64,000 nucleotides of DNA from Candidatus Latescibacterota bacterium. GTDB lineage: Bacteria > Latescibacterota > UBA2968 > UBA8231. The translations under genes and the position numbers were made by a program. Under the pieces are notes generated by a model. That model worked only from the letters and a program-made list of their open reading frames with translations, did no database searches and was not told where the DNA came from. The stretch spans positions 576,001 through 640,000 of the forward strand of contig OZ241889.1 of assembly GCA_965203355.1 (NCBI GenBank), read 5' to 3'. Below, one piece after another: positions 1-64,000 of the stretch. How positions within the stretch are numbered: the first letter of the stretch is position 1; each line of letters starts with the position of its first letter.

Positions 1-1
1 A

Positions 2-1066
2 TTTTGGTACGGCCAAGAGTACAGCTACCTGACCCGCGACATGATCGACCTGACGCGCCGCTTAGTCCGGTACGTCAACCGACTAGCGAGCCGAGCACGC
101 GGCGAAGTCGATCTGGTGGTCCTGCCGCCCTTGCTCGACGGCAAGGCCAAGGGCCGTTTTCTCGAACACCAGCACGTCGGGCGACGCCAGACCCTGGGCC
201 CATGGAGCCGTCGGGCGCGTCTCTTTCAGTGGGCTTTCCTCTACTACCGCATCGGCAAGAAAAAAATGCGCCTCCTAGCGGCTCAACTCCCCGAAGCTGA
301 GCGTCTCAAAGCCGCCAGTGCCCAAAGCAGCGAATGGGGAAGAAAATCGCTGGACATTTTCGGCATTGAGCTGACCATAAGCGCCGATCCGCTCTTCGCC
401 GCCAGTGCCCGCGACCTCGATCTAGCCAACAAACAGGCGAAGGTCCTTTTTCTTCCCACGCATCGCAGCCTCTTCGACCATCCCGTAATGAGCAGCGTAC
501 TCCACGACGCCCGCTTCCTCGAACTGATGGGCTGGCGCGAACCTCCCGCGCCCGTGATCCTCGCCCGCGCCCGTCTCACCGAACCCGCAACCCTGCGCAT
601 TGGCGGCCGCTCTTTTTCGCTGATTGGCTTTACGACCGAGCAAGTTGATCAGATCATGGAAAAAGTCGATGGGCACGTCATTATGACCCGCTCGGCTGAC
701 GCGAAAAACCCCACGCGCCGCTTTGCCGAGCTCCTCGCAGAGCGGCCAGGCGTCGTCTATGGCGAGGGCACCACGGCCGCCTTTGAGCCTCAATGCCTGC
801 CCATGCAGCACGCGCTCTTTGCGTACCTGCCGCCCGACGTGATCATCGTGCCGCTGGCTTTTCGCGGCCTTCACTCGCTGTGGCCCAAGTGCCCGCGCGG
901 GAATCTCAACATCGGCAGCGGCCGAGTCGAAGTGATGGTTTGCCCGCCGATGCTTGGCGAAACCACGCTCCTGCCGCGCAAACGCGCCCTGCGCACGCAG
1001 CTAGAGCCGGCGACGCTCTTCCAAGCCGTACACATCGCCCGGCTTTTCGATCCAGAACCAGCCTAA
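2..1066 (+). CDS. PlsC-like (lysophospholipid) acyltransferase domain protein, 5' end outside window
   Basis: HxxxxD motif (PTHRSLFD) and an EGT-like block (YGEGTT). The frame is open back to position 2. Confidence 0.7.
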   Translation, partial: FWYGQEYSYLTRDMIDLTRRLVRYVNRLASRARGEVDLVVLPPLLDGKAKGRFLEHQHVGRRQTLGPWSRRARLFQWAFLYYRIGKKKMRLLAAQLPEAERLKAASAQSSEWGRKSLDIFGIELTISADPLFAASARDLDLANKQAKVLFLPTHRSLFDHPVMSSVLHDARFLELMGWREPPAPVILARARLTEPATLRIGGRSFSLIGFTTEQVDQIMEKVDGHVIMTRSADAKNPTRRFAELLAERPGVVYGEGTTAAFEPQCLPMQHALFAYLPPDVIIVPLAFRGLHSLWPKCPRGNLNIGSGRVEVMVCPPMLGETTLLPRKRALRTQLEPATLFQAVHIARLFDPEPA

Positions 1067-4000
1067 AAAAGCGACATTTGCTCGGCCTCCCGTCGGCGCG
1101 GCATGGCCGCATCCTCGCGCACGAGCAAATGAGCGGGGATCTCTTCTACAAACGGCGATGGCGCACACGGCACCCGCTCGCCATAGTGCTGGCGGCTGCG
1201 CGCCCGCAGCAACACCAACTCCTCCTCGGCGCGCGTCATGCCCACGTAAAAAAGCCGCCGTTCCTCGGCGAGGTCAGCGTCCCGCTCGCGGAAGGGAATC
1301 AGTCCGTCCTCCACCCCGCAGATAAAGACCACGGGGAACTCCAAGCCCTTGGCCGCGTGTAGGGTCATCAACGCGACGGCCTCTGGGCCTTGGGGACCGC
1401 CCCGCTCTTCGTAGTCGGCCTCTGCGCCTAGAAGCACAGTCTCCAATAGCTGCGCGAGCGTTCCAGCCTCGTCCGCCACTCGGGCCAAGTGCTGCAAATC
1501 TTCATCCTCCGGGTCGCCGAACTCGGCCTGCCAGCGCCGCAACCAAGAACCCGCCCCCTCCTGCGCGGCCCACTGCCTGTACTCTGCGATCCGCGCCTCT
1601 AGCACCGCGACCCGGTCCCGCGCCGCAGCCGACAGTTCGCCCCGTCGCACTTGGCGCAAAATGTGCGGCTCCGCGCCCATGGCCTCTAGCGCCTGCCAGC
1701 GCCGCACATCCTCTTGCGAGATCGAGGCGTAGCGGGCAAAAGCCAAAGCGGCCCGCACGGCCGGCGCCTGGAGAAAGCCCTTCTGCCCGACGAGCCGATA
1801 GGGCAGACCTTCCTTGCGGAAGCACTCTTCCAGCACTCGGCCCTGACGACCTGTGCGAAAGAGCACGGCAAAGTCGGCAAAACTGCGCGTACCCTCCGCG
1901 CCGGCATCGGTTTGCACCATGTCGGTGCCGCCGACCATGCGGGCAATTTCCCGTACCACCGCAATGCCCTCGGCCGTCTCGCTCGGCACCTCAAGGAGGC
2001 GGGTTGGCTCTTTGCCCGGGCGCACAGCCACAAGTTCGATGGCCTCGCGTCTCGGATTGCGGGCGATGACAGCGGCCGCAGCCTCGACAATGTGCCCCTG
2101 CGAGCGATAGTTGGTCCCCAAGCTAAAAACCTGCGCGGCGGGAAAGTTGTCGCGCAGACAGGCGAAGTAGTCCAACGAAGCACCGCGGAAGCTGTATATC
2201 GCCTGATCGGGATCGCCGATGGCCATTAGGCCCGCGCCCGCACCTGCTAACTGGAGGACCAACCCATACTGGGCGGCGTTGAGGTCTTGGAACTCGTCTA
2301 TCAGCAAATAGGGAAACCGCGCCCGCACCTGTTCCCGCACAGCCGCATCCGCTTCTAAGAGGCGCAGCAGATCCAAGAGAATGTCGTCGTAGTCGCAAGC
2401 CCCGTACGCATGTAGGGCCGCCTGATAGGCGTCGTAATGCGGTCGCCAGTTCTCGGCCACTTCGTCCGGCCCCTGCGCGGCGGCCTTGGCCAGCGAAATA
2501 GCTCGACCAGCGGCGGCAACCGACCCGGACAAACCAGCGTCTGCCAGCACCCCTTCGAGCAACCGCCGCGCTTCCACCTCGTCGAGTACCAGCTTTGGCT
2601 CGCAGCCCAAGTCCCGCAAGAGCGACAACGCCAACTGGTGGAAGGTCCCCACCCGCATCGCGCCCAGCCCGGACTCACCACCCAACAAAGCACTCAGCCG
2701 CTGCCGCATCTGTCCAGCCGCCCGCCGGGTAAAGGTAATGGCCATGATCTGTCCTGTGTTCACACCGCTGGCGACCAGCCCAGCGATGCGCCGCGTCAGC
2801 ACCCGAGTCTTGCCCGACCCCGGCCCAGCCACGACCACTAAAGGCCCTCCTGCGGCCTCTTCAACTTGCCGCTGTGCAACGTCAGAAGCGTCCGCGTCCT
2901 GCTCTGCTTGCTCGGTGCTAGCGGACCTTGGCGACTGTACCGCTGAAACGCGAACTTCCTCAGCCATCTTCGGCGCGGCCGTCGGTCCCAAGTCGAACAA
3001 CGCACCCTGCCCTTTTAAGCGCACCCGCTCCTCCTCGCTGAACACGCTGATTACGCCGTATTCCCCATCGTGGCCGGGGTAGATTTCGACTTCGCCGCAG
3101 CGCATCCGGCGTATGCCCTCAGCCACCAACGGCCCAGCGCAACTTTCAATCGCTTCGAGTCCAGCGTGGCGCAATAGTGCGAGCTCCGGGCCTATCTCGG
3201 CCAAGAGTCGGTCGTACACGGCGCGGACTTTTTTGCTCTTAGGGCCAACGCCCACCGCTGCACCGATCACTTCGTCGAGCGGGATCAAGTACTCGTACGA
3301 CGGGGCCTCATCCGGGCGGAATCCTTCCGGGCGGTCAGCTAGCTTCTCCACTCGGTGCAAAACCCCCACCGTCAGCTTGCGCCCGCACACCGGGCAAGTT
3401 CCTTGAGCCGCTATCGTTTGCGCTGGCTTGTAGCACACCGCGCATTTGCGATGGCCGTCGTAGTGGTATTTGCCCTCTTCGGGATAGAACTCCAAGGTGC
3501 CCAAAAAGCGCGCTGGGTTGCGGTATTTGAGCGCGGAGTAAATGCCCGGATACGAGCACTCGGTGTCAAAGCAGGTGGCTTCGCGAGCCAGCTTTTGCGG
3601 GGAGTGGGCGTCAGAATTGGATAGGATCGCATAGCGGTCCAAGGCCGACAGCCGCCAGTTCATCGGTGGATCAGAGGACAGGCCGGTCTCCACCGCGAAG
3701 ATGTGCGGCAGCAAATCCTCATAGCACTCCTCCAACGAGTCAAAGCCTGAAGAAGCACCCAAAACGGCAAAGTGCGGCGTCCATATATGGGCCGGAATGA
3801 AAAGCACGTCTTCGTCGGCTTCAAGGCAGATTTCTAAAAGGGCGCGGCTGTCTAGCCCCAAGATGGGCCGGCCGTCGGAGTGCAAATTGCCAATGGCGCC
3901 GAGGCGGCGGTTGAGTCGGGCGACGGATTCGAGGGTGGGCAGGATGACGACGTGGTGGATCTTGCGGGTTTTGTCGCCCTTCTTGTAGATGGTGCTGATT

Positions 4001-4278
4001 TCCACCGACAGCATGAAACGCACGGCGCGGCGGCAACTATCGGGCAGCTCTTGTTCCACCGCTTCGCGCCACCCGGCTTTGAGCTGGTACAGACCCTCTT
4101 CGGCTGGTTCGAGTTGCTCAGATAGTTCAGCGAACCACGCTGGATGCGTGTAGTCGCCGGTGCCTACTACGTCGACGCCTTTGAGCGCCGACCACTTGTG
4201 CAAATTAGCAGGGTTTAGGTCGCGGCTGGTCGCTCGCGCAAAACGCGAGTGCAAATGCACGTCGATTACGAACTGCAT
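1063..4278 (-). CDS. Endonuclease Q-like PHP domain fused to a UvrD/Rep SF1 helicase
   Basis: N-term: HLHS, HIWTP, ETGLSSD, NSDAHS and a CxxC...CxxC zinc finger. C-term: AGPGSGKT, DEFQD, GDPDQAIYSFRGA, NYRS, TLHAAKGLEF, EERRLFYVGMTRA. Confidence 0.9.
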   Translation of the reverse strand: MQFVIDVHLHSRFARATSRDLNPANLHKWSALKGVDVVGTGDYTHPAWFAELSEQLEPAEEGLYQLKAGWREAVEQELPDSCRRAVRFMLSVEISTIYKKGDKTRKIHHVVILPTLESVARLNRRLGAIGNLHSDGRPILGLDSRALLEICLEADEDVLFIPAHIWTPHFAVLGASSGFDSLEECYEDLLPHIFAVETGLSSDPPMNWRLSALDRYAILSNSDAHSPQKLAREATCFDTECSYPGIYSALKYRNPARFLGTLEFYPEEGKYHYDGHRKCAVCYKPAQTIAAQGTCPVCGRKLTVGVLHRVEKLADRPEGFRPDEAPSYEYLIPLDEVIGAAVGVGPKSKKVRAVYDRLLAEIGPELALLRHAGLEAIESCAGPLVAEGIRRMRCGEVEIYPGHDGEYGVISVFSEEERVRLKGQGALFDLGPTAAPKMAEEVRVSAVQSPRSASTEQAEQDADASDVAQRQVEEAAGGPLVVVAGPGSGKTRVLTRRIAGLVASGVNTGQIMAITFTRRAAGQMRQRLSALLGGESGLGAMRVGTFHQLALSLLRDLGCEPKLVLDEVEARRLLEGVLADAGLSGSVAAAGRAISLAKAAAQGPDEVAENWRPHYDAYQAALHAYGACDYDDILLDLLRLLEADAAVREQVRARFPYLLIDEFQDLNAAQYGLVLQLAGAGAGLMAIGDPDQAIYSFRGASLDYFACLRDNFPAAQVFSLGTNYRSQGHIVEAAAAVIARNPRREAIELVAVRPGKEPTRLLEVPSETAEGIAVVREIARMVGGTDMVQTDAGAEGTRSFADFAVLFRTGRQGRVLEECFRKEGLPYRLVGQKGFLQAPAVRAALAFARYASISQEDVRRWQALEAMGAEPHILRQVRRGELSAAARDRVAVLEARIAEYRQWAAQEGAGSWLRRWQAEFGDPEDEDLQHLARVADEAGTLAQLLETVLLGAEADYEERGGPQGPEAVALMTLHAAKGLEFPVVFICGVEDGLIPFRERDADLAEERRLFYVGMTRAEEELVLLRARSRQHYGERVPCAPSPFVEEIPAHLLVREDAAMPRRREAEQMSLF

Positions 4279-4333
4279 GTTTGCTCCCGGCGTTGGATAG
4301 GAATAGGTCGTGATTGCCCGCGTTTCATGGCCA

Positions 4334-4353
4334 TAGTATACTAGAATATTCTA
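4334..4353. promoter_or_regulatory. Overlapping AT-rich palindromes, possible operator between divergent genes
   Basis: TAGTATACTA (4334-4343) and TAGAATATTCTA (4342-4353) in a GC-rich genome. Confidence 0.35.
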
Positions 4354-4498
4354 CAACCAACAGCCAGACTTAGGTGACGCCTTTTGTCAGGGCTGTGTCT
4401 TGCTTCGCCAGTACGTCAACGAAAGCGTCGCCTAGGGCGTCCTCAGCTACGGTAGGAGACATCTTCGGCGACACTGTAGATGATCGTGGAGGTGCATT

Positions 4499-5686
4499 AT
4501 GAGTGGGCCTATTTACGTCAATCCCCAAGTCTTGCGCTGGGCGCGTACCAGTTTGGGGTTCTCGCAGGAAGAAGTGGCTCAGCGCATGAATAAGAAGGCC
4601 ACAGATATTGATGCTTGGGAACGCGGCGCGGCGTCTCCAACATATATTCAATTGGAAAAGCTGGCACACAAAATCTATAGACGCCCGATCGCATTATTCT
4701 TCTTTCCCGAGGTGCCGGAAGAGGAAACCATAGAGCAAGCATTTCGCACTTTGCCTGAGGATGAATTGCTGCGTATTCCGCCATGGATGCGTTACCTGAT
4801 CCGCAAGGCAAGGGTACTACAACTCAATCTTTCCGAACTGTGTGACGGTGTGAACCCGGCAAAACGCAAGGTGTTGCGCGATCTTGACTTTGCCCCATCT
4901 GTTGCTGTCGCCGACATGGCGAAGCAAGTCCGTACCTACCTAGGAATTGAACTCGCTGAACAGCAGGCATGGAAAAACACTGACGATGCTCTCAAGCGTT
5001 GGCGGGAAGTGCTGGAGGGATGCGGAGTCTTTGTTTTTAAGGACACCTTCAATCCGCCTAGCCAAAGGAGAGTACGTACAAGCGAGAGTCCTTTTTCTGG
5101 TTTCTGCTTAGAAGACCCGGATTTTCCGATAATCTACGTCAACAACAACAACGCTAAACCCCGTCAGATTTTCACCTTGTTCCACGAACTAGCGCATCTT
5201 CTGATGCACACAAGTGGGATATATATTCGGCAGGAAAGCTACATTGAGCACATGACCGGCGACGATAAACGCATAGAAGTGCTCTGCAATCTATTTGCCG
5301 CTGAGTTTCTGGTCCCCTCCCACGATTTCGAGGCGCACTCGGCTAGCAGTTCTATTGACGATCTCGCTATTGAAAGTTGGGCCAATCTGTACTGCGTTAG
5401 TCGCGAAACCATTCTGCGTCGTCTGCTCGACCAAGCACGAGTAAGCCAACATGACTATGAACAGAAGGTAGCGCAATGGTCGGAGCAAACAAGAGGTGGG
5501 GGTGGGGGTGGTAATTACTATCTGACCAAAGGAACGTATCTGGGTGAACGGTACATTGAAATGGTGTTTAGCCATTATCACCGAGGACACATTTCGGTGG
5601 AGCGAGTCGCCGACTATCTAGGTGAATCGACGAAGAACGTTCCCGGCATGGAAGAATGGCTCTTCAAGCAGGGAACAATGGCATGA
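4499..5686 (+). CDS. Xre HTH plus ImmA/IrrE (Peptidase M78) metallopeptidase
   Basis: N-terminal HTH (LRWARTSLGFSQEEVA...WERG) and RQIFTLFHELAH zinc motif. GGAGG RBS upstream. Confidence 0.9.
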   Translation: MSGPIYVNPQVLRWARTSLGFSQEEVAQRMNKKATDIDAWERGAASPTYIQLEKLAHKIYRRPIALFFFPEVPEEETIEQAFRTLPEDELLRIPPWMRYLIRKARVLQLNLSELCDGVNPAKRKVLRDLDFAPSVAVADMAKQVRTYLGIELAEQQAWKNTDDALKRWREVLEGCGVFVFKDTFNPPSQRRVRTSESPFSGFCLEDPDFPIIYVNNNNAKPRQIFTLFHELAHLLMHTSGIYIRQESYIEHMTGDDKRIEVLCNLFAAEFLVPSHDFEAHSASSSIDDLAIESWANLYCVSRETILRRLLDQARVSQHDYEQKVAQWSEQTRGGGGGGNYYLTKGTYLGERYIEMVFSHYHRGHISVERVADYLGESTKNVPGMEEWLFKQGTMA

Positions 5687-6159
5687 CAATCTATGTGTTC
5701 GACAGCAGTCCACTAATCGATCTTTTTCTCCACTATTACCGGACGCGATTTCCCTCTCTGTGGGCAGCATTTGACGCGATGGTTACACAGGGTCGCATTA
5801 CTTCGACGCGAGAAGTATTTAACGAATTGAACGCACGTGGAGATGACTTAGCGGCTTGGTGTGCAGAAAATAGGCAGCAGGTATTTATAACGCCAAGTGC
5901 GCAGGAAGTGGATTTTGTCAGGGAGATATTTGAAGTTAGGCACTTTCAGGCGATGATTCGCAGGAAGGCACGCCTTCAGGGAAGTTTGGTTGCCGATCCG
6001 TTTGTTATTGCGCGAGCAACGTGTTTAGAAAATGGTTGCGTTGTAACGATCGAAAAACACAGTCCCAATGCCGCGAAAATTCCGAATGTTTGTGAACATT
6101 TTGGAGTCGATTGTATTGATCTCGAAGAATTCATGGAACGGGAGCAATGGCGTTTTTGA
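5683..6159 (+). CDS. DUF4411-family PIN-domain protein
   Basis: YVFDSSPLI, ADPFVIA, VVTIE and KIPNVCEHFGV motifs. ATGA overlap with the upstream gene. Confidence 0.85.
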   Translation: MTIYVFDSSPLIDLFLHYYRTRFPSLWAAFDAMVTQGRITSTREVFNELNARGDDLAAWCAENRQQVFITPSAQEVDFVREIFEVRHFQAMIRRKARLQGSLVADPFVIARATCLENGCVVTIEKHSPNAAKIPNVCEHFGVDCIDLEEFMEREQWRF

Positions 6160-6228
6160 GAACGACCAAGACGAACCAGTGCGCCGGCCTTCAGGCCGAC
6201 AGCCTCATTGCGGATTTCAGCGGCCAAC

Positions 6229-6870
6229 TCAGTCGATGATCTCGGCCTTGATGATATAGTCTAGGTTGGGAAAGTTTTCTTCGAGATAGGCATTGCCGTT
6301 CATGGCGATCTGCCCTTGGGAAGGCTGCTCGCCGTACTCGGCACTGATAGCATCAACCACCTCCATCCCTTCTACTACTTCGCCGAAGGGCGCAAACCCC
6401 ATGCCATCGAGGTTGGCGTTGTCTCCCAAATTGATAAAAAGCTGGGTCGTGCGCGTATTGGGCTGGTTGGTTTTGGCATACGTGATCCGTCCGCGCGTAT
6501 TGCTCTGCTTGACCGGATCGTCGAGGATGTGGGCCCGATGCCAGACTTGGTTCAGCTTTGGATCGCCGTTCAAACCCCACTGCACCACAAAGTTAGGCAC
6601 CACGCGAAAAAAGCGCTGCTCGTCGTAGAAGCCGTTTTTAACCAAGTTGTAGAAGCGATCGGCACCGAGCGGTGCCCAATCGCGCGTCACTTGGATGACC
6701 ACCGGGCCGATGCTGGTCTCCAAGCGCACGGCAAATTCGTCGGGGGCCTGCTCGTTTAAGGCATCTCCTGCAGGATCCATTAAGATCTCCTTGCTTGTTT
6801 CCTCACCTTGACCGCCGGTCTCACAGCCGAAAGCCCAAAGTGCGATGATTAATAGTGCGCTCCGCTTCAT
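6229..6870 (-). CDS. Cyclophilin-type peptidyl-prolyl isomerase, probable lipoprotein
   Basis: FFRVVPNFVVQWG, TQLFINL, FAPFGEV motifs. Signal peptide ending in AFGC. Confidence 0.9.
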   Translation of the reverse strand: MKRSALLIIALWAFGCETGGQGEETSKEILMDPAGDALNEQAPDEFAVRLETSIGPVVIQVTRDWAPLGADRFYNLVKNGFYDEQRFFRVVPNFVVQWGLNGDPKLNQVWHRAHILDDPVKQSNTRGRITYAKTNQPNTRTTQLFINLGDNANLDGMGFAPFGEVVEGMEVVDAISAEYGEQPSQGQIAMNGNAYLEENFPNLDYIIKAEIID

Positions 6871-6897
6871 AGTGTTATGCCTTTTTGCTTGGTGTGT

Positions 6898-9141
6898 TTA
6901 TTGATCCAACCCGCTCACGGCAGCGACGAGTGCCGCGGTCGTAATGCCGAAGTGCGCCCACGTCTCCATATGGCCTTCCGACGGGGCCGTCGTCGGGTCG
7001 GTAATGCCGACGTGCGCCACTGGAATGCCCGAGTCGCCGGCGACGCCCGCCACCAGCCCGGCAAAACCGCGCACGCCGGTGTTGTCTGCGCCGATCAGGC
7101 CATCTTCGATGGTTACCACGCCCTTGGGATAGCGGCTCACCAGCTCTTCTAAGGCAGCGGCAGGTAGCGGCAACCCGTTGATTATATGCACATCCACCGC
7201 GCCTTCGAGCTGCTCGGCCGCCTCGCCAGCGAGAAAAGCCGGCGCGCCAAAAGCCAAGATCGCCCGCTCGGCTCCAGCATAGGTGCGATAAGCCGTCAGC
7301 GGCTCCCAAGCGTCGCCCGCTTCCCACAGCGGCCCCGAGCCATCTTGCTTTGCGAGGATGGGCAGAGCGTCGCGCGGAATGCCGATGATGTGCCCTCCGT
7401 AGTGCGCCGCCATATCGCAGACAGCCAAAAAGGCCGACCGCGCATCGGCTGGCCCATAGAAGCGGTGCAGATAGGGCAAATAGCTCAAGCCGACATTGAT
7501 CCACTCCAAGCCCCAACCCGAAAAGTGATCGCGCCCAGTGCAGGCCCCCACGTGCGAGACGTGGAAGGCGACGTTGAGGCCCTCGTTGACGCCGGTGAGG
7601 TTGCGCTGATAGCGCCAGACGTCAAAACCCTCGCGGGCAATGCCCTCGTAAAAGGCGGCAAACGTCGATACCACATTGAACTGCGGACCCGGCCCGCTCA
7701 TCGCCAATCCGTCGGTGATCAGACAAGCGGCTTGCTCCTCAATGCTCATCTCGAACTGGTGATCCGCGGCCAAGAAACCGCGCGCCTTCGCCAGTTTGGT
7801 CGAGGGATCGAGGTCGCAGCTAACGACGAACACATCGTCGGGAAAATGCGCGGCCACTGCTGCGTATGCAGCCTCGGACCCAGCGCGCGGGCTTTCGCGG
7901 CCACCAACCGCAGGCAAGCCGACCTTTTCCCGCACATCCTCCGGCAGAACCAAGTTGCGGCTACCGGGAGCGGGTCTGGCCAGGGTCTCGACTTGGCGCT
8001 TCTCGTCTTGGCGCAGCGCGGCAAGGGCTTGGCTCGCGGCCGCTGTCTTTTGCAACAGCGGGTTGCCCAGCACTTGCGCGGCGTCGCGGCCCTTCATGTG
8101 GCCATCGTGATGCCCGGCGCCGCCGGGGAGCTTATTGACCAAAAAGAGGCACTCGAGCATCGGCACTACGTCGCGGTAGCTCATCAGCGAGCCGGGGACC
8201 CAGATGCGGGTGCTGAGATCAACGCCGTGCTCGGCGGCAAACGCGGCGACCTCGGAACCAAGTCCCAAGCGCTCGCCCAAGTCGCCGAGTTGCTCGTGCG
8301 TTCCCGTGGGATAGATCAGCGCGGGCCGACCTTGCTGCGCCAGTTTGTAGCCTTGGACATAGGTTTCGTAGAGCACCGCGGCGTCGTGCAAGCTCTCGAT
8401 CTCGATGACTTCTACGCCCAGCGACGCGACGATCGGGCGCGGATCCTTGTCCATAATGCCCTCGGTGGCCCCCGAAAGCTGGATGCCGTTGCGGTGCATG
8501 ACGAAAGTGATCGGCGCTTTGTGGACTGCGGCGCCGTTGAAGCCGTTGAGTGCTTGGCCCGAGATGTAGCCAGCGTCGCCACAGTGGCAGATGACCCAAC
8601 CGCCCTCGCCGTGCTTGGCCCGCTTGCCGAGGGCCTGGCCCACGGCCACCGGGATCATCACCCCCAAGCGACCGCCGTTGAGTTGGGTGCCCCCCGGCAG
8701 CCAAGACACGTGCCCGGGCGCGTCGAGCCCGCGGCGAAAGCCCTCGACGACGATCTCCTCACCGATAAAGCCCAGTGCCGCCAATGCCGCGTAGTAGCCC
8801 ACTGAAGTGTGGGCGTGTTCAATGGTGTACTCAATCCGCTCGTAGTCGGTGATCGCCAAAGTCAGCAAAAGCGACGGGATCAGCTCCAGGCCGCCGCCGA
8901 GGTGGTCCAACTCGCCGATCGCGGCCAGCGAGGCCAGCGAGCGGATCGCAATCGCGGCGGCCTCGATCTGCAAGCCCTCTAGCGCGGCGATTTGCTCTTG
9001 GTGCAGCACGTGTTGTTTGCCGATATACAAGGTGAGCGGCAAGACCTCGGAATGCACTTTCTCGCCTAGGTAGCGCACGCCCGCCAACAGCTCTTTGTTG
9101 CGCTGCTGTTGTCCGGTTTGCGCCGCTTCGATCCCCCGCAT
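6898..9141 (-). CDS. Divergent transketolase-like ThDP-dependent enzyme
   Basis: DHLGGGL, HAH, PGH, GDAG...NG ThDP motif, IEEQ and STFAAF. GGGAG RBS before ATG 9141. Confidence 0.75.
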   Translation of the reverse strand: MRGIEAAQTGQQQRNKELLAGVRYLGEKVHSEVLPLTLYIGKQHVLHQEQIAALEGLQIEAAAIAIRSLASLAAIGELDHLGGGLELIPSLLLTLAITDYERIEYTIEHAHTSVGYYAALAALGFIGEEIVVEGFRRGLDAPGHVSWLPGGTQLNGGRLGVMIPVAVGQALGKRAKHGEGGWVICHCGDAGYISGQALNGFNGAAVHKAPITFVMHRNGIQLSGATEGIMDKDPRPIVASLGVEVIEIESLHDAAVLYETYVQGYKLAQQGRPALIYPTGTHEQLGDLGERLGLGSEVAAFAAEHGVDLSTRIWVPGSLMSYRDVVPMLECLFLVNKLPGGAGHHDGHMKGRDAAQVLGNPLLQKTAAASQALAALRQDEKRQVETLARPAPGSRNLVLPEDVREKVGLPAVGGRESPRAGSEAAYAAVAAHFPDDVFVVSCDLDPSTKLAKARGFLAADHQFEMSIEEQAACLITDGLAMSGPGPQFNVVSTFAAFYEGIAREGFDVWRYQRNLTGVNEGLNVAFHVSHVGACTGRDHFSGWGLEWINVGLSYLPYLHRFYGPADARSAFLAVCDMAAHYGGHIIGIPRDALPILAKQDGSGPLWEAGDAWEPLTAYRTYAGAERAILAFGAPAFLAGEAAEQLEGAVDVHIINGLPLPAAALEELVSRYPKGVVTIEDGLIGADNTGVRGFAGLVAGVAGDSGIPVAHVGITDPTTAPSEGHMETWAHFGITTAALVAAVSGLDQ

Positions 9142-9218
9142 GTACAACTCCCTAAGTGGGTATTTTTAATTGAATGAAAGCGTCGTAAAAGTATAAACCC
9201 AGCACCGAATGCGAGCAA

Positions 9219-10229
9219 TTAACGCGGCTTGAACTGCACGGCCAATTTCTCGGCCCACGCTTTGTTTGCGTCGATCGTGCGCCCGGCGTTGTGCGGCGTA
9301 TGCACCACGTTGTGCCGCCCCAATAGCGGATCGTCTAAAGGCAGCGGCTCTTGGTCCCACACGTCCGCCGCTAAGCTCAGTTCGTCGGCCATCACTCGCC
9401 GCCGGATGGCGTCGGTATCGCAGATTTTGGCTCGAGTCACCAGCACCACCAGACAGCCCTTGGGTAGCGCGTTGACGTGCTCGGCCTGGACCAAGCCGTG
9501 GGTCGATTCCGTGAGCGGCACCATGGGCGCGAACACTTCGGCATCGGCGACTAGCTGCTCCAAGTGGTACTCGCGGCGCGATCCAGCTCGGTGAAAGCAC
9601 GGCTCCGCGGCAAACGGATCCCAAGCGGCCACATCGGCTCCCAGCATGGACGCGAAGCTGGCGTAGCGACTGGCTATATTGCCGGCCCCGACGATCCGCA
9701 CCCGCTTGCCGCACAGCGTCCCACTCGCAAAGGCCGGGTCGTCGCCAAACTGGTGCCCGCGTGCGCCGGGACGGCCTTGGCCCCCGGGCGGCTCGTAGTC
9801 CCAAGGTGCTTGGCTGTGGATAATCTCTCGGTGCAACTGCGGAATTCGCCGCAGTCCGCATAGCGTCAAGGCCAGGCCAAATTCCGCCACGGTCTGCGAC
9901 CAAAACCCCTCGCTCGGATGGTCGTACACAGCGACGCCGACCTCAGCTAAATACTCGCTACAACCCTCGCCCAACCGCCGACCATAAGCCCCCTGAAAGG
10001 TCGCTTCCTGCAAGGCCGTAAAAAGTTGCAGACACCTCAGACTCACTGGCACCCCTAGCGCAGCCAACCGCGCCACTTGGCTCGGCTCTTCAATCACCTC
10101 GCCCAAGGGCCGCTCGTCTCCGGGCGTTAGACGCACAAAATCCGCTGCGGGCCACAGGGTGCGGAAGTGGTCGGCGGCAAAGGGCCAAACTCCGTCAAAG
10201 TCTGGATGAACGGCGATCAAATCGCCCAT
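9219..10229 (-). CDS. D-isomer-specific 2-hydroxyacid dehydrogenase family protein
   Basis: GAGNIA, PLTEST, VTRA, DVWDQEPL and TPHNAG motifs. Start re-assigned just after the upstream stop. Confidence 0.85.
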   Translation of the reverse strand: MGDLIAVHPDFDGVWPFAADHFRTLWPAADFVRLTPGDERPLGEVIEEPSQVARLAALGVPVSLRCLQLFTALQEATFQGAYGRRLGEGCSEYLAEVGVAVYDHPSEGFWSQTVAEFGLALTLCGLRRIPQLHREIIHSQAPWDYEPPGGQGRPGARGHQFGDDPAFASGTLCGKRVRIVGAGNIASRYASFASMLGADVAAWDPFAAEPCFHRAGSRREYHLEQLVADAEVFAPMVPLTESTHGLVQAEHVNALPKGCLVVLVTRAKICDTDAIRRRVMADELSLAADVWDQEPLPLDDPLLGRHNVVHTPHNAGRTIDANKAWAEKLAVQFKPR

Positions 10230-10230
10230 G

Positions 10231-11112
10231 TCATTCGCTCGCCTCACAAAAAAACGGCTGCGTCCAAGCAAACGCCTCTCCTGCGCCCCAACACTCAAAG
10301 CGCACGTAGCCTGCCCGCTCTGGCACTTCCACCTCAATTTCCCGTCTATCGGCTACGGCTATCCGCTTCGCGCCGGCGCACAAGGCCACGATCCGCGCCG
10401 CATTCTCCGTCTCAATCCAAATCCTGTTTCCCTCGGCTTGGATCTGGGTGATCTCGACTCCGGTCGAGGCGTAAAAGCGACCGGCGCACAGGGCCTCTAT
10501 CACGCCGCTAGCGGTCTCCTCCTCCACATAGGCCACATTCCATCCCAACCCCACATCGCCTTTCGCCGCGTGGCTGTCGTCGTTGGCAAATCCCCACAGG
10601 CGGCGTCCCGCGCTCAGCAGCATGTCCCAGCGATTCGTCGCGTAGGGGCTGCCTTCCAAGCGGCCCACCACGCCGTTGTATATCTCCAAGCCCACGTAGC
10701 CCTCGCAGGCCTGCAAAAGCTCCTGCGGACAGTGGTTGAAATGGTCGCGCCAGTTGGGATGGTTGAAAAGGACGAATCCTCCGCCTGCTTCGCCGACCTC
10801 GTCAATTACTCGTTGTCGGTCCGCCTCGGGTGCGACCCACGCTGTGGCCCCAACGTGCAAAACGTGCGGACCGTTGGCTGTAATTTCATTGCCCGGCACC
10901 AAGATCATCCCTTGGGCGTCGTATTGCTCGTAATCCGCTAGGGACGTATAGATGTCATGGTCGGAGATCGTCAAGAAGCCATAGCCGCGGCCCGCATAGT
11001 CGTCGATTACCGCTTGGTGATCGCGCTCGCCGTCGCTGGCGGTCGTGTGCGCGTGCAGGTTGCCGACTAGCCAGCGGCCTCCGCGCAAATTCTGATAGGG
11101 ATGTTCAATCAT
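10231..11112 (-). CDS. PHP-domain (CehA/McbA-like) metallohydrolase
   Basis: GNLHAHT..SDG, SDHD, GNE, NHP and NDDSH motifs. Confidence 0.85.
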   Translation of the reverse strand: MIEHPYQNLRGGRWLVGNLHAHTTASDGERDHQAVIDDYAGRGYGFLTISDHDIYTSLADYEQYDAQGMILVPGNEITANGPHVLHVGATAWVAPEADRQRVIDEVGEAGGGFVLFNHPNWRDHFNHCPQELLQACEGYVGLEIYNGVVGRLEGSPYATNRWDMLLSAGRRLWGFANDDSHAAKGDVGLGWNVAYVEEETASGVIEALCAGRFYASTGVEITQIQAEGNRIWIETENAARIVALCAGAKRIAVADRREIEVEVPERAGYVRFECWGAGEAFAWTQPFFCEASE

Positions 11113-11281
11113 CGCATTCTCCTTGGTTGGAAAGCGGCCTCAAAATACGGGAGCACCCGGCGGGCGACAAGGGAAGGCGCGCCGGGATCGTGTTGACGCG
11201 AAAAGTAAGCGGCCCTTTAATACAAGCCCGTGCAACGACACGTTTTGAGAACTCACAACTGAAAATCGCCAGGGGAGCCCG

Positions 11282-12436
11282 ATGAAAATCACCGATGTCC
11301 GCACGCTTTCGCTTTCGCGCGTCCACGAGCCTGAGCGTCAGTGGTACAGCGCCACCTTCCACGTGCCCAAGGCCGATTGCTCGATCTGCATCATCGAAAC
11401 CGACGAGGGGTTGCAGGGCATCGCCGAGCCTTGCGCGTACGGTGTGCCGCCTGCAATCGCCGCGCGCATCGAAGAGCTCAAGCCCAGTCTCATCGGCCGC
11501 GACCCCCGCGACCAAGACATGACGCCGCACAACGAAGCGATGCGGGCCAACGACATTGCCAACGCGGGCCTCAACTGTGCGCTGTGGGATTTGCGCGGTA
11601 AGATCGCGGGCAAACCCACCGCCGACCTGCTCTGCTCACCCGGGCAAGCACCGCTGCGCCGCCTCCGCCTCTACGCTTCCTCGGGCGTGTGCTACGACTG
11701 GGATGACCGCCCCGAATCCGTCGTCGAAGAAGCGAGCGGCTACGCTGAAGACGGTTTCACCGCCTACAAGATGCGCCTAGGCACCCATTGGGCGTGGTCG
11801 GGCGTTACCGTCGATCGCTTTCTCAAAATAGCACGCCAAGTACACGAGGCTGTGGGTGCGCGGATGGACTTAGCGCTCGACGGCAATTGCCGCCTCTCGA
11901 TGGAGGAAGCGCTGCCTATTGCCGAGGCACTCGACGAGATGGGCTGGGCTTGGTTTGAGGAGCCGGTCGAGCGCGTACCCGCGGATTACGCTCGGCTCAA
12001 CGAGGCCGTCGCCATTCCCATCACTGGCGGCGAGCCTTTTACCACGTGGGCGCAGTTCAAGCCTTTTATGGAGGCGGGCGGCTTCGGCATAGTCCAACCC
12101 GACGCTGGCGTCTGCGGCATTGACCTCTGCTTGGAAGTCGGCCACAAGGCTCACTTCGACTACAGCGGCATACCCCTGATCCCGCACAACTGGCACAACG
12201 GCCTGATGACGATGGCCAACGCCCACATGGTTGCGGCACTGCCTGCCCCACGCCTAGTCGAGCTAAACATGAAACAGGGGCCGCTACAGTGGGAGATTCT
12301 GCGCGAGCAACCGCTGATCAAAGACGGCCACTTGGTCCTGCCCGACGCCCCGGGCTTTGGCGTCGAATTGGCCGACGACCTTGAAACGCGCTTCCCGTAC
12401 ATCGAAGGCTCTTGGGGCAATCCCGTCCAGCGCTGA
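11282..12436 (+). CDS. Mandelate racemase/muconate lactonizing enzyme family protein
   Basis: ALWDLRGK, KMR, D.N, WFEEP, GGE, QPD, PH and PGFGVE motifs. Confidence 0.9.
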   Translation: MKITDVRTLSLSRVHEPERQWYSATFHVPKADCSICIIETDEGLQGIAEPCAYGVPPAIAARIEELKPSLIGRDPRDQDMTPHNEAMRANDIANAGLNCALWDLRGKIAGKPTADLLCSPGQAPLRRLRLYASSGVCYDWDDRPESVVEEASGYAEDGFTAYKMRLGTHWAWSGVTVDRFLKIARQVHEAVGARMDLALDGNCRLSMEEALPIAEALDEMGWAWFEEPVERVPADYARLNEAVAIPITGGEPFTTWAQFKPFMEAGGFGIVQPDAGVCGIDLCLEVGHKAHFDYSGIPLIPHNWHNGLMTMANAHMVAALPAPRLVELNMKQGPLQWEILREQPLIKDGHLVLPDAPGFGVELADDLETRFPYIEGSWGNPVQR

Positions 12437-12442
12437 GGATTC

Positions 12443-13276
12443 ATGGTCACGGACCTCGAAAATTATCTCTTCGACCTGCGCGGCTACCTGCACTTAGAGG
12501 GGGCACTTACCGCCGATGAAGTCAAAGACCTCAACGACTGCCTCGACGCCATCCCGCCGCTGGAGCCGGGCGACTGGTACGGCCACATCCACGCCCATAT
12601 CTACGGCACGGTTGACGGCCTCAACTTGCAGCAAATCTACGAGGCGGGCGAACCTTTTGAGCGGATGATCGACCATCCCGCTTGGATCGAGAAAGTCAAG
12701 CATTTCGTCGGCGGCGAAGGCACGTTCGACTACGCACACGGGCCGCTCTTCATCGACGAAAACTTTGCCAACTTCCGCCAGCCTGGGGAAGCCATCGGCC
12801 TGCACTCTGGCGGCTATCCGCCCATCATGCGCAACCAATTCCGCTACCACGGCGGACGCTACCTGTGCGGGCAAATCAACATCCTCGTCGCGCTCGCGGA
12901 TATAGGCCCGGGCGACGGCGGCACCATGCTGATCCCCGGCAGCCACAAATCCAACTTCGCGCATCCCGCCTTAGACCAGCATCGCATGAAGCCCGAGGGA
13001 GCTACCGTCGAGGGCATCACCGGCGCGGTCGAGTGCCGCATGGCTCGAGGCGACGCCTTGCTCTTCGTCGATGGCCTCTCGCACGGCTCGGCCCGACGCC
13101 AAAACGAGGGTACGCGCCGGATTTTCGTCTATCGCTACGGCCCTTCTTGGGGCAACTTCCGCCACGGCTACCGCCCCTCGGACGAGCTGTTGGCACGCCT
13201 GACGCCTGAGCGACGGCAGATCGTCTGGCCGCAAAAACCCCGCCCCCAAGGACCGCAGAAAAAGGCTACGGAATAG
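12443..13276 (+). CDS. PhyH-family Fe(II)/2-oxoglutarate oxygenase with HxG motif (candidate halogenase)
   Basis: GDGGTMLIPGSHK, GDALLF...H214, and R225. The first iron motif is H121-S-G123. Confidence 0.85.
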   Translation: MVTDLENYLFDLRGYLHLEGALTADEVKDLNDCLDAIPPLEPGDWYGHIHAHIYGTVDGLNLQQIYEAGEPFERMIDHPAWIEKVKHFVGGEGTFDYAHGPLFIDENFANFRQPGEAIGLHSGGYPPIMRNQFRYHGGRYLCGQINILVALADIGPGDGGTMLIPGSHKSNFAHPALDQHRMKPEGATVEGITGAVECRMARGDALLFVDGLSHGSARRQNEGTRRIFVYRYGPSWGNFRHGYRPSDELLARLTPERRQIVWPQKPRPQGPQKKATE

Positions 13277-13281
13277 ATTCC

Positions 13282-14163
13282 ATGAAGGGCATCATCCTCG
13301 CCGGCGGCCAAGGCACGCGCCTTTATCCTTTGACCGTATCGGTCTCCAAACAACTGCTGCCAATTTTCGACAAGCCGATGATTTACTATCCGCTCTCGGT
13401 GCTCATGCTGGCCGATATCCGCGAGATTCTCATCATCTCCAGCCCAGCACACGTCGATCTCTACCGCCAGCTTTTCGGCGATGGCGAGCGGCTGGGGCTG
13501 CGCATTGAATACGCGGTCCAAGATCGGCCCGAGGGCGTGGCACACGCCTTTGTCGTGGGGGCCGACTTCGCTGGCCGCGATCCCTGCGCCTTGATATTCG
13601 GCGACAACTTCCTCTACGGGCACGGCCTGACGGCCATTCTACAGCGCGCTAGCCAGCTACGGGAGGGCGGCTTGGCCTTCGCTTGCTACGTGAATAATCC
13701 CACGCGCTACGGGGTCGTCGAATTTGACGCCGAGGGCAACGCCATCAGCATTGAAGAGAAGCCGCAAAACCCCAAGTCCAATTACGCGGTCATCGGCCTT
13801 TATTTTTACGACGGAGAAGTCGTCGACATCGTCCGCGGCCTCAAGCCTTCGGCCCGCGGCGAGTTGGAGATTACCGATGTCAACAACGAGTATCTGCGCC
13901 GCCGACAACTCAAAATTGAGGTGTTAGGGCGGGGTTTTGCTTGGTTCGACACCGGCACCCACGAGAGCCTGCTAGAGGCCAGCGACTTCGTCCAAACCAT
14001 TGAGCACCGGCAAGGGCTCAAAGTGGGCTGCATTGAGGAAATAGCGCACCGCAAGGGCTACATTGGCGCGGATCAGCTCCTCCGCATCGCCCATTACTCC
14101 GACGACAATCCCTACTGTCTTTATCTGAAACGCCTAGTCGAAGAGCGAGGGCCAGCGTTCTGA
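13282..14163 (+). CDS. rfbA: Glucose-1-phosphate thymidylyltransferase
   Basis: GIILAGGQGTRLYPLT, SKQLLP, EEKP, SARGELEITD and GRGFAWFDTGT motifs. Confidence 0.97.
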   Translation: MKGIILAGGQGTRLYPLTVSVSKQLLPIFDKPMIYYPLSVLMLADIREILIISSPAHVDLYRQLFGDGERLGLRIEYAVQDRPEGVAHAFVVGADFAGRDPCALIFGDNFLYGHGLTAILQRASQLREGGLAFACYVNNPTRYGVVEFDAEGNAISIEEKPQNPKSNYAVIGLYFYDGEVVDIVRGLKPSARGELEITDVNNEYLRRRQLKIEVLGRGFAWFDTGTHESLLEASDFVQTIEHRQGLKVGCIEEIAHRKGYIGADQLLRIAHYSDDNPYCLYLKRLVEERGPAF

Positions 14164-14329
14164 TAACGGAGGGGGCATGGCTCCTGAGCGGATCACTTCT
14201 TTTGTATGGGACTACTCTTTAATGGGGTTCGTGTCGTCGCTTGGTCCGCTGCGTCTGTTCCACGCCGCGGCGATTGCGCCCTGCGGCCCATTTTCCTAAT
14301 CTGAAATATTTTCCCAAAGCGGAACGGCG

Positions 14330-14827
14330 ATGGACATAGAGGAATTCGACTATACTCAATGGTGCGACAGCACCGGGGCGCCGCTCGCGAAAAGGCCCGA
14401 ACGGCTCGGCGTGGCGGCCAATGGCTTTATCCGCGACAAGATCGGCAAAATCCTGCTGCAACAGCGTGCGGACAACGGTTTTTGGGGGATGCCCGGTGGC
14501 CAAGTCGAGCTCGGCGAATCCGTCGAACAGAGCGTGATGCGCGAAGTCTATGAGGAAACGGGCTTAGAGGTGCGCGTTGAGCGGCTGATCGGGATCTACT
14601 CCGAGCCGGGGGGCTACCCATTCATGCGCTATCCCAATGGTACTATCGTCCACTACGTCACCCACGTCTTTATTTGCGAACCCATTGCCGGCGCATTGCG
14701 GCTCTCCTCAGAAAGCACCAACATCGGCTATTTTGCGGCCGATGCCCTGCCCGCACAGACCTTGCTCTCGCACCGCCTCCGCATCGCGGACGCGCTGACC
14801 GGCCTAGTGTACCCGTTTATTCGCTGA
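14330..14827 (+). CDS. NUDIX hydrolase
   Basis: Nudix box GGQVELGESVEQSVMREVYEETG. Confidence 0.92.
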   Translation: MDIEEFDYTQWCDSTGAPLAKRPERLGVAANGFIRDKIGKILLQQRADNGFWGMPGGQVELGESVEQSVMREVYEETGLEVRVERLIGIYSEPGGYPFMRYPNGTIVHYVTHVFICEPIAGALRLSSESTNIGYFAADALPAQTLLSHRLRIADALTGLVYPFIR

Positions 14828-14923
14828 ACCATGTTGACCGCACTTCACCCAAAGCGAAGCATCCCACACCTAGCGTAAAAATCAGTTACTCGTCCCAACC
14901 TTCACCTCGAGAAAAGGAATGAC

Positions 14924-15901
14924 ATGATCAAAATTGCCGAAGTCCTGCCCGATCATCCCACGCCGCTGTGGCGGATGGTCAAGCAATGCGGCGTTGACCA
15001 CGTGGTCGGCGGCTTTTCCACACCGGGCGACCCGGCCGACATCCACCCCGAGCAACGGCCCTGGAGCTTCACCAACCTCGTGCGGATGAAGACCGCGTTT
15101 AACGACGGCGGCTTCTCCCTCGACGTCATCGAGGCGCGCCCGCCGCTCAACAAAGCCAAGCTCGGCCTGGCGGATCGCGACGAAGAGATCGAATACGCCT
15201 GCGCGCTGATTCGCAACATGGGTCGGGTCGGCATCCCAGTCTGGTGCCCCGAGTGGATGCCCGTGCTCAACTGGACTCGCACCTCCATGGCGGCCCCCGG
15301 GCGCGGCGGTGCCCTGGTCACTGGCTTTGACAACGAGCTGATGAAAAACGCACCTCTGACCGACGCGGGCGTCGTCACCGAAGAGCAGCTTTGGGACAAC
15401 CTGAAGTACTTCCTCGAAAAGGTCGTGCCGGTCGCTGAGGAAGCTGGAGTCAAACTTGCCATGCACCCCGACGATCCGCCGCTGTCGCCCCTGCGCGGCA
15501 TGGGGCGGATCATGCGCAGCGTCGAAAACTACCAAAAGCTCATTGACCTAGTGCCTAGCCCGGCCAATGGCATTTGTCTGTGCCAAGGCAACTTCACCCT
15601 GATGACCGACGATTTGCCTGAAGTCATTCGCCACTTTGGCGACCGCATCTACTTCGTCCATTTCCGCGATGTGCGCGGCACGCCAAAAAAATTCGTCGAG
15701 ACCTTCCACGACGAAGGCAAGACCGACATGCGCGCCTGCATGGAAGCCTACCGCGACATCGGCTTTGAAGGCGTCCTGCGCCCCGACCACGTGCCGACGA
15801 TGGAGGGAGATCGCAACGACCAGCCGGGCTATTCGTCGATCGGGCGCTTGTTCGCTATCGGCTACATCAAGGGGCTGCGCGAAGCCGTGTACGCCGGTTA
15901 A
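14924..15901 (+). CDS. uxuA: Mannonate dehydratase (UxuA) family protein
   Basis: LWDNLKYFL, HPDDPP, HFRDV, ETFHDEG and RPDHVP motifs. Confidence 0.85.
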   Translation: MIKIAEVLPDHPTPLWRMVKQCGVDHVVGGFSTPGDPADIHPEQRPWSFTNLVRMKTAFNDGGFSLDVIEARPPLNKAKLGLADRDEEIEYACALIRNMGRVGIPVWCPEWMPVLNWTRTSMAAPGRGGALVTGFDNELMKNAPLTDAGVVTEEQLWDNLKYFLEKVVPVAEEAGVKLAMHPDDPPLSPLRGMGRIMRSVENYQKLIDLVPSPANGICLCQGNFTLMTDDLPEVIRHFGDRIYFVHFRDVRGTPKKFVETFHDEGKTDMRACMEAYRDIGFEGVLRPDHVPTMEGDRNDQPGYSSIGRLFAIGYIKGLREAVYAG

Positions 15902-16168
15902 ACCGCGAACAAAACTTTCTGGGCGTTCCTCAAAATGCGATCCTGGCGCCCGTTCGGTGCAGGGCACCAACTCGGCCGCCAGCCCGTCCTCGTTGAGTCA
16001 GGCGATGAACCGCAGCTACCCGCCGCCTTCAGAAGTGAATGAGCACCAACAGGCGCGTTTTAGGCAGACGGGACGAACATGTATCAGACCGTGCCCAAGT
16101 GCCAATCATCGATCTGGACGCGCCCTGGGTCGTTGACGGCATGGCCGCACAACAGGAGGCCGCACCAC

Positions 16169-16999
16169 GTGAAACTCTACTACAGCACCTATGGCATGAA
16201 GCAACTCGACGTCTTCGAGGCCCTGCCGCGCCTCGCCGACATGGGCTACGAGGGCATGGAAATCGCCGTCACGCCCGGCTGGCCGACCGAGCCGGCCAAC
16301 ATGGATGCGGACGCGCGCAAAAGACTCGCCGACCTCTTCCGCCAACTCGGCTTCCCCACGCCAGCGCTAATGGCCCTGCTCTCGCCCTGCGTCGAAGGCG
16401 AGGGACGCGCCGCTGCACTGGCGCAATTCAGGGCGACCTTTGAACTGAGTCGCGCACTCCGGCTCGACGACCACCCAATGATCGTCAGCACCACCCTCGG
16501 CCATCCCAAACCCGCTTGGAAAACCGGCAAAGAGCGCATCGTCGAGCTGGTCCTCGAAGTGGGCGACATGGCCGCCGAATACGACGTCATCGTCGCCATC
16601 GAGCCTCATGCCGGCGACGACTTTGAGACGCCGGAAAAGGCCGCTTGGCTCATGCAGCAAACCAATCACCCGCATCTCGGCCTCAACTTCGACTACAGCC
16701 ACTTCTGGGTGGAGGGCATCGACTTGCAGCACTCGATTGACCTGAACCTCCAGTACTCAGTCCACAATCACATCAAGGACGGCTATCTCGACGAGGAAGG
16801 ACGGGTCCGCTATCTCCTGCCCGGCAGCGGCAAGCTGGACGTGAAGGCTTACTACAAGGCCGTGCAGGATGCCGGCTGGGACAAATACATCTGTCCAGAG
16901 GTCACCGGCCAGATATGGAACGCAAATGGGTACGACGCTTGGAGCACAGCGCAGTTTTGCTACGACGTGCTGGACGCGCCGCGCCGGGCATCGAACTAA
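16169..16999 (+). CDS. Sugar phosphate isomerase/epimerase (xylose isomerase-like TIM barrel)
   Basis: IEPH, NFDYSH, HIKD and PGSG motifs. AGGAGG RBS before GTG 16169. Confidence 0.85.
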   Translation: MKLYYSTYGMKQLDVFEALPRLADMGYEGMEIAVTPGWPTEPANMDADARKRLADLFRQLGFPTPALMALLSPCVEGEGRAAALAQFRATFELSRALRLDDHPMIVSTTLGHPKPAWKTGKERIVELVLEVGDMAAEYDVIVAIEPHAGDDFETPEKAAWLMQQTNHPHLGLNFDYSHFWVEGIDLQHSIDLNLQYSVHNHIKDGYLDEEGRVRYLLPGSGKLDVKAYYKAVQDAGWDKYICPEVTGQIWNANGYDAWSTAQFCYDVLDAPRRASN

Positions 17000-17059
17000 A
17001 GGCGGACAAAATCCAGGGCAATTCGACGGTGCTCTAAAGAGGCTCAACGAGCGTTTTAA

Positions 17060-17186
17060 GAAGCCTTTTGTTTTTTGCTCCCCCAAAAGCCTAGTAGTAA
17101 TGGAGCCTCGCCCTTGGAAAACGCCCGATCGAGGAACCGCTCGACCGCCCGTTGAAGTAGCCCGACGAGAATCTTAAAAAGGCTTC
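17060..17186. mobile_element. Candidate MITE (127 bp)
   Basis: Perfect 10-bp terminal inverted repeats GAAGCCTTTT/AAAAGGCTTC, with TAA directly flanking both sides. Confidence 0.5.
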
Positions 17187-17247
17187 TAAGGACGTACCAC
17201 TACCCAATTAGCGTCGAATCCACCTTCAACCGCACAAGGAGAACGAC

Positions 17248-17726
17248 ATGAGCAGCGTCCACGACTTCACAGCCCAAACCATCCACGGCCAACGCGCCGA
17301 CCTAGCCGACTACGCTGGCAATGCGCTCCTCGTCGTCAATGTGGCCAGCGAGTGCGGCTTGACCCCGCAGTACGCCGACCTAGAGGCTCTACATCGCCAA
17401 TACGCCGCCAAGGGACTAGCAGTCCTCGGCTTTCCCTGCAACCAGTTCGGGGGGCAAGAGCCGGGCAACGAGGAGCAAATCCTCGACTTCTGCCAGGCCC
17501 GCTACGACGTGAGTTTCCCGCTCTTCGGCAAAATCGAGGTCAACGGCCCCAACCGTCATCCGCTCTACGCCTATCTCGCTGGCGAGGATGCGGCCTTCCC
17601 CGGCGACATCTCTTGGAACTTCGAGAAATTCCTCATCGACAAAGGCGGGCAACCGCTGGCCCGCTTCGCGCCCCGAACCACCCCGAATCACCCGACAGTA
17701 GTCGCCGCCATTGAAGAGGCACTCTC

Positions 17727-17730
<4 letters not shown>
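17248..17730 (+). CDS. Glutathione peroxidase (Cys type)
   Basis: VNVASECG, LGFPCNQFGGQEPG and WNFEKFL motifs. Confidence 0.95.
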
Positions 17731-20116
<2,386 letters not shown>

Positions 20117-20291
20117 TCATTTCCCGATGGCCATCGGGTGCCCCTTGCCAGCCCGTAAGAGCTTGACATAATGTATGCTGATATGGAAGATAACTACGGT
20201 TGGGCCTAATAATCTCAACGAGCAGCGGATACGTTGCTCGCTGCGCTCCTGATTGCCCAGCGGCGCGGCGTTGAACGAACGGGAACACGAC

Positions 20292-20435
20292 ATGGCCAAG
20301 ACAGTGATTCTCGATACAAATGTGCTCTACGATGTAGGATCGACATTGCGAGGGCCGCAGGGTTCGCCCGGAGAATACGCCAGCCCGGATGCGAACTCAG
20401 TGAAGCCGCGCCAGCTAAAGACCGGAATTGTGTAA
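20292..20435 (+). pseudogene. Truncated PIN-domain gene remnant
   Basis: MAKTVILDTNVL is a typical PIN N-terminus, followed by unrelated sequence and a stop after 47 aa. Confidence 0.45.
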
Positions 20436-20461
20436 AGGAGGAGGCCGCAAAGTATCGCAAG

Positions 20462-20689
20462 ATGGACCTTGAAGACTACATTGATATCCGACCCGGTGTT
20501 CGCAGCGGCAAGCCTTGTTTCAAAGGTACCCGAATTACCGTCTACGACGTGCTGGAATACTTAGCGGGAGGGATGACTGAAGTTGAGCTTTTAGCCGATT
20601 TTCCGACTCTGACGCCGCAGCACATCCTCGCTGCACGAGAGTTTGACGCTGTCCATAATATCCGGCTTGCGTCCGGTTCCATGGCGTGA
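20462..20689 (+). CDS. DUF433 putative antitoxin
   Basis: GKPCFKGTRITVYDVLEYLAGG...DFPTL motif. Confidence 0.9.
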   Translation: MDLEDYIDIRPGVRSGKPCFKGTRITVYDVLEYLAGGMTEVELLADFPTLTPQHILAAREFDAVHNIRLASGSMA

Positions 20690-21030
20690 AACTTCTCCTC
20701 GACGAGAACCTTAGCCATCGGCTCGTTGCACGACTTGAGGGAGCTTTTCCCGGTACCATCAGTGTCGATTGTATTGGGCTTCGCAGCCAGCCTGATACAG
20801 CCATCTGGGATTATCCAGCCGCACAGGGTTTTGCAATTGCGTCGAAGGATGAAGACCTCCGTCAACTCAGTTTCTGTCGAGGCCATCCGCCAAAAGTAAT
20901 ATGGCTTGCCGTGGGAAACGCCGGGACCGACCAAATCGCGGACTTGTTGCTGCGAAATAAAAATCGAATCATTGCGTTTCTCGACCAGAATGAAAACTCC
21001 CTTCTCACCTTAGACTTGATTGCGAGATAG
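20686..21030 (+). CDS. DUF5615 PIN-like putative toxin
   Basis: MKLLLDENLS, D..IW, SKDED and GHPPKVIWL motifs. GTGA overlap with DUF433. Confidence 0.88.
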   Translation: MKLLLDENLSHRLVARLEGAFPGTISVDCIGLRSQPDTAIWDYPAAQGFAIASKDEDLRQLSFCRGHPPKVIWLAVGNAGTDQIADLLLRNKNRIIAFLDQNENSLLTLDLIAR

Positions 21031-21103
21031 TTTAGCGGTCATGCTTATCTCCAATGTTCCCCTTCAGCGCATGAGGACGAGAGCGGTAGTTAAGGAGAAT
21101 CCA

Positions 21104-24100
21104 GTGAACCGAAAAACCATCTTTTCAACGTATTTGAAAAATCTCGCTTCCGTGGCCCGACAAGGCGACGCGCGGGAGGAGAGCTTCTACCCGGCACTGG
21201 CAAAGATGCTGGAGGAAATAGCCTGTGAAGGCGTACACGTCACCACGCTTCCTCGACCCACCGAGGGCAGCAACCCAGATTTCCGTCTCTGGAACGGGAC
21301 GGATCGGATAATCGGCTATGTCGAGGCGAAGAAGCCGACCGAAGAGCGGCTGGATATTATCGAAAAATCCGAACAACTCAAACGCTACCGCGCTACGTTT
21401 CCGAATCTCATTCTCACCAACTTTCTTGAGTTCCGCTTGTACCGGAACGGCACTCCTATCCAGACGGTACAGGCAGGGCGGCCCTTGATACTCAACCAAA
21501 TTCGCACCACACCCCCGCTCGAAAACCAAGATGACCTCTACGCTTTGCTCGACCGCTTCTTGGACTTTGCGCTGCCCCAGACCTTTACCGCTGAATCTCT
21601 CGCTGTCGAACTGGCCAAGCGCACGCGCCTTCTCCGCGATGTGATCGGCGAACAGTTCCAACAGGAACGAAAAAGTCCCGGCCAGCTCTCCGGCTTCTTT
21701 GAGGCGTTCCAGACCTACCTTATCGGCTCGCTGACGCCTGCGGATTTCGCCGATCTGTTCGCGCAAACCATTACCTACGGTTTGTTCGCCGCCCGCACCC
21801 GGGCCGACAATGGCTTCAACCGGCGCGCTGCGTTCGACAATATCCCACATACCATCGGCGTCCTCCGCGATTTGTTTCGCTTCATTTCGCTCGACGAATT
21901 GCCCGATCCGCTCGCTTGGTGCGTAGATGACCTCGCCGAAGTCTTGGCCGTGGCCGACGCGCCCGGCATTCTGGATCGCTACTACCACGAAGGCAAAGGC
22001 AGCGACCCAATCGTGCATTTCTACGAGACTTTCCTAGCGCAATATGACCCCGAAGAGCGCGAGCGACGGGGAGTGTATTACACGCCCGAACCAGTAGTTG
22101 GCTACATCGTGCGTTCCCTGCACGGACTGCTCAAGACGGAATTCGACAAGCGCGACGGTCTCGCCTCTGATGGTGTGACGTTACTCGATCCCGCAGCGGG
22201 GACCATGACTTTTGTCGCTCGCGCCGCCCAAGAAGCTGTCGCCGAGTTTGAGGCCAATTATGGCAGCGGCGGAAAAGAGGATTTTATCCGTCGGCATATT
22301 CTCAGAAACTTCTATGCCCTTGAGTTGATGATGGCACCCTACGCGGTCGGCCATCTCAAGATGAGCTTTTTTCTAGAAGAACTCGGCCACCGTCTCGCCG
22401 ATGACGAGCGCGTTCCCTTCTATCTCACCAATACGCTCGACACCGAAAAATTGGAACAGAGCCGTTTGCCCGGCCTCTCCGCCCTAGCCGAGGAATCCCG
22501 CTTGGCCGACGAGGTCAAGAATCAGACCCCAATTCTGCTCATCTTGGGCAACCCGCCCTATTCGGGCCACTCGAGCAATATGGGTGAGTGGATACGGGGA
22601 TTGATCGACGATTATAAGCAAGTGGACGGCAAGCCACTGGATGAGAAAAACCCGAAGTGGCTCCAAGACGATTACGTCAAGTTTCTCCGTTTTGCCCAGT
22701 GGAAAATCGATCAAGCGGGACGCGGCATCGTGGGGATGATCACCAACCACAGTTACCTCGACAACCCCACCTTTCGCGGGATGCGCCAGAGCCTGATGCG
22801 TACCTTCGATGATATTTACATTTTCGACCTGCACGGCAATGCGTTGAAAAAAGAAACCGGCCCCGGTGGGAGTCTGGACCAGAACGTCTTCGACATTCGG
22901 CAGGGCGTGGCTATTGCTTTTTTCGTCAAACGTGATACTAAGAAAAAGTGCGATGCTGAGGTTCATCACGCCGAACTATACGGAATCCGTGAGAGCAAGT
23001 ACGACTGGCTGGACGCCCATGACCGGGGTAGCACTGAGTGGCAAAAGATAAAGCCGACCTTACCGTTCTATATATTTGCGCCGCGTGATGATGCGCTCGA
23101 AGCCAAATATCTCCGCTTCACTTCCATTCCTGATGTATTCCCGGTCAACAGCGTCGGCATCGTCACCGCACGCGACCGCCTGACGATTCGCTGGTCAGAG
23201 CAAGAGGCGTGGGATACGGTCCGCACTTTTTTAAAGATGGAGCCAGAACTGGCTCGGCAGGGATACAAACTCGGCAAAGATGCGCCAGATTGGAAAGTGA
23301 AGATGGCTCAGGAGGATTTGCTGGCTTCCGGCCCTACCCGAGAGAAAGTGGTTCCGATTTTGTACCGGCCCTTTGATATGCGCCATACTTATTATACTGG
23401 CCGATCACGCGGTTTCATTTGTAGGCCCCGCTCCGAAGTTATGCAGAATATGCTGGCCGGGGAGAATCTGGCGCTGTGTATTGGACGCCAAGGGCATGTT
23501 GTCGGTGCGGGTGAATGGAATCTGATATATTGCTCACAGAGGATGGCGGACCTCAACCTGTTCTATCGCGGCGGAAACGTGAACTTCCCTCTCTACCTCT
23601 ATCCTGTCGCCGACCTCGACGACCTCTTTGCTCACCACGAGGCGTCCGAACGACAACCGAATCTGAACCCCAAGTTAGTTGCGGCCCTAACAAAAGCACA
23701 CGACCGAGCGCCCGCGCCCGAAGACATTTTCTACTATATCTACGCCATTCTGTATGCTCCATCCTACCGTGAGAAATACGCTGAGTTTCTACGGACCGAT
23801 TTCCCGCGTGTTCCGTTCACAAAGGACCGGAAACTATTTACAGAACTCGCCGCTTTTGGTAAACGACTAGCTGAACTGCATCTTCTCAAATCACTGGAAC
23901 TCGACCCACCGACTTGTCGCTTCGAGGGCCAAGGCGATTCGGTCGTCGCAAGGACGAAGGCGCAGGGCTTTCGTTATGATGACGAGGAACAGCGTATGTA
24001 TGTCAACAAGACGCAGTATTTCGGTCCTGTTTCCCCAGCGGTTTATAAATATCATATCGGCGGCTACCAAGTCTGCGACAAGTGGTTAAAAGATCGCAAA

Positions 24101-24244
24101 GACCGCTGTCTCGACCTCGACGGTATCCGCACCTACTGTAGGCTTGTGACGGCCATCGGGCTGACACTTGAGGTTCAGCAAGAGCTCGACCTGGTGTATG
24201 CTGATACCGAGCATGATCTGGTGCTGATTTCGGCACCGAAATGA
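21104..24244 (+). CDS. Single-chain type IIG/ISP-like restriction-modification enzyme (nuclease, N6-adenine MTase, C-terminal specificity domain)
   Basis: PDF...YVEAK nuclease motif, GVYYTP, LDPAAGT motif I, GNPPY motif IV, and an ISP-type C-terminus (YRPFD, IGGYQVCDKWLKDR). AAGGAG RBS before GTG 21104. Confidence 0.88.
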   Translation: MNRKTIFSTYLKNLASVARQGDAREESFYPALAKMLEEIACEGVHVTTLPRPTEGSNPDFRLWNGTDRIIGYVEAKKPTEERLDIIEKSEQLKRYRATFPNLILTNFLEFRLYRNGTPIQTVQAGRPLILNQIRTTPPLENQDDLYALLDRFLDFALPQTFTAESLAVELAKRTRLLRDVIGEQFQQERKSPGQLSGFFEAFQTYLIGSLTPADFADLFAQTITYGLFAARTRADNGFNRRAAFDNIPHTIGVLRDLFRFISLDELPDPLAWCVDDLAEVLAVADAPGILDRYYHEGKGSDPIVHFYETFLAQYDPEERERRGVYYTPEPVVGYIVRSLHGLLKTEFDKRDGLASDGVTLLDPAAGTMTFVARAAQEAVAEFEANYGSGGKEDFIRRHILRNFYALELMMAPYAVGHLKMSFFLEELGHRLADDERVPFYLTNTLDTEKLEQSRLPGLSALAEESRLADEVKNQTPILLILGNPPYSGHSSNMGEWIRGLIDDYKQVDGKPLDEKNPKWLQDDYVKFLRFAQWKIDQAGRGIVGMITNHSYLDNPTFRGMRQSLMRTFDDIYIFDLHGNALKKETGPGGSLDQNVFDIRQGVAIAFFVKRDTKKKCDAEVHHAELYGIRESKYDWLDAHDRGSTEWQKIKPTLPFYIFAPRDDALEAKYLRFTSIPDVFPVNSVGIVTARDRLTIRWSEQEAWDTVRTFLKMEPELARQGYKLGKDAPDWKVKMAQEDLLASGPTREKVVPILYRPFDMRHTYYTGRSRGFICRPRSEVMQNMLAGENLALCIGRQGHVVGAGEWNLIYCSQRMADLNLFYRGGNVNFPLYLYPVADLDDLFAHHEASERQPNLNPKLVAALTKAHDRAPAPEDIFYYIYAILYAPSYREKYAEFLRTDFPRVPFTKDRKLFTELAAFGKRLAELHLLKSLELDPPTCRFEGQGDSVVARTKAQGFRYDDEEQRMYVNKTQYFGPVSPAVYKYHIGGYQVCDKWLKDRKDRCLDLDGIRTYCRLVTAIGLTLEVQQELDLVYADTEHDLVLISAPK

Positions 24245-24248
24245 ATCA

Positions 24249-25142
24249 ATGAGGAAAACAACCCGCTACCGCGACCGCCAAACCGGGGCCATCATCGTCG
24301 AACACGTTCCGGGGCAGTCGCTTCTCCACTGGTTCTACGGCACGAGCACGGGGCACCTTGTTTTTCGCGCCGTCTTCAATCGGCCTCTTTGCTCCCGCTT
24401 CTATGGCTGGTGGCAGCAAAGCACTTGGACGCGGCGTCAGATCCGCCCTTTTGTCGAGCGCTATCGCATTGATCTCGGCGAAATCGAACACCCTCTCAGC
24501 CACTATTCCAGCTTCAACGACTTCTTTATTCGCCGCCTCAAACCCGGGGCCAGGCCCTGCGACCCCGCGCCCGAGCGCCTCTGTTGCCCGGCCGACGGCA
24601 AGGTCCTCGTCTATCCGCAGCGCACAGCCGAGGATGTGTTGCCGGTCAAAAGCGACCACCTCGCGGCTCGCGAGCTCCTAGCCGCAACAATCGACCCCAC
24701 TCCATATCACGGCGGTGCCGCCCTCGTCGTGCGCCTCGCCCCCTACGACTATCACCGCTTCCACTTCCCAGCCGACGGCCAAGTAGGGCCAACCCAGTGG
24801 ATCGACGGCACCTATCACTCGGTCAACCCCATCGCCCGCGCCCGCGTACCCGACGTTTTCCACCGCAACCGGCGCTCCGTCTGCGAGCTGACGACGCCCA
24901 CCTTCGGCAGGATAGCCTATATCGAGGTCGGGGCAATCAACGTCGCCAGCATCGTCCAGACGCACTCAATAGGACCTTGCGAGCGCGGCCAAGAAAAGGG
25001 CTTTTTCCAATTCGGCGGATCGACCGTCGTGTTGCTTTTCGAGCCGGGGGCGATTGCCTTTGACAGCGACCTAGTCGCCGACTCTGCGGCCGGCCTAGAG
25101 GTACACGTCTCGACCGGAGCCGGCGTCGGCAGCCGCGCTTGA
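24249..25142 (+). CDS. psd: Phosphatidylserine decarboxylase proenzyme
   Basis: SFNDFFIRRLK, PADG, RLAPYDYHRFH and the GGST self-cleavage motif. Confidence 0.92.
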   Translation: MRKTTRYRDRQTGAIIVEHVPGQSLLHWFYGTSTGHLVFRAVFNRPLCSRFYGWWQQSTWTRRQIRPFVERYRIDLGEIEHPLSHYSSFNDFFIRRLKPGARPCDPAPERLCCPADGKVLVYPQRTAEDVLPVKSDHLAARELLAATIDPTPYHGGAALVVRLAPYDYHRFHFPADGQVGPTQWIDGTYHSVNPIARARVPDVFHRNRRSVCELTTPTFGRIAYIEVGAINVASIVQTHSIGPCERGQEKGFFQFGGSTVVLLFEPGAIAFDSDLVADSAAGLEVHVSTGAGVGSRA

Positions 25143-25204
25143 CCCGCTCCGGCGGCTTCGGCAAATTTTCCGCTCGGCCAACCCCTTACCTTTGGAGGCT
25201 ACTC

Positions 25205-26191
25205 ATGTCCCGGCAAATGCGCGTAGGTCTGGGCCAGTTCAACGAACTCACCGACGAAAAGCTCGCCTTTATCAAGCAGATGGGCTGCGACGACTTTTTG
25301 ATGAATACCCCTAAACTCCCCGGCGACAAGCAATGGGAATACGAGGACTTGGCCGCCCTCAAAAAGCGGGCCGACGACGCCGAACTGCGGCTGATGGCAC
25401 TGGAAAATGTGCCCATCTCGTTTTACGACGAGATCATGCTCGGCCAAAATGGCCGCGAAGAACAGCTTCAGCACATGATCAACACCGTGCGCAACATGGG
25501 CCAGGCCGGCATCCCGATCCTAGGCTATCACTGGATGCCCAACAGCGTCTGGCGCACGCCTGAGCCGGCGACCTTGCGCGGCGGCGCCCGCGCCACTCGC
25601 TTTGCCCTCGCCGAGCACGACCCCGAAGAGCAGACCCACGGCCGCGTCTTCACCCACGAGGAGATGTGGGAAAACTACTGCTGGTATTTGGAGCGCATCC
25701 TGCCCGTAGCCGAGGAAGCTAACGTGCGCCTGGCCCTGCACCCAGACGATCCGCCCACCGGCACAACCCTCGGTGGCATAGCGCGAATTTGCAGTTCGTT
25801 CGACGACTTTAAGCGCAACATGGACACCTTCGACAGCCCGCATCACGGCCTCGACTTCTGCATGGGGTGCTGGTCGGAGATGGGGGGCCACGCCAGCGTC
25901 ATCCGCGCCGTCCGCCACTTTGGCGGGCAAAAGAAAATCATTTACATCCACTTCCGCGATGTCATCGGGCCGGTGGAGGATTTCCACGAGACCTTCATCG
26001 ACTGCGGCCAAGTCGATACCTTCGAGGTCGTCAAGACGCTTAAGGCGGTTGGTTTCGACGGCTTTATGATCACCGACCACGTGCCTCATATTGTCGATGA
26101 CTCGCCTTGGGGGCACCGGGGACGCGCTCATTGCGTGGGCTTTATGCAGGCCCTCATCCAAGTGGTCGACAAGCTCGGCGCACAACCTTGA
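25205..26191 (+). CDS. Mannonate dehydratase (UxuA) family protein, second paralog
   Basis: HPDDPP, HFRDV, ETFID and DHVP motifs. GGAGG RBS. Confidence 0.85.
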   Translation: MSRQMRVGLGQFNELTDEKLAFIKQMGCDDFLMNTPKLPGDKQWEYEDLAALKKRADDAELRLMALENVPISFYDEIMLGQNGREEQLQHMINTVRNMGQAGIPILGYHWMPNSVWRTPEPATLRGGARATRFALAEHDPEEQTHGRVFTHEEMWENYCWYLERILPVAEEANVRLALHPDDPPTGTTLGGIARICSSFDDFKRNMDTFDSPHHGLDFCMGCWSEMGGHASVIRAVRHFGGQKKIIYIHFRDVIGPVEDFHETFIDCGQVDTFEVVKTLKAVGFDGFMITDHVPHIVDDSPWGHRGRAHCVGFMQALIQVVDKLGAQP

Positions 26192-27009
26192 GCCATATAG
26201 TCCACCAGCCCATCGGCCGGCCGAGCACAAGTCTCCTTCTTACACTCCTGCTGGCCATCTCGGCGCTAGCCCAAGACGAGCGTCCCCCTATATCAATCCC
26301 CCAACCCGAACGCCAGCTTGCAACGCCGGCATCGGGCCGCCCCTTGACCATAGTTCAAGTGAGCTACGACAACGCGATCAAGGAGCGCGACTACCTTTCG
26401 CTGGCCGTGCGAGAATTGGTGACGTATACCCACATGTCAACCCAACTCAAAGTGCCGTTGCACTCGCGCACCCTCGCGCTCGACGACCCGCGCATCGCAG
26501 ACGCACTGATGCTCTACATGACCGGCTTCGACTGCGTCGTGCAGATGAGCGACTCCGAAAAGAAAAACCTCGCCCACTACCTGCACAGCGGCGGCCTGCT
26601 TTTCGCCGAGGATATCTTGCCTTTGGCGGCGAATTTGCGCGGGGAGGCTGGCGTAGCCGGCACCCCCTTCGACCGGCAGTTCAAGGCCCTGCTCAAAGAT
26701 CCGCAAGTCCTCGGCAACGACGGAGCGCGCTGGCGCAAGTTACCCAAGAGCGACCCCCTGTATTCGGTCTATTTCGACTTCCCCGATGGGCCACCCCTAA
26801 GCGGCACAAACCGAGGCAATGTCTCCGCCTTGGAAGCCATAGAGCTCAAGGGCCGGACCGCCGTTATTTTTAGCGACCTCAACATTAGCTGGTTCTGGGG
26901 CAACCTCGACGCCGAAGGTCGCAACCGCAGCTTGCAGTTCGGCACCAACCTCTTGATCTACGCGCTAGCGCAAAAATACGCCGGCCGCTCCCTGCCTGTC
27001 GGGCGCTGA
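26188..27009 (+). CDS. DUF4159-like secreted protein
   Basis: Signal peptide, LYMTG, YLHSGGLLFAED and FGTNLLIYAL motifs. TTGA overlap with the upstream gene. Confidence 0.7.
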   Translation: MSHIVHQPIGRPSTSLLLTLLLAISALAQDERPPISIPQPERQLATPASGRPLTIVQVSYDNAIKERDYLSLAVRELVTYTHMSTQLKVPLHSRTLALDDPRIADALMLYMTGFDCVVQMSDSEKKNLAHYLHSGGLLFAEDILPLAANLRGEAGVAGTPFDRQFKALLKDPQVLGNDGARWRKLPKSDPLYSVYFDFPDGPPLSGTNRGNVSALEAIELKGRTAVIFSDLNISWFWGNLDAEGRNRSLQFGTNLLIYALAQKYAGRSLPVGR

Positions 27010-27010
27010 G

Positions 27011-27946
27011 ATGAACGCTGCGGCGCGCTCGGCCCCCATTCGCGCCGACCTCCTGCTCCTGCTCACAGCCCTGATCTGGGGCTTTGCCTTCGTCGCCCAA
27101 CGCGCCGGCATGGAACACGTCGGGCCTTTCTTCTTCAATGGCGTCCGCTTTGCCCTCGGCTGCTTGCCGCTGTTGCCGTTTGTCCTGCGCGCCTCTGCCA
27201 CGCCGCTTGCCGCGCGCCTCGGCCACGCCCTCCCCGGCGGCCTGCTCGCCGGGCTTTTTCTTTTCGTCGGATCGTCCCTGCAACAGGTCGGCATCGTCTA
27301 TACCACGGCCGGCAAGGCCGGATTCATCACCGGGCTATACGTAACGCTGGTGCCGATTCTCGGCTGGGTGCTAAAGTATCGCAGTCGCCGAAGCACTTGG
27401 ACCGGCGCGCTGGTGGCAACCGGCGGCCTGTACCTGCTGAGCGTGGAGCCGCCCCTAACCATTGCCCGCGGCGACGCGCTCGTGCTCGCCAGCGCGTTCT
27501 TTTGGGCGGGGCACGTGCTGGTCATCGGCCGCCTCTCGCGGCAACTCGATTGGGCGATACTGGCTTTTCTGCAATTCCTCGTCTGCGCGACGCTCAGTAT
27601 GGCCGTCGCCCTGGGCACCGAACACCTCGCCCTGCAACCGCTCGCCGATGCGGCCCTACCCGTGTTTTACGGCGGTGTGCTGTCGGTGGGCGTGGCGTAC
27701 ACCTTGCAGGTAGTGGCTCAGCGGCAGGCGGCTCCCGGCCACGCGGCCATCCTCCTGAGTCTGGAGACGGTTTTCGCCGCGCTGGGGGGATGGCTTTTGC
27801 TCGACGAGGCAATGCCCTTGCGCGGGCTGATCGGCTGTGGGCTGATGTTCGCGGGGATGCTGATCTCGCAGGGGAGATGGCGGCGGCGGGGAGGCTCTGG
27901 GCGAGTGCATGACAATATACGATGCGACCGGATTGCCGCCGGGTGA
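27011..27946 (+). CDS. DMT/EamA family transporter
   Basis: About 10 TM helices. IWGFAFVAQ, KAGFITGLY and LSLETVF motifs. Confidence 0.92.
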   Translation: MNAAARSAPIRADLLLLLTALIWGFAFVAQRAGMEHVGPFFFNGVRFALGCLPLLPFVLRASATPLAARLGHALPGGLLAGLFLFVGSSLQQVGIVYTTAGKAGFITGLYVTLVPILGWVLKYRSRRSTWTGALVATGGLYLLSVEPPLTIARGDALVLASAFFWAGHVLVIGRLSRQLDWAILAFLQFLVCATLSMAVALGTEHLALQPLADAALPVFYGGVLSVGVAYTLQVVAQRQAAPGHAAILLSLETVFAALGGWLLLDEAMPLRGLIGCGLMFAGMLISQGRWRRRGGSGRVHDNIRCDRIAAG

Positions 27947-28024
27947 TCGCTTGCCCCTCCAACTCCCTTCGCCTACCTTCCCTCTCAAATCGCTACTACC
28001 GCCCCTTGTCGAGAGACCAATATC

Positions 28025-29218
28025 ATGGCCGAGCGCCCCAAAATCGCCGGTATCGTCACCGAATACCGCAAGTACTCCCACGCCCAGCACATCTGCGACC
28101 GCTTCCTCGAAGGCTACGGCTGGAACAGCCGACATCACTACCCGCCCATGGATCTGGTCTCGCTGTACGTGGACCAGCGGCCCGAAGGCGATCTGAGCCA
28201 AGAGCGGGCGGCCCGTTTTCCCCATATGGCGATCCATCCCACCGTCGCCGACGCCCTGACGCTGGGCGGCGCAGACTTGGCTGTGGATGGCGTCCTGCTC
28301 ATTGGCGAGCACGGCAGCTACGACCGCAACGAAAAGGGCCAGCACCTCTACCCGCGCTACGAGCTTTTCAAACAGATCGTCTCGGTCTATCGCACGACCG
28401 GCCAGCGCGCGCCCGTGTTCAACGACAAACATCTCTCTTGGAACTGGGACTGGTGCCAAGAGATGTACGATCTATCGCAAGAACTCGGCTTCGCCTTTAT
28501 GGCCGGCTCTTCGCTGCCGGTCACTTGGCGCACCCCCTCGCTCGACATGCCCCTTGGCGCCGAGGTCGAAGAAGCGGTCTGCGTCTGCTATGGCGGCGTC
28601 GATAGCTACGACTTCCACGGCTTGGAGACCTTGCAGTGCATGGTCGAGCGCAGAAAGAGCGGCGAGACCGGCGTTAAATGGCTTCGGGCCTATCGCGACG
28701 ATGCCTTCTGGCAGGCGCACGCCGAGGGCACGTGGTCGCGTGCGCTTTTTGAAGCCTGCCTCTGCCGCAGCCACACGCTCACTCCGGCACGACCTGGGTT
28801 CAACAATCCCTTCCCCACCATCGACGAGCTCAAGCACTTAGTCGAAAGCCCCGTCGCCTATCAGTACGAGCACGCCGATGGCCTCCTCTCGACCATGATA
28901 CTGATGAACGGGCTAGTCCAAGATTTCAACTTCGCCGCTCGGCTCAAAGGCCGGGACGAGCCGCTTTCTACTCAGATGTACTTGCCCATGCCCCCAGCCC
29001 GCACCACGCTGGCCAACTTCTTCAGCCCATTGGTCAACAACATCGAGCAGATGTTCCTGACCGGCAAAGCCACCTATCCGGTCGAACGCACACTGCTCAC
29101 CTCGGGCTTGGTCATCGCCGGTGTCGATAGCCTTCAGCAAGATCAAGCCCAAATAGCAACGCCTCATCTAAACATCGCCTATCAGGCCACCGAAGAATCC
29201 ACTTTCTGGAGGACGTAA
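28025..29218 (+). CDS. Conserved hypothetical protein, remote Gfo/Idh/MocA-like (paralog 1)
   Basis: Long ORF with host-like codon use. Shares DGVLLIGEHG, YPRY, NDKHLS and GSSLPVTWR with the next gene. Confidence 0.75.
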   Translation: MAERPKIAGIVTEYRKYSHAQHICDRFLEGYGWNSRHHYPPMDLVSLYVDQRPEGDLSQERAARFPHMAIHPTVADALTLGGADLAVDGVLLIGEHGSYDRNEKGQHLYPRYELFKQIVSVYRTTGQRAPVFNDKHLSWNWDWCQEMYDLSQELGFAFMAGSSLPVTWRTPSLDMPLGAEVEEAVCVCYGGVDSYDFHGLETLQCMVERRKSGETGVKWLRAYRDDAFWQAHAEGTWSRALFEACLCRSHTLTPARPGFNNPFPTIDELKHLVESPVAYQYEHADGLLSTMILMNGLVQDFNFAARLKGRDEPLSTQMYLPMPPARTTLANFFSPLVNNIEQMFLTGKATYPVERTLLTSGLVIAGVDSLQQDQAQIATPHLNIAYQATEESTFWRT

Positions 29219-29219
29219 A

Positions 29220-30503
29220 ATGGCCCAGCGCGGAAGACAGCAGTCCCACCCTCGGATGGAAACGACCCGCGAACCCGAACGCCAGACGCCGGGCCAGAGC
29301 GACGCCCTGCCCAGCCCAGACACTCATCCCAAACGCATCGCCGTTATCGCTACCATCTATCGCTATCTCTCGCACGCTCAGCACTTTGCCGACCGCTTCG
29401 CAATCGGCTATCCCTACGGTGGCCGCTGGCATCGCCCCAACGGCAAAATCGTCTCACTCTACGTCGATCAGCAGCCCGAAGGCGACCAAAGCCAAGACCG
29501 AGCACGCGAATTCGGCTTTGCCGTGTACCCCACCATCGCCGAGGCCCTGCGCGGCGGCGGCAGCGAATTGGCTTGCGACGCCGTACTAATCATCGGCGAG
29601 CACGGCGAGTATCCCAGCAACGACAAAGGACAGGTTCTGTACCCGCGCTACGAGTTTTTCAAAGAATGCGTCAAAGTCTTTGAGCAAGACGGCCGCACCG
29701 CGCCCATCTACAACGACAAGCACCTCTCCTACAGCTTTGACAAGGCGCGAGCAATGATCGCCGACAGCCACCGGCTCGGCTTCCCGATTCTCGCCGGTTC
29801 GTCGCTGCCGGTCACTTGGCGGCTGCCCGATGTCGAGCTGCCTTTGGGCTGCCAGATCGAAGAGGCCCTGATGATCGGCGTCGGCGGCTCCGATCCCATG
29901 GATTACCACGCGCTAGAAGCCATGCAGTGCATGATCGAGCGTCGCGCCGGCGGCGAGACCGGCGTCCAATCCGTGCAGTTAATCGAAGGAGACGATGTGT
30001 GGAAGGCAGGTGAGGACGGCCGCTATTCGCTGGAGCTGCTCGAATCCGCCCTCTCGCGCAGCGACTCTCCTCGCGGCAAAACCGACGAGGACGGCCGCAC
30101 CCAAAATCTACTCGGCAACGGCGAGTTGCCCCGGCTCGTCAAAGAGCCGGCCGCGTACTTCATCGAGCACAATGACGGCCTCGAGACGACCCTCCTGATG
30201 CTCAACGGTGCCGTCCGCGACTACTGCTTCGCCTGCAAGATCGCTGGCGAGGACGACCCCATCTCGACCCAATTCCTCTTGCCGCCGACGCCCAATGTCA
30301 CGTACTCGGCCTGCTTGGTAGCCAAGATCTGGGAGATGATCGAGACCGGCCGCGCCCCCTTTCCCGCCGAGCGCACCCTAATCGTCAGCGGCGCACTCGA
30401 AAGCTGCTTGACCTCCAAAGTGGAGGGCCACAAACGGCTCGAAACCCCCCATCTCAAGGTGGAGTACCAAGCGCCAGCCGAATCGCATCACGGCCGCTTC
30501 TGA
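29220..30503 (+). CDS. Conserved hypothetical protein, remote Gfo/Idh/MocA-like (paralog 2)
   Basis: Same motifs as 28025-29218. The start is uncertain. Confidence 0.75.
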   Translation: MAQRGRQQSHPRMETTREPERQTPGQSDALPSPDTHPKRIAVIATIYRYLSHAQHFADRFAIGYPYGGRWHRPNGKIVSLYVDQQPEGDQSQDRAREFGFAVYPTIAEALRGGGSELACDAVLIIGEHGEYPSNDKGQVLYPRYEFFKECVKVFEQDGRTAPIYNDKHLSYSFDKARAMIADSHRLGFPILAGSSLPVTWRLPDVELPLGCQIEEALMIGVGGSDPMDYHALEAMQCMIERRAGGETGVQSVQLIEGDDVWKAGEDGRYSLELLESALSRSDSPRGKTDEDGRTQNLLGNGELPRLVKEPAAYFIEHNDGLETTLLMLNGAVRDYCFACKIAGEDDPISTQFLLPPTPNVTYSACLVAKIWEMIETGRAPFPAERTLIVSGALESCLTSKVEGHKRLETPHLKVEYQAPAESHHGRF

Positions 30504-30543
30504 CAGACTTTAGAGCAACCTGCAAACGGAAAGGAAACCCCCC

Positions 30544-31563
30544 ATGTCCACCATCCCCACGCGCGCTTTGCGCACCGGCGTTGAGCTAAGCGCACTCGGC
30601 TTTGGCGGCGCTCCTTTAGGCGAGCTTTTCGACCCGGTCAGCGAAACCCAAGCCCAAGACACCCTGCAAGCAGCCTGGGACGCCGGCATCCGCTACTACG
30701 ACACCGCCCCGTTCTACGGCTATGGCAAAAGCGAACACCGCCTCGGCCACTTTCTCCGCCAGCAGAAGCGTAAGGACTTCGCGCTCTCGACCAAGGTCGG
30801 GCGAGTCCTCACAGCTACTCGCGACCTCGATTCTTTTGAAAAGGGCTTCTGGACCGGCGGCTTGCCTTTTGATTTCCGCTTTGACTACGGGTACGACGGC
30901 ATCATGCGCTCGTGGGAGGACAGCTTGCAGCGGCTGAGCCTCAATTCCATTGACCTGCTTCTGATCCACGACCTCGACAGCTTCTTCCACGACAGCGAGC
31001 AGCGCTTCTCTGCCCACCTCAACCACCTAATCACCAGCGGTTGGCGCGCCCTCGACGAACTGCGCGCGCAGGGGCTGATCAAGGCCGTCGGCGCGGGCCT
31101 CAACCGCATGGGGGCCATGCCGCGCCTGCTCGACGCGGCCGACCTCGACTTCTGCATCGTCGCCATGCCTTATACGCTCTTAGATCAAGATTCCCTCGAC
31201 GAAGAATTCCCGCTCTGCGCGGAGCGCGATGTGCGCATCGTCATTGGCGCGGTTTTCGCCTCCGGCATCCTCGCCTCCGGCCCGGTCGCAGGAGCTCGCT
31301 ATGCCTATGACACCGCCTCGCCCGAAATCCTCGAAAAGACCCGCCGTATCCAAGCCGTCTGCCAGCGGCACGGCGTGCCCTTGCCTGCCGCCGCCATGCA
31401 GTTCCCGCTCGGGAACCCCCGCGTCGCGGCGATTATCCCAGGGGCGCAGACACCGGAGCACATCGAGGCCAACGCCCAGTGGTTTCAGCACGAAATACCA
31501 ACGGATCTGTGGGCCGAGCTAAAGGCGGAAGGATTGTTGCGGGAAGACGCGCCAACGCCGTAA
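30544..31563 (+). CDS. Aldo/keto reductase (D-threo-aldose 1-dehydrogenase-like)
   Basis: LGFGGAPLG, DTAPFYG, STKVGR and SLQRL...IHD motifs. Confidence 0.92.
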   Translation: MSTIPTRALRTGVELSALGFGGAPLGELFDPVSETQAQDTLQAAWDAGIRYYDTAPFYGYGKSEHRLGHFLRQQKRKDFALSTKVGRVLTATRDLDSFEKGFWTGGLPFDFRFDYGYDGIMRSWEDSLQRLSLNSIDLLLIHDLDSFFHDSEQRFSAHLNHLITSGWRALDELRAQGLIKAVGAGLNRMGAMPRLLDAADLDFCIVAMPYTLLDQDSLDEEFPLCAERDVRIVIGAVFASGILASGPVAGARYAYDTASPEILEKTRRIQAVCQRHGVPLPAAAMQFPLGNPRVAAIIPGAQTPEHIEANAQWFQHEIPTDLWAELKAEGLLREDAPTP

Positions 31564-31599
31564 GCGGTCCCAAGCCGGCGACACGGGCACGACCGAACG

Positions 31600-32058
31600 C
31601 TACCTCGTAAACGTCAGCCCGACTGTTTCGATCTCTTTGAAGGGGGCGAAGTCTGCCTCGTTTTCGGTGATCAGACGATCAATCCCTTCCGCGAGCATGG
31701 TCGCCACGATGTTGCCGTCGTGGATGCGCTTGCCCGTCAGACGATGGGTCTTCACGAGATCCCGAAGACGGCGGGCCACCCGCTCTGACTCCTCGCAGAA
31801 CAGGAAAGGCGGACGGGTAAAAAAATCGACGTTCTTCAATGCGTCTTCCACGGCCAAACCAAGGCCGTTGACTTCGACAGGACGTGTGGCGACCACGAGG
31901 TATTCGCGGGTTATATGACCACTGACGGCCAAAATCGATCGGCCTACTCCTGCCGCTTGCAATAGTTCCCGAGCCTGGGCGTGGTGCTCGCGCGAACGAT
32001 CTGTGGCCGACAGAAACACGTTGGTGTCGGCGAATAGGATCTCACCGGCCGTCGTCAT
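31600..32058 (-). CDS. VapC-like PIN toxin
   Basis: FADTNVF, E, IHDGNIVATM and TEN..DF motifs. Confidence 0.88.
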   Translation of the reverse strand: MTTAGEILFADTNVFLSATDRSREHHAQARELLQAAGVGRSILAVSGHITREYLVVATRPVEVNGLGLAVEDALKNVDFFTRPPFLFCEESERVARRLRDLVKTHRLTGKRIHDGNIVATMLAEGIDRLITENEADFAPFKEIETVGLTFTR

Positions 32059-32272
32059 CGTATATCTCGCTTCGAGACCATGTCGATGTAGCCCGGCCGG
32101 TCTCTACCGTTACCCAAGACATCGCCGCTGGCTGCTCGGGCGGGGCAGTGCGAGCGGCCCGCTCTAGTATTGTATGCAGTTCTCCCTGGAGCGAGCGACG
32201 GTGGCTCTTAGCCAGCCGTTTCAGGGCCGCCAGTGTGTTGGGATCCACGTCTCTGATATGTAGTGATTTCAC
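32042..32272 (-). CDS. FitA/Arc-like ribbon-helix-helix antitoxin
   Basis: LHIRDVD...LKRLAKSHRRSLQGEL. Lies upstream of and overlaps the PIN gene. Confidence 0.85.
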   Translation of the reverse strand: MKSLHIRDVDPNTLAALKRLAKSHRRSLQGELHTILERAARTAPPEQPAAMSWVTVETGRATSTWSRSEIYDDDGR

Positions 32273-32277
32273 ACTGT

Positions 32278-32307
32278 TATCAAATTGATACCTTCACGCT
32301 CTGTCAA
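32278..32307 (-). promoter_or_regulatory. TA promoter -35 box and palindromic operator
   Basis: TTGACA on the minus strand (32302-32307) and palindrome TATCAA-A-TTGATA (32278-32290) just before the antitoxin start. Confidence 0.55.
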
Positions 32308-32468
32308 GGGCCGCACATGTTGCGAGTTTGAACGTCAAAATCCCGATTCCTTAGCACTTCTGTTCGCGTCTGAGAACGAGGCCGCCAGAAAAATACTGCT
32401 TCGGGACGCCATTGACTAGCGCGGCCAGAGGGAATACCCTTTGACGACCCTTTCACCCGGAGCATGTC

Positions 32469-33470
32469 ATGGGCCTAACCACTGCCGAATGCCAGCAGTT
32501 CCACGATCTTGGCTACGTAGTCAAAGAAGACATCTACTCCCAAGCCGACCTCCAACCCCTCAAAGACGGCCTCACCGCCGTCATTGACCAGACGTGTGCC
32601 ACACTGCAAAAAGAAAGGCTACTCGGTGCCGAGACTTTTGCCGCCGAACCCTTTGAAACTCGGCTCGGTGCCCTCTTCAAAGCCAATGTCGAAGTCGGCG
32701 AGCGCGTGACCCGAGCGATCATGGGGCACGGTGGGGGCGGCTTCAAAGAACAGGCCATCCTCGACTTTTTGCGCCATCCGCCGCTCGTCTCCTGCATTGA
32801 AAGTCTCGTCGGCCCAGACATCATCGGCTCGTCCGTGTACCGCATCCGTCCTAAGGCGCCCGGCTACTCGCGCGGGGCCGTGCCTTGGCACCAAGACTCG
32901 GGCTACTTCATGCCTCACTGCGACGGAAGCCTGATCGCAACCTGCTGGATTCCCCTCGTCGATGCCACCATTGAAAACGGCTGCCTGCACGTCATCCCCA
33001 AATCGCACCGCAGCGGCGTCTATCGCCACTACACCGGCGGACAAGGCGGGTATCTCGAAATCGCCGGCGAAGACCTGCCGGGAGCCGAACCTGTGGCCTG
33101 CCCAATGCGCGCTGGCTCGGTGCTCTTCATGACCAATCTCACCCCGCACGCCTCCTTTGATAATAACACCGACATCGTCCGCTGGAGCGTCGATCTCCGC
33201 TATCAAGACGCCAAGGTTCCGAACAACATTGACGAAGACCCCAAAGACTTCGATCCAGAGCGCGACCCGGTCACCATGGCCTGCTTGCCTACGGAAGGCG
33301 ACTTTGTCATCAAAGACGCGCAAGACCCCGCGCGCGAAGTCACCGACATCGCCGAATTCAAGAAAATCCGCACCCGCTACGAACAGACCCCCGTCCACAA
33401 GCCCGGCCGCGGCTGGACCCCTTTCGCCGAGCGCGAAACCACCACTTCGCAAAGGAGGACGATCTCGTGA
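32469..33470 (+). CDS. PhyH-family Fe(II)/2OG dioxygenase (canonical HxD)
   Basis: PWHQD, WIPLVDAT.ENGCL, PH and R motifs. Confidence 0.9.
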   Translation: MGLTTAECQQFHDLGYVVKEDIYSQADLQPLKDGLTAVIDQTCATLQKERLLGAETFAAEPFETRLGALFKANVEVGERVTRAIMGHGGGGFKEQAILDFLRHPPLVSCIESLVGPDIIGSSVYRIRPKAPGYSRGAVPWHQDSGYFMPHCDGSLIATCWIPLVDATIENGCLHVIPKSHRSGVYRHYTGGQGGYLEIAGEDLPGAEPVACPMRAGSVLFMTNLTPHASFDNNTDIVRWSVDLRYQDAKVPNNIDEDPKDFDPERDPVTMACLPTEGDFVIKDAQDPAREVTDIAEFKKIRTRYEQTPVHKPGRGWTPFAERETTTSQRRTIS

Positions 33471-33805
33471 GCAACAACTATTCGGAAAGCAGCTTTTGGG
33501 AGAAACTGCGCGATTGCGCGATTGTCGCTGGGCGCGAAGTGGTCGAGAAGGCCCTTCAGCTATACTACGCAGCGCAAGCACCAGAAACACCGATATGGGC
33601 CAAAAAGGTCATTTACGGTGCCCTCGCCTATTTTATTTTGCCCACTGATGCCATACCCGATTTCATCCCGGTCGCCGGATATGTCGACGATCTCGGTGCC
33701 CTCGCTGCGGCAATCGCGACGATCGTCGCGTACATTACCCCGGAAATCGAAGAGAAAGCTAAGCGGAAAGCGGCCGAGTGGTTCGGCAGCAAGGGCCGTG
33801 CTTAA
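33467..33805 (+). CDS. YkvA/DUF1232 membrane protein
   Basis: ALAYFILPTDAIPDFIPVAGYVDD motif. Confidence 0.9.
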   Translation: MSNNYSESSFWEKLRDCAIVAGREVVEKALQLYYAAQAPETPIWAKKVIYGALAYFILPTDAIPDFIPVAGYVDDLGALAAAIATIVAYITPEIEEKAKRKAAEWFGSKGRA

Positions 33806-33809
33806 TGGT

Positions 33810-34397
33810 ATGCACTTTACCCACTGGATTTTCGATCTCGACAACACCTTGGCTGACAGCACCATTGATTTCAATGCTATGCGCCGAGCATTGGGGTTGC
33901 CTTTGGGGAAAGACATGCTCGAAGCGATTGACACTCGCCCGGCCGCCGAAGCGGCTGGGCTCAGACGCCGCCTTGCCGCGCTCGAACGCGAATACGCGCT
34001 TCGCGCCCAGCCCTTACCCGGCGTCCACGCGCTGCTGGCCTCACTGGTCGAACGCGGTTTCCGGCTCGGCATCCTCACCCGCAATAACCACGCCAATGCG
34101 TTGCAGACGCTCGCTGTTTGCAACCTCGCCGCATTCTTCGCTCCCGCCGACATCTTAGGCCGCGACGAAGCCGCCCCCAAGCCCGACCCCGATGGCATTC
34201 GCAAGCTGCTAGCCGCTTGGGGTGCCGCGCCCGAAACCGCCGTGATGGTAGGCGACTTCCGCTACGACATCGAAGCCGGTCGCCGCGCCGAGGTCAGCAC
34301 CATCTACTACGACGCGGCCGGGCAGGACCTCTGGACGACTGAAGCCGACTTCCGCGTCCAAAGCCACGCCGAGTTGCTCGCACTGTTGTCCGAGTAA
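33810..34397 (+). CDS. HAD-superfamily hydrolase
   Basis: FDLDNTL, LTRN, KPDPDG and MVGD..YD motifs. Confidence 0.9.
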   Translation: MHFTHWIFDLDNTLADSTIDFNAMRRALGLPLGKDMLEAIDTRPAAEAAGLRRRLAALEREYALRAQPLPGVHALLASLVERGFRLGILTRNNHANALQTLAVCNLAAFFAPADILGRDEAAPKPDPDGIRKLLAAWGAAPETAVMVGDFRYDIEAGRRAEVSTIYYDAAGQDLWTTEADFRVQSHAELLALLSE

Positions 34398-34402
34398 TTG
34401 CG

Positions 34403-34771
34403 CTAGGAACCCCGCCTTCCACTCCGCCGCATATTGCCCGCTCCGCGCTGATCGCCGCGGGACGAGAAAAAACTACTGCGCTGCTGGTCAAAGCGGTCGC
34501 CGCCCCTGCCCGACCCACGCCCGGCTTGGTCCTTGCGATCGTGTGCCTCGCTCAGATGCAGCTTCTGCCCCTCAAGTTCCTTGTCGTTGAGATGGGCAAT
34601 GGCCTCTTCGCCCTCGTGCCGGGTAGCCATCTCCACGTAGCCAAAGCCACGCGATTCGCCGCTCTTTTTTCGGGCAACGGTCGCGGCCACAACCTTTCCG
34701 TATGGTTGGAAGAGCTGGACCAGTGCCTCCTTTTTGGTTGTCTTTGCCAAATTGCCCACGTGTATGTTCAC
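34403..34771 (-). CDS. RRM RNA-binding protein with Gly/Arg-rich tail
   Basis: RNP2 IHVGNL and RNP1 RGFGYVEM. AAGGAG RBS before GTG. Confidence 0.88.
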   Translation of the reverse strand: MNIHVGNLAKTTKKEALVQLFQPYGKVVAATVARKKSGESRGFGYVEMATRHEGEEAIAHLNDKELEGQKLHLSEAHDRKDQAGRGSGRGGDRFDQQRSSFFSSRGDQRGAGNMRRSGRRGS

Positions 34772-34890
34772 AGTGTACTCCTTTCGCTGGCGCGGATTGT
34801 AGTTCACAAATGAAAAATCGTCGTACTTATCGAAGGATTCAGCGATATATTCGATGTTTTGGTGAAACAAGAGTTCCAATGCAGCATTGC

Positions 34891-35157
34891 CTAATCGGCG
34901 TCTATCTTCTCGGCCAGCCAGACCTTGATAAGCGATTGATAGGGAACATCTCGCTTGTTGGCTGCGATCTTGATCCGCTCTAGTAAATCAACCGGCAATC
35001 TCAGGGAAATCGCCTTGGTCGGAGGTTTGAGATTGGGGAAGCGGACGCGCTTGGCTTCGCTCCATTCAACATAGTCGGTCGAATCGTGGCTTTCCCAAAA
35101 AGCCCGCTCCTCGGCCTCGCTCTTAAAGACGGGAATGGGGTTTCGTTTCTTGCTCAT
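34891..35157 (-). CDS. BrnA/CopG-family antitoxin
   Basis: IPVFKSEAEERAFWESHD...ISLRL...PYQSLIK. Confidence 0.88.
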   Translation of the reverse strand: MSKKRNPIPVFKSEAEERAFWESHDSTDYVEWSEAKRVRFPNLKPPTKAISLRLPVDLLERIKIAANKRDVPYQSLIKVWLAEKIDAD

Positions 35158-35443
35158 AACGAGTTCGCTCCTTGCGGCTCATAGCCCGGGCAGAAATGAC
35201 GCGAAGCATGGTGTTCGCCTCGCGAAGCGTGAATGTTACGTGAAGCCGACGTCCAACCTGAGTTGTGCCCAAGGCGTGAAACCGCGGTTCCAATTGACTA
35301 TGGGCGACATCCTCAACCAGTAGGAGCGGCTCATTGGCAAACACCTGCTCTGCTTCGGCCTGACTAACCCCGTGTTTGTCAGTATTCTTGCGGAAGTTAC
35401 CTAGATCCCATTGAAAACCGACGACTTGATCGAGGTCAATCAT
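35123..35443 (-). CDS. BrnT-family ribonuclease toxin
   Basis: FQWD..N..KHGVS..EAE..F and RVISAR.M...ER motifs. Confidence 0.9.
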   Translation of the reverse strand: MIDLDQVVGFQWDLGNFRKNTDKHGVSQAEAEQVFANEPLLLVEDVAHSQLEPRFHALGTTQVGRRLHVTFTLREANTMLRVISARAMSRKERTRYEQETKPHSRL

Positions 35444-35584
35444 CTTGCAAGTCGTATATATTCATAACATACGTGCCCGTCCAAGTAAATCCACAACGCG
35501 CCAAATGCTTCCTCACCGCGCCCCGCAGGCGTACAATCATCGGGATCCGCTTCTAAATGATACAACTCTCCACGCCTCGGCGCG

Positions 35585-36430
35585 TTATTCTCTGTGTTCG
35601 CGCTTCGCAACGGCCTTTTCCAGTTCGGGCAGCAGCACATTTTTGACCCAGCTAAAATCTGGATTGATTGCGAGTGCCTTTGCAAAAGCGGCGCGCGCCA
35701 GCGCTAGCTCGCCTCGGCCTTGGTGCGCGAAGCCGAGCCAAGCATAGGTGCGGCTGTGTCCCCATGCGGGGTGGATGGGATCGGCCGGCTCTTCTTGGGC
35801 GAACAGTTCGGCGGCGCGCTGGAATCCTTGCAGGCCCTTTTCCTTGCTGCCACCCAACAGGCGAGGGGTGTTAAAATCGCGGATGGCCGTGTACAGCGCG
35901 ACGCGCGGATTATCGGGTGCAAGCTGCGACGCTTTTTTTAGGGCCTGCTCTGCTCTGCGCCCCAGGACCATGCCTTTGATCGGGTTGAGGCCGATCTGGC
36001 GTCCGTACGCGCTCGCTAGCAGAGCGTAGGCTTCGGCCGCTTGCGGGTCAATCTCAGTAGCCTTTTGCAAGTGCTCGACCGCGGCTTTGAGGTGCTCCCA
36101 AGCCGCGCCTTTGTTTTCGTCGCCTGTGGCCAACAGGTGGTCGGCGATGCGATAGTCGGCCAATGCGATATAGTAGTGGCCCCACGCGGCCAAGCCGGTG
36201 TCGGCCAAAGTGCGCTCAAACGCGGCTTTAGCCGCATATAGCGCGTCGGGAGCATCGGCTCGCAGCATCTGTTTGCCGCTGACGAGCAGGCTGTCGGCGG
36301 AGCTTCCCATCGCCAGCGTTGGCGACGCTTGTGCGCGGGCAAGATCGGCGAGCCACAAGGCCAAAGCGAGCGCGAGCCACAGCCTACGGGTCGGCTGGTC
36401 ACCCTTACGGGTCGGCCATTTCAAACCCAT
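35585..36430 (-). CDS. Secreted TPR-repeat protein
   Basis: Hydrophobic signal, then helical repeats ending in IDP/LAPDN/INPDF. The start is uncertain. Confidence 0.7.
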   Translation of the reverse strand: MGLKWPTRKGDQPTRRLWLALALALWLADLARAQASPTLAMGSSADSLLVSGKQMLRADAPDALYAAKAAFERTLADTGLAAWGHYYIALADYRIADHLLATGDENKGAAWEHLKAAVEHLQKATEIDPQAAEAYALLASAYGRQIGLNPIKGMVLGRRAEQALKKASQLAPDNPRVALYTAIRDFNTPRLLGGSKEKGLQGFQRAAELFAQEEPADPIHPAWGHSRTYAWLGFAHQGRGELALARAAFAKALAINPDFSWVKNVLLPELEKAVAKREHRE

Positions 36431-36547
36431 TGCTCGCCGCCCGCCGGGCATGGAAAATTTTCTGCCCAACTCCTGTCAACGCGATGCCGCGCCGCAACTA
36501 CAGGCCCCATCGGGTTGGCAAAACGCATCGTCCGGTGCTCGTCCGAA

Positions 36548-36862
36548 TCAGCAAGGGTCGATCGCCCCACAGCTCCAACAGGCCGTAAACGCCCCCGGGC
36601 ACTCCTCGCCGCACACAGCGCAGGTCCACGGCTCTCGGTCTTGGGCAGCCGTTGCAAACAAGGTGTCAAGGTGCGACTTCGCGGCCGCGACTTGCCTGTC
36701 GTCCAAGACCCACAACTCCGGCCAGCACTCAATCGGCGGCAATTCGCCCACGCCGCCGAGCAGATGCTGCCCGCGCAAAACGCACTCAATGCCCTGCGCT
36801 TCCAAGGCGTTCTTGAGATGCGTGAGCATGGCCAAGTCTTGCGTGGTATAAACTCGCTCCAT
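36548..36862 (-). CDS. DUF2007 protein with C-terminal zinc ribbon
   Basis: LKNALEAQGIEC, GELP and WTCAVCGE...F..CWSCG motifs. Confidence 0.82.
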   Translation of the reverse strand: MERVYTTQDLAMLTHLKNALEAQGIECVLRGQHLLGGVGELPPIECWPELWVLDDRQVAAAKSHLDTLFATAAQDREPWTCAVCGEECPGAFTACWSCGAIDPC

Positions 36863-36932
36863 TAGCACCTGCTTTTCTTTTTGCAACGGTCGTCGCGGCT
36901 TGTTACTGCGCCATCAGTGGAATCGACAATGT

Positions 36933-39038
36933 TCAAAAATTAAACCGATAGCTCAATTTCGTCAGCAGTATCCGCTCTGTTGTATCGGCCCGATGCTCGT
37001 TATAGGCGATGTAGAACCGGCTGTTATTCGGGCCGAAGGTGTAGCTAAAAAGCAGGTTGAGATCAACGGTGTCCCGGTGGAAGCTGCGCTGGAAAAAGCT
37101 GCGGATGAACAGGTCCCGATGCAGAAAATACGTCGTCCTCACCAGCAGGACGCGCTTTACTTCGTCCAGTGCGCCGGAGGGGAAATATTCCCAGACCGAT
37201 TCCGTACTGGAGTCCAAAAAGAACCCCTCCCACAGGTCGAACCGCAGCGATCCAGATACGCGGCGGATGTCGCCGAGGTATTCGTCGGCAAAGTCGTACT
37301 GGTCTCGCAGTTGACCGGTGAGGCGGAGCCGGTACTTGCGCCCGTTGCCGGTGTCAAAAGCAGCCATGAACGAGTCGCCGTTGTACTTTTTTTGCTGCCA
37401 CCGCAGTTGCCAATTTTCGTGGCTGAACCACACCCGCGAGTCATCGCGCCGCCGTACGTACACATCGACATTGCTCCATTGCCATTCCCACCCCTTTTCG
37501 TTGGTCCGCCGCTCGGCAACGAGGTCTTGGCCTAAAAAGACTTTTTCAATGCCGAGGAAATCGGGACGCCAGCCATAGCTTCCATAGAAGCCGAATTCTC
37601 GCACGCCCACGTCGGCATCGTGCGGGATGAAGCCGATTTGATCCACATTGAACCCCGGATCGATCCAAGAGCCCCAAACCTCAAAGGGGAAGCGATCCGA
37701 GTCGTACGTAAAGCGACCGCTGTGCATTTTGTTGCGATCGTCCGTGTCTACGCCAAAACTCATCGCCGAATGGAGGAAGAGCTTGGCGTTGTCGTCCACG
37801 TTTAAGACGAGATCGCTGCCCACGGCCTGTTGCCCTAGCGGACCGTCTTTTCCGACCGCCAAGGCACCAATAGAAGAATTGACGCCTAAGTCGCGCTTGA
37901 GGCGCAAGACGCCGAAATGCGGCGGATCGCCTTCTTTGGGGCGGTTCCGCGCGGCGATCAGGCCGACGCTGTTTTTGCCGATCTTACCCGTTACTTTCGC
38001 GCCAGCATCGGGATCGCTAATGCGACGGCTGTAGAAGAGATCCATCGCCGTAAAGAGCTTTTGACCTTCGAGGAAGAACGGGCGTTTCTCCGCTAGGAGG
38101 AGTTCAAACCGAGTCAGGTTTATCTGATTTTCGTCGGCTTCTATATGAGCGAAATCCGGGTTGAAGGTGGCGTCTAAGGTGAGGTTGGAGGCAATGCTGT
38201 ATTTCAGGTCGAGCCCGAAATCACTGGACCAGCCTTCTGCGGACCGACTCCCCACATGGCCGTAGCCTCCGGTTGTATAAGGCAGTACCTCTAGGTGAAG
38301 TCCCGGTTTTATGTCTTCAAGTCCATGGAGGTGGCCGGCCTTAGACACTTTCAGGAGATATCGGTCGTCTCTCGATATAAATGCCCAGTTGCTGTTCTCC
38401 GTATAGGTCCGCTCAATGCGCTGGACGTTTATGCCCCACGTATGCTGGGCCAATTCGGGAAACCGCAGCGTCTTGAATGGGATGGCGATCTCGGCACTCC
38501 AGCCTTGTTCGTGGACCTCGGTTTCGGCCTGCCAAATGCCGTCCCAGCTCTGATCGATTCCACCCCAGCCACCGGACCCGTCGTTTTCAACGCGAAAATC
38601 ATTCTGGACGCCGTAGGCATTTATGTAGAATCCGTAGGCATTTTGGTGGTCGTGATAGGTGTCTAAGACGAGACCAACAAGATCCAACGGAGCGAATCGG
38701 CCATCCCGCTGCATGACGCGACCCTTTATATTGCCGGGCGCTGCATCCATCATATTGAGGCCGATGTACAGATAATCGGCGTCGTAGAGGACGTGGATAA
38801 AGGTTTGGTTGGTCGCGGCGACGCCTTCTTCGGGTTCGATCAAGATGAATCCCGTCGCCGGTGTCGTCCGCTGCCAGCCTTCATCGTCTAGGACGCCGTC
38901 TATGGTGGGCCGAAGGTGCGTCCTGAAGGCCCACACTTCCTTTTCGCTGGGCTTTTCGTGGGCTGAGGCAGACAGCGCAACAAAGAGTGCAGCCCCTACC
39001 ATCCAGAGTAGCTTTATGTGCATGCGAATGCTGGTCAT
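36933..39038 (-). CDS. CBM9-like plus DUF5916 outer-membrane protein
   Basis: Signal peptide, PTIDGVLDD..W, LDTYHD, EIAIPFKTLRF, NPDF..IEAD and EKRPFFLEG motifs. C-terminal Phe. Confidence 0.85.
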   Translation of the reverse strand: MTSIRMHIKLLWMVGAALFVALSASAHEKPSEKEVWAFRTHLRPTIDGVLDDEGWQRTTPATGFILIEPEEGVAATNQTFIHVLYDADYLYIGLNMMDAAPGNIKGRVMQRDGRFAPLDLVGLVLDTYHDHQNAYGFYINAYGVQNDFRVENDGSGGWGGIDQSWDGIWQAETEVHEQGWSAEIAIPFKTLRFPELAQHTWGINVQRIERTYTENSNWAFISRDDRYLLKVSKAGHLHGLEDIKPGLHLEVLPYTTGGYGHVGSRSAEGWSSDFGLDLKYSIASNLTLDATFNPDFAHIEADENQINLTRFELLLAEKRPFFLEGQKLFTAMDLFYSRRISDPDAGAKVTGKIGKNSVGLIAARNRPKEGDPPHFGVLRLKRDLGVNSSIGALAVGKDGPLGQQAVGSDLVLNVDDNAKLFLHSAMSFGVDTDDRNKMHSGRFTYDSDRFPFEVWGSWIDPGFNVDQIGFIPHDADVGVREFGFYGSYGWRPDFLGIEKVFLGQDLVAERRTNEKGWEWQWSNVDVYVRRRDDSRVWFSHENWQLRWQQKKYNGDSFMAAFDTGNGRKYRLRLTGQLRDQYDFADEYLGDIRRVSGSLRFDLWEGFFLDSSTESVWEYFPSGALDEVKRVLLVRTTYFLHRDLFIRSFFQRSFHRDTVDLNLLFSYTFGPNNSRFYIAYNEHRADTTERILLTKLSYRFNF

Positions 39039-39246
39039 GTATCACCTCTCCATTGGGCAAGGTCCGTTCCTCGCAGCAAACGGCAAGAATCCATCTGCCG
39101 CAGACTTACAACGCGGCATTTAACAATGGCAACTGTTTCCTTGGGCGATCCGACTCGCGGCTGGCGATCGTCCTTTAGTTGCTTTTAGGCGACAGAGGTA
39201 GCCGAATTTTTCGCCATCGCCGCGCGCTTCCGACGCCAAAAATGGC

Positions 39247-40059
39247 TCAGGAACCTGTGCTCTCGTAGGCACTCTGCCCCCAGCGGAACAGACCGAAGGC
39301 CAACAACAGACTCACCACGCCCACCAGGGGCGGTCCCAATATCCATCCGGCAGCCATACCATCCTTAGCCAGCATCGCCGCCGCTGGATAATAGGAGCAA
39401 AAGGCCAACGGCACTAGCGACGACAGCAAGATGCGGATGACCACCCCGTAGATCGTCAGCGGATACAGACAGTAGTGGCGCAGCGCGATGATCAATTCGT
39501 GTAGCACTGTAAACCGCACCAACCAAAAGCAAGTGGCCGCTTGGGCCATCATCACCGCGGTCATAATTGCGTTGCCCGCCACGATGACTAAGAGAAGCTG
39601 GAAGATGCGCCCAAGCGTCCAAGTGTAATCCAGTTCAGCGGCGGCAAACAGAACGAAAGCCAAGCCCATGAGCAGGTCCCCGAACCCGTTGACATTCGCC
39701 CGCCTACAGCTCAGGAGCAGCAGGACGCTGCGCGGCTTCGTCAACATTTGATCAAACGAGCCATCCAAGATCATCATGCTGGTATCGCGGACGCCTTGGA
39801 ATCCCAGTCTGTAAAGTGCCATCGACAAGAGCAGCAATCCGTAGAGAAATGCAACCTCGGCCAACGTCCAGCCGCCGACCGCGTGTATCTTGGTGAAAAC
39901 CACCCACAGAAAGGCTAAACCCGCCCCTTGCGCGAGGGCGAAAAGCACCATCTCCATCCACGTGTCCACTGCATAAGCCGCCCGCGATTTCACATTCATG
40001 GTTTGCAACCGGACGAAGCAGCGCATTCCAGCAGCAAGGCCGGCCCAAGTAGCCATCAT
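39247..40059 (-). CDS. ABC-2 family (DUF990-type) permease
   Basis: GGWT, GSFDQMLTKP, YPLTIY, YYPA and YESTGS motifs. Confidence 0.85.
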   Translation of the reverse strand: MMATWAGLAAGMRCFVRLQTMNVKSRAAYAVDTWMEMVLFALAQGAGLAFLWVVFTKIHAVGGWTLAEVAFLYGLLLLSMALYRLGFQGVRDTSMMILDGSFDQMLTKPRSVLLLLSCRRANVNGFGDLLMGLAFVLFAAAELDYTWTLGRIFQLLLVIVAGNAIMTAVMMAQAATCFWLVRFTVLHELIIALRHYCLYPLTIYGVVIRILLSSLVPLAFCSYYPAAAMLAKDGMAAGWILGPPLVGVVSLLLAFGLFRWGQSAYESTGS

Positions 40060-40514
40060 TAGCCTCCCTGCACCACGAGCCGTTGAGAAGAGAAGTGCCA
40101 AACTCCCACGGCGACCGGCACCAAAAGGACAATCCAGATCGTCTGGCAGAGCAGGGCTGCCCATAGAGCCGGCAATCCAGCGGCCATCAGCATTTCTGTT
40201 ATGGGGCCGACTTCGAGAGTCCCGCCCAAGAAGATATTGATTGGGGTGTAGAACATGGATTGGAAAGGCAATGCAAACAAAACCGCTCTCAAGGTGTCTG
40301 GAAAGAAGGGCAGTGGAATCAGGGAGCCGGTGGCGAAGGAAATGATCAGGCCCCACAATTGAGCGGCCGCACTATGGGTCTCGGTGAACAGAGTTAGCTG
40401 CGCGAGGGTGAATTCTAGCAGGAAATAGACGACGAGAGCTTGGATCAATGAGACGAGAAAAGCGACCGCCGCCGCTGGGGCGGGCCACTGGATCGCCAGC
40501 ACAACGGCTCCCAA
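40059..40514 (-). pseudogene. 5'-truncated ABC-2 family permease
   Basis: Only the C-terminal half is present (GSLIPLPFFP, LPFQ..YTP, VQGG end). It is fused directly to IS-derived DNA. Confidence 0.75.
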
Positions 40515-40520
40515 TCCGCT

Positions 40521-41099
40521 TCACTGCGCTCTTAAAGTCTTTGATTCTGTTGTTTTTTGCTCATGGTTCATCCCTCTGTGTTTGGCGATTCGATCTAACA
40601 AGTGGTCTGTGGATTCGCTGCGTTCCTGCATCATTGCAGCCCACGCCCTTCCAGGGTGTATAGTGTCCCATTGCGACCGTTGCTGGTCGCGCCGTGCCTT
40701 CCCTTGGTGGTGATTGCCGAAACCCTTGACGACCCGGTTCCAGATCGGGTCGTATCGGTCGATCAGAATTTGCTCGGTAAGCCCGATCCAGACTTGTTCC
40801 AACACAAGCCACCTGCACCCGAAGTCTCCGCATGACAGATTGGTCGCTGCATCTATTGATGCCGCGTGTTCTGACAGTCTGGTGTGTAACCCTCTGTCCG
40901 CCTTGCCAACGTAAATAGGCGAATCCAGATCGACGTATGCAGGAAATGACCCAGAGTAATGGATCGTGTAGACACCAGCACCTGAAAACTGAGGTTGTGG
41001 CGGCAGCTCGGCTATATCGTAGTCCATCAATGCTCGGGCAGCGTTTCGACCCAGTTCATCCACACTCAGTGGGTTATAGGCCCTCATCGGACGGCTCAC
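40521..41099 (-). CDS. Eco29kI-family GIY-YIG restriction endonuclease
   Basis: GVY...YVGKA, R..EH, E..LI, PIWN, GFGNH and WDTIHPGRAWA motifs. Confidence 0.9.
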   Translation of the reverse strand: MSRPMRAYNPLSVDELGRNAARALMDYDIAELPPQPQFSGAGVYTIHYSGSFPAYVDLDSPIYVGKADRGLHTRLSEHAASIDAATNLSCGDFGCRWLVLEQVWIGLTEQILIDRYDPIWNRVVKGFGNHHQGKARRDQQRSQWDTIHPGRAWAAMMQERSESTDHLLDRIAKHRGMNHEQKTTESKTLRAQ

Positions 41100-41761
41100 A
41101 AATTAGTTCTTTTGCGCTCACTGTGGGGGCCGTTGCGGCATACTACCCAAAAGCAATGGCGCTTCCTCGCATGATGGGCATTTTTCCACCTGGTCGATAC
41201 CATCGGGCCGTTGCGAACCTTGACAATCAGGTCACAGACCACAAATCCGGCTTCTTCGGCCATTGCCATGAAATCACAATGCGCCCATCGCTGGCGATGG
41301 TTGTTAACAATGTCAGTAATCTTTGCCAGTAGCAGTCCGTCAGGCATAAGCACCCGCTTGGCCTGTTTCAGGAACGGCGGGTACAGGTAGCTGAGGCTCC
41401 AATCGTGTTTTTTGCCGCACGGTACGGTAGCACCAAAGTCTACGTCAAACCGCTTTGAACTTTTGTCCCTGCCCTGCGGCCCAACGTGCGGCGGGTCGTA
41501 TACGACAACTGAATAGGAATCGTCTTTGACCCCCGGCATTTCACGGTTGTCTGCAACGATGTCCGGCTTGTACTTCGGGTCTATATCCATTGAGGTTACG
41601 TTCCTGCCCGACTCTTTCCAGAAGCGGCCCGCGTTATGGGTGGCATCAAGAATCGGGTCTGGGTCGATCACTGGGTAAAAGCTCAGCATTTCCTCTAACA
41701 GCTCGTTATCAGACCCCATCCAAACACTGCTAATCGCCTTGTACCGGCCCGCTTGGCTCAT
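41096..41761 (-). CDS. Compact SAM-dependent amino-(N4/N6) DNA methyltransferase-like protein
   Basis: Motif I-like ILDATHNAGRFW, MDID, DPPH catalytic motif and RVLMPDG. Confidence 0.75.
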   Translation of the reverse strand: MSQAGRYKAISSVWMGSDNELLEEMLSFYPVIDPDPILDATHNAGRFWKESGRNVTSMDIDPKYKPDIVADNREMPGVKDDSYSVVVYDPPHVGPQGRDKSSKRFDVDFGATVPCGKKHDWSLSYLYPPFLKQAKRVLMPDGLLLAKITDIVNNHRQRWAHCDFMAMAEEAGFVVCDLIVKVRNGPMVSTRWKNAHHARKRHCFWVVCRNGPHSERKRTNL

Positions 41762-42684
41762 ACTGTCAAATCCCTATAGGTTAGTCGTTTGTTCGCACTG
41801 GCAGCGCACAGAGACTTCATTCTGTCTATGGTGTCCCGTTCGCAATTCCCTTCGTTCAGCCTGAACGTGAACTCATCGACATAGCGTTGCAGGTGCTTGA
41901 AACTGAAATGGTGGAAAGTGCCGTGATAGCCGCGCTTCAGGATCGCCCAGACTGACTCAATCCCGTTGGTGTGCGCCATGCCGTTGACGTACTCCTTGGC
42001 TGAGTGCTTGACGGATTCGTGGTTGAAGAGCACCTCATGCAGGCAGTGGTAGCCCTTGTGCTCGTCAGTGTAGACAGTAGACCAAGCCTGTACATTTGCA
42101 TGCACGAAGCCCTTTAAAGTTTCAGCGTCAGCCCTGGCTATCGCCTTTGCCTTCACGTTGCCTCCCCTTTCACGAGCACCTATAACAACCTGCTTGCCTA
42201 CAGCACCCCGACCTGCTTTCAACTTCTTGCTGTTGTGCTTGTTGCGCTCCTTGCCGCCGATGTAGGTTTCGTCCACCTCAACCACATTGGTCAGCATCCA
42301 GTCGTCCTGCTTGCAAGCCTGGCGTATGCGATGCATCAGGAACCAAGCGGTTTTTTGAGTAACTTCAAGCTCCTTGGAAAGCTGGAGACTGCTGACACTC
42401 TTACGACTGGCCTGCACAAGATATATAGCGTAGAGCCATTGACAAGAGGCAATCGGGAATCCTCGAAAATTGTGCCGTGCCTGACTGTGAAATCTTTTCT
42501 GCAAGACTTGCAGCGGTGGCCGTTGCGTCGCGGTCTGGGGGCGGTGTTTTTGCCGTTGCAGTGCGGACATACAGGCCCGTCCGGCCAGACCTCTTCCTCT
42601 ACAAACTTCACAGCGGAAGCCTCATCAGGAAACAGTTTAAAGAACTCGAAAACTGATATGGTTTTAGCGCGTCTTTTATGTCAT
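41758..42684 (-). pseudogene. IS1595-family DDE transposase with two frameshifts
   Basis: CPHC...CKSC zinc ribbon, EVDETYIGG, YTDE, HTNGIESVW and HLQRYVDEF motifs. Indels near 42678 and 42440. Confidence 0.88.
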
Positions 42685-42877
42685 GATTGATTTCCAATTC
42701 AATTACTTGACCGGATAGAATCTTACACTATATGCCCCAAATTGCAAGCGTTTGGGGCAATAAGTATATAATTCCCAAAATTTGCTCCACCGTCCGTAAT
42801 TGTAGCTCCGGGTATTCGCGCCCTCGGATCGTTACATGGCTGTTCCGCCGAAGGTTCGTCTACTTTCTCCTTCGGCG

Positions 42878-45748
42878 TCACGCGCATCCCGCAACCCGCT
42901 CCCGCAAGGCCGGCAGCAACCGCGCCACTGCGTCCTCCAACAACGCCAAGGCATCCTCAGCGTCGGCAAACGCTGCCTCGCGCCCGATTTCCTCTAGCCG
43001 ATGCGCAGCCGCGGCCACCTGCTCCGCCCCGAAAACGCCCGCCGACCCCTTGAGCGTATGCGCGGCCCGCCGCAACTCAGGGCCATTCGCAGCCGCGAGG
43101 TGATCGCGGATCTGCTGCATCAGCTTGGGGCACTCGGCAAAAAACATCTCGGCCAATTCGCGCAACAAGCCCTCGTCGCCGCCGACGCGCTCAAGCGCAA
43201 GATCCCACGCAAAAGGCAAATCCGCCGACGCGGGCAGTTCGGCCTCGGCACCTTCCACGGCCGCGTACAGCTCGTGCGGGCGCACTGGCTTGGCAACGTA
43301 ACCGTCCATACCCGCCGCCAAAAAGCGGTCGCGATCGCCTTTCATGGCGTGGGCCGTCATGGCAATGATCGGGACGTGCCCGCCGGTCTGGGCCTCTGCC
43401 CGGCGAATGGCCGCCGTTGCCTCTAGGCCGTCCATCTCCGGCATTTGCACGTCCATCAGCACCGCGTCAAAGGGCTGCGCGGCCACTTGCTCCACGGCTG
43501 CACGGCCATTGCTCACTACCACTACTGAGTGGCCGCGTTCCTCTAACAGCCGCACGGCCACCTGTTGGTTGATCGCCCCATCTTCGGCCAAGAGAACGCG
43601 GCGCCCCTCGACCGACTCGTCTCCGGGCATTGCATCGCGCCTTGTTTCCTTCGACGGGACAGCGGCGACGGCCTCGCTAATGGCCTCAAGCAGGTCGGAT
43701 TGTTTGATCGGCTTGAGCAGGCTGTGGGCAATGCCCAAGGAGCGCGACCGCGCACTGTACCCGGCGCGGTCGGCCGAGGAAAGCAGCAGCACCGGCACTT
43801 GGGCAAACGCCGCATTCTCGCGGATTATCGCCACCGTTTCTAGGCCGTCCATCTCCGGCATCATCAGATCCATCAGCACGAGGCCAAAGGGTGGCGTCGC
43901 GGCCTCCAAGGCGGCGATGGCAGCCGCGCCGCTCTCCACGAGCTCGACTTCCATCGCCCAGCTTTTGAGGAGCTCTTCGAGAATCCGCCGATTGGTCGCG
44001 TGATCGTCCACAACTAAAACCTTTAGCCCCCGCAGCGAGACCAGATCGGGGCACTTGGTCTTGGACGTCCCCAATCCCAAGCGCACCGTGCAGTAAAAAG
44101 TGCTGCCTTGCCCCTCCTCGCTTTCGACCCAGATGCGGCCCCCCATCAGCTCGACTAGCTGCTGCGAGATGGCCAAGCCCAAGCCAGAGCCGCCAAAACG
44201 CCGCGAGGTCGAGCTATCGACTTGGCTGAAAGATTCGAATATGCGCGCCTGTTTCTCCGGCGCGATGCCGATCCCGGTGTCGCGCACCCAGAGGCGCAAA
44301 CACACCGCATCTGGCAACGCCTCTTCCACGGCCATGCCAACTTCCACTTCGCCTTCCTCGGTGAACTTGACGGCATTGCCCACCAAGTTGATCACCACTT
44401 GGCGCAAGCGACGCGGGTCGCCGACTAAGCGGTCGGGCACGGCCGCGGGAATGTGGTACACGAGCTCGATGTTTTTGCTCGCCGCGTGCATGGCCAAGGT
44501 CTGCACGGCATTGCCCACCTCGTCGCGCAGATCAAACTCGATCTCCTCTAAGGCCAAGCGGCCTGCTTCTACTTTGGAAAAGTCGAGGATGTCGTTGAGC
44601 AGGGACAGCAGGGCTTCCGCCGACTGCTGGACCAAGGTCAAGTAGTTGCGTTGCTGCGCTTCGAGCCGGGTGCGCGCCAACAGCTCGGTCATGCCGATGA
44701 TGCCGTTCATGGGGGTGCGGATCTCGTGGCTCATATTGGCCAAGAACGCGCTCTTGGCGTGGTTGGCCGCTTCGGCCTGCTCTTTGGCGCCGCGCAGGGC
44801 CTCCTGCGACTCTTCGAGGGCCAACAAAGCCTCGTGCTCGGATTGCGCCGTCGCTGCGGTTAGGCGGTATTGCTCTTGTAGCTGCTCTTCCGAGCGCCGC
44901 CTTTCCGCATCAACCCGTGAAAGCGACGCGGCGTTCCACCAAATAATCAGGGCAAAGGCCAAGATGTTGAGCAGCGTAAAGAGCGAAAGGCCAAACTCGT
45001 AGCCATAGAGGGCCTCGCCTTGCAGGCGCACCCAGTCGAGCAAGAGGGGAATGACAAATGCGGCCGGCAAGAGGCGCCGCGCCACCGAGCCGCCCTCGGT
45101 GGTGCTGATGATGGTGGCGACCGGCTCGCGGTGCGGGCGAGCGCAGAGCAAGCCAAAGCAGAGGATGAGAAATTCGGTCGCCGTGTCCGGGATGACCGGC
45201 ACGTACCCGGCGATCCCGTAGAGCAGGAGCACGTTGTGGAAGTAACTGCTCATCGACAATAGCCCAACGGCCGTTGCCGCGATCCCGCACCCATGCCACA
45301 GGTAGGCGCGGCCCCGCACCTGCACGTCCATCAGCACCAAAGCCAAGCCGATTAGCAAAAAGGAAAACGCCGCATTGGGCGACATTCGGTAGCCGCCCAG
45401 CTTGAAGTAAAAAAGGTAGGTATCGACGCCGCGTTCCCAGTTGTATTGGTAGCCGATCAACTTGAGCACGGCGATGAGCACCACGGTCGCCCCTAACACC
45501 ACGCCCACGGACCGCCGCCAGCGGCTCAGCGGCTCGGCCTGCAACAACAAAAGCGACGCGCCGGCCAAAATAAACTCCATCGCCACGAGCGGGTGCGTCG
45601 CCACCCAACTGACGTGCATGAAGCTTTTGAGGTATTCGTTGTTGGTGTGCCAGCCCCACAGCACCAGCGCACCCACGAGCACGGTCGTGGAAGCGGCCAA
45701 TCGCGCCAACCTGCCGGTCCAGCGCAGGAAGCGGGGATCGCCCCCCAT
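42878..45748 (-). CDS. Hybrid sensor histidine kinase (multi-TM, HisKA, HATPase, two REC, HPt)
   Basis: [30 protein letters not shown], two MD..MP REC domains and AHTLKG. Confidence 0.95.
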
Positions 45749-45750
45749 AG

Positions 45751-46122
45751 CTAACCTGCTACGGCCTCCCGGATAGACCGCGCCAAACTCTCGCCATTGA
45801 TCTGCGTTTTGATTAGGTAATCGCACGCGCCGGCCGCGACGGCCTCTTCGGCCAGCACTTCGTCATCGAGGCCCGTCAGGACCAGTACGGGGATGTTCGG
45901 GACGGTTGCTTTGACGCGCTCAAAGGTGGCTAGCTCTTGGCTGTCGGGCAGTACGAGATCGAGGAGAATCGCGTCAATGCCACCGGCTTCTAACCGCACC
46001 AAGCCAGCCGCTAAGTTATCGACCGCCTCCACGGCAAATTCCGGTTTTAGAAAGCCCTGCAACAGGCGCGCGTGAATGGGATTGTCCTCAAAGAGCAGGA
46101 CGGATATAGGGCAATTAGTCAT
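45751..46122 (-). CDS. Single-domain response regulator
   Basis: [13 protein letters not shown] and YLIK motifs. Confidence 0.9.
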
Positions 46123-46136
46123 AGTGCGTTATTGGT

Positions 46137-46225
46137 CCAGTGGCCGGTAGCCAGTGGCCGGTAGCCAGTGGCCGGTGGCCAGTTCCCTGCCTGACCACTG
46201 ATCACTGGCCACTGACCACTGACCA
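46137..46225. repeat. Inverted arrays of heptamer tandem repeats
   Basis: About six CCRGTRG units (46137-46183) facing five CTGRYCA units (46191-46225). Confidence 0.85.
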
Positions 46226-46795
46226 CTAGTAATACGGATTTTCTCCGGCGGCGTGATCTGTCGCGTCAACCACGGCTTCCACTTCGGGCACGGCTTCCTT
46301 GATCATGCGGATGATGCCCTGTTTGAGCGTCACATCCGCTTGGCCGCAGCCCTGACAGCCCCCGCCCATCTGCACGAAGACCGTGTCGCCTTTGATGTCT
46401 ACTAAGGTCACCACGCCGCCGTGAGAGGCCACGCCCGGGTTGATTTGGGTTTCGATGACGCGGTGGACGGCCTCGGCCACCGGGCCGCTCAGGTGCTCAG
46501 GCATCTTGCGCGGCCGCTCGATCTTGAAGCCCGAACCCATCAGCCCATCTACGTAATCCACCTTGGCTTCCGCCAACAGGTCGGCACTTTCGGGGTCCAT
46601 GTACACGTCAAAGCCCGAAAAGTGGACGACCTGATCGTCGCCGTCTATCTGCTGGTCGGAGATGAAGGCCAGCCTGTAGTCAACCTGATTAGCCGGGTCG
46701 AGGCGCGCGCCGATGCGCAGGCCCTTGACCGGCTTTTCGCTCGCGGCGACTAGGTTGGCAATTTTCTGCTCTGCTGCTTCAGTAATGGTAATCAT
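46226..46795 (-). CDS. nfuA: NfuA-like Fe-S biogenesis protein (degenerate IscA-like plus NifU domains)
   Basis: ITITEAA...GLRI, INPGVASHGG, GGGCQGC and DH..GENPYY motifs. Confidence 0.85.
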   Translation of the reverse strand: MITITEAAEQKIANLVAASEKPVKGLRIGARLDPANQVDYRLAFISDQQIDGDDQVVHFSGFDVYMDPESADLLAEAKVDYVDGLMGSGFKIERPRKMPEHLSGPVAEAVHRVIETQINPGVASHGGVVTLVDIKGDTVFVQMGGGCQGCGQADVTLKQGIIRMIKEAVPEVEAVVDATDHAAGENPYY

Positions 46796-47055
46796 GGCCT
46801 GTCCTTCGGCGGGGTGAGCTACGAGGCGTGAACAGAATGTACGCGGCATCCCCAAAGCGTCAAGCTGCCAATCAACATCTTGTACGGGGGCTAACATGCG
46901 TCCCAGAACAGCCGCCTGCCCGTAACCTTTTATCCGCCGACGGCAGGGAAATCGACCTATTATTAGGCAGGCTTTGTTCCGCTTAAAATCAAAATGACCG
47001 ATCGATTGGTGTTGCACTCGTTGGTGCTCTCCAATGACGGCGCTAGACGAGGGCA

Positions 47056-49581
47056 TTACAGCCGCGGGTCAACCGACTCGCTTTCCAACGCCAAGACCCC
47101 AAAGACGCATTCGTGTACTCGGCGCAAGGATTGCCCGGCGACAAACCGCTCCAAGCCCTCCACGCCCAGCGCGAATTCACGCCGGGCCAACGCCTGCTTG
47201 CCCTTGAGATTGCGGCGGCGCAACAGCGCTATGCGCTCCGTGTACTCAGGCCCGTAGATAAGCCGCAAATACGCACGGCCCCGGCACTTGAGCGCCGGCT
47301 GCACCAGGCCGCGCCCGTTGGTGCAGACAAAGTTCAAGGGTTTGGCGACGAGTCCCTCGCCGCCGCTTGCGGTCAATTCCTCCCACCACCTTACTACTTC
47401 GCTGCTGCTCTGCATATCGTCTAAAACCACCCGTCGGCGATCGAGCGCACACAGCAACTCAGGCTCGGCCGCGCAGAGCTTGTCCAAGGTCTCCAGATGC
47501 CAGGCGTGGGTCTGGTTGACGTGGACCTGTCCCGCCGTGGCCAGGAGGTGAAAAGGAGCCACTTTGAGATCCTCGAGCGAACGCACGGGCCAGCAGTAGG
47601 GGCGATAGGCCGCGGCGTAATGGGCCACGGACTCGGCCCGGCGGCGGCAACGGCTCAACAACTCGCCCACGGCTACGCCCCGTGCCGCCGCCTGCTCCAG
47701 CACACCTGCGGACGCGGCCAGCGACACCCGGGCGGCCGCGCCCACGGCCGCGTACTGGCTTTCAAGCAGCGGCTGCGCTTTGGCGGACCAAGGCATGATT
47801 TCGGCGTCGAGTATCGCCCAGTCCGTCTCCAGTACACTCCACAGTTCGCTGCGCTCAAAGGCCCGGCGCACGTGGTCCAAGACCCCGGTTTCCAAGCCTA
47901 CATCCGCAAAGAAGCGGCGGCCCGTGCGCGTGTAGCAGATGCCCGCGCTGCCGTCCTCTATGCCGAAACACCGCTGCGCGGTCGCCGGGTCGCGGCAGAC
48001 GACCAACACGGCCCGCGAGCCCATCTGCTTCTCCTCGCAGACGAGCTCGCGCACACCACAGCGGCGATAGTACGCCAAGACCTCGTCTGGGTGTTCGAGC
48101 AGGTCGGAGCGGGTGCTAGTTTGGGGTGGGGCCATCGTCGGCGGCAGATAGACCAGCCACCGGGGATCAACGGCAAAGCGGCTCATCACCTCCAGCGCCG
48201 CCGCCGCCCGCTCGGCATGAACGGTAACTCGACCCATCAACCGCGTCTCCACCCTCCGGCCTTCAGCCACATCCGCTAAGTCGAGTACATCGTCGCGCGT
48301 TGGTTGCGCCGCCAAGGGGCGGACCGGCTCGGAGTACCGCGCCTTGGCCGGAACGGATACGAGCTCCAGCTCGGGATAGCGCAGCGCCGTCAGCGCACCG
48401 CCAAACACGCAGCCGGTGTCGATGTTGATCGCGTTGTTGACCCACTCGGGCTGCGCCACCGGCGTGTGGCCATAGACGACGCGCGCACGGCCCCGATACT
48501 CGGCCGCCCAGTCGCGGCGCACCGGCAGACCAAACTCGTCCACCTCGCCCGTCGGATCCCCGTATAGGGCGAACGCCCGCACAGCCCCGGAGGCGCGGCC
48601 AGCCAGTTCCTCCTTCATGCCAGCGTGCGCTACCACCAACGCCCCGCCGTCGAGGACGTAGTGGCTGACCAAGCCACCGAGAAAGGTTTCGACTTTGTTC
48701 TTGAACGCCGCCGTCTCGCCAGCGAGTTGGGTCAGCGTCTCTGCCAAGCCGTGCGTGCGTTGAACTTTTCTGCCCTGCAAGGCTCGGACCAAGCGCACGT
48801 CGTGGTTGCCCGGTACGCACAAGGCCGCGCCCGACTCCACCAGGCGCATGACCAGCGCGAGGACGCCAGGGGCATTGGGGCCGCGGTCCACCAAGTCGCC
48901 GACAAAGACGGCCTTGCGCCCTAGCGGCGGCTCCACCTTTTCCCTTGCGATGCGATACCCTAGCTGGTTGAGCAGGGCTTCGAGTTCGGCGCAACACCCG
49001 TGGACATCGCCGATAATGTCAAACGGACCGCGCTCTTCGCGGCGGTCGGGCCACAGCTTTTCCCGCACCACTTCGACCCGCGCCACGTCTGCGGGCGAGC
49101 GCAGCGCAAAGGTGCGGCGAAAGCCCTCGCGCTTGAGGCCCTTGAGGCTGCGGCGTAGCTGGCGGTATTGCCGGGGGATTACGTGGGGGGGCAAGTCGCG
49201 GTCGGAGCGCCCGGCCGCGCGCTCTTCGCAGAGCGATTGGGGCAGGTCGAAGACGATGGCCACCGGCTGGGCGTGGTAGCACTTGGCCAGTTCCACCAGC
49301 GGCTTGCGCGCCTCGGGCTGGACGTTAGTCGCATCTATCACGGTCAACAGGCCCCGCGCCAAGCGGCGGGCGGCGACAAAGTGCAGAGAGGCAAACGCAT
49401 CGTCCGTGGCCTCTAGGCTGTTTTCGTCATCTGCGACCAAGGCGCGAAAAGAGTCCGCGGACAACACCTCAGTCGGGCGGAAGTACTCGCGGGCAAAGGT
49501 CGATTTGCCCGCGCTAGAAACGCCGATTAGCACTACTAGCGAGAGGTCGGGTATCGAGAGGCGAATTTTCTCGTCAGCCAC
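47056..49581 (-). CDS. pnkp: Bacterial polynucleotide kinase-phosphatase-ligase (Pnkp)
   Basis: P-loop GVSSAGKST. Phosphoesterase GDVHG/GDLVDRG/GNHD. Ligase EEKQMGSR, EGLVAKP and C-terminal DPRL. Confidence 0.95.
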   Translation of the reverse strand: MADEKIRLSIPDLSLVVLIGVSSAGKSTFAREYFRPTEVLSADSFRALVADDENSLEATDDAFASLHFVAARRLARGLLTVIDATNVQPEARKPLVELAKCYHAQPVAIVFDLPQSLCEERAAGRSDRDLPPHVIPRQYRQLRRSLKGLKREGFRRTFALRSPADVARVEVVREKLWPDRREERGPFDIIGDVHGCCAELEALLNQLGYRIAREKVEPPLGRKAVFVGDLVDRGPNAPGVLALVMRLVESGAALCVPGNHDVRLVRALQGRKVQRTHGLAETLTQLAGETAAFKNKVETFLGGLVSHYVLDGGALVVAHAGMKEELAGRASGAVRAFALYGDPTGEVDEFGLPVRRDWAAEYRGRARVVYGHTPVAQPEWVNNAINIDTGCVFGGALTALRYPELELVSVPAKARYSEPVRPLAAQPTRDDVLDLADVAEGRRVETRLMGRVTVHAERAAAALEVMSRFAVDPRWLVYLPPTMAPPQTSTRSDLLEHPDEVLAYYRRCGVRELVCEEKQMGSRAVLVVCRDPATAQRCFGIEDGSAGICYTRTGRRFFADVGLETGVLDHVRRAFERSELWSVLETDWAILDAEIMPWSAKAQPLLESQYAAVGAAARVSLAASAGVLEQAAARGVAVGELLSRCRRRAESVAHYAAAYRPYCWPVRSLEDLKVAPFHLLATAGQVHVNQTHAWHLETLDKLCAAEPELLCALDRRRVVLDDMQSSSEVVRWWEELTASGGEGLVAKPLNFVCTNGRGLVQPALKCRGRAYLRLIYGPEYTERIALLRRRNLKGKQALARREFALGVEGLERFVAGQSLRRVHECVFGVLALESESVDPRL

Positions 49582-50941
49582 GAGTACCCCTCGCAGAGAA
49601 AATCGCCATCTGCGTCGGTGCGCCTAGATCGGGATCCTCCGGGCCGATGGGCGCGATGCGCACGGCATATCCATAGCGTCTCCCTACCTCCTCGGCCCAC
49701 GCCCGGAATTCCGCGCGCCGCCACTCAAAGCGGTGGTCGGGATGGCGAAATGCACCGGCCAGCAGCGCGGGCCAATGGGCATTGTACTCCGCGTTAGGGG
49801 TGGTTATCACGACCGTAGCGGGACGGGCAAACTCGAACACAACGCGCTCGCAGGTCCGTAACTGCGGCGGCTCCAAATGCTCGACGACTTCCACCAGTGC
49901 CGCCGCGTCGTACCCACTCAATCGGGCGTCGCGATAGGACAGCGAGCCTTGAAATACTGCGACCTGTTCGCCGTGCGGCAACCTCGCTAGCCGCTGGCGG
50001 GCGCGAGCCAAGGCTTGCGGCGACACGTCCATTCCCGCCACTTCGGTAAACTGCGCTTCCGCCGCTAACTGCGCGAGCAGCCTTCCTTCTCCGCAGCCGA
50101 GGTCCAGCACCCGCCCGGCACCGCTCGCCTTGAGTTCCGCGAACACGGCGGCTAATCGCTGCTGGTTCAAGCTCAGTTCCGCTTCAAGAGCCTCTTCTTC
50201 GGCCTCGCCTGCTTCCTCTACCAAAAGCCGCGACAGCGCCACCTGCTTCAGACCTCGCTGATGCTTTAGGTAGCGCTCGATGACTAAGTCGCGCAGTGGG
50301 TGACCTGTGAGCCACTCTCCGCCCCGCCGCATCAGCTTGTCGATCTCTTCCTCGCCCACGTAGTAGTGCTTCTCGTCGTCGAGCACTGGTATCAACACGT
50401 ACAGATGTGCCAGCACTTCTTTTAACGGCTGCACACCCGCTAGCTCGACTTCGTAATAGGGGCTGTTTCCCCACGCTGGAAAGTGCTCGTCGAGCAAGAA
50501 GCCTCTGGCTTCCACTGCATATCCCAACGGCTCAAAGAGACCGCGCAACAAGTCCTCGCCGCCGCGACAGGGCAGCACGCTAACGCCGACCCGTAGCGGC
50601 AGGGCTTCTCCTACCAGCTCAGCCCGTTCGCGGCACTGTCCGTTCAAGGCCGAGGTAAACACGCGGGCAATGGATACGCTAGTAAAAGAAGAGGCCGCGT
50701 ACGGACGGTCGTTGACATAAGACGCCAGCGCAACGTTGGGGGATGCCGAGCGACGCTTGAGCGCGGTTGGCTCTACGTCGAGGAGCAGCGCGGCCGTGCA
50801 TCGCTCAGCCGAGGCTTCTGGATAGAAGACGTGCGCCGTCCCAAAAGGCAGTTCAAAGGCTTGGGTGCGGTCTGGGTGCTTGTGCAGGAGATAGCCCAAG
50901 TCCGTGGCGGGTTGATGGACCGTACTTATGGTCAGGAGCAC
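49574..50941 (-). CDS. hen1: 3'-terminal RNA ribose 2'-O-methyltransferase Hen1
   Basis: ATDLGYLLHKHP, YVNDRPY, DLGCGEG, EVVEH, TTPN.EYN and RHPDHRFEW motifs. Confidence 0.95.
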   Translation of the reverse strand: MLLTISTVHQPATDLGYLLHKHPDRTQAFELPFGTAHVFYPEASAERCTAALLLDVEPTALKRRSASPNVALASYVNDRPYAASSFTSVSIARVFTSALNGQCRERAELVGEALPLRVGVSVLPCRGGEDLLRGLFEPLGYAVEARGFLLDEHFPAWGNSPYYEVELAGVQPLKEVLAHLYVLIPVLDDEKHYYVGEEEIDKLMRRGGEWLTGHPLRDLVIERYLKHQRGLKQVALSRLLVEEAGEAEEEALEAELSLNQQRLAAVFAELKASGAGRVLDLGCGEGRLLAQLAAEAQFTEVAGMDVSPQALARARQRLARLPHGEQVAVFQGSLSYRDARLSGYDAAALVEVVEHLEPPQLRTCERVVFEFARPATVVITTPNAEYNAHWPALLAGAFRHPDHRFEWRRAEFRAWAEEVGRRYGYAVRIAPIGPEDPDLGAPTQMAIFSARGTRG

Positions 50942-51082
50942 AGTGCCCGCCCGATGGCAGAATATGGGTTCTGGGGTGTTTTAATGGACATTTTCGGGTC
51001 GAGGATTTACCTTCTAGGCTATTAATCACTCCTCACCCGTCAAAGGTAGGTAAAAATGTCCGAGCCCGTAAGGAGGCCCCCC

Positions 51083-51970
51083 ATGATCCAACTCCCTAAG
51101 TCCATCCTCGGCATCATCGCCGCTGTCTTCATTCTATTTCTCGTCAGTCCGCGCTTCTATCAGAGCGTTCCGGCCGGCCACGTCGCCGTCGCCACCCTTT
51201 TCGGCGAAGTCCAGCCCACCCACTTCACCGAGGGCTTAAAAATTCCGGTCAACCCGCTCTACCAATGGCACCTCTTCGACGTGCGCCAAAAGACGCACTC
51301 CGAAACCTCCAACGTCCCCAGCCAAGACCAGCTACAGACCAAGATCGACGTCAGCGTTCAGTACCGTCTCATAGCGGCTGACACGCCGCGCATCTTAAAG
51401 GAGACGGGCGATATTAGCTCCGTGCGCGCTGTACACATCGTACCCAAGCTGCGCTCACTCATCCGCGAGCAGGGCAAAACCATCAGGCGCGCCGAGGACT
51501 TCTTTTTGGAAGCCACGCAAGCCACTTTGCAGACGGCCCTGCTCGAAGGGCTGAAGGATTACCTCGGCCCCAAAGGAGTCGAGGTCGAGGCCGTGTTGAT
51601 CCGCGACATCTCGCTGCCGCCTTTTATCACCAAGGCCATTGAGGCCAAAAAAGAGCGCGAGCAGGAAGTCGAAAAGCAAAAAGCCGAGCTGGAGCGCTTT
51701 ACCACCGAGCAAAAACAACTAGTCGCCGAGGCCGAAGCCAAACGGGACGCCGCCGCGGCCGAAGCCGAAAAGCGCCGCCTGCTCGCCGACGCCCAAGCAT
51801 ACGAAATCTCTAAGATCAACGAAGCCATCGGCCGCAATCCCAACTACGTCAAGCTCCAAGCACTCAAATCCCTCGAAGCCATTTCCAAGGACCCGGCCGC
51901 CAAGGTCTATTTCATCGACGGCGACAGCCCTTCACCGCTGCCGCTGATGCACTTAGGCGACGCTAAGTAG
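51083..51970 (+). CDS. SPFH/prohibitin-family membrane protein
   Basis: N-terminal TM, VPAGHVAV, VLIRDI.LP and an AEA coiled coil. AGGAGG RBS. Confidence 0.88.
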   Translation: MIQLPKSILGIIAAVFILFLVSPRFYQSVPAGHVAVATLFGEVQPTHFTEGLKIPVNPLYQWHLFDVRQKTHSETSNVPSQDQLQTKIDVSVQYRLIAADTPRILKETGDISSVRAVHIVPKLRSLIREQGKTIRRAEDFFLEATQATLQTALLEGLKDYLGPKGVEVEAVLIRDISLPPFITKAIEAKKEREQEVEKQKAELERFTTEQKQLVAEAEAKRDAAAAEAEKRRLLADAQAYEISKINEAIGRNPNYVKLQALKSLEAISKDPAAKVYFIDGDSPSPLPLMHLGDAK

Positions 51971-51972
51971 CT

Positions 51973-53061
51973 ATGCCGGCCCAGTACCGCGTTGGCGTCA
52001 TGGCCTCCGGCCGCATTGCCCGCGAGCACGGTTGCGGCTGGGCCGAGTGCGAGCACACTGAAATCGCCGCCATTGCCGACGCGCATCCCGAAGCCTTGGC
52101 CAGCTACGCCGCGGATTTTAACGTCGCAAAGCAGTATCTCGACTACCGCGAGATGCTCGACGTGGAAAATCTCGACATCGTCAGCGTTTGCTCCTGGGAT
52201 CCCCAGCACGCAGAAATGTCCATCGCCGCCTGTGCTCGTCGGCCCAAAGCCGTGCTCTGCGAAAAGCCCATGGCCGTCTCCTTGGGCGAGGCCGAGGCCA
52301 TGGTCATCGCCGCAGAGCGCAACGACGTCAAGCTCGCCATCGGTCACCAGCGCCGCTTTTACTCTTGTTGGCGCGAGGCGCGGCGGATGATCGCCGCCGG
52401 AGCCATTGGCAAGCCCCAGCGGCTGTGGTCCGCGGTCAAGGCCGGGATGATGAACACCGGCACCCACTGCATCGACTTCCAGCTCTACGCCCTCGGCGAT
52501 CCGCAAGCCGAGTGGGTCATGGGATCGGTCGAACGCCACACGGACCACTTCGTCTTTGGCCACCGGGTCGAGGACCGCTGTGTGGGGATCATCGGCTACC
52601 CCGACGGGGTCGAAGGCGTGATCGAAAACGAGATGAACAACATTTATCAAGTGGGTGCTACCATCTACGGCGAAGACGGCATGATGGTCGTCAACGACAA
52701 CAGCCTGCGCTACATGACGGCCACCTCCGGCGGCTGGCAAGACTTTGCGCCCACCGACAAGGCCAGCGGCTACGGCAACGCCTTCGTCGATCAAGCCTAC
52801 GGAATCTGCCGCTGGATCGAGGGCGATTTTGAGGACTACTACGGCAAGGCCGAGCACGGCAAGGCCGCCACCGAAATCATGATGGGCGTCTATGAATCGG
52901 CCAGGCTGCACGAGCGCGTGGCCCTGCCGCTGCAAACCCGCGACAACCCGCTCGACGTCGCCGTCGAGGAAGGCCGGATACCCGTCACCCGGCCCGGCCA
53001 TTGGGACGAGCGCTCCTTTTTGGTGCGCGGCGAAGGCATGAGTTGGATTGGGAATAAGTAA
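51973..53061 (+). CDS. Gfo/Idh/MocA oxidoreductase
   Basis: SGRIA, CEKPMA, HQRRF and GTHCID motifs. Confidence 0.9.
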   Translation: MPAQYRVGVMASGRIAREHGCGWAECEHTEIAAIADAHPEALASYAADFNVAKQYLDYREMLDVENLDIVSVCSWDPQHAEMSIAACARRPKAVLCEKPMAVSLGEAEAMVIAAERNDVKLAIGHQRRFYSCWREARRMIAAGAIGKPQRLWSAVKAGMMNTGTHCIDFQLYALGDPQAEWVMGSVERHTDHFVFGHRVEDRCVGIIGYPDGVEGVIENEMNNIYQVGATIYGEDGMMVVNDNSLRYMTATSGGWQDFAPTDKASGYGNAFVDQAYGICRWIEGDFEDYYGKAEHGKAATEIMMGVYESARLHERVALPLQTRDNPLDVAVEEGRIPVTRPGHWDERSFLVRGEGMSWIGNK

Positions 53062-53063
53062 TT

Positions 53064-53843
53064 TTGCAGATCGGTCTCTTAGTTGCCAATCTGCAAGAGC
53101 TTGAAGAATCGGCCGATTGGGACTTCGACTATCTCGAAGGTTTTCCCGGTCTGCTCGGTGTCGATGCCGACGATCCACAGATCGAGCGCGCGTGTCGAGC
53201 GCTGCTAAAAAAACACCCACTAAAAATGAAGACGATGTGCGGCTTTATTCCCGACCCGCAGGGGCGCGGGCTGATGGTCGTCGGCCCCGACGTCAGCTTG
53301 GACCGGCTGCGTACTTTTGTCACCCGGGTCTTCGACCGCCTACAGCGGGCCGGAGTGGAGGTCATCGGCTACGGAAGCGGTAGCTCGCGCTGGGTGCCCG
53401 ACGGCTTCGACCGCGACAAAGCCCGCCAACAGGTCGCCGATTTCTTGCACCTGTGCGCCGACCTGGGCGAGCCACGCGGCGTCAAGGTCGCGCTCGAGCC
53501 TTATAACCGCGCCGACGCCAATCTGCTCAACACCGTGTCCGAAGCGACCGAATTCATAGCCGATGTCAACCGCTCTCATGCCAAGCTGATGGCCGACTTC
53601 TTCCACATGAAGCTCAATGGCGAGTCCTTCGACGCGCTCAAAGAAGCCGGGCCCCATCTGATCCACGCCCACATGGCCGAGCCGGGGCGCGGCCGACCGC
53701 AAACCACGCCGGCCGACCACGCACTTTTCCTACGTGCGCTGCGCGCATCTGGCTACGACGGGCGCGTAACCCTGAGCGGCGACCTGCCGGCCTACGCCGA
53801 CGACGGCGCGACCGCCATCGCCCTCAAGAAGGCCATCGCGTGA
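53064..53843 (+). CDS. Sugar phosphate isomerase/epimerase (TIM barrel)
   Basis: LEPYN, ADFFHM and HAHMAE motifs. Confidence 0.82.
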   Translation: MQIGLLVANLQELEESADWDFDYLEGFPGLLGVDADDPQIERACRALLKKHPLKMKTMCGFIPDPQGRGLMVVGPDVSLDRLRTFVTRVFDRLQRAGVEVIGYGSGSSRWVPDGFDRDKARQQVADFLHLCADLGEPRGVKVALEPYNRADANLLNTVSEATEFIADVNRSHAKLMADFFHMKLNGESFDALKEAGPHLIHAHMAEPGRGRPQTTPADHALFLRALRASGYDGRVTLSGDLPAYADDGATAIALKKAIA

Positions 53844-54505
53844 AGGTTCCCTCCTTCGCCTACAGTCGCATGGTGGATCTTTCGCGGCCCCTTGCGCTGT
53901 CGGAGGGTCGCCTCGTCCACTATCGCACATCGCGCGTACCCGTCGATAATCCGCCGACCGACCGCTGGTATATCACCACTAGCATTGAAATGGGCAGTCA
54001 CGCCGGCACCCATGTCGAAGGGCCTTTACACGCCGTACCAGACGGCCCGGCCATTGCCGACTTGGATGTCGAGCGGTTTTTTGGCGAGGCCATCCTCTTC
54101 GACTTTAGCGATGCGCCGCTGGGCGAGCCGCTCTCGCCGGAGCAATTCCAACGGGCCGCCGGGCCGGGCGGAGGTGTCCACTCAGGCGACATTGCACTCT
54201 TTCGCTTTGATTGGGATCAACGAGCTACTGCTGGTTCTTATCCGCCGTACCCTTCGACAAAAGCCGTGCGCTGGCTCGTCGAGGCGGGCGTCAAACTGGT
54301 CGGCATTGACACCCCCGGCCTAGACATTCCCGGCGACCGCAGCCTGCCCAACCACCACCTGCTCTTCGCGCACGGCATTCCCCTAATCGAGAGCCTAGAC
54401 CGCTTGGGCGACCTGCGACAACCGCGCATCTACCTTTTCGCCCAGCCGCTGTCGGCGACCGCAACAGACGCCATTCCGCTGCGCGTACTCGCTTTTGAAG
54501 GGTAG
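53840..54505 (+). CDS. Cyclase/kynurenine formamidase family metallohydrolase
   Basis: VDLSRP, HAGTHVEGPLH, GIDT and H..LF..GIPLIE motifs. Confidence 0.85.
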   Translation: MKVPSFAYSRMVDLSRPLALSEGRLVHYRTSRVPVDNPPTDRWYITTSIEMGSHAGTHVEGPLHAVPDGPAIADLDVERFFGEAILFDFSDAPLGEPLSPEQFQRAAGPGGGVHSGDIALFRFDWDQRATAGSYPPYPSTKAVRWLVEAGVKLVGIDTPGLDIPGDRSLPNHHLLFAHGIPLIESLDRLGDLRQPRIYLFAQPLSATATDAIPLRVLAFEG

Positions 54506-54746
54506 CTGTGGGCTGCCTTGGCCCGGCAAACCCTCAGCCAATCTTCCCGGCATCGCTATGATTCCCAAGGAACGGGCAGTCAGCGGAATACCGCTCTGCT
54601 CGCGTGTTTGCTCGCGTTGCGTCGGCTTTTCCCAAGCGACACTTCCTGCTATAGAAAAGGTCGCCAAGTCACAGAATGGGGTTAGGTAAGGACCGATTTT
54701 GCGAATTAGGGTTTGAGATAATAAGTCAGCCCGACAAATGTAGTTG

Positions 54747-55766
54747 TCAGAAGTCATTCCGCACCTTCTCCGGCATCCCCGATCTGAGTGAGTCCCAACA
54801 CGCAAGTCCTGTGGCGACGACCCTAGCTCCGTCTCGGACGCCGACCCAAGGCTTTGCGCCGTTCAGGACGCAATCTGCCATGTGCCGCAGCATGACGATC
54901 ATTTCGCTAGCGTGACCCCGCATGGATGAGAATTCTACTGCGACCTTGCGCGAGGGTAGGTCGCCGGTAGGATCGAGGCTCTTTACGCCGTTGCGAATGG
55001 TGCCACGAGTTCCGTAAACGGTCAGGCTGTTCGTTGGGACATCGTGCGGATGTACGATGCCGAGGAAGTTCGCAATGCGTCCGATCTTGCCGGATGTAAA
55101 CTTCACGTTGATGACGAAGTTGTCTTCCTTGGGATAGTCCGGTGCGACGCCGCTGCGCAGCCCGTAGCAGTGGACTTCGTCGATGTCGCCCATGAACCAG
55201 CGCAGAAGGTCAATGGGGTGACAGGCACCACCCAAGATCAGGTCTTGTGGCATTTCGACGCGCCAAGGGGAGTAGTCGTAGACCGGGCGGAGGTCGTGAA
55301 CGTAACGAGACTCGGCCATGAAGAGCTCGCCGATTTCTCCAGCGTCGCAGGCGCGCTTCGCTTCGATGAAGTCATACCGGCCGCGCAGACTCTGCGTGAC
55401 GAGCAGCACCTTGCCGGACCGGTCAACAGCTTCCACAATTTGCTCGATCTCTTCCATCGTGTACACCATCGACTTGGTGACCATCACGTGCTTGCCCGCG
55501 TCGAGCGCGGTCAGAATCTGCGGAGCGTGAAGCGGGCCGGGCGTGTAGATGCCGATGATATCGAGATCGCTGCGCGCGACTAGTTCGTCGAAATCAGCGG
55601 TGAGAGCGTCAATCCCGAACTCGCGGCCCAGCGCCTCGAGCTTGTCCTGCTGCGTGTCGCACAAGGCGGTAACGCGGACCGGCAGGGCCCTGTTTTCCGG
55701 CTGGTTGGCACCAAGCAGCGTTCTGCCGTGGCCAAGTCCGGCGACGCCGATGCTGAGTTGGCTCAT
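54747..55766 (-). CDS. Gfo/Idh/MocA oxidoreductase
   Basis: GVAGLGHG, AGKHVMVTKSM and CHPIDL motifs. Confidence 0.85.
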   Translation of the reverse strand: MSQLSIGVAGLGHGRTLLGANQPENRALPVRVTALCDTQQDKLEALGREFGIDALTADFDELVARSDLDIIGIYTPGPLHAPQILTALDAGKHVMVTKSMVYTMEEIEQIVEAVDRSGKVLLVTQSLRGRYDFIEAKRACDAGEIGELFMAESRYVHDLRPVYDYSPWRVEMPQDLILGGACHPIDLLRWFMGDIDEVHCYGLRSGVAPDYPKEDNFVINVKFTSGKIGRIANFLGIVHPHDVPTNSLTVYGTRGTIRNGVKSLDPTGDLPSRKVAVEFSSMRGHASEMIVMLRHMADCVLNGAKPWVGVRDGARVVATGLACWDSLRSGMPEKVRNDF

Positions 55767-55820
55767 TTTTGTTGTTCTCCCAGTTGCATATTGCTGATCG
55801 CGCAAGCGCGGATTGTCGGA

Positions 55821-55991
55821 TCACGCGGCCTTCCAACTGGCGATGAAGGGTGCTTTCCCAAAACGCGACGTTGGCGATCTTCGGCGACTCCCTGATGGAT
55901 GAGCGGCGACCTCGACAGTTGCAGACGCCCCAAGCGGATCGCCTTCCGCGCACTCGGCCTTCCAGTTTTCGCGCTGGCGGTTGAGTTTCAT
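55821..55991 (-). other. Short ORF or gene remnant (56 aa)
   Basis: GGAGG RBS followed by ATG. No recognisable domain. Confidence 0.25.
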
Positions 55992-56041
55992 GGCTGCCTC
56001 CAATCAGGGTAAAGAAGCGTTTTTTGACTTTCAAGAGGTCT

Positions 56042-57337
56042 TCACAACACCAGCCGCCGACACTCCAAGTAGTAGCGCTTCTCCACAGCCTCGCCCAGCG
56101 AAAACGTCTTGCGCGGCGCGGCTCCGTCGGCGACGATCGTCTTGAACAAGTCGCGCTTGTCCATGGCCGGCAGCAAGAAGCCGATGCGGTCCGGCTCCGC
56201 AGCCAATTGCTCTAGCGCGTCCTCGCCGTGAATGTAGTCGAGACGAGCGCGGGGATGCGCGTCGAGATAGCGATCCAAAAAGGCCTGCAGCGACGCTACT
56301 TCAAGCTGGAAGCTCGGCTCGGCCATGCTCAGTAGGCCGCGCTCGGTTCCGCTTATATAGGGAATGTGATGCCCCGAGCCGCCGGCCGCTTCCCACCGGT
56401 CGTGGCCCGCAAAGGCCCGACGACTAAATCCGTTCCCGGCGCAATCCGTCTCCATAGCCCGCCATAAATCGACCGCATCTACGCCAAAAACTACCCGATG
56501 GATGGGCGCAAACTCCAAGCCCTCGTCGTGGACGTTGACTAGTTCGGCCAAGGCGTAGCGCGCCGGGTGATTCATTATCTGGTGCTGGTCCTCGGCCTTC
56601 GCCTTGAGCCGCTCCCAAGCGGCGCGGGCGGTGGCAAAGGAATGGTTGCCGTCGCCCATCGCGTAGATCAGCGGCGGCTCGCCACACGCAAGGTGGGCGA
56701 TATGCCCGGCAATTTCGTTGATCAACGCCTCATCGTTGACGTGCCACCCTCTAAGCCTACCGCCTCCCAGCATCAGCTCGAAATCGTAGGCCAGTCTTAG
56801 GTCTTTTGCGCCAAGCGGCTCAATCACTGTCTGTTGCGGATCGTCGATCAGCACCATGATGTGCGGCGTTTCCAGCGACGCCTGCTCCCGCACTTGGATG
56901 CGCGGCGGCAGCCGACTCTGGTCTGTGCCTTCGGTCGGGCGGATTAGCTTTTGCGCTCGGGCGCGGTAGTCGTACTGCTCCAAGTCCAAGGCGACGACCA
57001 AACCCTTGCGCGGCGCAGCGCGCCCGACCTCGCGTTCCACCAGCATAAGTCCAGGCGGCTGCTCCACCAGCACACCGCTTTTTAGGTACTCCTGCATCCG
57101 CTGATTAATGCCGGCAATGGCCTGCTGACGGCAAACCGATTCGAGGTAGGCTTCGGGGAAAATTAGATGTAGCGTCGAAGGGTCGGCCCCGACCATCCGC
57201 CGCACTTCCTCCCAGTACTCGGGCTGCGAGGTGTACTGATCGCAGGCGATGACCGACCACGTTTCAAGGGGAATGTCCGATCTCGGCAAGAGCAGAGTCG
57301 GCACGTGTAGGGCAATCTCGGGATAGTGTAGCTGCAT
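56042..57337 (-). CDS. DUF1015 family protein
   Basis: WSVIACDQYTS, IRPTEGT...RLPPR, DGNHSFATA, YIHG and PRKTFS motifs. Confidence 0.85.
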   Translation of the reverse strand: MQLHYPEIALHVPTLLLPRSDIPLETWSVIACDQYTSQPEYWEEVRRMVGADPSTLHLIFPEAYLESVCRQQAIAGINQRMQEYLKSGVLVEQPPGLMLVEREVGRAAPRKGLVVALDLEQYDYRARAQKLIRPTEGTDQSRLPPRIQVREQASLETPHIMVLIDDPQQTVIEPLGAKDLRLAYDFELMLGGGRLRGWHVNDEALINEIAGHIAHLACGEPPLIYAMGDGNHSFATARAAWERLKAKAEDQHQIMNHPARYALAELVNVHDEGLEFAPIHRVVFGVDAVDLWRAMETDCAGNGFSRRAFAGHDRWEAAGGSGHHIPYISGTERGLLSMAEPSFQLEVASLQAFLDRYLDAHPRARLDYIHGEDALEQLAAEPDRIGFLLPAMDKRDLFKTIVADGAAPRKTFSLGEAVEKRYYLECRRLVL

Positions 57338-57344
57338 GGGCCGA

Positions 57345-58172
57345 CTAGCCGAGCAACGGCCTGACCCAAGCCGAAAAAATCGGGAATATCTCCTCTGGAG
57401 CTGCTAGCGCGGGGTGCCAGCGCTTCTCGTGCTCGAACATGATCCAGCCGTCGTACCCATGCCGCTTGAGCAGGGCTATCGCCTCGGCTAAAGGCAACTG
57501 GCCCGCGCCCGGCGGCACGTAGCGCCAACCGTCCCGCATCGCCTCGGTGTGCGCGGGATCATAGACGGCGTCTTTGACGTGGGTATAACCTATGCGCGGC
57601 CCCACGGCCTCGTAGGTCTGCGCCGGCGTCTCCTCGCCCACCCGCGCCGTATGGCCCATGTCCCAGAGTACGCCGAACGCCTCGTTGGGAATGCGGTCGA
57701 GCAGCAGCTTGCACTCCACCGCCTTGATCCACTCGTCGTGAGTCTCAAAAAGCCACTTGAGTTGGCAGGCACCATCCAATTCGAGAATTTGTTCCATTGT
57801 CTCTCGCCCGATGTCGGCTAGCTGCTCCTTGGAATAGGTCTTGGAGTCGCCGCCGCCAAAAACTCGGATCGATCCGCAGCCCAACGCATTGGCCACCGGG
57901 ATCGAGCGCCGCGCCTCCTCTACGTTTTCCTCCAGCTTCTCTGACACGCAGACCCGGATGCTGGAGCTAATCCCCGACACCTCCAGGCCAGCGTCTGCTA
58001 GCTGGCGGCGGGTCTGGGCGGCTCCGCTGGTAAAGGCCGGCAATCGGGTGACGTCCATCGTCTCCTGCAACCCGCGGAAGTCGACGCCGTCGTAGCCGTA
58101 TTCGCGGCCCCGGCGGCAAATGGTATCCAAGTCCCAGTCTGGACAGCCCAATGTTGTAAAGCTGATTTTCAT
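57345..58172 (-). CDS. Sugar phosphate isomerase/epimerase (TIM barrel)
   Basis: FTTLGCPDW, ETHD, WDMGH, HVKD and EHEKRWHP motifs. Confidence 0.88.
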   Translation of the reverse strand: MKISFTTLGCPDWDLDTICRRGREYGYDGVDFRGLQETMDVTRLPAFTSGAAQTRRQLADAGLEVSGISSSIRVCVSEKLEENVEEARRSIPVANALGCGSIRVFGGGDSKTYSKEQLADIGRETMEQILELDGACQLKWLFETHDEWIKAVECKLLLDRIPNEAFGVLWDMGHTARVGEETPAQTYEAVGPRIGYTHVKDAVYDPAHTEAMRDGWRYVPPGAGQLPLAEAIALLKRHGYDGWIMFEHEKRWHPALAAPEEIFPIFSAWVRPLLG

Positions 58173-58894
58173 GGCATCTCTCCGTATCCGTTTTCGTTCA
58201 TGGCATCTCTGAAAAAGTCGAACATGTGCTGCTCCCGGTCCGTTTTCCACCGCCCCAGCGACTCCGGCCGTATCACGATCCGGGCCAACTCAAATCCCAA
58301 AAATTCCTCCAGTTCCCGCAACACCTCCTCCTGCTTCAACACAAAATCCTCAAACCGAACCAACAACCACTTCTTTGGTTTGGGCGTGGCTTTCATCAAC
58401 TCGTATTGGTATTTCCACGAAATGGCCCGCCGCCGCCGGACGTCGTCCGTGCGGTCGTACTCGATGCCGAAGTCAGCCAAGTCGTCGGTCTTGTGAGCGC
58501 CGATGATGCTGTCGCGCGGATCGCGGATCCAGTGAATGTAGTGGATGTCGGGAAACATCCGCACAATCCACGGGTAAATCAACGTCGTCTCGGGCAACTT
58601 CCAACCCTTGTGCTCCGAGCGGTCGGACGCAACGTCTCGCAGGTATTCGCCGATCAAGTCCTCGAATTCCGGGTCGATCTTCGCGCCGTGCAAATCGTCG
58701 AAATCCCACTCCAAGCCGCCCTTCCACTGGACGTACTTGGCCATGATCCGACAGGCCGCGTAGAGCGCATGCGGCGGCACCTTGTCGCCCGAGCGATTGA
58801 GCGTGTTGCCCATAAAAACGCCGCTGGCATAGAGCGTGTGTGCTATGGCGCGGGTGCCCGAGTGGCCGCGCCCAATGACGGTGATTATCGCCAT
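58169..58894 (-). CDS. Sulfotransferase family protein
   Basis: PAPS-binding GRGHSGT, GWKLP, RDPRD and RFEDF motifs. Confidence 0.82.
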   Translation of the reverse strand: MAIITVIGRGHSGTRAIAHTLYASGVFMGNTLNRSGDKVPPHALYAACRIMAKYVQWKGGLEWDFDDLHGAKIDPEFEDLIGEYLRDVASDRSEHKGWKLPETTLIYPWIVRMFPDIHYIHWIRDPRDSIIGAHKTDDLADFGIEYDRTDDVRRRRAISWKYQYELMKATPKPKKWLLVRFEDFVLKQEEVLRELEEFLGFELARIVIRPESLGRWKTDREQHMFDFFRDAMNENGYGEMP

Positions 58895-58948
58895 ACCTAT
58901 TCCTCAGAAGACACAGAGCCTGCCCGTGCGAAGGCAGGATATAACGAC

Positions 58949-58981
58949 TGCGTAACATCAGTTAGTAACCGACGTTACGCA
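58949..58981. repeat. 33-bp imperfect palindrome
   Basis: TGCGTAACATCAGTTA-G-TAACCGACGTTACGCA, with 14 of 16 arm positions complementary. Confidence 0.8.
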
Positions 58982-59124
58982 ACTTTTGTCCCCAACCTCC
59001 CATGGCTGTATCCTTTTCGCTACACTCCAGCACCTCATAGCCCTTTCCCCCCGCTGAGCCGCCGCCTTGGCGCGGTTTTTGCTATTTGTGGATACCACCT
59101 CACCCACAACCCAAGGCATCGCTC

Positions 59125-60000
59125 ATGGCCGAATTTGACACCATCGCCAAACATCTCATCCACACCTACCCGGCCGACTTCGCCCGCTTCGCCCTCCACC
59201 AAGACGACATCAAGGTGATCGACGTCATCGACACCGAACAGCCCACCGTCGAAGCTCATCGTGCCGACAGCCTCATCCGCGTGCAAGTCGGCGACGAGGA
59301 AGCGTTGGTCCATCACGAGTTTCAGACGACTGATAGTAGTCTACCCATGCCCCGCCGCATGGCCGGCTATATCGGCCGCAGCATCGAGCAATACGACCTG
59401 CCAATCTATTCCAATGTCATCTATCTGCGTCCCGACGCCGGCCGGCGCGATCCGGGACACTATCTCCAAGAGCGGCGCGGCTTCCGCGTACTGGTGCAAT
59501 ACCAAGTGATTCGGCTGAGTGAGCTAGACGGCCAACAGACGCTCGATAGAGGACATTCGGGCTTGCTGCCGTTTGCGCCGTTGATGCAGCGACCGGCCAA
59601 GGTGGATGCCGAGGCGTGGTTGCGCCAATGCCTCCGCCGGGCGCAACAGGTGCCCATGGCCGAGACCGTCAAGGCCAATTATCTGGCCGATCTTGCGATT
59701 TTGAGCGGGTTGGTGTATAACTTAGAAACGATTATGACCATCATCTCGGAGGCGACTATGTACGAATCGTCGGTAGTGCAGTATTTCACGGAAAAGGCAC
59801 TTGAGCAAGGCATTGAGCAAGGCATTCGCGAAAGCATCCAAGAAGTGTTGGAACTGCGCTTTCAGCCGGAGGCCGTGCGCGGCTTGGTCGCCCGCTTAGG
59901 GGCCATCGACGAGGTGCCGCGACTCAAACAGTTGCACCGAGCGGCCCTACAGGTGACCAGCCTCGAAGCCTTTAGGCCCCTGTTAGACAAAGCCGAATAG
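59125..60000 (+). CDS. Rpn/YhgA-like PD-(D/E)XK nuclease
   Basis: RADSL...HHEFQT, MPRRM, LLPFAPL and EQGIEQG repeats before a helical C-terminal domain. Confidence 0.8.
   Translation: MAEFDTIAKHLIHTYPADFARFALHQDDIKVIDVIDTEQPTVEAHRADSLIRVQVGDEEALVHHEFQTTDSSLPMPRRMAGYIGRSIEQYDLPIYSNVIYLRPDAGRRDPGHYLQERRGFRVLVQYQVIRLSELDGQQTLDRGHSGLLPFAPLMQRPAKVDAEAWLRQCLRRAQQVPMAETVKANYLADLAILSGLVYNLETIMTIISEATMYESSVVQYFTEKALEQGIEQGIRESIQEVLELRFQPEAVRGLVARLGAIDEVPRLKQLHRAALQVTSLEAFRPLLDKAE
59693..59760 (+). promoter_or_regulatory. Intragenic promoter, RBS and in-frame ATG
   Basis: TTGCGA-17 nt-TATAAC (59693-59721), GGAGG (59748-59752) and ATG 59758. Confidence 0.55.
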
Positions 60001-60079
60001 GGAGGCCGTGCAAAATCTGTTAGCAATAGAACCTTGCTTGCAGCAACTTACTCTTCGCCGTGCCCCATCAACGGGCCGG

Positions 60080-60476
60080 TTACTGACTCGAAGTGTTGGT
60101 CGGCATAGCCGTGCGCTTGCGGTTGCGCTCCAAGCTGCGCCGAGCTAAATCCACGTGCAAATAGCGGCCCCCTCGCGCTCAGGAACAATCACAATCCGGG
60201 TGGGGATTCGTCGCTCCCCCATTTCTTCAATCTTTTCGAGCTGCATCGTGCGCGAGAGCCGTCCCTTGCGGTCGTAGTAGCGCATGAGTAGGGGCCGCTA
60301 CGCGCCCCCGCCCGCTCCCACAAACCCGGTGCCTCGGGCTTGGCCGCGAGCCGGGCGGCTCGTCGATCCGCGCCGCCGTACCCGCAGAGCGGTACATCTT
60401 CCAAGAGCACTTGCGCTGCACTTGGGGCCGCGCAAAGCACCTGCACGAGCAAAAGACGGATCCGACCTATATTCAT
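60080..60476 (-). pseudogene. Mosaic of gene remnants
   Basis: A signal-peptide stub, a YYDRKGRL...IPTRI stub and a LARRSLERNRKRT stub, in different frames. Confidence 0.4.
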
Positions 60477-60641
60477 GTTTGCCTTCTTTGAATGGCTGAG
60501 TCTGGTCGTTGCTCGGTTATTAAACATTCTGCCGAAACAGGGCGGCCAAGCGGACCATTTGCGCCCGACCGCAGCGCGAGCCTTTATTCACTACGCATCG
60601 TCCTGCATCAGTCAACAACGTACTCAATCCAAGGAAATTCC

Positions 60642-61817
60642 ATGATTATCCAACCCAAAGTTCGCGGCTTTATCTGCACTACGGCCCATCCCGACGGCTG
60701 CGCCCGCGCCGTCCAAGACCAAATCGACTGGGTCAAACGCCAACCGCCCTTCGACGGCCCTAAGAAAGTCCTCGTCGTCGGTGCTTCGACCGGCTACGGG
60801 TTGGCGTCGCGCATCGCCACCTGCTTTGGCGCCGGGGCCGTTACGCTCGGAGTCTTCTTCGAGCGGGCCGCGTCCGGCAACCGCACGGCAACGGCCGGGT
60901 GGTACAATAGCGCAGCCTTTCACCAGGCCGCGCATCACGCCGACCATTACGCCCGCAGCATCAACGGCGACGCTTTCTCCGACGAGATCAAGGCCGATAC
61001 CATCGCCGCCATCCGCGAGGACCTGCAAGCAGTCGATTTGGTCGTTTACAGCTTAGCTTCGCCGCGGCGGATTCATCCGCGCACCGGCGAAAACTTCAGG
61101 TCCGTCCTCAAACCCATCGGCGGCATCTACACCAACAAGACCGTCAACATCCAGTCCGGCGAAGTCTCCGACATTGCCATTGACCCGGCGAGCGCAGACG
61201 AGATCGCCCACACCATCGCGGTCATGGGCGGGGAGGACTGGCAGATGTGGATCGAAGCACTCGACGAAGCAGGCGTACTCGCCGACGGCGTGCGCACGGT
61301 CGCTTATACCTACATCGGCCCTGAAATCACCCATCCGGTCTATCGCGACGGGACCATCGGCCGAGCCAAAACTCACCTCGAAAAGACGGCCAAGACGCTC
61401 GACGAATTTCTGCAAGTGAGAAGCGGCAGTGCCCACATCTCCGTCAACAAGGCCATGGTGACCCAATCGAGTGCCGCTATCCCCGTCGTGCCGCTCTACA
61501 TCTCACTGCTGTACAAGGTGATGAAGGAAAAGGGTTGCCACGAAAGCTGCATTGAGCAGATGCACCGCCTCTTCGCCGGTTGCCTCTATACGGGCGACTC
61601 TACCGACGACGAGGGGCGCATCCGCATTGACGACCGCGAAATGCGCGAGGATGTACAGCGGGAAGTCGCGGCGCTGTGGGAGCAAGTCAACACCGACAAC
61701 CTCGAAGCACTGTCCGACATCGAGAGCTATCGTGCGGAATTTCTCGGGCTTTTCGGCTTTGGCTCGGCGGGCGTTGACTACGCGGTGGATGTCGCTCCTG
61801 AGCGGGGGCTACCATGA
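60642..61817 (+). CDS. fabV: Trans-2-enoyl-CoA / enoyl-ACP reductase FabV
   Basis: PKVRGFICTTAHP, GASTGYGLASR, NGDAFS, VMGGEDW and Y..GTIG.AK motifs. Confidence 0.95.
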   Translation: MIIQPKVRGFICTTAHPDGCARAVQDQIDWVKRQPPFDGPKKVLVVGASTGYGLASRIATCFGAGAVTLGVFFERAASGNRTATAGWYNSAAFHQAAHHADHYARSINGDAFSDEIKADTIAAIREDLQAVDLVVYSLASPRRIHPRTGENFRSVLKPIGGIYTNKTVNIQSGEVSDIAIDPASADEIAHTIAVMGGEDWQMWIEALDEAGVLADGVRTVAYTYIGPEITHPVYRDGTIGRAKTHLEKTAKTLDEFLQVRSGSAHISVNKAMVTQSSAAIPVVPLYISLLYKVMKEKGCHESCIEQMHRLFAGCLYTGDSTDDEGRIRIDDREMREDVQREVAALWEQVNTDNLEALSDIESYRAEFLGLFGFGSAGVDYAVDVAPERGLP

Positions 61818-62653
61818 GAAGCCGCCGGATGACGCGCTGCGCGTTCTCTCGCAAGCACCCCATCGCGCCTTTTAGCGTGTGCTTTAATACCCCACCTTGT
61901 CGCTTCTTGCTAGCAGCCCTAGTCTGGCTGGCCAATCCCCTGTGGGCGCAAGTCGATATCGAAAGCCTACGCCAAGACCACCAAGCGGGTTTTTTCGGTT
62001 CCGTGGCGATTGACCTGACGTTGCGGGCCGGCAATGTCGAGTTGTTCGAATGCGGCCCTGAGCTTTCCCTCAGTTACAGCCGCGGCGAGAACACGTTCAT
62101 TTTTATCAGCTCAGGCGACCTCGGCTGGGAGGGTAAGGAACGCTTTTCCAATGAAGCACTGGCGCATCTGCGCTACGTCCGAGCGCTGGGCGCACGGCTG
62201 CATGGAGAAGCCTTCGGACAAGTTAATTATGACCGATCCCGGCGCTTGGATTTTCGCGGCCTTGTCGGCGGCGGCATCCGCTGGGCACTCATCTCTCCGG
62301 GTGAGTCGTCTTTTTGGCTAGGCTCGTCGTTGATGTTTGAGCACGAACAAAACGAACTCACCGCGACAGACCGCCATGCGGCTCAAACCTCTCTTGTCCG
62401 CTGGAGCAACTACTTGTCGGCGGACATCAAGGTCGGCGAAGCAGCCCAGCTAGCGGGCACGGCTTACGTGCAGCCCGCGGTGCGGCAATTCGATGACTAT
62501 CGCGTTTTGTGGGACGTGGTCTTGAAAGTGTCTGTCACCAAAGCGCTATCCTCGACGACGTCCGTGGCATTCCAGCGCGATGGCGATCCGCCCAAGGGAG
62601 TGGCTGGAAGCGATTTTAGCCTAACAACGGGTTTAGCTCTCGATTGGAATTGA
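61814..62653 (+). CDS. DUF481 outer-membrane beta-barrel protein
   Basis: AQVDIESLR, AGN, HLRY and YVQP...DYR motifs with amphipathic strands. The start is uncertain. Confidence 0.75.
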   Translation: MRSRRMTRCAFSRKHPIAPFSVCFNTPPCRFLLAALVWLANPLWAQVDIESLRQDHQAGFFGSVAIDLTLRAGNVELFECGPELSLSYSRGENTFIFISSGDLGWEGKERFSNEALAHLRYVRALGARLHGEAFGQVNYDRSRRLDFRGLVGGGIRWALISPGESSFWLGSSLMFEHEQNELTATDRHAAQTSLVRWSNYLSADIKVGEAAQLAGTAYVQPAVRQFDDYRVLWDVVLKVSVTKALSSTTSVAFQRDGDPPKGVAGSDFSLTTGLALDWN

Positions 62654-62789
62654 ACGACGAAGTCGTCTGTGAGCTATGCAAAAATGGACTAGGTGCCGAC
62701 CGATTCCGCTCGCGTATCGTACGTCGTGGCACGACGAGAGAGCGAGTTGAAAAGCGACATAGGCCGGCCCATTGCCAACTGGAGGAATC

Positions 62790-63743
62790 ATGGCCCGATA
62801 TCTTGTGAGTCTATCTCTAATCGTCGCGTTGCTATGCGCCGCTAGTGCCCAAAATCCATCCGCCGATGATCCCTTTGCCTTCGCCCTGATTGGGGATATG
62901 CCATACTCTCCAACCGACAGCGTTCGCTTTGGTCGGCTCGTCGAGGACATTAACCGGGCTGAGGGCTTGGAGTGGGTCGTCCACGTGGGCGATATCAAGG
63001 GCGGCAGCAGCCCTTGTAGCGATGGCCTGCTACAGAGCCGCTTCGAGTGGTTCCAGCAGTTTGTACGCCCTTTCATTCTGGCTCCGGGCGACAACGATTG
63101 GACCGACTGTCACCGGAGTGGATACCAGCCGTTGGACCGGCTAGCGCACGTGCGGGCACTCTTTTTTTCGCGTCCGGGTTGGACTCTAGGCCAGCAACCC
63201 ATGCGCGTCGGCACCCAAGGCGGGCCCTTCCCCGAGCACGTGCGCTGGACCCACGGGCGGACGAGCTTTGCCGTGCTGCACATTGTCGGCAGTCGCAACG
63301 GCACCGCCGCGTTTGACGGTCGCACCCAAGCCGACGACGACGAGGTCAAACGCCGCACCGCTGCCGCCCTTGCCTCAATGCGCGAAACATTCGCCCAAGC
63401 CGTAGAACAAGACCATTCCGCGGTCTTCCTCATCGTCCACGCCAATCCGCGCTTTGAGGAGCGAGAAAACGAACCAGACGGGCCGTACGCGGCTTTTTTG
63501 CAGGCCCTAGAGCAAGAAGTGGTCCGCTTTAACAAGCCGGTAGCCCTAGCCCACGGCGACTCCCACTATTTCCGCGTCGACAAGCCACTGCGCCAAGCGG
63601 CCACGGGCCAACGCTTGGTGCGCTTCACGCGCATCGAACCCTTTGGCACGCCCGAAATCCACTGGCTGCGGGTAATCGTCGATCCAGCCGACCGCCATGT
63701 TTTTCAGGTTCACGCCGAAATCGTCGAAGCTAATCTCGACTGA
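62790..63743 (+). CDS. Secreted calcineurin-like metallophosphoesterase
   Basis: Signal peptide, GDMPY, HVGDIK, PGDNDWTDC and HGDSH motifs. Confidence 0.85.
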   Translation: MARYLVSLSLIVALLCAASAQNPSADDPFAFALIGDMPYSPTDSVRFGRLVEDINRAEGLEWVVHVGDIKGGSSPCSDGLLQSRFEWFQQFVRPFILAPGDNDWTDCHRSGYQPLDRLAHVRALFFSRPGWTLGQQPMRVGTQGGPFPEHVRWTHGRTSFAVLHIVGSRNGTAAFDGRTQADDDEVKRRTAAALASMRETFAQAVEQDHSAVFLIVHANPRFEERENEPDGPYAAFLQALEQEVVRFNKPVALAHGDSHYFRVDKPLRQAATGQRLVRFTRIEPFGTPEIHWLRVIVDPADRHVFQVHAEIVEANLD

Positions 63744-63809
63744 GCCTAGACCTGTCGCGTCAAAATTTTTACGGGATGTCGGTGATTTCCGAAAAGGGTC
63801 CGTGCGTTT

Positions 63810-63998
63810 TTATCGCGCCCCCTCGCGGTTCCTCCGGCGCATCCACGGAGGAGCGGCACTGGAGTCTGCGTCCGTCTCCCCGGCGGCGGCTTCATAGTGT
63901 TCCCTGAGCAACTTTTCGAGGGCCTCAGAGGTATTTATAAAATTGGCCCACCCATAAGGCGGAACGTCAAAACGCCGATCTCCCAACAGAGGATCAGC
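63810..63998 (-). CDS. C-terminus of an unidentified protein running in from beyond the window
   Basis: Open frame of 62 aa (ADPLLGDRRF...NREGAR) ending in TAA at 63810. Confidence 0.35.
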   Translation of the reverse strand, partial: ADPLLGDRRFDVPPYGWANFINTSEALEKLLREHYEAAAGETDADSSAAPPWMRRRNREGAR

Positions 63999-64000
63999 AC

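Follow-up and report, generated by a model that had tools for sequence, protein, structure and literature searches.

Does an enzyme of the PhyH fold whose first iron motif reads His-Ser-Gly, instead of the usual His-x-Asp/Glu, hold a halide in place of the missing acid, or does it take its acid from elsewhere in the chain? The question is raised by a 277-aa ORF found at 12443..13276 (+ strand) of the window, that is, of the whole 64,000-nucleotide stretch of DNA analyzed here. A first-pass annotation had read its facial triad as devoid of a carboxylate and had proposed a free-standing halogenase or an atypical oxygenase; HxG/A is indeed, according to PMC11186838, the usual filter in the mining of Fe/2-oxoglutarate halogenases. 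Our comparisons lead us to retain the atypical oxygenase and to set the halogenase aside: the product (P0001) is probably a complete but rearranged 2-His-1-carboxylate Fe(II)/2-oxoglutarate oxygenase resembling HygX, the hygromycin B orthoester synthase, and its substrate may be an anionic, carbohydrate-derived molecule.

A PhyH-fold protein with a His-Ser-Gly first motif

The assignment to the PhyH fold, already made in the first pass, was borne out by Pfam: PhyH (PF05721) matches residues 10-226 with an E-value of 8.1e-18 and 65.9 bits for a cut-off of 22, and 212 of the 213 positions of the model are covered. The protein has neither an N-terminal extension nor a fused domain; when fused domains were sought in 12 longer relatives, PhyH was the only domain in 12/12, two of them containing two PhyH stretches. 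The matches in the ESM Atlas are unnamed PhyH clusters only. At E ≤ 0.001, NCBIfam returned no family for the product, the chlorinating enzyme family TIGR01762 included, and the protein thus falls outside this known halogenase family. An AF2 model built from a 70-sequence alignment reached a pLDDT of 91.5 and a pTM of 0.90; in this model, H121 is located at strand 120-121, directly past the long strand 102-112, and R225 lies within strand 225-234. A scan for promoters and terminators from 10900 to 14500 gave nothing above shuffled sequences.

As the argument depends on individual residues, their numbering was verified by a script and by translation of sub-stretches. With AIGLHSGGYPPI beginning at 12791, H121 falls at 12803-12805 and G123 at 12809-12811; likewise, DALLFVDGLSHGSARRQNEGTRRI begins at 13052, so that D210 falls at 13070-13072, H214 at 13082-13084, and R225 at 13115-13117. 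Instead of the canonical HxD/E of strand II, the protein reads H121-S122-G123 (12803..12811, + strand), i.e., the predicted proximal iron His followed by a Gly where an Asp/Glu normally stands. The other hallmark of PhyH enzymes, a distal His followed by the 2-oxoglutarate Arg about 11 residues further on, is found in H214 and R225. Judging from the rest of the PhyH family, R225 (13115..13117, +), on the last barrel strand, would bind the C5 carboxylate of 2-oxoglutarate, and S216 of the H-G-S motif (13088..13090, +) would also contact this cosubstrate. The residues H121-S-G123, H214, and R225 were all correctly identified in the first pass, as was the normal HQD motif of the other PhyH gene in the window (32469..33470, +), which reads PWHQDSGYF and is a canonical HxD. 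What had been overlooked is D210, four residues before H214: the motif D210-G-L-S-H214 (13070..13084, +) has the form D/E-x3-H and is predicted to bring together a relocated carboxylate and the distal His.

A lone HxG tripeptide is weak evidence here, because the protein has 14 His among its 277 residues and a second HxG, H136-G-G138; H121-S-G123 becomes meaningful because it is conserved among relatives. We considered H136-G-G138 as the true first motif and rejected it, as the His is present in only 212/290 relatives and is replaced in four of the 27 close homologues (by Y, Y, R, and L).

Conservation and covariation of the acid positions

Among 3589 candidates, 2993 relatives were retained at E ≤ 0.001. 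The best 120 of these 2993 share 69-90% identity and, judging by their source names (Latescibacteria, Gemmatimonadota, Zixibacteria, Handelsmanbacteria, and Anaerolineae), come from several phyla; a search of representatives at 50% identity gave 1305 sequences at E ≤ 0.001, 80 of which were at E ≤ 1e-30. We aligned 341 sequences, made up of 271 proteins and 70 ORFs from homologous loci, and counted for each active-site column the relatives having a residue there. The His of H121 is kept in 291/300 and the Gly of G123 in 287/292; an acid occupies position 210 in 268/276 (D in 261, E in seven); H214 is kept in 266/279, S216 in 243/280, and R225 in 269/279. When only the 242 relatives with all four columns filled are considered, the pattern H..G..D/E..H is found in 232 of them (225 with D, 7 with E), the 10 exceptions being mostly short or two-piece metagenomic fragments. 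The picture is the same at both ends of the identity range: H121, S122, G123, H214, and R225 are invariant in 27 close homologues, with D210 in 26/27, while 21 diverse sequences, down to 29% identity, all have H121 and H214 and carry at position 210 either D (18 sequences) or E (3 sequences).

This conservation bears on two other readings of the protein. According to the first, it would be inactive or would work independently of 2-oxoglutarate, as a binding protein or an isomerase built on the PhyH fold. There is a precedent in NvfE, described in PMC13374393 as an annotated Fe/2OG oxygenase acting without O2 and 2-oxoglutarate; nevertheless, conservation extends to all five residues H121, D210, H214, S216, and R225, and the identity of the best 120 relatives across phyla implies strong selection on an intact active site, which leads us to give hardly any credence to this reading. 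The second is the radical halogenase itself, in which iron would be held by H121 and H214 only, a halide would occupy the site opened by G123, and an unactivated carbon would be chlorinated. In its favor, HxG replaces HxD/E and is nearly invariant among the relatives, it is the motif used (as HxG/A) for mining such halogenases (PMC11186838, PMC13519999), and R225 is kept, so that 2-oxoglutarate binding would be retained. SyrB2, WelO5, BesD, and AdaV have the same features in common with our protein, namely HxG/A for HxD/E, the distal His, and the 2-oxoglutarate Arg. What sets our protein apart from SyrB2-type halogenases is the D/E-x3-H carboxylate four residues ahead of the distal His, conserved in 268/276 relatives and predicted to serve as the third ligand; moreover, short HxA/G searches yield false positives according to PMC13519999.

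An apparent exception deserved attention: P0002, a metagenomic sequence 90% identical to the query, has an Ala at position 210. We rejected A210 as the sign of a carboxylate-free lineage, as it is a singleton on one 3.3-kb contig. The 90% cluster of P0002 comprises 9 members, 5 others of which could be aligned; four of these cover position 210 and all have D210 (4/4), and the fifth ends just short of it. Three further acids were considered as the third ligand and rejected. E116 is E in 213/301 relatives and G in 45, and D158 and D204, although conserved, were assigned to the usual structural motifs of the PhyH fold, of which we take them to be part.

The homologous loci contain 40 further PhyH paralogues, and these allowed us to follow the two acid positions together. 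The first motif is H-G-A in 13 paralogues and H-G-S in one, and an acid precedes the distal His in 14/14 of them, as an E at −4 in seven and, where one residue is inserted, as a D at −5 in the other seven. The remaining 26 paralogues read H-L-D, H-I-D, H-R-D, or H-S-D; two of them are truncated before the second motif, and among the 24 that cover the region, none has an acid at −4 or −5 (0/24). The HQD paralogue of the window (32469..33470) conforms to this rule, since it reads T-N-L-T-P-H and is also without the relocated acid. Each of the 38 informative paralogues thus has exactly one of the two acids, either in the first motif or just before the distal His, as would be expected of a ligand swap. 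The gain of the relocated acid with the loss of the HxD acid appears hard to reconcile with a carboxylate-free iron site, and we regard it as the main new evidence that speaks against the halogenase reading.

HygX and the predicted iron site

All searches for known structures converged on HygX. With Foldseek against the PDB, the top 10 matches are HygX chains (E-values from 9.6e-19 to 1.7e-17, TM from 0.67 to 0.78, 22-23% identity), and the other rows to rank 50 are fungal or bacterial oxygenases such as SptF, DhiD, AndA, TlxI/J, FtmOx1, AsqJ, and OkaE. None of the matches listed to rank 50 is a halogenase by its description; at least 500 PDB matches pass E ≤ 0.001, and halogenases may rank below these 50. 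Sequence searches gave the same answer: HygX (4xc9, 4xca, 4xcb, and 4zpi) is the best match of the single protein among PDB sequences (E-value of 8.6e-14) and of the family profile (1e-24). The profile then finds PHYH (2.5e-11), EctD (7.8e-11), and PHYHD1 (3e-5), with weak matches to AviO1 (6e-7) and EvdO1 (4.3e-5), and a marginal one to SyrB2 (E-value of 1.3e-3, 46th of 55 rows). The closest known relative in both sequence and fold is, therefore, an oxidative cyclase and not a halogenase.

HygX, from Streptomyces hygroscopicus (PDB 4XC9, 4XCA, 4XCB, and 4ZPI), converts hygromycin C into hygromycin B by oxidative orthoester formation, and its iron site is described in a 2026 review as H-X-G...E-X3-H, with the acid relocated, a Gly in its old place, and Lys137 occupying the gap that this Gly leaves (PMC13374393). 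Our oxygenase has in common with it the PhyH-type double-stranded beta-helix, the arrangement H-x-G...acid-x3-H-G, with H-x-G on strand II and the acid motif before strand VII, the N-terminal motif Y-[LI]-F-D, and the motif P/Q-G-S-H-K. All HMMER alignments place L-N-E-A-L-M-H-G-T of HygX over F-V-D-G-L-S-H-G-S of the query, and the distant members P0183 and P0260, which align end to end with HygX, carry Glu at this position (T-E-x-L-T-H-G). As the D210 column is the column of the HygX Glu, D210 is the homologue of the relocated Glu, which in HygX is described as an iron ligand, a further argument against a halide at this site.

The first motif required more care. HMMER pairs YHGGR of the query with YHDGK of HygX, whose LHGG lies further upstream, and leaves the HxG stretches of the two proteins unpaired; LHGG and LHSGG were, thus, matched by eye. 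In HygX, the His of V-L-Y-L-H-G-G-N-S is 25 residues ahead of Y-H-D-G-K, while in the query (G-L-H-S-G-G), H121 is 15 residues ahead of Y-H-G-G-R. We consider on the basis of this by-eye match that the two HxG motifs correspond, the HygX loop being about 10 residues longer.

The resemblance to HygX has its limits. Our oxygenase has an Asp as its acid, with a side chain shorter by one carbon than that of the HygX Glu, and the loop that follows its HxG is basic and some 10 residues shorter, whereas the HygX loop is acidic. N146 (12878..12880, +) aligns with the Lys found at chain index 137 of 4xc9_A, so that, if this index follows the published numbering, Asn146 stands in place of the HygX Lys137; of 288 relatives, 239 have N in this column, 21 have D, 13 have S, and only 2 have K. 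The second sphere of the oxygenase site, therefore, probably departs from that of HygX. HygX belongs to an antibiotic pathway, whereas our gene stands amid sugar-acid, sulfatase, and housekeeping genes, and its family is widespread, the best 120 relatives being 69-90% identical across phyla, unlike HygX. We found no orthosomycin or aminoglycoside biosynthetic genes in the window or in the 80 homologous loci described below. The oxygenase is, thus, not an orthosomycin orthoester synthase of the group of HygX, AviO1, and EvdO1/2, because both the cluster context and the Lys are absent. As to canonical members of the Pfam family, PHYH, the ectoine hydroxylase EctD, and the PHYHD1/FJS 2'-O-methyl nucleoside demethylases share with it the fold and the dependence on 2-oxoglutarate, but they keep the HxD that our protein has lost.

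Taken together, these data point to a cytoplasmic enzyme in which Fe(II) would be held by H121 on barrel strand II, H214 on strand VII, and D210, the latter supplying, from the turn between strands VI and VII, the carboxylate usually found at the position of G123. 2-Oxoglutarate would bind in a bidentate manner, anchored by R225 and S216, and the sixth position of the iron would be taken by O2. The resulting ferryl would abstract a hydrogen from the substrate, and the reaction would end either with hydroxyl rebound or, as in HygX, with oxidative C-O bond formation; no chlorination is expected. Indeed, two His, one Asp, bidentate 2-oxoglutarate, and O2 would fill the iron, leaving no position free for a halide. 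In such an oxygenase, HxG would not be a sign of chlorination, as the acidic iron ligand would only have moved elsewhere in the chain.

The free-standing halogenase proposed in the first pass does not, in our opinion, withstand the combination of the relocated D210 acid, HygX as the best match, and the lack of a chlorinating enzyme family match, and we consider it very improbable. Comparative evidence points to D210 as a protein carboxylate at the iron, which a halogenase would lack, and the first-pass annotation had itself named another Asp/Glu completing the triad as the observation that would undo its proposal. Its placing of the gene outside any NRPS/PKS cluster is, on the other hand, confirmed, as no such domain is present in the 55 ORFs called in the window; this finding, together with the lack of any carrier-protein gene there, also counts against a halogenase.

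Human AspH, the aspartate/asparagine beta-hydroxylase, offers another way to account for HxG. It is described as an HXG...H hydroxylase with two protein ligands only (PMC12816917), and it shows that an HxG motif alone is not enough to imply halogenation. Transposed to our protein, D210 would be a second-sphere residue only, the iron would rest on two His, and the reaction would be a hydroxylation, not a halogenation; that Asp210 is shorter than the HygX Glu is compatible with this. AspH lies, however, outside the PhyH family and lacks the third, relocated ligand that we predict, and three observations make such a two-His oxygenase unlikely in our view: the strict either/or pattern of the acids in 38 paralogues fits a ligand swap; a second-sphere residue need not arise exactly upon loss of the HxD acid; and the interchange of D and E at position 210 preserves a carboxylate. 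Should D210 nonetheless stay off the metal, a two-His hydroxylase like AspH would be the fallback for this protein.

Our preferred reading, that of a HygX-type PhyH oxygenase with a relocated triad, would place the protein in an uncharacterized family strongly conserved across phyla; in the literature searched, we found no description of an HxG/D-x3-H subfamily of PhyH. This has a practical consequence for genome mining, since all members of an abundant PhyH subfamily having HxG and a compensating acid would be false positives of the HxG/A filter. Inspecting the −4/−5 position before the distal His is a simple discriminator.

Gene neighborhoods and substrate class

In the window, the oxygenase gene is closely flanked on both sides by genes of the same strand. 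Upstream, with a gap of 6 nt, is an MR/MLE enolase-superfamily gene (11282..12436, +; Pfam MR_MLE_C, 9.1e-48). Its best NCBIfam scores are 137.8 bits for arabinonate dehydratase (cut-off of 650) and 121.6 bits for galactonate dehydratase (cut-off of 311), which suggests that its closest counterparts are sugar-acid dehydratases, at scores far below their cut-offs. Downstream, after 5 nt, is rfbA, encoding a glucose-1-phosphate thymidylyltransferase (13282..14163, +; TIGR01207, 437 bits for a cut-off of 360.65). Further upstream lies a divergent trio (6898..11112, − strand) made up of a transketolase-like protein (6898-9147, −), a 2-hydroxyacid dehydrogenase (9219-10337, −), and a PHP metallohydrolase of the CehA/McbA family (10231-11112, −); a NUDIX hydrolase, a UxuA-like dehydratase, and a protein with a sugar-isomerase fold are found downstream in the window.

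In order to compare neighborhoods, we searched species-representative genomes, in which at least 574 stretches matched, 542 of them encoding a relative, and we took the best 80 loci, all at least 72% identical. No partner is common to all 80, the neighborhoods differ among lineages, and many loci are phylogenetically dependent. The arrangement seen in the window (context A) is found in close relatives only, with an orthologue of rfbA adjacent in 26/80 loci and one of the MR/MLE gene in 22/80. The divergent trio accompanies the oxygenase in 27-28/80 loci, four more distant ones (L044, L047, L048, and L065; 71-74% identity) being among them. In context B, a sulfatase gene on the other strand ends about 200 bp upstream (17/80 loci), and a second sulfatase downstream, DUF6785/DUF6784, a formamidase-family protein, and two HxD PhyH paralogues are often present as well. 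Context C comprises two HxA PhyH paralogues, an O-methyltransferase, the oxygenase, an RraA-like aldolase, and a heparinase II/III-like protein, the RraA and heparinase pair following the oxygenase in 9 loci. Context D, in 7 Poribacteria loci, associates a nucleoside hydrolase, a protein of the metallo-beta-lactamase fold, an MR/MLE protein (25-26% identical), and the oxygenase, usually with an HxD PhyH between the latter two. Finally, context E (4 loci) combines the distant divergent trio with an HD-domain protein, an Amidohydro_2 protein, and the oxygenase; the next gene downstream is a sulfatase in 2 of these 4 loci, and in the remaining 2 a sulfatase lies about three genes further on.

These contexts loosely support a role in the catabolism of carbohydrates or sulfated sugars. 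The protein itself gives a second indication. It has a set of conserved basic residues (R112, R130, R134, R139, K169, R219, R226, R231, and R240), while HygX, whose aminoglycoside substrate is cationic, has many Asp in the loop that follows its HxG; because of this opposition, we infer an anionic substrate. The molecule would be small and derived from a carbohydrate (a sugar acid, sulfated sugar, or nucleotide sugar, for instance), a proposal that is weak because the gene has no universal partner and all 80 loci come from relatives at least 72% identical.

Poribacteria and related sponge-associated bacteria are rich in PhyH-type enzymes (PMC3909097, PMC12709175); in Poribacteria, PhyH is described as the top domain family by abundance, with a function mostly unassigned (PMC3909097), and a canonical HxD branch was recently reported to demethylate 2'-O-methyl nucleosides (PMC12709175). 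A broader scenario, rather unlikely in our view, can be drawn for the relocated site: members from Latescibacterota, Gemmatimonadota, Poribacteria, Chloroflexota, and Zixibacteria would form a very large HygX-type branch in which the relocated-carboxylate site moved from antibiotic biosynthesis into carbohydrate catabolism, where it could catalyze a novel sugar-degradation reaction. Its hosts may be marine and sponge-associated bacteria, and its chemistry could be an oxidative C-O cyclization, an oxidation that frees an anionic sugar of a sulfate, methyl, or ether group, or the hydroxylation of a nucleotide sugar. If this were true, an HxG in a PhyH protein would point to a reaction geometry of its own rather than to halogenation. 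The high conservation of the oxygenase family makes it a good target for the assignment of a new catabolic reaction.

PhyH paralogues at the loci of relatives

We refer to 80 loci carrying an orthologue of the target, the 277-aa PhyH-fold protein (12443..13276, + strand); they are the best of at least 542 stretches encoding relatives, all at least 72% identical. In eight of them (L036, L042, L043, L051, L054, L057, L071, and L074), further PhyH paralogues lie in tandem pairs at about 5000-7900 of each locus; their first motif reads H-G-A, or H-G-S in one, and the relocated acid, i.e., the carboxylate that precedes the distal His and would replace that of HxD, is a Glu at −4 or an Asp at −5. 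These pairs adjoin an O-methyltransferase gene and the target orthologue, after which come genes for an RraA-like aldolase and for a heparinase II/III-like protein; the tandem pair and the target orthologue form a small cluster of three predicted relocated-triad oxygenases.

Another arrangement is found in Poribacteria, where L061, L063, L068, L069, and L070 hold an HxD PhyH paralogue (H-R-D) immediately 5′ of the target orthologue, at about 7100-7950. Some 3 kb upstream, L061, L063, L064, L068, L070, and L073 have a nucleoside hydrolase gene (about 3775-4743 in L063), and this neighbour of the H-R-D paralogue is of the inosine-uridine type. The H-R-D paralogue might be related to the FJS/PHYHD1 2′-O-methyl nucleoside demethylases, one of which originates from Poribacteria (PMC12709175).

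Variation at position 210 and the second PhyH gene

In P0002, a metagenomic relative 90% identical to the query, position 210 (query numbering) is Ala, a single natural variant in which neither acid is present; the four other members of its cluster that cover the site all have Asp. For the Ala of P0002, there are two explanations: a sequencing variant or a rare allele.

The second PhyH gene of the window (32469-33470, + strand), with a HAD hydrolase gene downstream, has a canonical HQD motif and a distal His without a preceding acid. Its NCBIfam matches are weak and below cut-off, both for methylphosphonate hydroxylase (41.9 bits vs. a cut-off of 500) and for the chlorinating-enzyme subfamily TIGR01762 (34.2 bits vs. 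226.3).

Gene order and other genes of the window

L003, which comes from a Candidatus Latescibacterota MAG record, is the only one of the 80 loci to carry all 11 tested window genes, the transketolase-like gene being the first and the sulfatase gene the last; their order is unchanged, and the proteins are 91-98% identical. Most other close relatives instead have the genes for the oxaloacetate decarboxylase beta and alpha subunits after rfbA. As listed, the ORFs of the 2-hydroxyacid dehydrogenase (9219-10337, − strand) and the PHP/CehA-McbA metallohydrolase (10231-11112, − strand) overlap by about 107 nt, and the dehydrogenase probably starts later than its listed TTG.

G+C falls to 0.515 at 4001-6000, vs. 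about 0.60-0.64 nearby; under this dip lie an HTH and M78 (IrrE-like) peptidase gene (4499-5683, + strand) and a DUF4411 gene (5656-6156, + strand), probably an acquired two-gene module. The defence and mobile elements of the window are a DUF433/DUF5615 pair with, after it, a Type ISP restriction enzyme of 1074 aa (together 20234-24241, + strand), an Eco29kI-family endonuclease adjoining an IS1595-type transposase (40524-42570, − strand), a BrnT toxin (35126-35443, − strand), and a PIN-domain protein (31600-32058, − strand). The window also holds a bacterial RNA repair operon (47059-50941, − strand), made of Pnkp (841 aa, with kinase, phosphatase, and ligase domains) and Hen1 (455 aa).
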